A DNA stretch of 32,000 bases from Acaryochloris thomasi RCC1774 (GCF_003231495.1 NZ_PQWO01000034.1:5144-37143), one strand, 5' to 3'; positions 1-32,000 are shown, counted from the first letter of the stretch. A program made the numbers and translations. Notes: generated by a model not told the origin, from the sequence alone.

Positions 1-524
1 AGTTCTCTCACAAGACTCTCAACATCCATGTCAACGTCTCTAACCAGCAATTCCACCAACCTAATTTTATTGAACAAGTTCAGCAAACTTTACGAGAAAC
101 AAACTTAAGAAACAACAGCCTGAAGCTGGAAATTACTGAAAGTGTCATCATGAAAGATGCTATACGACTGGCTGATAAATTTGCTCAACTCCAGACTTTA
201 GGTGTCCGACTCGGGTTAGATGATTTTGGCACTGGCTATTCTTCATTGAGTTACCTGAGCCAGTTGCCCTTAGATACTTTGAAGGTTGATCGCTCATTTG
301 TAGCTCAGCTTGATCAAAGCAGCGGTCAGGAAATCACTCAGGCGATAGTTACGTTGGCCCATAATTTGCACATGGAGGTCATCGCTGAAGGAATCGAGAC
401 AGAATCGCAAGCTCAATTTCTACGGGCGATTGATTGTAGATATGGTCAAGGGTATTTGTTCTCTAAGCCAGTTGCTCCTGATGCGATGCCAGCTTTGTTG
501 TCTCAGGACACGCTTCTCAGCTAG
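1..524 (+). CDS. EAL-domain c-di-GMP phosphodiesterase, C-terminal part (5' end outside window)
   Basis: Frame 3 is open from base 3 (...NSLKLEITESVIM...) into listed ORF 150..524. EAL-family motifs are present: LEITES, DDFGTGYSSLSYL, KVDRSF, EGIETESQ, QGYLFSKP. Confidence 0.9.
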   Translation, partial: FSHKTLNIHVNVSNQQFHQPNFIEQVQQTLRETNLRNNSLKLEITESVIMKDAIRLADKFAQLQTLGVRLGLDDFGTGYSSLSYLSQLPLDTLKVDRSFVAQLDQSSGQEITQAIVTLAHNLHMEVIAEGIETESQAQFLRAIDCRYGQGYLFSKPVAPDAMPALLSQDTLLS

Positions 525-546
525 GGAATAGGTCAAATTGCGAATT

Positions 547-816
547 TCAGCTTTTTGCTTGTTCTTTAAACGCTTTCACAGCAATGAACCCTGGCACTAT
601 CGTCTCTACAATTTTCAGCTTCTTCCCCGTCTGAGAATTACGCTCCTCTCTGGCAGCGAGATCGCTGGGTGCAAAACTTCTAAACTTCATCAGTGTTACT
701 TTATCGCTACCGTCCAGAATCTCTACGATGGTGGTGGATGTCAGGATATCTTCAGCCTGCTTTTTGGTGACGTTGGATTTATCTTCGATCTCGTCTACTA
801 ATTCTGCTTTGTTCAT
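547..816 (-). CDS. hup: HU/IHF-family histone-like DNA-binding protein, divergent
   Basis: 89 aa. MNKAELVDEI...KKQAEDIL... and the arm region AAREERNSQTGKKLKI follow the HU pattern. GAGGA lies 6 nt upstream of the ATG. The GFGSF and RNP motifs are altered (KFRSF, RNS). Confidence 0.8.
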   Translation of the reverse strand: MNKAELVDEIEDKSNVTKKQAEDILTSTTIVEILDGSDKVTLMKFRSFAPSDLAAREERNSQTGKKLKIVETIVPGFIAVKAFKEQAKS

Positions 817-963
817 GGGAAATCCTCATAATGCTGATATCTGGCGGCATCCTAGCGTTTAAGAGCGGGTCTGCCAGTCGAAGCTAACAAAAGTATTTTT
901 ATCACCCCGAATTTTCATAAATGGCTGATATGCTGTCGCCATCTGAAATATACGGGGGGAATC

Positions 964-1533
964 GTGACCAACATTTTAGAGATCAGACCAAAGCTCAAAC
1001 ATAATCGTGAACAGCGAATCATCGAGCGGCGTTCTGAGCCTGCCTCTGTTGCCCCAACAAAACCCGTAGCAAAGTGCTCTTCTCCCCGAACGTCCACGAG
1101 AAGACGACTGCCTAGAGCAGATTCGAGACGCTCGGATAAGCTGCAGAAATTCAAGCCGCACTCAAGCCTGGAAATGCTCAAGCAATCAGTTCCGCTGGCG
1201 AGTCATGAGTTCCAACTGTCTCAGCAGCTTTATGTGCAGCAATTTGGACGGAAGATTGCACTGCCAGCCCAGTGTGTCGGGAGTCTTGCCGTGGTCTGGC
1301 GCGAGGAGGGCCAGGGTTATCAGTTGTTCTCCTGGGAGTTGCGATCTCCCTTGTCCTCGCTATTGTTCGAGACTCGGGAGTACTGCTGTGAGGCAGCAGT
1401 AGAGCTGGGGGATTTGTTTGATGTTGATGCTGCCTTAGCCGAGCCGTGTTTTGGGATAAGCGAAAAGATTGAGGAACTGATCAATACTCACTTACACCGA
1501 GAGCTAATTGCCCTTTCGTTTCAAGCAGCATGA
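964..1533 (+). CDS. hypothetical protein (Arg/Ser-rich N-terminus, globular C-terminal half)
   Basis: Longest ORF in the region (189 aa). The GTG start is preceded by GGGGGGAATC, and an alternative ATG sits at 1174. No family recognised. Confidence 0.45.
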   Translation: MTNILEIRPKLKHNREQRIIERRSEPASVAPTKPVAKCSSPRTSTRRRLPRADSRRSDKLQKFKPHSSLEMLKQSVPLASHEFQLSQQLYVQQFGRKIALPAQCVGSLAVVWREEGQGYQLFSWELRSPLSSLLFETREYCCEAAVELGDLFDVDAALAEPCFGISEKIEELINTHLHRELIALSFQAA

Positions 1534-1603
1534 AGTTTTTGACGATCCATGTGGATCAATATAGCTCTGAACCCGATAGCTGGAGACCTTTCCTCGCTGG
1601 AGT

Positions 1604-2602
1604 TTGCATCATTTTCTTTGTCTGTGCCTTCGGTCTGGCTTGGTGGAGCGATCGCAAAGCAGGTCGGCATTGGTTTACATGGACGTGAACCAAGCTGACT
1701 GTAATTTCCTTCCTGCCTCTGCTTCAGAGATTCAAGATAGCGCAGCCCAAACCCTGCTCCAGCAGATCCGGCGTCAACCCATCGAAATCTGCACAGACCT
1801 TGGGAAAGTCAACATTCCAACAGCCTTTGCTTGCACCGAGCCAGCCTCGATTCCAAGCCCTCAACGCTTAAGCCCCATGCTTTGCCTGCCGGGATTCGAC
1901 AGCTCCCTGCTGGAGTATCGGTATCTGCTGCCGCTCCTGGCAGGTCAACAGCAGTGCTGGGCAGTCGATTGGTATGGTTGTGGCTTTACGGCTTACAATC
2001 CTCGACTCACCGTTCATCCTGTTCACATTCGGCAACACCTATTCACCATAATCCGCCGCTGGATTGGTCAGCCTGTCATGCTAATAGGAGCCTCCCTTGG
2101 TGGCGCTGTGGCCCTTGACTTTGCGCTACATCATCCAGAATTTGTAAAGGCGCTAGTGCTCCTTGACAGTGTGGGTTTCTCTGGTCATTTTCCACTGGGA
2201 GCATCCTGTCCTTCGGCAATATTGGAAGTGGGGGCTGACTGGTTACACCTTCGCAAGCAAATGACTCTTACTGCTGCCCTAGCCCTGTCGATGCCGTCAC
2301 TTGTCGTTGAGGGACTACGATGTGCTCAACTTCATCAACAGATGCCAGGGTGGAAGAATGCGATCACGACCTTTTGTCAGAGTGGTGGGTATGCTGACCT
2401 TTCTTCTCGCATAGGCGAAGTGAGCCAGCCGACCCTTTTACTGTGGGGCGTATCTGATGATGTCCTTGGCACAGGCGATGCCCTTCGTTTTAGACAGGCG
2501 ATACCTGAAAGTCAATTGGTTTGGGTCTCTCAAGCTGGTCATGCTCCCCATATTGAGCAGCCCCACACGGTCGCCAAGCATCTACTTTCGTTTGCCACAT
2601 GA
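1604..2602 (+). CDS. alpha/beta-fold hydrolase
   Basis: Nucleophile elbow GASLGG; acid/His region GVSDDVL ... AGHAPHIEQP. The listed start is TTG; ATG at 1679 (MDVNQ...) is the more likely start. Confidence 0.85.
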   Translation: MHHFLCLCLRSGLVERSQSRSALVYMDVNQADCNFLPASASEIQDSAAQTLLQQIRRQPIEICTDLGKVNIPTAFACTEPASIPSPQRLSPMLCLPGFDSSLLEYRYLLPLLAGQQQCWAVDWYGCGFTAYNPRLTVHPVHIRQHLFTIIRRWIGQPVMLIGASLGGAVALDFALHHPEFVKALVLLDSVGFSGHFPLGASCPSAILEVGADWLHLRKQMTLTAALALSMPSLVVEGLRCAQLHQQMPGWKNAITTFCQSGGYADLSSRIGEVSQPTLLLWGVSDDVLGTGDALRFRQAIPESQLVWVSQAGHAPHIEQPHTVAKHLLSFAT

Positions 2603-2614
2603 CCCGTTTCTTGA

Positions 2615-3454
2615 TTGATCATCATGCGACTTTCCCAAGCCCTCCATACCGCCGCTCGACATTATTGCCAAAGGCAGTCGAGCTACTGGGATCAGTACTC
2701 GAACAAGTTGAGCCAAACAAAGCCTCGTCCCAGCAATTACCAGCAGGTGTTGCTAGATGGCTATGCCCGCTCCAACGTGCTTAGAGTAATCTGTATCGCA
2801 ATAGAGCAACTGAACCCGGATGAACTCAATGATCTAGAACAGACGAGAGATTGCATCTCGCAGATAGGCAGAGTTGCACAAGAACCTCGGCTACGTCCAA
2901 ATATGGGGCAAACTACAGAGCCTGAAGTTTCTCTACTCGATTTTGGTGTGTGTTCAGACGATGCGATTTCACACGAGCGGGAAGCATTTTGCAATTACGT
3001 TGAAGAACTTTCAGAATCCCACCTGAAATCTATTGAGCCGCTACCTTACCAGCGGGTGCTGTCCCCAGCCGAATCCAGCAATATTTGGCATCAACTGCGT
3101 GACCGTTGGCGAGTCGTTGGTCCGTATTGGTATCCATTAAGCAATCGTCGGTTGCCCGGTATCGCAGCATTTGACGCAGATGCCTTCGAGGAATTTTGTA
3201 CCTCCTTTAGTCTGATTGATTTATTGGCCTCTCGCGAGATTACCCGAATTTTGGAGCTGCGCGAATATGGAATTGAATACGAACAGGACGTCTCTCTATT
3301 TGACCCTGTGTACAGCAACTATGAAGGCTATTGGGTCTCTGATGGCTTTGATTGGATTATCTATGCCTCCCACGAATGCTCAGTAACCCTGGGAGGTTGG
3401 TTGTTAAAGGAAGTGAAGGCCCAATGGCAAGATTGGGAACAACACGCATGGTGA
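2615..3454 (+). CDS. hypothetical protein
   Basis: 279-aa ORF 12 nt after the hydrolase stop on the same strand. TTG at 2615, ATG at 2624. Trp/Tyr-rich C-terminus (YWVSDGFDWIIYASHE). No family recognised. Confidence 0.6.
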   Translation: MIIMRLSQALHTAARHYCQRQSSYWDQYSNKLSQTKPRPSNYQQVLLDGYARSNVLRVICIAIEQLNPDELNDLEQTRDCISQIGRVAQEPRLRPNMGQTTEPEVSLLDFGVCSDDAISHEREAFCNYVEELSESHLKSIEPLPYQRVLSPAESSNIWHQLRDRWRVVGPYWYPLSNRRLPGIAAFDADAFEEFCTSFSLIDLLASREITRILELREYGIEYEQDVSLFDPVYSNYEGYWVSDGFDWIIYASHECSVTLGGWLLKEVKAQWQDWEQHAW

Positions 3455-3460
3455 ACCCAA

Positions 3461-3787
3461 ATGTTCCACCGCATCAGTCAGTGCCACACTTGCATCTATC
3501 ATGCCCGTAGCCTCTATCTGGGCTATGACCCCGACTCTACAGAAGCTGACTATGTTGCGATCTCGGAAGTAGCGAAAGACGGACTGTGGGCACCTAAAGC
3601 CTGGGCGTTTGAGGGCTGGGGAATTGCTGTCGGTGGCCGCAAGCTACCTACCGCAGTACGACGTTAGCCATCCGATCGTTACCGGGCGTTATTGTCTGTG
3701 TGGCGATATGTTTGTCTTAGGAATCTGCCTGTGCTGCATTGGGATTGTCCAAATGCTGAGTGCGGCTGGAAGGATGACAGTATCTGA
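3461..3787 (+). pseudogene. frame-disrupted paralogue of the Cys-rich small protein at 18834..19157
   Basis: Nucleotide and protein similarity to 18920..19160 (ADYVAISEVA/ADYVEIAEVA, WAFE, SHPIVTGR, HWDC, GWKDDS). Relative to copy 2 there is a +1 nt insertion near 3612-3616 and a net +2 nt near 3700-3730. The conserved sequence therefore runs frame 2 -> frame 3 -> frame 2, and the ATG-3461 frame hits TAG at 3665-3667. Confidence 0.6.
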
Positions 3788-3821
3788 GGGAATGCTATTG
3801 CTGATTTGATTGTTCAGAAGC

Positions 3822-3992
3822 TCAGTGGTCAGAATCTAGGGTGCTGGCCCAATCATCTAGCCCACAGTTATCACAGGTTAACCAGTAGCCATTGGCGTAG
3901 GAATTCTGAATAGTTAAGTGGTCAGAGTTGCAGGCAGGGCAAGTCTCTGTTTGTGAGGTAGCGCTATGCTTCTGTACCTGGAGTATGTGCAT
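3822..3992 (-). CDS. small zinc-ribbon-like ORF (56 aa), below the ORF-track cutoff
   Basis: Own translation: MHILQVQKHSATSQTETCPACNSDHLTIQNSYANGYWLTCDNCGLDDWASTLDSDH. It has ATG and TGA and a CPxC-x19-CxxC arrangement. No clear Shine-Dalgarno. Confidence 0.3.
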   Translation of the reverse strand: MHILQVQKHSATSQTETCPACNSDHLTIQNSYANGYWLTCDNCGLDDWASTLDSDH

Positions 3993-4902
3993 TAGTGCAA
4001 TCTATATGTCGATGCATTAATGATGGCTGAAGCATGTGAGTATTGCCCTCCGAGAGATTACCAGCCTTTCAGCTCTGATTTGTATTGAATTGGGTGATGA
4101 TACTGATTGTCTATTGCAGGTACCAGGTGGAGTTAGTAGAGACGAGTTATTCAAAGGATCCTTGAGAAAGTTTGCCTTGCTCAGTCTGCTGACTAAATCT
4201 AGAGCAACCCATTGCTCTCCAAGTTAACTGTCCACTTTTTCGAGACAAGATCAACTTTTGTCAGCCAACCAGGGCATTGAGCTGTCTCGTTAGTTTTCTA
4301 TTGAACTCTTGATAACTCAATTGCGGTAAGCCTCTCGTCCTGCCCGTGTGGCTTGGGCCAGGGAGGCATTGTTTTACGCATTTTCTTGGCAGAAATATGA
4401 GTATTTCTCTCTGCGTGAGAACTTTCTCATCTAAGATTCACCTGCATGAATGTCTCTTTCCTTTAGACATAAATAATAATCATTAAATTTGAGTTAAATA
4501 ACTGTGGGTTAATGAAATATTTTTCGATAAAAATTATTTAGATCCTAATCAGAATAAATATCTGCATCCAATCAATTAAGAAGTATGCGAGAAAAGCTTT
4601 GCATATTTTATTTTCTTCTATAACTCCACTGAAAACTAAATAAAAATCTTCTTGCTCCCCTTCCTGCGTGTGTTTCTGTGTCATGACTGAGTGCTTGAAA
4701 TGAATTTATATTTTGATTTTATATAGCTGGAATCTCACTGAGATTGGATGAAATTGTCGATATTTACAAGGAGTATTTGGGTCTAGTTATGCACGAAGAG
4801 ACTTTTTCTACTAATGTTAAGTACTGGTTAAAAGTAAGTCGATTAATCATTGCTTAGTTATTGGGACTTTGTTCCAGATAACAACTATCTGGAGATATAG
4901 AT

Positions 4903-5886
4903 GTGAATGTACTGCACCTAAAATGCTATCGAAAGGCAGCCTCGAGACGGGTAAAGTCTTGGCTGAGGATGGGACGACATCGGCAGGATCCTGTCCGAAC
5001 ATCGTCCTCTACGTTTCAGATAGATCTGGCGCTCGTCCACAGCTTGCTAGAAGGGCAGCACCCCGATCTTGCCCACCTGCAGATTTGTCACCTTGGTACA
5101 GGCTGGCATAACACGATGTTTCGTTTAGGAGATCAGTTGCTCCTCAGGCTTCCCCGCCGCACAACGGCAGGTCCCCTGATTGAAAATGAGCAAATCTGGC
5201 TGCCACAGCTTGCAGATCGGCTGCCTATTGATGTCCCCACTGTTGTTCGGGTGGGTGAACCGACACAACGCTATCCTTGGCGTTGGAGCATACTCCCGTG
5301 GCTAACGGGGACAACGGCGGAACAAGTAGACATGCGTACAAGCGAGGTTCAGCGCTTCACCTCGTTCCTGAAAGCGCTGCATGTTCCGGCACCTGCCAAT
5401 GCTCCTCAGAATCCGGTGCGTGGCGTTCCTTTAAAGCAACGATCAGCTGTATTTGGAAAACGATTCCTGTGGGTAGATGAGCAAACAAACCTAATCACCC
5501 GGCAGATCAAAAATATCTGGCACAGAGCTGTCGAGGCACCGATGGACGGCGAAGCACGATGGCTCCATGGTGATCTTCACCCTCTCAATGTCGTCGTTAA
5601 TGATGGTGCGATCTCAGGCATCATTGATTGGGGTCACATTACCTCAGGGGATATTGCGACTGACTTGGCTTCTATCTGGATGCTCTTTGCTGAGAAAAAT
5701 CATCGCCAGCAGGTGATCAAAAGCTATGGCAGTCTTTCGGATGCAACCCTACAGCGCGCCCAAGGATGGGCCATTCTAATTGGTGTGGGGTTTGTGGAGT
5801 CAGGACTGACTGCTAATTCAAGCCATGCCAGTATTGGAGCGGCTACCTTGCAGCGTGTTGCTGAAGATAGCTTAACGTTACGGTAG
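4903..5886 (+). CDS. phosphotransferase-family kinase (APH/choline-kinase-like fold)
   Basis: Brenner motif HGDLHPLNVVV and IIDWGHITSGD (DxG-type metal loop). N-terminal region IDLALVHSLLEGQHPDLAHL is typical of the family. The listed start is GTG; in-frame ATG at 4969 is plausible. Confidence 0.85.
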   Translation: MNVLHLKCYRKAASRRVKSWLRMGRHRQDPVRTSSSTFQIDLALVHSLLEGQHPDLAHLQICHLGTGWHNTMFRLGDQLLLRLPRRTTAGPLIENEQIWLPQLADRLPIDVPTVVRVGEPTQRYPWRWSILPWLTGTTAEQVDMRTSEVQRFTSFLKALHVPAPANAPQNPVRGVPLKQRSAVFGKRFLWVDEQTNLITRQIKNIWHRAVEAPMDGEARWLHGDLHPLNVVVNDGAISGIIDWGHITSGDIATDLASIWMLFAEKNHRQQVIKSYGSLSDATLQRAQGWAILIGVGFVESGLTANSSHASIGAATLQRVAEDSLTLR

Positions 5887-6358
5887 GCTGCGATACTCTG
5901 ATCGCATATAGCCTCTGCCTCTTGCCGCCACAGGGATTCCTCAATGATGGTATCAAGGCTCCACTTGCTGTCCTGCAGAATATGAATACAGCAACCGCTA
6001 CCTCACAAGAGAATTCTATATGCAGATAGCTCAGGGATCTGTAGTTTCTTTTCGGTTAGAATACAGCCCCTTATGTCAGGGGTGGTGGAAATGATATTTT
6101 CAGATCAGAAAAAATAGGGGAACGTAAAAAAGCCTATGAGTTTTCGTCAACAGATATCTGCAAAGCTGTTGCTAATAGTAGGCAGCATTGTTAGTATATC
6201 CTTCTCTATCTTCCAGGGGCTAGCGCCATTCTCTGCCGTGCAGCTACAGGCTGTACGCTTTGACTTGGCTTTGTTCAAAACTGGCCCAAAACGGGTAACA
6301 CTTACACGACAAATCAGGCCATCTCTAGAAATGACCAACCCAGCCTGTTTCACTTTTT

Positions 6359-7839
6359 CTAAGCTCTTTGGAATCGCTTGAAGCCCAGCATTTCTAGCCA
6401 GTGTAGATGTTTCTCACCTGTCATCATTTCCCCTGGGCTTTTTCCCCGTCTTTGCTCAGAGTCACTACTCATGAATCTCCGGTGATTGATGAAGAATTGG
6501 AGAAGGCCCAGATAGGACGTTCCAAGATGCTTGCGCAGGCTGAAATAGTTCCGCAGTCTAGAATTGAGATTCTCCACTAAAGAACTGGCTCTAGGCGTCT
6601 GTTTCATTGCATTCTGGATCGCTTGATGGAGATGGAGCTGAAAGAACTTCCAGCTCAGCTTCTCGTGTAGATCACCCCAACTCCTCCAGCATGCTTCCGA
6701 GGTGGGCTGTTTGCGGAAAAATCGGACCATCTGCCGGAGGAGAAATAGAGGTGTATCAAATTGCTGAGCAATGTTAGCAAGCTTGTCATCTAACACCTTT
6801 GCAAAGGCCAACAGATCATCGCGTTGATTGTTCAAGGTTTGCGCAAGACTCGAATCTGCTTGCCTCCCAGATGTTCGCGCTGCTGAAGTTCAGCCACGAT
6901 GAAATCGTACAGTTCTATACGCTCAGCATAGGAGGGGCCAGCCAGTTGCAAAACATCGTGGTTGAGCCACTCAATAAGAGTCTTGACGTCTCTGGCCAGT
7001 TGCACGGCTTGTGTCTCCTGGGTTCTCGCTTTTCCCAACGGCACTGAGAGGTGGTTCCATTATCCCTGTTGTTTCGCCTCTGCCATCTTCGCCTCTAGCT
7101 CTTGCCGTCGAGTCTTTGCCCCCATTGCTTTGCGTGTCAAACTATTGGCCAGGGTATGGCACTGACGCTGGATGTGGAACACATCACCATGACAAAGCTT
7201 GTCTCCAAAGGCTTCCTTTTGACCAGCCTGCAAGCCAGTGCCGGCACCAGCAATCGTGTACTCTGGGTCGAGTCCTTGCTCTGCAGCATTGAGCAGGTGA
7301 TAGCCCCAAGTGTCTGCATCCCGATGGTCGGCTGCTTCGAGGAGGTAGCAATAGGTTGAGACAGCATCAATACCAACGAGCACTGGCTTTGAGCCATGAA
7401 AAATCTCATCGTGTAATCCCACACCAACGTTAGATAGGTCTTGGGATTGATTGATTATTGCCGCTGACTCAGAGGCAGTTTCAAGCCGGTTGTGGATCGT
7501 GCCAACACTGATGTGAAAGTCGAATAGATCGCGAAACAATTCAACGACACCGCGAAAGGAGTTGTGGCAGATCATTACCAAGGCAAGAATAAGTTGGAAT
7601 ATCCAAGCTTTGGTAACCGAAAGATGGAAAAGAACGTCATCATTATTGTCATCGTGCTTGAAATAAGCCTCTGTCAGAGCATCATTTGCCTTGTTGCTTT
7701 GCTGGTAGAGAAACTTGCGACTGACTTGGTGTTGTTTGGCAATGCTGGTGACGAGTTCTCTCTTTCTCAGAACCTGAAGGGCTAGCTCCTGGCGCTCAGT
7801 TGGGGAAAGAGTGGCGGCGACACAGGAAGATGAACTCAT
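6359..7839 (-). pseudogene. IS transposase gene broken into three ORFs (family not assignable by eye)
   Basis: ORFs 7839-7060 and 7044-6832 are in the same frame, separated by an in-frame TAA (7060-7062). ORF 6835-6359 is in another frame. The N-terminal HTH-like segment, HGDVFHIQRQ and the C-terminal SLVENLNSRLRNYF...LLQFFINHRRF are transposase-like. Confidence 0.7.
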
Positions 7840-8140
7840 ATTTATCGATCTGCAGGGAAATAAGTTGGCATTGAACGAGTATCCCTGATCGGCACCCTCT
7901 GGATCTTAAAATGCTTTGATCTCACTCAACTGTGGGCCAGATCTGTAACCCTGGAATGAACGGTGCCGAACTTTATCTCCAAGCGTCAACGTTTTACCGC
8001 CGAGATCAATCCCTATTGTGTGGCTCTACTACAACTTTCTCCTCAGCTTCAGAGATATCCAGAAAATGAGGCTCTACCGAGGTATCAAGTTCTCTCACGC
8101 GAACGTTCAAAGACTCTCAAGAGTGCCATGCCCTATTCAA

Positions 8141-9211
8141 CTAGACTGAGTGAGGCAAGCTGAGCTGCTGCAGAATAGATGATGCGATCTGTTCGACTGG
8201 CAGAACTGTTTGAGCTGCCCCTAGCTCAATCGCGACCTTAGGCATTCCAAAAACAATGCTAGTGGTCTCATCTTGAGCAATTGTTGAGCCTCCAGATTGT
8301 GCGATTTTCTGTAAACCCACGGCTCCATCTTGTCCCATGCCGGTAAGCAAAACACCGAGGACGCCTGCTCCATAGTGTTGAGCTACGGCTTGAAACATCA
8401 CCGTGATCGAGGGGCAATGACGATCCACCGCAGGTGCTGCAGAGTAATGGCAGCGACCTTGGTCATCCAGTGTCAGGTGATAGTGATCCGGTGCAAAATA
8501 AACCGTCCCTGGTACTGGAACTTCTCCAGCCTCTGCAACTTTGACATGAAGAGGACACATTGAGGCTTGCCAACTAATTAGCCCCGGTAAAAATCCCGCA
8601 GAGATGTGTTGAGCACAAAGAATCGGTAGGGGGAAATCTGCAGGGAGGCGACTCAGGATTTGATGAATGGCCTGCGGTCCACCTGTTGAAGCCCCTATTG
8701 CTAAAATCTGTGGTGCGTCAGCGCAGAGTCTGGGGCTGGGCCGGTGAGTAACACTGGAGCGAAGGATATGAGTTGTCGAGTGCTGACGTAGAGACTTTGT
8801 AAACACCTTGACTCCAGCTAGTACCTTGATTCTGTCAATCAGCGCCTGCTGATCGGCCGCTTTCCAGCGTCCTGTTAAGGGCTGAGGAAAAACATCCACG
8901 GCACCTGCCTTCAGAACCTGAGCAATGGTTTCAGTTTCGGTGGGCTGAACCGTGGGACTAACGACCAAAATCGGTAGCGGGCAAAGCGCTAGGAGCTGGC
9001 GGATTAGCTCGAAGCCATCCATATGTGGCATTTGCAGATTAGTACAAACGACATCTGGCTGCAATTGGGGAATGTGCTCTAGTGCTTCAGTTCCATTATT
9101 CGCGGTACCAATGACCTGAATCACGGGTGCCGCACTCAGCGCACCCGTGAGTCTTTGCTGTGCAATCGCACAGCTATCCACAATGAAAACGGTAATGATC
9201 GAGGAACTCAT
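8141..9211 (-). CDS. cheB: CheB protein-glutamate methylesterase with degenerate receiver domain
   Basis: The C-terminal esterase has GASTGGPQA (Ser), AQHISAGF (His) and LTGMGQDGA (Asp). The N-terminal receiver fold carries S13, N58 and Q110 in place of the conserved Asp, acceptor Asp and Lys. Confidence 0.9.
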   Translation of the reverse strand: MSSSIITVFIVDSCAIAQQRLTGALSAAPVIQVIGTANNGTEALEHIPQLQPDVVCTNLQMPHMDGFELIRQLLALCPLPILVVSPTVQPTETETIAQVLKAGAVDVFPQPLTGRWKAADQQALIDRIKVLAGVKVFTKSLRQHSTTHILRSSVTHRPSPRLCADAPQILAIGASTGGPQAIHQILSRLPADFPLPILCAQHISAGFLPGLISWQASMCPLHVKVAEAGEVPVPGTVYFAPDHYHLTLDDQGRCHYSAAPAVDRHCPSITVMFQAVAQHYGAGVLGVLLTGMGQDGAVGLQKIAQSGGSTIAQDETTSIVFGMPKVAIELGAAQTVLPVEQIASSILQQLSLPHSV

Positions 9212-9314
9212 TTTCTGGACTCAAGAGCAGCGAAAAACAATAACAGGAGTCAGATCCTAGGTCTAACCCCTGCTAATCGAAAGATTGAGAACCACCTGTC
9301 GGCAAAACGAGCAG

Positions 9315-9731
9315 CTACTTTGCTTTATCCGCTAAGACTTTGATCTTCGTGATCAGAGCAGTCTTCAGCTTTTCGTAGTCCGTCGCACTTCCTGAGGTAG
9401 GCTTCGGGAAGAAGTCTAGGGCACCCGCAGACATTAAATTGAAGATGTTATCGACATCATTACCGGGATGAACGGCATTGCTAACCACTAAAATCGGGCG
9501 AGGGAAGTCTGACATGACTTTTTTGGTGAACGCTAAACCATCCATTTTCGGCATTTGCAAATCGGTGCAGATTACATCTGGCTGAGTCTGAGCGATGACG
9601 GCCAACCCCTGTTCACCATCTTGAGCAGTGCCAACAACCTCCACCTCGGGGGCGGAATCAAGCAGGCGCTTCATAATTTCAAGGGCAACAGCAGAGTCTT
9701 CAATGAGGACAACTTTGATGGGATCAGCCAT
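9315..9731 (-). CDS. cheY: stand-alone CheY-like receiver, paralogous to the CheB N-terminal domain
   Basis: 138 aa. E11-D12, D57 (CTDLQMPKMDG), S84 and K110 (FFPKP) are all intact. The ATG lies 2 nt after the cheA stop, with AGGAG upstream. Confidence 0.9.
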   Translation of the reverse strand: MADPIKVVLIEDSAVALEIMKRLLDSAPEVEVVGTAQDGEQGLAVIAQTQPDVICTDLQMPKMDGLAFTKKVMSDFPRPILVVSNAVHPGNDVDNIFNLMSAGALDFFPKPTSGSATDYEKLKTALITKIKVLADKAK

Positions 9732-9733
9732 GA

Positions 9734-12142
9734 CTAAATTAATCTCCTGAGGGTATCTAAAAGTAACGTTTGGTCAAAATCGCCTTTGCTGATGTAGGCA
9801 CTAGCCCCAGCATCAGCTCCACGCCGCCGATCTTCGTCTTTCGCCAGTGTGGAAACAAGGACAATCGGTAGCTCTTCATATTCGTCTTGCTGACGAATGC
9901 GGCTGGTCAGCTCTAATCCAGTCAGATTAGGCATCTCAATATCAGAAACCACGGCATCAAAGGTGTCGAGGCTCAATTTCTCGAAACCATCAAGACCGTC
10001 CACTGCAGCCGTCACATCGTACCCGGCGCCCTTAAGAATACGAGAGACTTGCGTACGAATTGGTATCGAGTCTTCCACCAGCAGAACCTTGGGCTTGGTG
10101 ATCTCCATTCGTGCTGCAGGCAGGATGGCGTTGCCTCCCACCGAGCGAATCAAGTCCTGAGGGTTGAGGACCATGCAAATCTCACCATTGCCGAGAATCG
10201 TGGCTCCAGTGATATTGCGAATTCGCTTCAGGAGCTTGCTTTGCGGCTTAAGAACAATATCTTGTTGCTCTAGTAGGTCATCCACCAATAGGCCTAACTG
10301 TTCTGAGCCGACCTTAAGAACGACGCAGGGCAGATGAGTTGCACTGCTAGAACTACCCGCTGAGGCAGTCGGTAGTTCTAGCAGATCAGAAAGCCAAGCA
10401 AGGGAAAGAGGAGAGTCCTGAAAGGTTATGGTTGGGCTACCATCAATGGTAAAGATATCCTGACGTTGAATGCGGATCATGGTGTTCACAGATTCCACTG
10501 GAATTGCGTAGGAGGTCTGAGCCACCGTCACAATTAGAGCATAGGTGGTATTCAAATTCGTCCCAAGAATGAACCGGAATGTACAGCCCTGCTCCGGCGT
10601 AGAAGTTACCTGAATCGAGCCTTTGAGGCGCTCCACATTGGCGCGCACAACATCTAACCCAACGCCTCGACCGGACAGCTCTGTTACAGTGGTACGCGTA
10701 GAAAATCCCGGCTCAAAAATCAAGGACTGAATCTGCTCCATTGACATCCGCTCTAGCTCAGCTTCACTGTGAAGGCCTCGACGAATGGCGGTGCGCTTAA
10801 TTTTCCCCAGGTCTAGGCCGCGTCCATCATCTACTAACTCAATGCAGATGCTGCTGCCCATTTGATACCCTCGCAATCTCAAGGTCGCTTGGGAGGGTTT
10901 GTCGGCAGCGAGACGATCGCCTAGGGATTCAATGCCGTGATCAATGGCGTTGCGAATCAGGTGGGTAAGCGGAGCCTTCATTTCTTCTAAAATTCGCTTG
11001 TCCGCTAGCGTGTCGCCGCCCTCGATCACAAAATCAATCTCTTTTCCCTGCTCCTTAGATAAATCCCGCACGAGGCGTGGAAAGAGGTTAAAGACACTAG
11101 AAAGAGGCAGCATCCGCAGCTTCAGGATGCCGGATTCCAGTTCGTTTGAAACTGTCTCTAGCCGGGCGGTATCGGCAGAAGCTGTGCTGCGGAGCTGTTG
11201 TAGTAAATCACCAAGTAGATCAAGATGGTGCTCATGTTGCTGATGTGATTTCTGCAACGGTGCCAATAGATCGGGATCAACTTGTTGCGCCAAAGTGTCG
11301 AGAGCTGTGCGCTGCTCTGTATTTCCTCGAGACCAAACTTCCCAAAGGTTAAGAATCTCAGTCATGTCATCCATCCGGCGAGCAATTCGCAGTTTGGTGA
11401 CTGCTAGCTCACTGGCCTGGGTCATGAGTTGATCAAGTTTGGGGGCCGCGACCCGCACCGTATCGATCTGGTAGGATTCTTCTGGCTTTTCAGGTTCTGT
11501 AGGCAGTGAGGGCGGCTCTGGTGATTCAGCTTTAGAGACTGGCTGAGTATGGCTATTAGAGTTTTTAGGAGCAATACCACTCAATTCGGCCGCAAGCTCT
11601 GGATCAAGCATCGAGAGATCTAGTCCGGCGGCGACGAAGGGTTGCTCGGATGCCGATTCGTCAGGTTCTGAGAGTATCAGATCCTGCTCTTCATCAAAAT
11701 CGAAGATGTCAGCACCCGTATTCTCAGAAATTGCTGGCTCGTCAACGAATGACTCAGGGACATCATCGACCCCCATCAATTGGGCTAAGACGTGAAGAGT
11801 GTTGACCCCCGAAGGCTCGTTTGTAACAGCTTCGTGGGCGACTTTTTTGAGGGCATCAAGACCTTTATAAATGCGATCAAAAAACTCCGCCGAAACTGTT
11901 TGCTCACCTTTCTCCACTGCAATCAGCAGTTCTTCAATCTGGTGCATCAGCGTCTCGGCATCTTGCACCCCTAACATCCGCGAGTCTCCCTTGAGAGAAT
12001 GGGCCTCGCGCAGAAGCTCCTGCAGTTGGCTCGCGTCGTCAGGGTGCTTTTCGAGGTGCAGCACACCGTTTTCTAGTTTGTCTAAATGCTCCCGACTGGC
12101 ATCTCGGTAAAGAGCGCGCAGTTCTTCATCTTCGATGAACAT
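9734..12142 (-). CDS. cheA: hybrid CheA histidine kinase (Hpt - acidic linker - dimerisation/HATPase - CheW-like - receiver)
   Basis: Hpt motif EAHSLKGDS; N box HLIRNAIDHG; G1 DDGRGLD; G2 SGRGVGLDVV. CheW-like segment present. The C-terminal REC has ED, D (VVSDIEMP), S/T and K (YISKGDF). Confidence 0.92.
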   Translation of the reverse strand: MFIEDEELRALYRDASREHLDKLENGVLHLEKHPDDASQLQELLREAHSLKGDSRMLGVQDAETLMHQIEELLIAVEKGEQTVSAEFFDRIYKGLDALKKVAHEAVTNEPSGVNTLHVLAQLMGVDDVPESFVDEPAISENTGADIFDFDEEQDLILSEPDESASEQPFVAAGLDLSMLDPELAAELSGIAPKNSNSHTQPVSKAESPEPPSLPTEPEKPEESYQIDTVRVAAPKLDQLMTQASELAVTKLRIARRMDDMTEILNLWEVWSRGNTEQRTALDTLAQQVDPDLLAPLQKSHQQHEHHLDLLGDLLQQLRSTASADTARLETVSNELESGILKLRMLPLSSVFNLFPRLVRDLSKEQGKEIDFVIEGGDTLADKRILEEMKAPLTHLIRNAIDHGIESLGDRLAADKPSQATLRLRGYQMGSSICIELVDDGRGLDLGKIKRTAIRRGLHSEAELERMSMEQIQSLIFEPGFSTRTTVTELSGRGVGLDVVRANVERLKGSIQVTSTPEQGCTFRFILGTNLNTTYALIVTVAQTSYAIPVESVNTMIRIQRQDIFTIDGSPTITFQDSPLSLAWLSDLLELPTASAGSSSSATHLPCVVLKVGSEQLGLLVDDLLEQQDIVLKPQSKLLKRIRNITGATILGNGEICMVLNPQDLIRSVGGNAILPAARMEITKPKVLLVEDSIPIRTQVSRILKGAGYDVTAAVDGLDGFEKLSLDTFDAVVSDIEMPNLTGLELTSRIRQQDEYEELPIVLVSTLAKDEDRRRGADAGASAYISKGDFDQTLLLDTLRRLI

Positions 12143-12225
12143 GGCTTTAATCTTGTGCTGAGGGCAATGGAGTGAAGAGGATGTTTAAGCAGTTCTGTGG
12201 TGAGTGGTTAACATTAGAGATCATT

Positions 12226-12248
12226 CCCCCTTGAGAAGGAAAGGGGGG
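12226..12248 (-). other. GC-rich hairpin in the MCP-cheA intergenic spacer
   Basis: CCCCCTT (12226-12232) pairs with AAGGGGG (12241-12247), with an 8-nt loop. No U-tract follows on the sense strand, so it is not a canonical terminator. Confidence 0.35.
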
Positions 12249-12302
12249 ATCTCCTCCACCAACTTATTCAAGCAAACTCTAAACAAAGGCGGTCAAAAAA
12301 GG

Positions 12303-13661
12303 TTAGACAGTGACCTGTAGTTTCTTCGCCACCTCCGTCAACTCCTCGGTGGAGGACTTCACTTGACTGACTACAGTTGCAGTTTCTTTGGCACCTAAGT
12401 TGATGGCATTCATCGCTGAGACTGCTTGCTGTACACCTACAGCTTGCTGCTTCGAGGTGAGGGCAATTTGTTGGCTGGCGATTGACACATCGTTGACTGC
12501 AGCGGCAATCTCTTGGAATAACGACAGAGTATCTTCGGTCAACTTAATACCGGCATCTGCGGTTTTATTGCCTTCATCAGTTACCATAACCGTGCTGTTA
12601 ATGGAGCCTTGAATTGTGCTCACCAAGGTACCAATTTTGTCTGCAGAACCCCGGCTTTGGTCCGCCAGTTTCCGAATTTCACCGGCAACCACTGCAAAAC
12701 CCTTACCCTGCTCTCCTGCTCGGGCCGCTTCCACAGCTGCGTTTAGGGCCAGCATATTGGTCTGATCTGCGACATCTCCCACCAGCTTCGAGACATTAGA
12801 AATCTGGTCGGTTTGTTCACTCAACTGCATGATCTTTTCAGCAATATCTCCCACCTTGGCTCGTAGGTTGGCAATTCCGTCTAGCGTTTCTTGCACCGTT
12901 TGGCGGCCACTTTCCGATAAATCGAGAGCCTGCTGGGCGCTTGCGGCAGAGGCACCTGCCTGCTGCGCAGCCTGCATCGAAGAAGCACCCAGTTCTTCAA
13001 CTGTCGTTGTCGTTTCATTCACAGAAGCCGTCTGATCAGATACAATTCGGCCTTGCTCTTCCACGGTGGCAGCGATTTGAGAAGAGCTACCCGCTACACT
13101 ACTGGCCGCTGTCTGCAGTGTGCTAGAAGCCCGCTGAATCGTCCAGAAAATAAACGCCAAAACTCCAAGATTCAATAACAAGATGGCGGCCTGAGCAATT
13201 TGAGTTTCACGGACCTGGGCAGCAGAGAATTCTTCTGCTGCAAATACGGCATCGTTGGTCAGCTCAAAGTAGGTTTCACTGTCAGCAATCAGCTTCGGTA
13301 AGATACTGGGATCTTGACGATAAGCGACAACCGTTTGCTTCAATTTTTGCCAAGCATCATTGACGACTGTAATTTTTTCTAGATATTGCGCATCTGTTGC
13401 TTTGGGTAGTTTTAGCTCTGAATTACCATTAATCAAACCCTCGACTAAGGTATCCAGTTTGGCAACGAGCTTGTCGTTCGGTTTACCATTTATTTCTAGC
13501 TTTACCAGTCGTTGGGTCGCACCCCGGACAATCCCGGACTTGTTGACGACACTACCATCCTGTACACCTGTCTGTACCTGAGCTAGCAAATAACCCGTTG
13601 TGCCGACTGCAAAGGTTGCTAGCCCGACGATGGTCCATTGTAGTTGATTGGTAATTTTCAT
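12303..13661 (-). CDS. methyl-accepting chemotaxis protein, PilJ-like periplasmic sensor, no HAMP
   Basis: Two TM segments (res 10-30 and 158-175). The periplasmic segment has [13 protein letters not shown]. The signalling hairpin tip is [32 protein letters not shown]. Only about 10 residues lie between TM2 and the coiled coil. Confidence 0.92.
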
Positions 13662-13722
13662 TGCGTTGCTCCTGTTTGGAATTGGGGTTTGAGGTTACGA
13701 AAAAGGTTTGAAGGATCAGATG

Positions 13723-14835
13723 CTAAGCAGCTTGGTCAACCGTTAGTTGAGCGTTGGAAAAAAGAGCGGACAAATTAAGAATGCTCAAAGTCTTGTCGTT
13801 GTAACGGGCCGTGCCCTGAAAATGCCTCTGGTGGCTTGCAGAGCTAGCTAGCGGGATAGCTGAAATGTCAGTTGGAGAGAGAGACATCACATCAAAAACG
13901 GCATCCACGGGAATACCAGCAATGATGTCGTCAACCTCTACAACAATGGCCTTTGCTGACGGGGCTGCGGCAGGAGCCTGCGTTAACACCGTGCGGAGAT
14001 CCACCAGCGTCATCACTTCACCACGCAAATTCATGTTGCCTACAATGTGTGGAGGACAGCAGGGGATGGGAGTGACCTGCTGCACATTGATAAACTCACG
14101 CACCCTGTCTAACTCCAGCGCGAAGTAATTCTCACCTAAACCAACCACAGCCAAGGAAACCTGATCATTGCTTTCACCCTCTTCCAGGGGTGGCCGCAGA
14201 GCATCCGCGCGTTGCCGAAAGATTGCTCGCTCGGCTGGCGTTACGTTTTGACAGTACAGCTCGTAAAAGTTGCTACCGCTCCGTTCTGAAGTAACACTGG
14301 TCTGCCACTGAGCCTCTGGAGCGGTCTCGGTATTTGACTCAGAAAGTTCAGCCTCCCAGATCATCATGGCAACATCATCGGCCTGCCGAATCAAGGTCTC
14401 AGGGTTGAGTAGAACCACCAGATCAGCCTCTACCTTGGCAACCCCGGCGACAAACGCAGTATTTATCTGCTGCAGTCTGCCGTAATCTGGAGCAGCCTCA
14501 TGATCTGTAGCTGCGATCGTCTGAACATCCAATACCTGATGAACCACGAGGCCCACCTGTATTCCCTGCCACTCAATCACAATGATGCTGTCGCTGAGCT
14601 GGCAGGGCAGCATGGACTGCCCAAGACGCAAGTCTAAGTGCATCACTGGGAGCAGCTTCCCGCGCCAGTTGAGGCTACCGATGATGTCCTTTGGAGCATC
14701 AGCTATGGGCTGGAGTTCAGGCAGATGGAAGATTTCTCGTACCCGAGAAGCTTCAACGCCATAGAGTGAATCACTGTGGCGAAATATTAAGTAGGATTGA
14801 TTGTCTGTATCCATGGGTCTAAGCCTTTCCAGCAA
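13723..14835 (-). CDS. cheW: tandem CheW-domain coupling protein
   Basis: 370 aa with two CheW-like units (YLIFRHSDSLYGVEASRVREI... and YFALELDRVREFINVQQVTPIP...NLRGEVMTLVDLR) joined by an acidic linker. Confidence 0.88.
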   Translation of the reverse strand: MLERLRPMDTDNQSYLIFRHSDSLYGVEASRVREIFHLPELQPIADAPKDIIGSLNWRGKLLPVMHLDLRLGQSMLPCQLSDSIIVIEWQGIQVGLVVHQVLDVQTIAATDHEAAPDYGRLQQINTAFVAGVAKVEADLVVLLNPETLIRQADDVAMMIWEAELSESNTETAPEAQWQTSVTSERSGSNFYELYCQNVTPAERAIFRQRADALRPPLEEGESNDQVSLAVVGLGENYFALELDRVREFINVQQVTPIPCCPPHIVGNMNLRGEVMTLVDLRTVLTQAPAAAPSAKAIVVEVDDIIAGIPVDAVFDVMSLSPTDISAIPLASSASHQRHFQGTARYNDKTLSILNLSALFSNAQLTVDQAA

Positions 14836-14887
14836 AAGTTATCGGCGTGGGCCGTAAAATGAATGACAGTAAACGAGATCGCTAATT

Positions 14888-16021
14888 TCAGACCTTCACT
14901 GCGGTTGATACGTTTTTATCGAGCACCTCAAGCAATTTTTTCTGAGAGATGGGCTTGGTGAGATAATGGGTAGCACCCGCCATCTGTCCCTTAAGTTTGT
15001 CGAACATGCCATCCTTGGCCGTCAGCATTACGATCGGCAAGCTCTGGAACTTACCAAGGCTGCGAATGGTGCGGCACAGTTCTAGGCCGTCAATGTCGGG
15101 CATGGTGACATCCAACAAGATCAGCGACACATCTCTGCGATTGAGGATGTTGAGGGCATCCACTGCGTTGTCGGCCAGTAGCACCTGATAGCGATCGCCA
15201 ATAGCTCGCTTAATCAGGGTTTGCACCACTGGACTGTCATCAACGCTGAGGATAGTGGACTGCTGTGATGCTGCAGACTGAGATGCCTTTTGAGCTATCA
15301 CCTCTGGGCTGTCACAGGTTAACCAGCCCTTTTTACCCCATTGGTAATAGACATGGGCTAATCTCAGTGGATCTTTCTCCATTGCAACCGCAATATCCAC
15401 CAGCGAGTTTTGGCCGTCCACCCACTTTCGTAAATGTTCCGCAACAGAGGCCTCAGCTTGATTGATGTTTAAAGGCTGAGGGACGGACTCAAGGGACGGA
15501 ATGATAGGGGCCAACGCAGACCACTGCTGCTGACGCTGGGTGTAGACTGACAGCAGCGAGTCCCAGCAAAATCCTTGCTGGGACTCGCTGCAGTGGAGGT
15601 CAAACGATCTCTCAACGTTTTGGTTAATCGTTCCTTGGTAGGGAATGAGCTGCTCAAGAACCGCTAAGATTCTTGTTTGCATGAATGCTTGAATATCTTC
15701 CCACTTAAATAATTCAAGGCGAACCAGTAGTTCAAAGTATTCTTGAATTGAGCTGTGATTCTTTGACTTTTTATTCGCCAACTTAATCGCAGAATCCATT
15801 ACCTTAAGCTTGAGCTGATGACCCAATAAAATCGCAAGGTCTTGAGCCGTGATCAGATCTACCCCAGCATAAGTCATCCATCCCTGATGGAAAGCGATTA
15901 CCCGTTTTCTGAGCTGCGTCTGTTGTGGAACTTTAGCCTGGACTGCAATGACACCGCTAAATTTATGACTTCTAAAGCTATTAATAAAATACGGCAGTTG
16001 TTTTGACTTAAATTGTTGCAT
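14888..16021 (-). CDS. PatA/PixG-type response regulator (N-terminal PATAN/DUF4388-like domain + receiver)
   Basis: The C-terminal REC has DD (LSVDDSP), D (LILLDVTMPDIDG), T (VMLTAK) and K (YLTKP). The roughly 240-aa N-terminal domain (FSGVIAVQA...FHQGWMTYAG) is of the type seen in cyanobacterial PatA-family regulators. Confidence 0.85.
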   Translation of the reverse strand: MQQFKSKQLPYFINSFRSHKFSGVIAVQAKVPQQTQLRKRVIAFHQGWMTYAGVDLITAQDLAILLGHQLKLKVMDSAIKLANKKSKNHSSIQEYFELLVRLELFKWEDIQAFMQTRILAVLEQLIPYQGTINQNVERSFDLHCSESQQGFCWDSLLSVYTQRQQQWSALAPIIPSLESVPQPLNINQAEASVAEHLRKWVDGQNSLVDIAVAMEKDPLRLAHVYYQWGKKGWLTCDSPEVIAQKASQSAASQQSTILSVDDSPVVQTLIKRAIGDRYQVLLADNAVDALNILNRRDVSLILLDVTMPDIDGLELCRTIRSLGKFQSLPIVMLTAKDGMFDKLKGQMAGATHYLTKPISQKKLLEVLDKNVSTAVKV

Positions 16022-16439
16022 TTTCTCTACCTCAACTTAAATAATAAGTTTGTCTGATTCTTCACAAAGACAGTCAAAACCTTGAAAAAGGTTTTTTGCT
16101 TATTATTTAATAATATTAACTATCAAGCCTCTAATTCTTTGATTTAAACACCAAAAAGCTAGATATTGTTGCTGATAACTATCTTTCCCAAAATGAAACT
16201 TGATAATCACAGTCTCATAGTTTCCCCTAATGAAGGTAAGTTTGCCATTTCCAATTTAATGAAGCGCTACTAGATGAGGCAGGATTGCATGTTCCTCTTG
16301 GTCTCTATAATTAATGTGCCCATGTAAGAGAACAAGTCTTACTCCAAGACAATCGTAGATTTTTACTTATCGTCTATTTATACGATCGGGCTGCATTGCC
16401 GAGTACCTTGTTGTCATCAATACCTTTCTATTAATTTTC

Positions 16440-16511
16440 TCAAGACCTCCCTATTGTGTTCTTCAATGCATTTCCATGGATTTCTTCAATACTTCTATAG
16501 AGAGGTCTTGA
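16440..16511. repeat. 10-bp perfect inverted repeat with internal TTCTTCAAT direct repeats, just downstream of cheR
   Basis: TCAAGACCTC (16440-16449) and GAGGTCTTGA (16502-16511). TTCTTCAAT occurs twice between the two arms. Confidence 0.5.
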
Positions 16512-16540
16512 AGGACTGCGATACATTGACAGGCTGTTTT

Positions 16541-17953
16541 TCAACTTGCTTGCAGCAGGCATTGACGGAGCTGCATTAATAACTCACCTGCGGTGACCTG
16601 ACCACGATATTCAATCCAGGTTTTAGGCGGTAGCTTTTCTAGCAGTTCCTGAGCAGTGTGGTACATCTTTGTAGCTCTATTTCTTTGGGTATCTTGAGCA
16701 TAGATAGCTCCCAACTCAAAGTAGGCTGGAATATGGGTTGGCTGAAGATAGAGAATTTTTTTGAGGATTGTCTTGGCTTGTTTGTAATCACCCCTCTTCT
16801 GAACGATCTGGGCCATCAAATACAAAGAAGATAGTGATTCCCCGTCAACAAGCAGTGCAGCCAGACAACAATTCATAGCCTGTTCTAGGTTTCCCCGCTG
16901 CCAATGAGATTGAGCAAGTAGATGTTGGGCAGCCCGATCCGTCGTTGAGTTTGAAGTTACCTCATACTGAATCGCCAGGGGTGCTTTGGGCTGAAGTGTT
17001 GAGCTAGGAGAAGTCTCAACTGACCGAGAGAGAGGCTTGGACCGCGGTTCGGCTGTCGCTACAGATTGGGGGCGATAGGCCATTGAGCCTGAAAAACTCA
17101 GTACTTGAAATTGCTGCAGATTCTGGTTGTAAAGCTCAGCATGGCCTGTAATCAGGTAGCCCTTAGGATTTAATGCTGAATGAAGCTTCCTGAGGATTGT
17201 AGCGATCGCATCTGCTTCAAAATAGATGAACATATTGCGGCAGATGATCAAATGCATGGAGCTGAGCAGGTTGTTAGGCACCGGATCGGCCAGCAAATTC
17301 CCTCTGCGAAACGTTACCCGCTCCCGAATGTGGTCATGAATCTGCCAGTTCGCTGACACAGGGCGGAAGTAAAGAGACTTGAGTTGCGGCTCGGTTTGGC
17401 GGAAGGACCAGTTTCGATATAAACCCTGTCGAGCCTTATTAAGCGCCGCCGGATTCAGGTCTGTTCCCAGGATAGAAATCTGCCATCGAGGTAAATCGGG
17501 GATGAGCTCTTGAAGCAGAATCGCTAGCGAATAAGGTTCTTCTCCTGAAGAGCAGCCTGCGCTCCAGAGATTGAGCGTGGGCTGGGGAATTGAACCTGCA
17601 GTATAGGCCTGTCGCTGCTGAGCAATGAGGTCGGGAAGGATGTGCTCTCGCAAAACTTGAAATTGGCCATGATCGCGGAAAAAGTAGCTCTCGCCAATGG
17701 TGACTAACTCAAGAAAATAGTCCCATTCGCGTTTGGCTTCGGATTCGGACTCCGCAAAGGATTTTAATCCGGAAGTCAGATGTTGATAATAAGCCTGGGG
17801 ACTTTCCACGTTGATGAATTGAATCCGATGCATAATATTGTCAGACAGGGTAACCCAGTCCTGAGATCGCAGCCGGATACCAGTTTGGCTCTGGATTAGG
17901 TCTAGAAATTTCTGCCGCAGTGCTGCCTCAATCATAAGATGTCCGATTTTCAC
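16541..17953 (-). CDS. cheR: CheR methyltransferase with C-terminal TPR repeats
   Basis: SAM-binding motif LWSAGCSSGEEPYSLAILL; CheR all-alpha N-domain; C-terminal TPR-like helices (GNLEQAMNCCLAAL..., GDYKQAKTILKKILYLQP...). GTG at 17953, ATG at 17935. Confidence 0.9.
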   Translation of the reverse strand: MKIGHLMIEAALRQKFLDLIQSQTGIRLRSQDWVTLSDNIMHRIQFINVESPQAYYQHLTSGLKSFAESESEAKREWDYFLELVTIGESYFFRDHGQFQVLREHILPDLIAQQRQAYTAGSIPQPTLNLWSAGCSSGEEPYSLAILLQELIPDLPRWQISILGTDLNPAALNKARQGLYRNWSFRQTEPQLKSLYFRPVSANWQIHDHIRERVTFRRGNLLADPVPNNLLSSMHLIICRNMFIYFEADAIATILRKLHSALNPKGYLITGHAELYNQNLQQFQVLSFSGSMAYRPQSVATAEPRSKPLSRSVETSPSSTLQPKAPLAIQYEVTSNSTTDRAAQHLLAQSHWQRGNLEQAMNCCLAALLVDGESLSSLYLMAQIVQKRGDYKQAKTILKKILYLQPTHIPAYFELGAIYAQDTQRNRATKMYHTAQELLEKLPPKTWIEYRGQVTAGELLMQLRQCLLQAS

Positions 17954-18077
17954 CCCGCAACTGTATAGTACCCAAGGCCTATGTGATTGAATCAGTGGCC
18001 CTTTGCTGGATCTCTTCCAGTGGTAAAGCCGGTAAGCCAGTGATTGAAGTTCACTATGAGTGCTGTAGCATTCCTTT

Positions 18078-18167
18078 CAGTACAAGGTGGCTTTGTTGTC
18101 TCTTCAATTGCTACCCTAAAAGCTAGACTCGGTCACAACTCATCATAGAGACAACAAAGCCGTACTG
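18078..18167. repeat. long inverted repeat / potential structured RNA in the cheR-upstream intergenic region
   Basis: GGCTTTGTTGTCTCT (18089-18103) is perfectly complementary to AGAGACAACAAAGCC (18147-18161). The stem is extended by CAGTAC/GTACTG across a 5-nt bulge. The loop is 43 nt. Confidence 0.6.
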
Positions 18168-18318
18168 AATTGTTCTGATCTCTGAGTGTTGCAGGTTGCT
18201 TGCTCCATCCTAACCACGCCATGCAAGGGACACTCGTATTAAGATGTCAGTAGTGCATATTCACATTTATACTCGCGCCCCTGATAGCTGAGCTGTCATG
18301 TTGCTAAGCAGTGGATAA

Positions 18319-18729
18319 ATGCCCGAATGGAAACCCAAAATGCATGATGTGGACGCAGCAATCGCCGTAATGACCGAGGCTGAGATCCCAGCTTGCGAAA
18401 AGGCCTATGGTTTCAGTGTCATGCACACAGACCTTGTCAAAAGCTCACGCAACTTTGCCGAATGCGGGTGTGAACATGATGGTTCAATTTCCATGTCCGT
18501 CTACGTTGACGAAATGCCACCAGTGGTCTGGTTCTTTCGATTCGACTTTCGTGAAATGGCCTGCCTGATTACGGAGTCATATCGACGACTCTCATCCAAC
18601 GCATCACGAGCTGAAATCATCAGCCAAATGCGCTTGGTTGATGCGGAGTACAATCACGATGAATTGGACGCAAGAATCAACGAATGGCAAAAGGAGTTCG
18701 AGAGGCGATTTTCGAACGGTACAAGATGA
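18319..18729 (+). CDS. hypothetical protein
   Basis: 136-aa ATG-initiated ORF. No family recognised. Confidence 0.55.
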   Translation: MPEWKPKMHDVDAAIAVMTEAEIPACEKAYGFSVMHTDLVKSSRNFAECGCEHDGSISMSVYVDEMPPVVWFFRFDFREMACLITESYRRLSSNASRAEIISQMRLVDAEYNHDELDARINEWQKEFERRFSNGTR

Positions 18730-18833
18730 TCAAAGTAATGACCTCAGGTGGCTGACCAGCAAAGCCACATAACGAAAACATACGCGGTCGTTTTAGGTCT
18801 GACCTGCCTGGATGCCAACTCTCCGCAAACTAA

Positions 18834-19157
18834 CTCCCCCAATGCTTTGATTGCCGATACCACGACCAGTCCGGCCACCTTGTCTGCGCTATTCATCCCT
18901 CTGGTCCTGAAGGCGATCGCTGTGCTGATTATGTTGAGATCGCTGAAGTTGCGGCGTATGGGCATTGGGTGCCTGAAGGCTGGGCCTTTGAAGCTGGGGA
19001 GGTGCTGCCGATGGCCGTGAGTTATCAATTCCAGTACAATGCTAGCCATCCGATCGTCACTGGGCGTTGTCCTAGGTGTGGGCATGGCTTTAACTTGAGT
19101 GAGTCACGGGTGCATTGGGATTGCCTGAGTCGTGGCTGGAAGGATGACAGCCTCTAG
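18834..19157 (+). CDS. Cys-rich small protein (CxxC...CAIHP...C...CPxCG...HWDC); N-terminal boundary unresolved
   Basis: Own translation of the open frame from 18834: LPQCFDCRYHDQSGHLVCAIHPSGPEGDRCADYVEIAEVAAYGHWVPEGWAFEAGEVLPMAVSYQFQYNASHPIVTGRCPRCGHGFNLSESRVHWDCLSRGWKDDSL. The only canonical in-frame start is GTG at 18969 (listed 62-aa ORF). Paralogous to 3461..3787. Confidence 0.55.
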   Translation, partial: LPQCFDCRYHDQSGHLVCAIHPSGPEGDRCADYVEIAEVAAYGHWVPEGWAFEAGEVLPMAVSYQFQYNASHPIVTGRCPRCGHGFNLSESRVHWDCLSRGWKDDSL

Positions 19158-19220
19158 GGGAATGCTAGCGGTAGCTGTTCAAAGCAATCCCCTGTGGGAT
19201 GATTATACATATCCCTAAAA

Positions 19221-19979
19221 TTGCGAAAAATCAGGTTTAGGCTGTGTCCTTCCTCATCATATGGACAACACAATTGTGAGATGAAACAAGACATTGATCC
19301 GAGCGACAGCCTCAAAAAAATATCGCTTTACACCTTTATCGCTTTTCTATCGATCAGTGCTTTGTTTGCCATCGCTAGCGTATTTACCGGTAGGTTGGGG
19401 GAATTTGAACTCAAGGTCTTGATCACGACCTCTGTTATTGCCATTGCTAGTATTTGTTCCTTGTGTTGTTCCGTCTACTCCAGTCGGATAAAAAATACTA
19501 TCCCCAGTTACACGGGCATTGCATTGGCAGGTTCTTCCGCCCTGATGTTGATACAGGGTGTGTGGGCAGAGACTGGTTCTGAGGGATATTGGAAAACCAC
19601 AGCTACTCTCAGCATTTTCGCATTCGCATCCGCACATTCGCTTGCGCTATTGGCTGTGCGCTTAAGAGTGGAGCACGCTTGGGTTCAGTTAGTGGCAGTT
19701 GTTAACATCTTCATGTTTGCGACTATTCTCTCTGCGACTATTATTGGTGAGATCAGTAGCGATGGGAATGTCAAATTTATCACCATGCTTGCAATTCTTG
19801 CGACACTGGAAACGTTGGTAATTCCTATCCTAGGGCGATTAGTTAAAGGAAATGGCTCTCCAGTGAGAGAAGTTCTATCCCTCACTAAACGAGTAGATGG
19901 AGCCTATGAGGATAAGCATGGATATATCTATGAAGTAAAGAAAATGTCAGGCAAGCCACCAGGAAGCTCTAGGTCATGA
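19221..19979 (+). CDS. polytopic membrane protein (about 6 TM), unknown function
   Basis: Six hydrophobic segments of about 20 aa. The listed start is TTG; ATG at 19281 (MKQDIDPSD) is more likely. Confidence 0.65.
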   Translation: MRKIRFRLCPSSSYGQHNCEMKQDIDPSDSLKKISLYTFIAFLSISALFAIASVFTGRLGEFELKVLITTSVIAIASICSLCCSVYSSRIKNTIPSYTGIALAGSSALMLIQGVWAETGSEGYWKTTATLSIFAFASAHSLALLAVRLRVEHAWVQLVAVVNIFMFATILSATIIGEISSDGNVKFITMLAILATLETLVIPILGRLVKGNGSPVREVLSLTKRVDGAYEDKHGYIYEVKKMSGKPPGSSRS

Positions 19980-20081
19980 TTGATTAAAGGAACTGCAGCA
20001 ATTGCTGGATTTAATTAACAAAAGGCCACTGGTAACTCCACACACCGATTGGATTTGATCTGGAGGATTGCCAAAACTTGA

Positions 20082-21482
20082 TCACCGCAGTGCATCGATC
20101 TCGATTTGCGCCGCTCGTGCCGCCCACCGTTGTCGGCTTGTCCCAAGGAATTCAATTGCTGCTTGGCCTTCAGCAGGATTGCGTTTAGCCACTAAGACAA
20201 TATGTTTATCTAGTCCCCGCAACCTTATCGATTGGTGTTCATCCCAAAAAGCCGAATGAAACGGCAATAAGCTTGGTCGATGGGAAGCGCGCTTTCTGTC
20301 GAGGAAATATAGTACTGAGTTGAATGGCACTGTAATGGGATAAGACAGCAATGACCTCCACCAGGGAAGCGTTAACCCAAGAGCAAGCCCCAGTAAACCG
20401 TATGCCCAGATGGTGACAATAGGTTGCTTTGATTCAAATTCTGCGAACATCAGCGCTGAACTGCAAGAAGCTAAAGCACCAGCAATTGCACCGGCTTTTG
20501 GTCCCGCTATACGCTCAGCTATGGCGTAGGGCAGCAAGTAATAGATACTCAAAAGTAAGCCGGTGCTCACTCCAATAACCGCACCCATTAATCCTCCCCC
20601 CGTAAATTCGTTTGCTAGGCCGAACATCGAATCGAGAGATGTGAGAAGCGCGATTAAGCCGGTCATTGCTCCAAGAATTGCAACAAACACCATGCCGAGT
20701 AATACACTCAAAAGCGTGCCGAATACAAGGCTAGGTCGCCATTTCCCAGTCCGTATGAAGATTACAGCACCGTATGTTGTGTAAAGTATCAGGACAGATA
20801 AGCCGATAAATGAGCTGTAGCTGAAGCCATACCCTGCTCTGATGAGGCCGATCAATATGATGAATGCAGCCAAGCAGAGTGCGATACTGCCTGCGAAGCT
20901 GCCAAGTAAGACTCCCACGACGGTTCCACTGATCTGTCTTGTCAAAGCATTGCTTTTTTTATGGCATTCCATTTGACCCGAAACACCAATAACCACGCCC
21001 GTTGCCACGCCAACAGCTAAACCACCCCATAAACCATTCGTTAGAATTCCGGCCACTCCGCCCGCCACAATACCTGCCACGCTGCTTGCGACCCCAAGAG
21101 CAACACCAAGCCCCATGCCGATTGTAGTTGCAAGTGTAAGACCGCCTACCATACCAGCGATTAAGCCCTGAAACGCTAGCCCGTCCGATATCATCCCGAC
21201 GCTCAAGAAAAATAAAGTAAGTAAACCGCCGGTCAGAAGAGGCACAATGAGATAGCTCTGCAGCAATAGCCTGTATAGAGGAAACCTGCCCCATTGTTTA
21301 AAGCTGACCTCGGCCCAACTAAAGTCAGGCTTTAGCGCCAGATTCATCCGAGTGATGTGATGATGCCATGCGGAAGGCTGTAGGAAGATCCAGAAAAGAA
21401 GCTGGAGACTTCCTAATAGAATGTTAGGATGCTGCTCAGATTTATGACTATAAACATTCTGGGGTATATTCGGTTGTGCCAT
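20082..21482 (-). CDS. glycine-rich polytopic membrane protein (10 or more TM) with soluble C-terminal tail
   Basis: 466 aa, ATG start. Repeated small-xxx-small stretches (GMGLGVALGVASSVAGIVAGGVAGILTNGLWGGLAVGVATGVVIGV). The hydrophilic tail of about 90 aa ends ...QRWAARAAQIEIDALR. Confidence 0.75.
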   Translation of the reverse strand: MAQPNIPQNVYSHKSEQHPNILLGSLQLLFWIFLQPSAWHHHITRMNLALKPDFSWAEVSFKQWGRFPLYRLLLQSYLIVPLLTGGLLTLFFLSVGMISDGLAFQGLIAGMVGGLTLATTIGMGLGVALGVASSVAGIVAGGVAGILTNGLWGGLAVGVATGVVIGVSGQMECHKKSNALTRQISGTVVGVLLGSFAGSIALCLAAFIILIGLIRAGYGFSYSSFIGLSVLILYTTYGAVIFIRTGKWRPSLVFGTLLSVLLGMVFVAILGAMTGLIALLTSLDSMFGLANEFTGGGLMGAVIGVSTGLLLSIYYLLPYAIAERIAGPKAGAIAGALASCSSALMFAEFESKQPIVTIWAYGLLGLALGLTLPWWRSLLSYPITVPFNSVLYFLDRKRASHRPSLLPFHSAFWDEHQSIRLRGLDKHIVLVAKRNPAEGQAAIEFLGTSRQRWAARAAQIEIDALR

Positions 21483-21579
21483 ATTAAGTTGAACCGTTAG
21501 CTTCTTGGTTCATGGTGTGCCTCTGCTCATCTCCATCGAACAGAAGATAACTATGGTATTGGATGGGGATGTTTCATAG

Positions 21580-21591
21580 TGTACTGAAGGC
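21580..21591 (-). promoter_or_regulatory. candidate operator motif TGTACTGAAGGC, shared with the umuD upstream region
   Basis: 11/12 identity (9 contiguous) with 24520-24531, in the same orientation. It lies 98 nt upstream of the 466-aa membrane-protein ATG, versus 111 nt for umuD. Confidence 0.3.
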
Positions 21592-21661
21592 ATCATCTGT
21601 CAAATGCTTAGTCTGAAGCTCTTTTCCTTGCACCCTTTTCTTGTGAAGGTATGAGCGATCG

Positions 21662-22717
21662 CTAATCATCAAACAAAAAGCTCAAACCATCTTCTCCTTT
21701 TCTGTCTGCACGGGCTGTTTCTACGCGCTCCCAGAGCCGTTCATCATCGCGGTAGATTGACATAGCTTGCTCTGCCAGACGAGCCTCTACCTCACTGCCA
21801 CGGGAGATAGTCTCCACAACGTAGTCAAAAGCCTCTGGCAGCCGCAGGAGAGCAATGGCTTCGAACGCAATCCTCTGTCGTTCCTCATCGAGACTGTTCT
21901 CTGCGAATTCTCGCAGTGCATTGAAAGCTAGCAATCGCCGTGAAGATCCCAAGGTAATTGCTGCAACAGAGACTACATCAATATCGGAAGACTCTAGAAA
22001 CTGAGCCACAAACCGAACCGTTTCATCTTCCTCCTCAGAATTATTGGGGGGACCAGATAAGGCAAACAAGACCGAGAAAATTTCTTCTAGAACCCTGACA
22101 TTGAGTTCTCCACTGAGTGCCCTCAATCGGAGCAAAGCGATGGGCGTTGCTCCTGAAAAACAGCTCAGCGCCTGCGCTGCCCCTGCTCTGGCTTCGGTCT
22201 CTGGGTCTGCCAATAGATCAGCGATGTAGAGTAGGGCATCAGCATATCCAGTTTCAGCCAGTGCCACCGCGCATTCAGCTCTGAGTTGAGCGGCCCGATC
22301 TTCTTTGCCACCCCAGACTGCCTCAAACTGTTTGTACCGTATGCCCCGTATGTAGGTGGTCGGTTCATAGGCTTTCAAACGTCGCAAAGCCTTAATGATA
22401 TTCGCCTTTCCTATACAGCCCGGATCAACATTAGCTCCATTGTGGCTTAGTCGTTCGTATGCTTTCAGCATGTCAGGGATGCCATCTTTCCATTCCAGTT
22501 TGGCCGCAATCTTCGCCGCTTTGCCCACAGCAACGCCATGCTTGCTCATGAATCCCCGGCGCAAGGCAAACCACGTCTCTTCATTGGGGGGAGCATCAGC
22601 CAATTGATCTAGTTGCGAAAGGACTGTCTCGATATCGTTTTTTCGCTTTGCCATTGTTTCATCCCGAGCTTGAATGCCCTTGGTTGAACTTATATATTCA
22701 GTCCCCCTTAGTATCAC
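21662..22717 (-). CDS. alpha-helical repeat (HEAT/PBS-lyase-like) protein coupled to umuC, unknown function
   Basis: The GTG at 22717 overlaps the umuC TGA (GTGA); an alternative ATG lies at 22654. Repeat-like units include ADLLADPETEARAGAAQALSCFSG and FLESSDIDVVSVAAITLGSSR. The C-terminus is acidic. Confidence 0.7.
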   Translation of the reverse strand: MILRGTEYISSTKGIQARDETMAKRKNDIETVLSQLDQLADAPPNEETWFALRRGFMSKHGVAVGKAAKIAAKLEWKDGIPDMLKAYERLSHNGANVDPGCIGKANIIKALRRLKAYEPTTYIRGIRYKQFEAVWGGKEDRAAQLRAECAVALAETGYADALLYIADLLADPETEARAGAAQALSCFSGATPIALLRLRALSGELNVRVLEEIFSVLFALSGPPNNSEEEDETVRFVAQFLESSDIDVVSVAAITLGSSRRLLAFNALREFAENSLDEERQRIAFEAIALLRLPEAFDYVVETISRGSEVEARLAEQAMSIYRDDERLWERVETARADRKGEDGLSFLFDD

Positions 22718-24003
22718 CTCACCACCGGCAAATCATCCCACCGTGTCGTATACGCCGGAGTACACTGCTGCCGTCTCATCGCCCACTGCTGAGTGCAACC
22801 CTCACTAGCAAAGAAGACAGCCCTGCGACCATACAGACGATTGAGCTGATCGACAGTATTCATAAGCGCGATCGCCTTCTCGCTGTCCCTTTCTTGAAAG
22901 AGATGCCCCTGCATTGCATTGTCCTGCGAGATATTCAGCAACATCACCCCTGCCTTCGCATACCGTGGCCCTTTTCTGTAGATACGCCTGAGTACTTGCC
23001 CTGCCGCATTGATCAGCTTGCGGGTGTCAGCAGTCGGCATCGCAAACTTGGCTAAGGCCGACTGCGAGTAATACTCTTCATCAGGATTATGCCGTCCAGT
23101 GCGGATGGAAACCTGAATTGCACCACAGACTGAGTTCTGCGATCGCAACTTCTCCGCTGCCTTGGTTGAGTGCATGGCGACAGACTGCAGCAGTGGCTCT
23201 AGCTCTACGACTCGCTCACCGAAGGACCGCGAGGAAATGATCTGCTTCTTTGGCTGTATCTCTTCAACCCCGATGCAGGGCACCCCCCGTAGCTCCATGA
23301 TGATTCGCTGCATCACCACGCTGTATTGTCGCCGCATCGAATCAGGATCTGCATCTCTCAGGTTTTTAGCGGTATGGATGCCAGAGGCTCGGAGCTTCTT
23401 TGATAAGCGCCGCCCAATGCCCCAGATGTCCTGTACCTCGATAGTCTCCAGAACATGATCTAGTGATTCTGCGCTGCCCAGGTTAAACACTCGCCCTGGA
23501 ATCTTCCGCTTTTTACAAACGCGGTTGGCGATTTTGGCTAAGACGCGAGTAGGCCCAATGCCGACAGAGACAGGGATGCCCGTATGCCGTAGGGTTGTAG
23601 CTGCAATCTCGCGGGCATAGGCATCGAGCGAGAGATGACAGAAGCCCGAGAGATCGAGCCAAGCTTCATCGATCGAATAGACTTCTATCTCAGGCGTAAA
23701 TTGCCCCAGCGTATTCATCACCCTGGCTGACATATTTCCGTAGAGCGTGTAATTGCTGGAGACTATCACTGCTTTCATTTCATCAAGCTGATCGCGGATC
23801 TGGAAGTAGGGGGCACCCATCGGAATGCCTGCCTCCTTCAGTTCGTTGGAGCGGGCCACAATGCAGCCGTCGTTATTACTCAAGATCCCGAGGGGCCGTT
23901 TTGCCCATTTAGGCTTGAAAATTCGCTCACAACTCGCGTAGAAGTTGTTGCAATCTACTAAAGCTATCTGTTGCGAAGTTTTAGACAGTTTTTCTAAAGA
24001 CAC
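22714..24003 (-). CDS. umuC: Y-family translesion DNA polymerase UmuC (Pol V catalytic subunit)
   Basis: IALVDCNNFYASCERIF, SIDEAWLDL, and the little-finger region. The start overlaps the umuD 3' end by 23 nt. Confidence 0.92.
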   Translation of the reverse strand: MSLEKLSKTSQQIALVDCNNFYASCERIFKPKWAKRPLGILSNNDGCIVARSNELKEAGIPMGAPYFQIRDQLDEMKAVIVSSNYTLYGNMSARVMNTLGQFTPEIEVYSIDEAWLDLSGFCHLSLDAYAREIAATTLRHTGIPVSVGIGPTRVLAKIANRVCKKRKIPGRVFNLGSAESLDHVLETIEVQDIWGIGRRLSKKLRASGIHTAKNLRDADPDSMRRQYSVVMQRIIMELRGVPCIGVEEIQPKKQIISSRSFGERVVELEPLLQSVAMHSTKAAEKLRSQNSVCGAIQVSIRTGRHNPDEEYYSQSALAKFAMPTADTRKLINAAGQVLRRIYRKGPRYAKAGVMLLNISQDNAMQGHLFQERDSEKAIALMNTVDQLNRLYGRRAVFFASEGCTQQWAMRRQQCTPAYTTRWDDLPVVR

Positions 24004-24409
24004 CTGTGACCACCCCCCAGATCACTAACTCAGACTCCCGAGTGATCCGAATCGGCTTGTACTCCTTGTTCTCTGGCCGCAGCTCTAGCACCCTGCCTTG
24101 CTTGTAGAGTCGCTTAACGGTCAGCTCACCCTCAATGGCCGCAATAACGATAGAGCCGTGTATCGCTTCAACTGCCCTATCAACCACCAGATAATCGCGG
24201 TCAAAGATGCCCGCTTCCACCATTGAATCGCCCGACACCCGCATGAAGAAGGTTGCTGAAGGATGTGCGATCGCAAGGTCGTTGAGGTCGAGATTACACT
24301 CAATGTAGCTATCAGCCGGAGAGGGGAAGCCAGCAGGGACAAGGGAGCTGAGCAGTGGGCGTTCTAGGAGAGATAGACCTTTTAGCTCGTGAATAGATTG
24401 AACTTGCAT
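23981..24409 (-). CDS. umuD: UmuD-like S24 self-cleaving peptidase
   Basis: The cleavage region VPAGFPSPADSY (Ala-Gly), the Ser in VSGDSM and the Lys in LTVKRL are all present. Confidence 0.9.
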   Translation of the reverse strand: MQVQSIHELKGLSLLERPLLSSLVPAGFPSPADSYIECNLDLNDLAIAHPSATFFMRVSGDSMVEAGIFDRDYLVVDRAVEAIHGSIVIAAIEGELTVKRLYKQGRVLELRPENKEYKPIRITRESELVIWGVVTGVFRKTV

Positions 24410-24511
24410 AGTGGACTAAGTATTCATTGACTGAAAACCCCATTGGCAAAGAAGTAGACACGCGAAACTTGCCCGTGCAGAGGCTCAAAGTGAGAGGTCT
24501 TGCAGGATGCT

Positions 24512-24531
24512 GGTATCTATGTACTGAAAGC
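24512..24531 (-). promoter_or_regulatory. candidate LexA/SOS-type operator upstream of umuD
   Basis: The sense strand reads GCTTTCAGTACATAGATACC. AGTACATAGATACC fits the published cyanobacterial LexA-box consensus RGTACNNNDGTWCB at 13 of 14 positions (GTWC -> ATAC). Confidence 0.3.
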
Positions 24532-24833
24532 GTACCACAGGTTTTCTTGGGATTTCCAGTGTGTTCGCTCGATAGACGGAAGTTTGGACTTTTGGAAGGC
24601 TGTAGAGTTGAGATCGCTGGGGGGGCTGCCGTTTTGGTGAGAGGGGGGCAGTTTGAAGGGAAGAAAGACTGATTGCGGAGTGCCTAGATCTGTGAACGCT
24701 TCTAGGATTACGATGAGGGCTATCGACGCTACTTGAATGGTTTAGCAGGGGGCATGAATTGAGTAAACAGAGGCAGGAGAGACTCTCAAGATTTCATCCA
24801 CTGCTGATCTCACCCAGTTTTGCAATACTCCCC

Positions 24834-25049
24834 TTAGTTGTACTCTCCAGGAGTATCTATCTTCCTGACAGTCACCCTGCCAACTTTTCTCCCTGACATT
24901 CTCAGTAGTTCATCGCCTGAAAATTCAAAACCAAGCTTTAGCGCTATTCGCGCAACATCATCTGCAGTTGATGCTGCTTGCACCTCACTTTTTAATGCAG
25001 GCTCAGACTGCATTTTCTGTAAAAATGCCTCAAGTTGATCTATCGCCAT
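24834..25049 (-). CDS. Nif11-domain small protein (RiPP-leader-like), orphan
   Basis: 71 aa. MAIDQLEAFLQKMQSEPALKSEVQAASTADDVARIALKLGFEFSGDEL matches the Nif11/leader-peptide pattern. There is no Gly-Gly cleavage motif and no Cys-rich core. Confidence 0.8.
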   Translation of the reverse strand: MAIDQLEAFLQKMQSEPALKSEVQAASTADDVARIALKLGFEFSGDELLRMSGRKVGRVTVRKIDTPGEYN

Positions 25050-25121
25050 ACTTTATATTTTTATTCTCGCAAGCTGGTCGTGTGTTGAATAGGAAAACCA
25101 TTCTAAGCTTCTAGTACTGTA

Positions 25122-25814
25122 TCAATAATTGATTGCTGGGTAGAGTCTTTGTAGCTTGACTCTGGCCTCCTGGGTTGTGAAGCGCCAGTTAATCCACGTC
25201 CCCTTCTGATTGCGATGGCTATTCCAAGCACTCACCTGCTTTTGTAGGTTTTGAAAATCAGCAATGCGTTGGTCTAAGCATTGGCGAGCAAGAATACTCA
25301 ATTCAATCTCAGCCATATTCAGCCAGCTTCCATGTTTGGGTGTGTAGACAAACTCAAGCCGAGACAAAATCCGTCGAGCTTCTTGTGGAGCAAACGCTTT
25401 GTAGAGTGATGAAGGCGAATGAATATTGAGATTATCTTGAACAAGCGTGATTTGACGGGCCTCAGGATAAAACACATCCACTAGCTCCTTGAGCAGATGT
25501 GCATAATCGAGTGCGGTTCTGCGTTGGGTGACCTTTACATACCGTGCTCCCACTATCGGCTCACATAGCATGAAGAGATTGGCCGTTCCATTACGCTCAT
25601 ACTCATAATCGACACGCTCTGGTTGACCGCGTCGAGCGGCAATGGGGATGGTGATTTCTTTAACCAGTTGCTTGGTGGCTTCATCGAGACAAATTAACGG
25701 GTTTCTCAAGTCATAGGGACGCTCATAGACGGCTAAGATCTCCTCCATACGCCAGACAAACTCTGCATTCTGATGCGGTGGAATTACCCAACAAGTCTTT
25801 CGCCAAGGTTGCAA
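25122..25814 (-). CDS. IS630 transposase OrfB (DDE catalytic domain), expressed by -1 frameshift from OrfA
   Basis: OrfB is in the -1 frame relative to OrfA. Slipping on CTA AAA AAA A gives ...TLKKNALQPWRKTCWVIPP, the usual IS630 junction. DDE candidates: LICLDEAT, VQDNLNIH, NMAEIE. Confidence 0.85.
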   Translation of the reverse strand: MQPWRKTCWVIPPHQNAEFVWRMEEILAVYERPYDLRNPLICLDEATKQLVKEITIPIAARRGQPERVDYEYERNGTANLFMLCEPIVGARYVKVTQRRTALDYAHLLKELVDVFYPEARQITLVQDNLNIHSPSSLYKAFAPQEARRILSRLEFVYTPKHGSWLNMAEIELSILARQCLDQRIADFQNLQKQVSAWNSHRNQKGTWINWRFTTQEARVKLQRLYPAINY

Positions 25815-26254
25815 TGCATTTTTTTTAGCGTTCCTCGGACGGTTTCATAACTGAGGTGGTCGATGTAGCCTAATTCGACCATTTGGTCGGCGAGTAATCG
25901 CAGTGTCCAGCGAGCATGGCCGACCGGCGGTTCGCTACAGCGTAAGGCAATCAGATGAGCTTCTTGCTCTCCCTGCATTTTTCGCTTGCGACCTGAACCA
26001 GAGCGTTGATTGATGGCAGCATCAAGGCCTTCTTCAACGAATCGCTGACGCACCCTCTCAATGGTTCGAACACTTACGCCTATCGCGTCATGAATCTCTC
26101 TATCACAGCAACCGCCACTGGCTTGGTTAACATCGGCTTTGAGGAGAATACGGGCATGATTAATCTGCCTAGCCCCCCGTCTACCAGTTGTAATGAAGGT
26201 GTGCAGGTGCTGTTGCTCTGCATCACTCAGGGCGACAATATAGCGTTTGGCCAT
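25784..26254 (-). CDS. IS630 transposase OrfA (HTH domains)
   Basis: N-terminal helix-turn-helix/winged-helix region. The ORF ends shortly after an A8 tract (T8 on the plus strand, 25819-25826). Confidence 0.85.
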   Translation of the reverse strand: MAKRYIVALSDAEQQHLHTFITTGRRGARQINHARILLKADVNQASGGCCDREIHDAIGVSVRTIERVRQRFVEEGLDAAINQRSGSGRKRKMQGEQEAHLIALRCSEPPVGHARWTLRLLADQMVELGYIDHLSYETVRGTLKKMHCNLGERLVG

Positions 26255-26343
26255 TGGGCTATCCCAGAATGCATCAGGACCATTCTACAAATAAACCCGT
26301 CAGTCAATACTTGACTCAATACTAGTAAATTCTACAGTAGATA

Positions 26344-26375
26344 AACTACCCCGCCCTTTTTGAGATGGGGTAGTT
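26344..26375. terminator. hairpin between the IS630 end and the exonuclease gene (possible terminator)
   Basis: AACTACCCC (26344-26352) pairs with GGGGTAGTT (26367-26375). T-rich sequence follows on the plus strand. It lies 57 nt downstream of the minus-strand stop at 26432. Confidence 0.4.
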
Positions 26376-26431
26376 CATCTGCTCAGTTTTGGATTTTTTA
26401 CGCTTCCTTGCCGCAATATCTAGCTGAGCAC

Positions 26432-27571
26432 CTATGTCTTTGGCATTTGATAGAGAGGAATCCAGCCCCTTTGATACCAGTTGTACTGTTCGGCCACTGG
26501 CTGCATAGCCTCAATATGAGGCTTTGAGATCCCTCGCTTGAGTAAATCTGTTCGAGGCATGATATCTGCCGGACGGCTGCTTTTGCTGTAGTAGCGAGGT
26601 GGGTAGCGATCCATAATCTCCTTAGGCTGTTCCACGGCGTAAAGCAGCCGAAACACCTTGCCAGATTTAGAGAGATAGTAAGCATCAGGATTCAGTTCCT
26701 CACGTATCCAAGGCATGTAATCCTTGAAGAAGCTGAAGGGCTTCAGATCGTCTGGTATATTTTTCTGGAGTCGATAGCTGGGCATGTCAGGGTTTTTCGA
26801 GATGTTTTGCCACGCATCGTATGGAAATCCCGTAAATACCTTTGTATACAGATTAAGTCGCTCCCATTCAGATTGCCTGCAGCTTCCACCTGTCCACTCC
26901 GAGTATTTTAGCCAGCGCATCCAAAAGTCGGACATGCGTTCTTGATAGCGGCGCTGGTTCCGTTGCGTTCTCCACTCCATCTCCCGTAGCTCTGCCTTTG
27001 CGATCGCGCTTGCCTCTCTATCGGCGCGAATAGCGGCGACTCTGGCTTTTTCAGCATCTTCGGTCAAGTATTGCCAGACGGCTCGACAGGCTAGAGCGTC
27101 GGTCAGAGCGCGGTGAGAATCCCCAGACCATTGGTGATAAACGCGCTGCGCTGCAACTGCCAGAGACTGCCAGCGGTAGTTGCCCCAGTAATCCGACCAG
27201 TCCCCATAATCTTCAGCAAACGCTTCTATGCAGCAGCTTATGGACGCAGCTTTCGCTAGCTCAGCTCCTAAAAAACCGGACTCGAAATCAGCATTATAGA
27301 TGACCACGTTTTGCCCGAATAGCAGATTAATAATCTGAGGTCGCAGCTCGTCTAATGTAGGAGCAGTCGTTATGTCATCTGGACTGATACCGTGAATCGC
27401 TTGGGCCTCGGGCCAGCTTTCGTTGTGCGTTGGCCTCACTAGAGTATTGAGCAGGGGCTGGTCGCTGTCATCTGCGATCGCAATTTCTAAAATCTCATCA
27501 TCGGGTGGGTAGAGGCCGGTGGTTTCGATGTCGAGATAAAGGTAAGTTATCGGATGTCCTGTAGTGTCCAT
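26432..27571 (-). CDS. DEDDh 3'-5' exonuclease (DnaQ/epsilon-like) fused to an unknown C-terminal domain of about 190 aa
   Basis: Exo I YLDIETTGL, Exo II VIYNADFESGFL, Exo III HRALTDALA. The C-terminal half is Trp/Tyr/Arg-rich with no recognised family. Confidence 0.85.
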   Translation of the reverse strand: MDTTGHPITYLYLDIETTGLYPPDDEILEIAIADDSDQPLLNTLVRPTHNESWPEAQAIHGISPDDITTAPTLDELRPQIINLLFGQNVVIYNADFESGFLGAELAKAASISCCIEAFAEDYGDWSDYWGNYRWQSLAVAAQRVYHQWSGDSHRALTDALACRAVWQYLTEDAEKARVAAIRADREASAIAKAELREMEWRTQRNQRRYQERMSDFWMRWLKYSEWTGGSCRQSEWERLNLYTKVFTGFPYDAWQNISKNPDMPSYRLQKNIPDDLKPFSFFKDYMPWIREELNPDAYYLSKSGKVFRLLYAVEQPKEIMDRYPPRYYSKSSRPADIMPRTDLLKRGISKPHIEAMQPVAEQYNWYQRGWIPLYQMPKT

Positions 27572-27625
27572 GATTTCCTATTCCTCATACATTCGACGGT
27601 GTACATGAGGCCGCACAACACCTAG

Positions 27626-28855
27626 CTATCCGGCTCTTGACGCCTCAGCTCTTGATGCCCCAGCTCCCGATGCCCCAGCTCCCGATGTCTCAGCGCCTGA
27701 CCATCCAAGCGCCCTTTCGTACAGAGTTTCGTAGAGCAAGTATTTGCTCTCTCCCTTGAGCTTTGCGGGCGATCTCAAAACCTCAACCTCATTTGAGAAA
27801 GCATCGGTATTGAAAGTGTCAACCGCCAGAATGCCAACTTCTTGATGAGCTTCAGGCACAACAGTCTGGACTGCATCGATCAGCTCCTCATTTTCTGCTG
27901 GAACTGCGAAGCAGAAGTAGTCACAGAACTGGAGGTACAGCGGCCACTTCTGATCATGTTCAAAGTCCGCTAGGGAACTTTTGATTTCGACACCAAAGAC
28001 TTCCTTGGGTCTTTTATTACTCCACCGGATTACGCTCACATAATCCAGCCGCAGCCGCTTCTTTCGGTGGCTGACCCTCACCTCTGTATGAGCAACATAA
28101 TGCTTCGGTGGGTAGCGCATTCCAGCACAGCGTTTAGTCCAATCAACTAGAGTAAAAGAGAGAGTTTGTACAATGTTTTGTGCGACCGCCCCAGGGGGCA
28201 TTGATCCGGTCGTCATCAATCCTGTGACTGCTTCTCGGATTGCCACGGGACTAATACCAATACTAGAGATGTCGTTAGTCGCAAGGCTGCTAGTCGTGAG
28301 GTCGCCGTCTGCAAAGCTACTGTCTGCAGAGCTGCTGTCTGTAGAGCCACTGCCCTGAGAGTTCTGTCGCCCAAGATGCTCATAGGTTCCCTCACTTCCT
28401 GCCGGTGGCCGTCCCCTCCGGTTCTCAGACTCAGGCTTGTACTGCTTTGCCATATCACGACATTCTCGAACTGTCGCCATTCCCGCCAATACTTTGTCTT
28501 TCAGCCCTTGAAAAACAGGCTTGGGTGCATGTCGCTCTACCTTCTCAAGGTTTACGAGCGCTTCTGGAGCGGCCAACGCAGAATCGATCTGCTCAATGCT
28601 GTCGCTCTCGATCGTTCGTAAATAATATTTTCCGGCTTTGATGTACCTCCAGATTAGTGAGCGCTGGCAGTCACACCGCTCAGCCATCTGCTGTACCCAG
28701 GCGGTGAAAGATAGACCAGACTGTTGGTAGAGTTTGTCCTCACGAACCGCGATCGCAATTTTCGCTACCTCTTGCCAGTTCGAGCGGTTGCGCTCCAACA
28801 GTGCCTGGATATCATCCTCAGCTCTAGAGAGCCTCTCGTAGCAATTTTGACTCAT
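27626..28855 (-). CDS. two-domain protein: N-terminal DNA-binding-like helical domain, Ser/Asp-rich linker, C-terminal MmcB-like PD-(D/E)xK nuclease domain
   Basis: The C-terminal RLDYVSV...VFGVEIKSSLADFEHDQKWPLYLQFCDYFCFAVP matches my recollection of the MmcB/DUF1052 pattern (D...EIKsS.aDF..D.KW..Y..fCD.F.FAVP). The N-terminal WQEVAKIAIAVRE...GLSFTAWVQQMAERCDCQRSLIWRYIKAGKYY is HTH-like. Confidence 0.75.
   Translation of the reverse strand: MSQNCYERLSRAEDDIQALLERNRSNWQEVAKIAIAVREDKLYQQSGLSFTAWVQQMAERCDCQRSLIWRYIKAGKYYLRTIESDSIEQIDSALAAPEALVNLEKVERHAPKPVFQGLKDKVLAGMATVRECRDMAKQYKPESENRRGRPPAGSEGTYEHLGRQNSQGSGSTDSSSADSSFADGDLTTSSLATNDISSIGISPVAIREAVTGLMTTGSMPPGAVAQNIVQTLSFTLVDWTKRCAGMRYPPKHYVAHTEVRVSHRKKRLRLDYVSVIRWSNKRPKEVFGVEIKSSLADFEHDQKWPLYLQFCDYFCFAVPAENEELIDAVQTVVPEAHQEVGILAVDTFNTDAFSNEVEVLRSPAKLKGESKYLLYETLYERALGWSGAETSGAGASGAGASRAEASRAG
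27629..27703 (-). repeat. five tandem 15-nt units encoding a pentapeptide-repeat C-terminal tail
   Basis: Plus-strand units: tccggctcttgacgc / ctcagctcttgatgc / cccagctcccgatgc / cccagctcccgatgt / ctcagcgcctgacca. They encode WSGAE-TSGAG-ASGAG-ASRAE-ASRAG. Confidence 0.8.
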
Positions 28856-29181
28856 GGTCTTGTTTAATCTATATGACTAGACTAAATGAAGTAAAATTAC
28901 TTTGTCAAACTTACGTTGTTTCGCTCAGGTCACCTTGCTCAAGTAGTCTAGAAGTAAGGATATTGAGGGCGAAAGCACCGCTGCTTTGTAATGAGAAATG
29001 TCAGTAGGAAGACATGGAACGAAACGATCAATGCCATTGGCAAGGGACAGAGCGTTGACACTGAGAAGGGAGATATCCGGTCTCAAAATTACTTCATCTT
29101 TGAAATCTTTGGGGTTGCCGTATAAAAAATCAGGGGAATGCTTCCTTTCTCGTGCCCTCAAGAGTTAATGCAACAAAACCA

Positions 29182-29673
29182 TTACAACTGTGTCACTCTG
29201 AACGCCAGCGTCAGTGATGCCGTGGCAGCAAGTGCAGCGGCAGTGCGAATATGATTCCAGAAGGTCCAGTTTGTCAGGTATCGACTCCAGAGATCAGCCG
29301 CATCAGGGTTGTGTGGTTCAACGATCGCTAAGGCATCATTCATCGGCACATTGAACCCAATGGTGACTAGAAGCGTGCCGACAAGGTATAAAAGACTCCC
29401 CACCAGAAGGTAGATGGATCCTGGCTGCTGCCACTGGAACAGTGAAGTAGCAGCAAGAAATAGACAAGTGGCAGCCGTACCAAGAAACGCAATCATAAAC
29501 CAGGGATTGATAACTGTGACGTTGATGGCTTGCATGACCGCAATTCCCTCAGACGGTGGTCTTTGGCCCAGAGCAAGCATCACAAACGTCGAAAAGGCAA
29601 AAAACATCCCTGCCACGAGTCCACAGCCTAGAACTGAGAACAGCTTTACTGAGAAAAGTAATTGATTAGACAT
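29182..29673 (-). CDS. DUF1772-like (anthrone-oxygenase family) four-TM membrane protein
   Basis: 163 aa with four hydrophobic helices. GLVAGMFFAFSTFVMLAL...MQAINVTVINPWF is typical of the family as I recall it. Confidence 0.7.
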   Translation of the reverse strand: MSNQLLFSVKLFSVLGCGLVAGMFFAFSTFVMLALGQRPPSEGIAVMQAINVTVINPWFMIAFLGTAATCLFLAATSLFQWQQPGSIYLLVGSLLYLVGTLLVTIGFNVPMNDALAIVEPHNPDAADLWSRYLTNWTFWNHIRTAAALAATASLTLAFRVTQL

Positions 29674-29737
29674 GAGTATCAGCTCTCTTGCTCATTAATA
29701 TCGGTTTGACAGCATAGAAAATTCATCAGAGAAGCAA

Positions 29738-30361
29738 TCAGTACGATAAACCTGGTGTTTTGTGCAGGTAAGTATTGTCTCCCAACTGCTTCAGCATGAA
29801 GTCAGCGACATCAGCCCTTGAGATCTTGAGCGTGAGTCCCTTCTCGCTTCCCGTAAAACCGTGCTGGTAGGCACCAGTCCGGCCTTCGTCGGTAAAGGCG
29901 GCAGGACGAACAATGGTCCAATCAAGTCGGCTTTGCCGGACGTAAGCTTCCTGAAAAACGTGATCGGTATAGGCTGGACGTAACAGCAGCCCAAACATGA
30001 TGTATTTCCAGAAAAAATCGAGATTAGCCCGGCTGTCACCAACCCCCAATGTGGATTGGCAGATTAACCGCTGTACGGAGGCTTTCTCCATTGCTTTGAC
30101 AATATTGCGAGTACCCTCTGACCGAATTACCCCATTCCGTCCCGCACCAAGTGAACATAGAACAGCCTCTTTACCTTGCACCGCCTGCTCAACTGCCGGA
30201 GAATTCATCACATCGCCCTCAATAAACTTGAGATTGGGATGCTGGATATTTAGTTTCTGGGGATTCCGAGTGAAAGCAGCAACAGAGTGCCCCTGCTCCA
30301 GTGCCTGTTCAACCACCTGATGCCCGACACTTCCCGTGGCTCCAAAGATAAGTAGTAGCAT
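29738..30361 (-). CDS. NAD(P)H-binding atypical SDR / NmrA-like oxidoreductase
   Basis: N-terminal Rossmann motif LIFGATGSVGHQVV. 207 aa. The layout resembles the flavin/biliverdin-reductase-B-like family. Confidence 0.85.
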   Translation of the reverse strand: MLLLIFGATGSVGHQVVEQALEQGHSVAAFTRNPQKLNIQHPNLKFIEGDVMNSPAVEQAVQGKEAVLCSLGAGRNGVIRSEGTRNIVKAMEKASVQRLICQSTLGVGDSRANLDFFWKYIMFGLLLRPAYTDHVFQEAYVRQSRLDWTIVRPAAFTDEGRTGAYQHGFTGSEKGLTLKISRADVADFMLKQLGDNTYLHKTPGLSY

Positions 30362-30526
30362 AATGTTGCTTTCCTAAGTAACGACAGTCTCAGCTTAGGA
30401 AAACGATTTAGGCCCAGCTATGACATTCTTGCGCCACTGTCACAATCTTGCGGCCAGTTAGTAAGTTAGGCTGAGATCACTCATCGCTTGAATATAATTG
30501 GGATGCATCAGCATTAGGTTTGCACC

Positions 30527-31408
30527 ATGAAAAGTCTTGCTATGCCAGAGGTTGACACCAACACATCATCACCTACATTTAGCCCAGGCCAAGATATTAT
30601 TCGGGTCCAGAAGCTTCAGAATCCTCCAGGGGAAGGAAGTTGCCATTTTGAGGGAGAGCACACGCTCTTCATGTCCCTTGCTTCTCGTCCGATGCATTAT
30701 TTACAAGCTCAGGATGGCAAGACTCGTACAGGGCTGTATCGCAAAGGAGACATCCTGATAACACCAGCCAATACCCCCCTGTTTGTTCGCTGGGAGGGTC
30801 AAGAAAGTTGCTTGCAGATTCAACTGACGACTCAGTTTTTGCAAAGTGTTGCAAGGGAAACACTTGAGCAGGACTGCGATCACATCGAACTCGTCCCGAC
30901 ATTTCAGGTTCGGAATTCTCAGATGGAGGCGATCTCCATGATGCTCCACACCGAATATCAGCGAGATGCTTCTGGGAACAGATTGTATCTGGATTCTCTG
31001 GCGAATATCCTGGCCGTGAATTTGCTCCGCAACTATGCAACTAAACGACCACAGTTATCTGTCTATGACGGAGGCTTACCCCCCCGCCAGATCCAGCAGG
31101 TTTTAGACTACGTTGATGCCCATATAGATAGCGAGATTAGACTAGCTGATTTAGCTCAATTGCTGGATATGAGCCAATTTCACTTCAGTCGCCTGTTTAA
31201 GCAGTCCGTTGGTCGATCTCCACATCAATATTTGATTCAGCAGCGGGTGGAACGAGCTAAGCAACTCTTGAAACAATCAGACCGTCGGATTGTAGACATT
31301 GCCCTAGATTGTGGATTCAACAGTCATAGCCATTTGAGTAAACAGTTTCGGCAGTTGACAGGGGTAACACCGCAAGCTTTCAGGGAAGGTGGTGCTTTGA
31401 ATGCTTGA
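30527..31408 (+). CDS. AraC-family transcriptional regulator (cupin-like N-domain + HTH_18)
   Basis: C-terminal LADLAQLLDMSQFHFSRLFKQSVGRSPHQYLIQQRVERAKQLL...IALDCGFNSHSHLSKQFRQLTGVTPQAFR. Divergent from the reductase/DUF1772 pair. Confidence 0.9.
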   Translation: MKSLAMPEVDTNTSSPTFSPGQDIIRVQKLQNPPGEGSCHFEGEHTLFMSLASRPMHYLQAQDGKTRTGLYRKGDILITPANTPLFVRWEGQESCLQIQLTTQFLQSVARETLEQDCDHIELVPTFQVRNSQMEAISMMLHTEYQRDASGNRLYLDSLANILAVNLLRNYATKRPQLSVYDGGLPPRQIQQVLDYVDAHIDSEIRLADLAQLLDMSQFHFSRLFKQSVGRSPHQYLIQQRVERAKQLLKQSDRRIVDIALDCGFNSHSHLSKQFRQLTGVTPQAFREGGALNA

Positions 31409-31455
31409 TCCCTCCAATGAGTCAGTCGATAGAGCAAAAGCCTAATGTTGTTGGC

Positions 31456-31743
31456 TCAGATAAACTCGATACCATCTGCCACCTTAGCCAATCTCCTGTT
31501 TCCGCCAGCCGCCATCGCCCGAAGTCTCCAGGTGGATTGCTCTTGCCAGACTGAAAGAAAGAGCGAGAGGCAGCCGATGTTTTGGCCTGAGTTGTCGAAG
31601 GCCCCATAGTGACGGCTGGCCTCGTTCGGGTCTTCCGGGAAGCTGACCTCAGCGATCCGGTGCCCTGGCCTCAGTACCTGATGGCGTAACGGCAGGATCT
31701 TGGCGATATTCATTCGATGGTCTGCGATCGCAATTTCAGGCAT
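31456..31743 (-). pseudogene. GNAT acetyltransferase remnant (N-terminal part only)
   Basis: ILPLRHQVLRPGHRIAEVSFPEDPNEASRHYGAF...WRLRAMA follows the GNAT pattern up to motif A. It then lacks the Q/RxxGxG/A loop and ends about 50 aa short, 47 nt from the araC-family stop. Confidence 0.45.
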
Positions 31744-31873
31744 GGGTTCGTCGTCAGGTATGCAGCTACGATGATCTATACCTACCAGACCAAACTTCAG
31801 CTATGAATACCTCTATTGGCGGTGATTTGCTACCGCCACCCTCCGAAGAACTGCTCGACCTGTTGAAGCTTTC

Positions 31874-32000
31874 GGTAGTCCTAGTCGTGTAAGGATTCAT
31901 TGTAGTGGTGTACAAACATCCAGATAGCACCAATATGATTAGCAATCTTTTTTGAAAACGACAGGGTCTTACGCACTAGGCGAGAGACTCGCTGGCGCAT
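31874..32000 (-). mobile_element. edge of an IS1-family element
   Basis: The transposase stop at 31881-31883 is followed within 7 nt by GGTAGT..., reminiscent of the GGTRATG start of IS1 terminal repeats. The boundary is inferred, not proven. Confidence 0.4.
31881..32000 (-). CDS. IS1-family transposase, C-terminal 39 codons (rest outside window)
   Basis: Own translation of the minus strand: ...MRQRVSRLVRKTLSFSKKIANHIGAIWMFVHHYNESLHD*. This resembles the conserved InsB C-terminus (R..RKT.cFSk....H...I..fi..yN). Confidence 0.6.
   Translation of the reverse strand: MRQRVSRLVRKTLSFSKKIANHIGAIWMFVHHYNESLHD

Follow-up and report, generated by a model that had tools for sequence, protein, structure and literature searches.

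A CheB methylesterase with a degenerate receiver domain and a conserved CheB-type stand-alone receiver in a cyanobacterial chemosensory cluster

CheY1 of Sinorhizobium is an extra single-domain response regulator that serves as a phosphate sink in a chemosensory pathway. Receivers fused to CheA have also been described as extra phosphate-sink receivers (PMC10542144). The Synechocystis Tax1-3 and Nostoc Hmp-type systems, which share several components with the cluster reported here, have been described as being without CheR and CheB. For CheB itself, consequences of losing phosphorylation have been documented in E. coli, where the D56E mutant and CheBc keep both catalysis and precise adaptation, with raised cell-to-cell variability as noise suppression is lost (PMC5809149).

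CheB proteins in which the receiver domain lacks its phospho-acceptor have been counted before. Among 1672 REC-CheB_methylest proteins, 44 were listed as aspartate-less, and the taxa included Cyanobacteria (Maule et al. 2015; PMC4395418, Table S2). These proteins are discussed neither in the main text of that study nor in a 2025 review of pseudo-receivers (PMC12632262), and a literature search for functional descriptions of a pseudo-receiver, aspartate-less or phosphorylation-independent CheB returned only Table S2 of Maule et al. as relevant. The same search found no description of a CheR/CheB-containing cyanobacterial cluster type or of a CheB-derived stand-alone receiver; in the literature searched, the CheR/CheB-containing cyanobacterial system has hardly been characterized. 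Here, we describe one such locus and add to the counts of the 2015 census a clade, evidence that its dead receiver is under selection, and a genomic partner.

A chemosensory cluster of known parts

We analyzed a stretch of 32,000 nucleotides from Acaryochloris thomasi RCC1774 (NZ_PQWO01000034.1:5144-37143), referred to below as the window. [quoted passage not shown] The last two genes (8141-9731, minus strand) form its distal end, and both open reading frames lie where an earlier note on this DNA had placed them. Only 2 nt separate the stop codon of cheA from the ATG of the stand-alone receiver gene, and the two genes overlap at three related loci (L087, L090 and L178); a 103-bp spacer follows between the receiver gene and cheB. 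The gene order is identical at loci L001 and L087. We also searched for inverted repeats around the transposase-like open reading frames downstream of cheB and found none.

Table 1. Features of the chemosensory cluster, with positions counted from the first nucleotide of the window
Feature	Position	Strand	Basis
cheB, protein-glutamate methylesterase, 356 aa, N-terminal pseudo-receiver	8141..9211	-	PF01339 2.9e-60 + PF00072 1.3e-14
Pseudo-receiver domain of CheB, aa 1-135	8807..9211	-	Alignments, codons, AF2 fold
CheB inter-domain linker, aa 136-168, poorly conserved, predicted disordered	8708..8806	-	pLDDT, pN
CheB methylesterase catalytic domain, aa 169-356	8141..8707	-	Triad, TM 0.93 to 3SFT
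Stand-alone CheB-type receiver, 138 aa, complete active-site quintet	9315..9731	-	PF00072 1.5e-18
cheA hybrid kinase: Hpt, dimerization, HATPase, CheW-like and C-terminal receiver domains	9734..12142	-	Pfam
Methyl-accepting chemotaxis protein (MCP)	12303..13661	-	PF00015 8.8e-39
Double-domain CheW	13723..14835	-	PF01584, two stretches, 1.3e-54
X-REC, 377 aa: ~240-aa N-terminal domain + C-terminal receiver	14888..16021	-	PF00072 1e-25, residues 257-367
CheR methyltransferase fused to TPR repeats	16541..17953	-	PF01739 1.9e-49 + TPR families

Like the Tax1-3 and Hmp-type systems, the cluster combines a large regulator carrying a C-terminal receiver with CheW, an MCP and a hybrid CheA-REC, and each of these systems has two response regulators. 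Unlike them, it includes CheR-TPR and CheB, and the N-terminal part of its X-REC lacks a Pfam PATAN match: this part had no match to any Pfam family, and PATAN was not found in a search extended to an E value of 10. The small regulators differ as well, in that the Tax/Hmp one is encoded by a CheY-type gene before cheW, whereas that of the window is of the CheB type and follows cheA. The N-terminal domain of X-REC is present upstream of CheW in 29 related loci, and X-REC is likely the candidate output regulator of the cluster. The system is non-flagellar, probably with a pilus-related or alternative function. The cluster is a natural variant assembled from known parts and not a new kind of system.

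A methylesterase with an intact triad and a degenerate receiver

The window CheB has the same two-domain architecture, esterase fold and catalytic triad as the CheBs of Salmonella and E. coli (1A2O) and P. atrosepticum (6YMZ), and it resembles canonical CheB genes in being encoded together with CheR, an MCP, CheW and CheA. Comparison with the two structures gave E values of 3.5e-56 (1A2O) and 1e-58 (6YMZ), the PF01339 match covers profile positions 2-174 of 174, and the protein scores 312.5 bits against the NCBIfam CheB model PRK00742, for which the cut-off is 293. The esterase triad of S175 (8687-8689), H202 (8606-8608) and D295 (8327-8329) aligns with S164, H190 and D286 of E. coli CheB; in the alignment to 1A2O and 6YMZ, the Ser of ASTGG, the His of QH and the Asp of GMGxDG are all conserved. 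All 121 aligned CheBs, those with degenerate receivers included, share this triad, and the earlier note was right to call it intact. As far as sequence can show it, the window CheB is a real methylesterase that has been kept by selection.

The receiver domain of the same protein is altered at three of its five active-site positions. Canonical CheB receivers have D/E, D, D, S and K; the window CheB has D12, S13, N58, S85 and Q110, an assignment made in the earlier note that held in the alignments to 1A2O and 6YMZ and in the 121-sequence alignment. S13 stands opposite D11 of the canonical proteins, Q110 opposite the conserved Lys, and N58, rather than an Asp, opposite the acceptor D56, as it does in the five closest CheB clusters. 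We read the N58 codon directly as AAT (ATT on the plus strand, 9038-9040), again as the note had reported; S13 is encoded by AGC (9173-9175) and Q110 by CAG (8882-8884). Every number given in the note proved right. These alignments show the phospho-acceptor Asp, one metal ligand and the Lys to have been lost from the CheB receiver while the triad stayed intact.

The window CheB thus does not carry the acceptor Asp, acidic pair and Lys by which a phospho-activated receiver is recognized, and with S13, N58 and Q110 in place of D, D and K, control of the esterase through phosphorylation of its own receiver is very unlikely, in line with the phosphorylation independence that the earlier note had proposed. 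Phospho-activation as in the canonical proteins (1A2O, 6YMZ) would not be able to operate. The domain instead resembles the catalogued aspartate-less receivers: it is recognized as a receiver by both profile and fold, it lacks the acceptor Asp as a conserved trait of its lineage, and it is fused to a normal output domain. Since aspartate-less CheBs were already counted in 2015, the window CheB belongs to a known kind.

To see whether the esterase site is covered by the pseudo-receiver, as it is in 1A2O, we built an AlphaFold2 (AF2) model of the full-length protein. Each domain was predicted with confidence, but their arrangement was unreliable (pTM 0.57), with a TM score of ~0.6 and an rmsd of 7-9 Å over the full length to 1A2O and 6YMZ. 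Within the pseudo-receiver, the model has a complete (beta-alpha)5 fold from beta1 to alpha5 at a pLDDT of ~90 or more, and it superposes on the T. maritima CheB receiver 3T8Y with a TM score of 0.86; the modeled esterase domain matches the T. maritima catalytic domain 3SFT with a TM score of 0.93 and an rmsd of 1.5 Å. Between the domains, at residues 139-161, the pLDDT falls below 50. In the model, then, the pseudo-receiver is shown to keep the receiver fold despite its altered active site.

A small clade with a conserved dead receiver

The five closest CheB clusters (71-82% identical) come from independent assemblies, comprising Thermosynechococcaceae and Acaryochloris bins and metagenome contigs. 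All five have D or E followed by S at the acidic pair and N at the acceptor position, with Q110 in four and P in the remaining one. In the next 114 CheB matches (at most 55% identity), the acceptor D and the K are present throughout and the E-D pair in nearly all. The dead-receiver clade is therefore small, at six protein clusters including that of the window. The matches listed from a scan of a genome collection with the CheB alignment were all at most 51% identical; the window's own clade was not among them, and they served as canonical CheB control loci. Among the four relatives for which DNA is available, the codons at N58, S13 and Q110 vary synonymously (AAT/AAC, AGC/AGT and CAG/CAA, respectively).

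These observations bear on the simplest alternative, that N58 arose through an error of sequencing or assembly, with GAT of a canonical CheB read as AAT. A single transition would indeed separate the N58 codon from one for Asp. However, three active-site positions are altered and S13 requires two nucleotide changes; moreover, S and N recur in five other independent assemblies and Q in four, with synonymous codon differences wherever DNA exists. We regard an artefact as next to impossible.

We then compared constraint across the protein. Clade members share on average 73% identity in the pseudo-receiver and 79% in the esterase domain, a ratio of 0.92, compared with 0.99 in canonical pairs of similar divergence. 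When the window is compared with L001, the pseudo-receiver has a pN of 0.16 and the esterase domain one of 0.14; the linker (33% identical) has 0.41 and the stand-alone receiver 0.06. Synonymous changes have nearly or fully saturated in this comparison (pS 0.67-0.85); in the pseudo-receiver pS is 0.79, so that classical dN/dS is unusable, and pN and pS are given instead. Judged from these values, constraint on the dead receiver matches that on the esterase domain, and the pseudo-receiver is under purifying selection. Its strong conservation argues that some function persists, and this could include the binding of a partner, for example the stand-alone receiver.

The history of the clade, for which all trees were identity-based, has two phases. 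Of 12 clade-specific fixed substitutions, nine are in the receiver and three of those are at the active site. The clade receiver is 48% identical to those of canonical CheBs, which are 66% identical among themselves. By these measures, change was concentrated in a burst along the stem branch and purifying selection set in afterward, a succession that fits a pseudo-receiver whose function was changed but maintained.

A different reading of the same divergence is that the methylation module is being lost, with the dead receiver, of little or no function, as the first step toward a cheB pseudogene. In favor of it, the whole clade CheB is rather divergent (its esterase domain is 55-62% identical to that of any canonical CheB), and most of the nearest stand-alone receivers outside the clade (79-85% identical) belong to clusters whose surroundings contain neither CheB nor CheR. 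Yet all six clade members have full-length open reading frames with an intact triad, pN stays at 0.14-0.16 against synonymous changes that have nearly or fully saturated, CheR-TPR is kept in both the window and L001, and the identical three substitutions are held across the clade in a manner unlike random drift. Ongoing decay is accordingly improbable in our estimate, although less so than an artefact. The clade-wide residues, synonymous codons and low pN led us to reject both the sequencing-error and the pseudogene readings of the window CheB.

The stand-alone receiver and its gene contexts

The earlier note had described the neighboring gene as an intact, paralogous cheY. Intact it is: alignment places all five active-site residues (E11, D12, D57, S84 and K110) in the 138-aa product. 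It is also a true paralog of the CheB receiver, as BLASTP aligned the two at 42% identity over 130 aa (E=2e-32). All the motifs on which the note had based a colinear alignment are present, although the alignment contains three gap positions and is not gap-free. The assignment to CheY did not stand, as the four best PDB matches are CheB receivers and NCBIfam CheB models match at 5e-34 (profile positions 1-129), compared with 9e-15 for the next family and 3.6e-9 for CheY_Halo, the best CheY model. The annotation of the small gene is thereby corrected to a CheB-type receiver.

A database search returned more than 120 protein clusters of stand-alone orthologs at 69-89% identity, almost all of them 134-139 aa long. 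Mean column identity across this family is 80%, and its conservation is far above that of CheB. The closest relatives of the family are the receivers of some canonical CheBs, those that directly follow CheA at loci without a stand-alone receiver, to which the window protein is 65-68% identical. As the adjacent pseudo-receiver is only 42% identical, and the stand-alone orthologs are many and much closer, we reject the view that the gene is a recent duplicate that compensates for the degeneration of CheB. The sequence comparisons instead place the protein in a family of single-domain receivers that derives from CheB, is old and very strongly conserved and, on this evidence, predates the degeneration of the CheB receiver.

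Gene contexts, together with a metagenome scan seeded with the family, place the stand-alone receiver always after CheA-REC in one cluster type. Within the close receiver family, 15 loci have a canonical CheB, including those of Thermosynechococcus sp. AP024678 and a Pseudanabaenaceae genome; six have a dead-receiver CheB (the window, L001, L172, L174, L176 and L177); and nine have no CheB nearby, including those of Leptothoe kymatousa and Romeria aff. gracilis LEGE 07310. By "no CheB" we mean that the flanks, covered for 6-10 kb, contain no esterase; wherever the upstream flank was included, CheR was absent from it as well. A survey of orthologous clusters of the kind the earlier note had suggested thus does find dead-receiver CheB together with the stand-alone receiver, at six loci, but the same receiver also accompanies a canonical CheB or none, which leaves the proposal that it acts on CheB in trans unsupported.

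We also asked whether the stand-alone receiver has become adapted to the dead CheB, and this was not supported. M20, in the dead-receiver loci, is the only context-specific residue, and a comparison of residues 84-136 across the canonical, dead and no-CheB contexts revealed no context-specific change. With almost no such residue in three contexts, the role of the stand-alone receiver looks independent of CheB.

The pairing of the two proteins nevertheless raises the possibility of a naturally split response regulator, in which the stand-alone receiver took over phospho-sensing after the fused site was lost. Once phosphorylated by CheA, it would dock on the pseudo-receiver, for example via the alpha4-beta5-alpha5 face, and relieve inhibition of the esterase in trans, switching it on, so that phospho-feedback would survive on a separate polypeptide. 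In its favor, the two domains are paralogs encoded by adjacent genes, and purifying selection on the pseudo-receiver implies a function. In addition, two tandem intact stand-alone receivers occur in three of five informative dead-receiver loci and in none of 19 canonical-CheB loci; with no-CheB loci included, the contrast is 0/19 versus 8/23 (Fisher p=0.005). However, these tandem copies represent about two independent duplication events, and the association is only suggestive for that reason. The stand-alone receiver is, moreover, no less conserved at loci with a canonical CheB or with none, it is older than the degeneration, and its one clade-specific residue, M20, leaves the alpha4-beta5-alpha5 face without any. 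We consider a split CheB unlikely, though not so improbable as decay. If it did exist, it would be a pseudo-receiver regulated by heterodimerizing with its own phosphorylatable paralog. The tandem pattern on its own hints at a functional link between receiver pools; the extra copies could reflect a cell compensating for a lost phospho-accepting receiver, or could be related to control in trans. The window's stand-alone receiver is closest to the cheB-proximal copy of the tandem pairs.

With moderate confidence, we favor a model in which CheB works without phospho-feedback from CheA and in which the small phospho-acceptor of the cluster is the stand-alone receiver, whose role is independent of CheB. 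CheA would be unable to phosphorylate this CheB, and the esterase would consequently run without CheA-to-CheB phospho-feedback, its rate either fixed by the pseudo-receiver or controlled by something other than phosphorylation. Methylation-based adaptation with CheR-TPR should still work, as it does in the non-phosphorylatable CheB mutants of E. coli; because D56E and CheBc adapt precisely, a feedback-free CheB is viable (PMC5809149). By analogy with those proteins, the window CheB is expected to be a catalytic, adaptation-competent methylesterase. They differ in that D56E and CheBc are laboratory mutants with impaired chemotactic spreading (PMC5809149), whereas the window CheB is a naturally fixed and selected state.

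In this favored model, the stand-alone receiver would be small and diffusible and would accept phosphate from CheA, whether as an output partner, a phosphate sink or both. The adjacency of its gene to cheA is what points to CheA as its partner. A role as phosphate sink or small phospho-acceptor is plausible: like known phosphate-sink receivers, it has a complete site, is encoded beside cheA, and is an extra intact receiver in a pathway that contains other receivers (X-REC and CheA-REC) and another output regulator. It differs from CheY-type sinks such as Sinorhizobium CheY1 in descending from a CheB receiver, and the beginning of the CheB linker helix (TKIKVLASK) is still present in it.

Two by-products of this analysis are of more use: the conserved stand-alone receiver of the CheB type, and a series in which CheB is canonical, dead or absent. 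One conserved cluster occurs naturally with a CheB that can be phosphorylated, with one that is phospho-dead yet under selection, or with no CheB/CheR nearby, and the CheB-derived stand-alone receiver is kept in all three states. Cultured or named organisms represent two of them, Thermosynechococcus sp. for canonical CheB and Romeria aff. gracilis LEGE 07310 for no CheB. The series makes testable both the contribution of phospho-feedback and the role of the retained pseudo-receiver. Two further arrangements lie beside it: a second, more distant receiver family (50-60% identical) occurs as two tandem copies with no CheB, and at other loci CheB directly follows CheA without a stand-alone receiver.

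Stand-alone receivers beside cheA and cheB

At three loci closely related to the window's cluster (L172, L174 and L176, from other genomes or metagenome contigs), two intact 137-aa CheB-type receivers stand in tandem in the interval that separates cheA from the dead-receiver cheB, the methylesterase gene with an aspartate-less N-terminal pseudo-receiver; of these two receiver types, the window and L001 have just the cheB-proximal one. Tandem stand-alone receivers adjoined canonical CheB, which has a phosphorylatable receiver, at none of 19 loci.

A second, remoter family of stand-alone CheB-type receivers, with 50-60% identity to the window's stand-alone receiver, was found at L139, L145, L151, L155, L157, L158, L160, L163, L164 and L169. 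Its members frequently form a tandem pair 3' of CheA, the partners being 75-89% identical to each other, and no methylesterase lay downstream of them at any of the five loci whose sequence on that side extends 1.5 kb or more.

At the window's cheA/receiver junction (9729-9736), 2 nt separate the cheA stop codon (TAG, 9734-9736) from the receiver ATG (9729-9731). At L087, L090 and L178 the receiver gene overlaps cheA, and this suggests that the stand-alone receiver is translationally coupled to CheA. On one metagenome contig (L131:3-3111), a long CheA reading frame of 872 residues ends in a receiver over its last ~165, and an esterase-only ORF overlaps its 3' end; either cheB is frameshifted here or the protein is divided in another way.

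Coordinates of the receiver pairs, regulator domain and downstream ORFs
Feature	Location	Strand	Context
X-REC N-terminal domain, ~240 aa	window 15301-16021	-	
Two ORFs, 158 and 259 aa	window 6359-7839	-	directly 3' of cheB
Tandem CheB-type receiver pair	L172:4412-5354		cheA/dead-receiver cheB interval
Tandem CheB-type receiver pair	L174:1561-2512		cheA/dead-receiver cheB interval
Tandem CheB-type receiver pair	L176:6842-7864		cheA/dead-receiver cheB interval
Second-family tandem pair (example)	L155:5965-7032		

N-terminal domain of X-REC

The N-terminal domain of X-REC, the cluster's 377-aa regulator with a C-terminal receiver, probably serves as the system's output module. It had no Pfam or NCBIfam match. 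In size, position and its 'FSGVIAV...RVIAFHQGW' start it resembles PatA-type (PATAN) regulators, but the domain searches gave no match to PATAN.

Flanking genes

At the site past cheB, L001 and L172 encode PhoH, a KH-domain protein and ribosomal protein S16, and the corresponding part of the window looks like an insertion or rearrangement relative to them. The two ORFs found there had no Pfam matches and are possibly a split transposase; a search for terminal inverted repeats around them found none.

Elsewhere in the window, overlapping HTH_32 and DDE_3 ORFs (25122-26254, minus strand) look like an IS630-type transposase, two-frame or frameshift-disrupted. A pair of genes, one UmuD-like (Peptidase_S24) and the other UmuC-like (IMS, Y-family polymerase), lies at 22714-24409 (minus strand); together with two ORFs upstream of it (26432-28855), one for an RNase_T-type exonuclease and one MmcB-like, it makes up a small DNA-damage gene cluster. 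The match of a 124-aa ORF (150-524, plus strand) to the EAL domain covers just the C-terminal 100 positions of that domain; either this c-di-GMP phosphodiesterase gene is truncated or the ORF call missed the start of a longer one.

Follow-up and report, generated by a model that had tools for sequence, protein, structure and literature searches.

The window analyzed in this study is a stretch of 32,000 nucleotides from Acaryochloris thomasi RCC1774, in which two intact nuclease ORFs lie on the minus strand. The product of gene 1 (27626-28855; 409 aa) is the same as hypothetical protein C1752_10977 of A. thomasi, and that of gene 2 (26432-27571; 379 aa) is the same as the protein labelled 'DNA polymerase III PolC-type' in this species. 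These lengths and coordinates, as well as the spacer of 54 nt between the two (27572-27625; minus strand), are exactly as given in the initial annotation. No terminator was called in the spacer, and a Shine-Dalgarno-like GAGGA (27582-27586) was found 10 nt before the ATG of gene 2. A hairpin on the same strand (26336-26383; arms at 26336-26352 and 26367-26383), which had been noticed beforehand and proved to be real (-27 kcal/mol, z = -6.2), starts 49 nt past the stop codon of gene 2. As no T-run accompanies it, the hairpin is not a canonical intrinsic terminator, albeit it is probably the 3' end of an operon. A repeated element was ruled out, as the hairpin is present in a single copy within the window. 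Considering the shared strand, the 54-nt gap with GAGGA, no terminator between the genes, and the strong hairpin after gene 2, we regard that the two genes probably form one small operon and would be transcribed together.

The IS630 element and umuDC reported in the vicinity were located at 25122-26254 (IS630-type DDE_3 and HTH ORFs) and 22714-24409 (umuD/umuC), respectively. umuDC is on the same strand as the gene pair and ~2 kb downstream, with the IS630 element and a Nif11 gene in between. The IS630 segment showed no match to known plasmids. The neighbors in the window are chemotaxis, redox, umuDC, and IS genes, among which neither replication nor partition genes were found, and umuC is the sole polymerase gene near gene 2. 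No cas gene was detected in the window, the sole match to a Cas model being a weak one to Cas2 (E = 5e-4) inside an AraC-family gene. The PADLOC models detected just this Cas2 match and a weak HEAT-repeat/OloA match (21662-22717) among the neighbors, and no defense island was found around the gene pair; the defense system envisaged in the initial annotation thus gained no support from the surroundings. Three HIP1 sites (GCGATCGC) are inside the two genes (27000, 27474, and 28749), and the whole window contains 12 against 0.46 expected, so that the long residence in a cyanobacterial genome argued from these sites appears to be reasonable.

Gene 1 matched the Pfam MmcB-like family PF06319 (formerly DUF1052) over aa 283-354 with an E-value of 8e-10 and 39 bits (cut-off 22). 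The AlphaFold model comprises a helical N-domain (aa 1-140), a linker of low confidence (aa 163-216), and an alpha/beta C-domain. The C-domain, a PD-(D/E)xK domain that we delimit to aa 221-385 (27701-28195; minus strand), bears the D...ExK...DF..D.KW..Y..CD signature of MmcB. In the Foldseek search against PDB, 3DNX (SPO1766) was the top match (E = 4e-6, TM-target of 0.62), followed by PaqCI and BamHI, supporting a restriction-endonuclease-like alpha/beta fold, and the family profile of gene 1 (A1) retrieved 3DNX by sequence as well (4e-7). The assignment of the C-domain to the MmcB-like fold made in the initial annotation therefore stands. D271, E290, and K292 are intact and aligned with the LRVD...IECK motif of 3DNX; E and K are kept in 36 and 35 of the 38 family members, respectively. 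Cyanobacterial homologues are named 'MmcB family DNA repair protein' at NCBI, and, judging from its sequence, gene 1, now a 'hypothetical protein,' can be named as an MmcB-family nuclease.

The rest of gene 1 has no counterpart in 3DNX, whose chain of 153 residues forms a single domain. The N-domain (aa 1-141; 28433-28855, minus strand) adds ~140 aa, which consist entirely of helices in the model and are strongly conserved among the family members. No match to Pfam was obtained, and a word-index search with this domain alone recovered three fragments. A weak fold resemblance to the DNA-binding domain of KorB (PDB 1r71) was detected with a probability of 0.6. The N-domain is connected to the C-domain by a disordered linker of ~75 aa rich in Ser, Gly, Thr, and Asp (aa 145-220; 28196-28423, minus strand), of which Ser, Gly, and Asp account for 20%, 13%, and 7%, respectively, and which contains a 15-nt tandem repeat (28307-28352). 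Past aa 385, the protein ends in a disordered tail of GAGAS-type repeats encoded by 15-nt repeats at 27633-27687.

MmcB of Caulobacter is an SOS-induced PD-(D/E)xK endonuclease protecting the cell against mitomycin C, and its cooperation with translesion polymerases has been hypothesized (PMC9578287). Unlike MmcB of Caulobacter crescentus, the gene 1 family has a palindromic putative operator of its own and no SOS box, and is mostly borne on plasmids or islands in cyanobacteria. In architecture, with the extra N-domain and linker, and in regulation, with no LexA box, gene 1 departs from the single-domain, SOS-regulated Caulobacter MmcB, and their functional equivalence is not supported.

A candidate promoter for gene 1 was read directly from the sequence at 28881-28908 (minus strand). 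The -35 box TTGACA claimed earlier is indeed present (28903-28908), but the -10 box TTTAGT, placed after a 16-nt spacer (28881-28886), is weak, and this candidate was not picked up in the consensus promoter scan. The palindrome upstream of the members of the gene 1 family is the new finding here. Gene 1 homologues share TCTAGT-NN-ACTAGA shortly before their start codon, and its core TCTAGTNNACTAGA was found without mismatch at 13 of the 20 distinct loci of this gene. The distance to the start codon is invariably ~12-57 nt, and one or two copies are present per locus. The palindrome persists in both plasmid and chromosomal settings and down to 37% identity of the gene 1 protein, and no match with up to one mismatch was found in the control loci of 1.63 Mb. 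In A. thomasi, an operator-like palindrome with two mismatches to the core (O1, TCTAGTCATATAGA; 28868-28881, minus strand) is separated by 12 nt from the ATG of gene 1, with 13 nt from its last base to the A, and shares one base, the last one, with the -10 candidate. A second degenerate copy, likewise with two mismatches (O2; 28939-28952, minus strand), is located such that O1 and O2 flank the -35 box. A distant homologue on a Flammeovirga plasmid (hhalign probability of 99.6%) has two copies of another palindrome at the corresponding position. In two loci (L023 and L024), the gene 1 homologue has lost E-x-K and the operator is still perfect.

The conserved palindrome 5' of gene 1 homologues points to autoregulation of gene 1, and the gene 1 protein most likely represses its own transcription. 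We propose the N-domain as the putative binder of the candidate operator. Controller (C) proteins regulate restriction endonucleases, and KorA and KorB exert operator control on IncP plasmids. As in those systems, a short, perfect palindrome at the promoter/start region is combined in the gene 1 family with a helical, putatively DNA-binding module. On the other hand, the nuclease and this module are parts of one protein, whereas C proteins are separate; no cognate methyltransferase accompanies gene 1, and the palindrome differs in sequence from the KorA and KorB operators. SOS regulation of gene 1 was also considered and rejected: LexA-box-like patterns were not above chance and none was found upstream of gene 1. 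The LexA-like site upstream of umuD (24512-24525) was not above chance window-wide, either. Gene 2 has no operator of its own.

The N-terminal half of gene 2 is an exonuclease domain (aa 8-170; 27062-27550, minus strand) that matched RNase_T (PF00929) with an E-value of 1e-12 and 49.3 bits (cut-off 24). The complete DEDDh set reported for this protein was recovered in D14, E16, H153, and D158, which are invariant across the family, except that the ExoII position is occupied by Glu (E97). The same residue was found in the closest homologue, whereas 48 of the 52 family members possess Asp at this position; the set is thus complete but for one conservative substitution. The top matches of the exonuclease fold in PDB were 2IDO/2GUI (epsilon), the exonuclease domain of DinG, the DnaQ domain of S. 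thermophilus, and TREX1. By profile, gene 2 matched phrog_192 'DNA polymerase exonuclease subunit' (6e-34) and, at the level of the domain, PADLOC DEDDh (PDLC01247; 1e-26). The protein shares the fold, the ExoI/II/III motifs, and the DEDDh histidine with DnaQ/Pol III epsilon, phrog_192, and Cas-associated DEDDh proteins. In contrast to DnaQ/Pol III epsilon, gene 2 has Glu in ExoII, a long connecting helix (aa 172-220; 26912-27058, minus strand), and a C-domain of ~160 aa (aa 222-379; 26435-26908, minus strand), and, in contrast to CRISPR-associated DEDDh proteins of the Cas2-DnaQ type, it is neither fused nor adjacent to cas genes. The scores against the dnaQ equivalog models TIGR01406 and PRK05711 (42.5 bits vs. 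a cut-off of 222.7 and 41.6 vs. 196, respectively) are far under the NCBIfam cut-offs, and the GenBank label 'DNA polymerase III PolC-type' is therefore an unjustified name for gene 2. The candidate defense gene PDC-S48 of PADLOC aligned at model positions 6-212 of 411 with aa 10-217 of gene 2 (E = 1e-22), leaving the C-terminal half of the model unmatched; no mention of PDC-S48 was found in the literature searched. A defense-system identity was set aside, as the PADLOC matches are limited to the exonuclease domain and the neighbors yielded weak ones only.

The initial annotation could not place the W/Y/R-rich C-terminal part of gene 2, and neither could we: the C-domain matched nothing in Pfam or PDB by sequence or profile, and the alignments of the whole model in Foldseek against PDB and BFVD were confined to the exonuclease half. 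W, Y, and R account for 4.6, 7.7, and 9.3% of the C-terminal half and 3.2, 4.9, and 4.9% of the N-terminal half, respectively. The C-domain is an alpha/beta domain modelled at high confidence and may be an internal duplication of a unit of ~50 aa. Among 1.84 billion representative proteins, the C-domain was found in 83 clusters only, almost always C-terminal to a DEDDh exonuclease of the gene 2 family. We also examined an XPA_C-like identity, which stays weak: XPA_C (PF05181) matched none of 25 C-domain sequences of the gene 2 type, and hhalign between repeat 2 and an approximate XPA fragment gave an E-value of 0.019 and a probability of 2%.

No gene 1 relative was detected at any of the ~170 loci of gene 2 relatives, of which the hmmsearch covered four from look-up or plasmid searches (L006-L008 and L012) and 160 fetched by scans. 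At L190, a reverse-strand ORF occupies the upstream position in place of a gene 1 relative. No gene 1 was found upstream of the nearest relative of gene 2 (58% identity), and an unrelated gene of 275 aa comes downstream of the nearest relative of gene 1 with readable downstream sequence (64% identity). Conversely, a DEDDh exonuclease adjoins the gene 1 relative in 2 of ~21 other gene 1 loci. The two exonucleases are shorter, 45% identical to each other and 31-36% to gene 2, lack the gene 2 C-domain, and are placed upstream or divergently. Three DEDDh exonucleases in total were found in the gene 1 loci examined with flanks of up to 10 kb per side (several of which are short or cut), all being direct neighbors with gaps of 55, 84, and 91 nt and representing two different lineages. 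The other genes tightly linked downstream of gene 1 encode an HNH nuclease, a SNF2 helicase, a weakly XPA_C-like protein (L189; 22.3 bits, sub-threshold to the cut-off of 25), and a small membrane-like protein, and no domain common to these partners was found. The defined two-gene module envisaged in the initial annotation is hence not upheld, and adjacency of the homologues elsewhere, on which the module was to stand or fall, is nearly absent, the exceptions being the two loci with a different exonuclease. Altogether, each gene belongs to its own rare mobile-element family, and their pairing is local rather than a conserved two-gene system.

The association with mobile elements noted earlier was substantiated for both families. 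Gene 1 relatives reside on plasmids and islands of cyanobacteria, where the neighboring genes encode ParA/ParB, integrases, a relaxase, and PriCT_2 primases. One clade keeps a stable position, with a malic enzyme gene on one side and an epimerase gene on the other, in at least four genomes of cyanobacteria, which are mostly metagenome-assembled, and the catalytic residues are lost in two members of this clade. Full-length gene 2 relatives were found on enterobacterial conjugative plasmids and on a Halomonas (Vreelandella) contig with a DnaB-type helicase and IS605-family genes. The E. coli plasmid pLD91-1-76kb bears a full-length gene 2 homologue 2.8 kb from umuDC, and umuDC lies within 8 kb of exonuclease relatives at three loci (L036, L065, and L128). 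The association with umuDC is mild and could reflect shared mobile-element cargo. We detected no gene 1 relative in IMG/VR, in which two contigs carry a full-length gene 2 homologue amid non-replication genes; cultured phages possess MmcB-domain fragments or exonuclease N-domains only. A phage origin was rejected, as gene 1 is absent from IMG/VR and cultured phages hold partial domains only. A role of gene 1 as a plasmid replication initiator was discarded as well, since those plasmids already have large PriCT_2 or DUF3987 primase-helicases.

Our preferred, albeit tentative, reading is that gene 1 and gene 2 constitute an operon for nick-and-resect processing of DNA, which is autoregulated, stems from mobile elements, and may be tied to the adjacent umuDC. 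Gene 1 would encode an MmcB-type endonuclease joined through a flexible linker to a helical domain that binds DNA, and self-repression would keep the potentially toxic nuclease at a low level. The endonuclease may incise DNA where a lesion or an abnormal structure is present, and the exonuclease encoded by gene 2 would resect from the 3'-OH exposed by this incision. Repair or translesion synthesis could then close the gap, a plausible enzyme being the UmuD'2C polymerase, whose genes are ~2 kb downstream on the same strand. The scheme of incision, resection, and fill-in mirrors the role proposed for Caulobacter MmcB with translesion polymerases. In its favor are the domain assignments with their conserved catalytic residues, the layout of the two genes, the palindrome shared by the gene 1 family, the direct adjacency of all three DEDDh exonucleases to gene 1, and the presence of umuDC near this pair and near some exonuclease relatives. 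Set against the operon reading, the pairing is unconserved, the closest relatives of each gene are without the other, the gene downstream of gene 1 varies, the -10 box is weak, and the operator copies in the window are degenerate.

The same locus could be explained by two pieces of mobile-element cargo that became adjacent in this lineage and do not cooperate; gene 1 would then be an autoregulated unit complete in itself, and gene 2 an exonuclease of the plasmid type acting on its own. We consider this somewhat unlikely, albeit each family overwhelmingly occurs without the other, the gene 3' of gene 1 is highly variable, and the neighboring IS630 element shows local rearrangement. Full-length gene 2 relatives are found near DnaB, Hha, and H-NS on plasmids, by AbiEii, or amid metabolic genes, which also fits separate cargo. 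The tight same-strand spacing of 54 nt, with no terminator and no separate operator for gene 2, argues against independent cargo, as does the fact that DEDDh exonucleases adjoin gene 1 at two more loci and were never found elsewhere in the examined flanks. A recombination module, as suggested in the initial annotation, did not hold. In lambda Red Exo/Bet and RecET, the exonuclease works 5'-3' and is paired with a single-strand annealing protein; the characterized members of the DEDDh family are 3'-5' exonucleases. The gene pair resembles Red and RecET as a nuclease pair tied to mobile elements; however, gene 2 belongs to the 3'-5' DEDDh family, and neither an annealing protein nor a 5'-3' exonuclease partner was found among the neighbors.

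Degradation of nucleic acids in defense or in competition between elements, with the self-repressed restriction-like nuclease recognizing foreign DNA and interchangeable exonuclease, HNH, or SNF2 partners completing its destruction, is an unlikely role for the pair. The family is patchy, rare, and mobile-element-borne, some loci neighbor Abi, CRISPR-Cas, NERD/UvrD, and methyltransferase genes, and a constant first gene followed by a variable DNA-processing gene resembles modular defense operons. A palindromic operator on a nuclease gene recalls controller-protein regulation, the nuclease domain of gene 1 also resembles the PaqCI, BamHI, and MspJI folds, and the exonuclease domain of gene 2 has the PADLOC DEDDh and PDC-S48 matches described above. 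Nevertheless, gene 1 itself has no meaningful PADLOC match, that of PDC-S48 covers the exonuclease half only, the two matches among the window neighbors are weak, and no methyltransferase is adjacent. One gene 1 clade is in the stable malic enzyme/epimerase synteny with two members catalytically lost. The full architecture of gene 1 was found neither in IMG/VR nor in cultured phages, and that of gene 2 was not found in cultured phages, giving no hint of an arms race. Yet another reading, in which gene 1 is a KorB/ParB-like regulator or a site-specific nuclease acting at the partition region and gene 2 an epsilon-like proofreading subunit, both serving plasmid replication or maintenance, appears to be very unlikely. 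Gene 1 lies 0.5-4 kb from ParA and/or ParB at four loci and near PriCT_2 primase-helicases at three, three related elements carry DnaB at a distance of 2-3 kb from the gene 2 homologue, and both the weak KorB resemblance of the N-domain and the phrog_192 match of gene 2 are consistent with such a role. Against it, genes for replication or partition are missing from the window, each locus contains one or two copies of the operator rather than a regulon or a centromere-like array, gene 2 is far under the dnaQ equivalog cut-offs, and the surroundings of the chromosomal clade of gene 1 are not those of a plasmid.

A further and quite unlikely reading would regard the gene 1 family as a self-repressed 'anchor' nuclease on mobile elements of cyanobacteria, heading a plug-in operon with an interchangeable DNA-processing effector, a new modular family for defense or damage processing. 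The second genes would be the DEDDh exonuclease with the novel C-domain here and HNH nuclease, SNF2 helicase, and XPA_C-like genes elsewhere. If this is the case, the nuclease-dead chromosomal members of gene 1 would be domesticated regulators.

If the nick-and-resect operon works as proposed, an MmcB-type endonuclease would act together with a 3'-5' exonuclease dedicated to it, next to a translesion polymerase, offering a testable handle on the processing of cross-links and adducts by the MmcB family, hitherto hypothesized for Caulobacter alone. The putative pair of the operator and the N-domain could serve as a genetic part, namely a small repressor-operator system portable across cyanobacterial plasmids. 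For annotation, 'DNA polymerase III PolC-type' should be regarded as a mislabel of gene 2. The C-domain of gene 2, rare and confidently modelled, occurs on enterobacterial conjugative plasmids, in some cases near umuDC.

In the window, which derives from Acaryochloris thomasi RCC1774, the two nuclease genes lie on the minus strand exactly where the initial annotation had placed them, gene 1 (409 aa) at 27626-28855 and gene 2 (379 aa) at 26432-27571, with a gap of 54 nt in between. The flanking signals proposed along with them were recovered as well, namely a TTGACA hexamer upstream of gene 1 (28903-28908) and a hairpin 3' of gene 2 (arms 26336-26352 and 26367-26383; -27 kcal/mol; z = -6.2), the latter bearing no T-tract and occurring once within the window. 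The three HIP1 octamers claimed inside the two genes are present, and the entire window contains 12 copies against 0.46 expected. The products of genes 1 and 2 are identical to the proteins deposited in GenBank as "hypothetical protein C1752_10977" and "DNA polymerase III PolC-type," respectively, both from a 37-kb contig.

The two genes had been regarded as a nuclease module, a reading that was borne out only in part. The underlying sequence observation and the domain calls stood, but the pairing was found to be lineage-specific, and genes 1 and 2 do not form a conserved module. On the gene 1 side, we examined approximately 22 distinct loci including the window, with flanks of up to 10 kb on each side, several of which were short or cut. 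A DEDDh exonuclease gene directly adjoins gene 1 or its homologue at three of them: in the window, where the ORF table puts it 55 nt downstream; on pCYAN10605.01, a plasmid of Cyanobacterium aponinum, where it lies 84 nt upstream on the same strand; and in a metagenome-assembled genome of Crocosphaera, where it is divergent and 91 nt upstream. The C. aponinum and Crocosphaera exonucleases are 45% identical to one another and 31-36% identical to gene 2, and possess an N-terminal extension in place of the gene 2 C-domain. All of the DEDDh exonucleases detected in these partly short or cut flanks, which represent two exonuclease lineages, are direct neighbours of gene 1, and some linkage between gene 1 and DEDDh exonucleases remains. 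On the gene 2 side, no gene 1 relative was found near gene 2 relatives in the full-length loci and 160 further exonuclease-domain loci searched by tblastn and a family HMM, and no gene 1 lies upstream of the nearest gene 2 relative (58% identical).

Gene 1 matched the Pfam MmcB-like family (PF06319) above the cut-off. The AlphaFold model, built with 38 homologues as input (mean pLDDT of 82), comprises an N-domain of nine helices (aa 1-140), a disordered linker (aa 163-216), and an alpha/beta C-domain. In Foldseek searches, the best PDB match was 3DNX (SPO1766), with two restriction enzymes, PaqCI and BamHI, ranking next, and the N-domain weakly matched the DNA-binding domain of KorB. The family profile reached 3DNX by sequence as well, with LRLD...VEIKSS...DF..D.KW..YL.FCD aligned; gene 1 carries D271, E290, and K292, and E-x-K is kept in 35-36 of the 38 homologues. 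The full architecture was found in approximately 76 protein clusters, nearly all cyanobacterial and several already annotated as "MmcB family DNA repair protein," and additionally in a plasmid protein of Flammeovirga (Bacteroidota; hhalign probability of 99.6%). Gene 1 contains 15-nt tandem repeats of about three copies at two sites, 27633-27687, which encodes a C-terminal tail of the GAGAS type, and 28307-28352, which encodes part of the linker rich in Ser and Asp; both are repeat expansions restricted to disordered regions. A homologue of approximately 50% identity on a 1.68-Mb metagenomic contig (L192:7986-8963) comprises a 196-aa N-terminal fragment with the rest out of frame; it adjoins transposases and appears to be a pseudogene.

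Gene 2 was clearly assigned to RNase_T/DEDDh. In its AlphaFold model (pLDDT of 94), a helix of 50 residues connects the exonuclease domain (aa 8-170) to a C-domain that is compact and of the alpha/beta type. Fold matches in the PDB and among viral models were confined to the exonuclease half (Pol III epsilon, the exonuclease domain of DinG, the S. thermophilus DnaQ domain, and TREX1). As gene 2 scored far under all of the dnaQ and polC equivalog cut-offs, the name given in GenBank is wrong. D14, E16, H153, and D158 are invariant in the family; the ExoII Asp is replaced by Glu (E97) in gene 2 and its nearest homologue, and is Asp in 48 of the 52 family members. The C-domain had no match in Pfam and no sequence match in the PDB, and a profile search against 1.84 billion representative proteins retrieved only 83 clusters, nearly all of which share the same exonuclease plus C-domain layout or are fragments thereof. 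The two halves of the C-domain can be aligned to one another (hhalign E = 2e-4, probability of 45%), suggesting an internal duplication. The resemblance of this domain to the XPA C-terminal DNA-binding motif was too weak to claim.

By aligning the regions upstream of gene 1 homologues, we found a palindrome with the core TCTAGT-NN-ACTAGA, which often extends to AATCTAGTTAACTAGATT and often has a TATAAT-like hexamer directly 5'. The candidate target sequences of the N-domain are TCTAGTCATATAGA, with the consensus TCTAGTTAACTAGA. The palindrome is exact in 13 of 20 distinct loci, plasmid and chromosomal alike, and is always positioned approximately 12-57 nt before the start codon; none was found in 1.63 Mb of control loci even with one mismatch allowed. 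Because a spacer of only 2 nt precludes an RNA hairpin, the palindrome is regarded as a protein-binding DNA site. As gene 1 is the sole component common to all of these loci, the simplest reading of the sequences is that gene 1 would repress itself through the N-domain. In the window, two copies with two mismatches each (28868-28881 and 28939-28952) bracket the TTGACA box, the former overlapping the last base of the -10 candidate and ending 13 nt before the ATG of gene 1; four such matches were found against 0.86 expected per window. At the corresponding position, the Flammeovirga homologue carries two copies of a perfect palindrome of different sequence, TTACTATAC-N4-GTATAGTAA. One clade of gene 1 is chromosomal, occurring in Pseudanabaenaceae and other cyanobacterial genomes (mostly metagenome-assembled) at a syntenic position between malic enzyme and epimerase/M15 peptidase genes. 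Two of its members, P0070 (locus L023) and P0071 (locus L024), lack E-x-K, with A-A-R in its place and D replaced by E, yet are full-length and retain a perfect operator, which suggests that a DNA-binding or regulatory function outlives the loss of the nuclease.

Second perfect operators were observed at two loci. In the Pseudanabaenaceae metagenome-assembled genome encoding P0070, AATCTAGTTAACTAGACT (L023:775-788) is found 6 kb upstream of the gene 1 homologue. It falls within a tRNA array of seven or more genes (L023:64-1002), where tRNA-Ser(tga) and tRNA-Ser(gga) flank it, and a tRNA-like sequence that ends in ...GGTTCGATTCCACC...CCA comes immediately after it. On a circular-looking 41.5-kb metagenomic plasmid contig, the second copy (L010:9332-9345) lies 15 nt past the stop codon of gene 1, followed by TATATAAT and an IS630-type element; this copy may be a remnant of a separately regulated downstream partner.

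We tentatively favour an autoregulated operon of mobile-element origin, in which the MmcB-type endonuclease would incise damaged or abnormal DNA, the DEDDh enzyme would resect from the 3' end, and the resection may feed gap filling by the adjacent UmuDC. This proposal resembles what has been hypothesised for MmcB of Caulobacter, a PD-(D/E)xK endonuclease that is induced by the SOS response, confers protection against mitomycin C, and was proposed to be a partner of translesion polymerases (PMC9578287). The operon layout, the recurrent adjacency of endonuclease and exonuclease genes, and the presence of umuDC near the pair and near some gene 2 relatives argue for it, whereas the non-conserved pairing, the absence of a LexA-like box upstream of gene 1, and the weak -10 element argue against it. 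That genes 1 and 2 are independent pieces of cargo is almost as likely. Relatives of gene 1 are frequently plasmid- or island-borne, with integrase genes or fragments nearby at five loci (L001, L003, L010, L017, and L028); full-length gene 2 homologues are carried by approximately 28 enterobacterial plasmids, conjugative ones among them, and by a Halomonas (Vreelandella) contig with DnaB-type helicase and IS605-family genes, and others adjoin AbiEii or have metabolic genes as neighbours on contigs of metagenomic or "viral" origin.

It is unlikely that the pair is a restriction-like system for defence or competition whose effectors can be swapped. The gene tightly linked 3' of gene 1 differs elsewhere: it encodes an HNH nuclease, an SNF2 helicase, or a small membrane-like protein, or is missing, and after the nearest relative of gene 1 (64% identical) its product is 275 aa long and matches XPA_C below the threshold; the locus of the closest relative (78% identical) is truncated by a contig end. 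No defence island was found in the window, PADLOC yielding two weak matches among the neighbours (HEAT-repeat/OloA and Cas2). A plasmid maintenance or replisome accessory role is less likely still. ParA/ParB (four loci), a MobC/relaxase pair (one locus), and PriCT_2 primase-helicases (three loci) occur near gene 1 relatives, and the plasmid neighbours of gene 2 homologues include DnaB, Hha, H-NS, and a tyrosine recombinase; no integrase or replication gene was found among the scanned ORFs of the window, in which no compositional anomaly was seen. The two proteins represent known enzyme families in new architectures, and databases already contain both families, albeit uncharacterised. Three new facts are the most useful: gene 1 has an operator shared across its family, the gene 2 C-domain is rare and specific to its family, and the pairing has been demonstrated to be lineage-specific.

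Several observations concern the neighbourhoods of the two genes. A PLDc_2 (Nuc-like) phospholipase-D-family gene (L009:5053-5919) immediately precedes the closest gene 1 relative, and a phospholipase D family gene (L191:3904-4338) lies approximately 2 kb upstream of the Flammeovirga homologue. On the MOBF/MPF_F conjugative E. coli plasmid pLD91-1-76kb (NZ_CP042584.1, 46607-52289), a full-length gene 2 homologue is located 2.8 kb upstream of umuDC with a tyrosine recombinase gene in between, and Hha, H-NS, and DnaB are encoded nearby. In the window, an IS630-type element (25122-26254, minus strand) on the downstream side of gene 2 consists of two overlapping ORFs (HTH_32, 25784-26254; DDE_3, 25122-25814), for which no clear terminal inverted repeats and no match in PLSDB were found. 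Its insertion separates the gene 2 hairpin from a Nif11-domain gene, which is on the minus strand with umuD and umuC; if the element were absent, umuDC would follow the nuclease pair on the same strand at a distance of approximately 1 kb. Approximately 100 nt upstream of umuD, AGTACATAGATACC (24512-24525) differs by one mismatch from the Anabaena-type LexA box RGTACNNNDGTWCB and is a plausible SOS operator of umuDC, matches this good being not above chance across the window. Anthrone-oxygenase-like, NAD-binding, and AraC regulator genes lie upstream of the pair. Four ORFs (136, 113, 252, and 466 aa; 18319-21482), with no Pfam or PADLOC match, separate a HEAT-repeat gene adjoining umuC from the CheR-TPR gene of a minus-strand chemotaxis-like cluster (8141-17953). 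This cluster, encoding CheB, a response regulator, a CheA-type hybrid kinase, an MCP, CheW, a response-regulator-domain protein (PatA-like), and CheR-TPR, is complete and typical of cyanobacterial taxis or motility loci.
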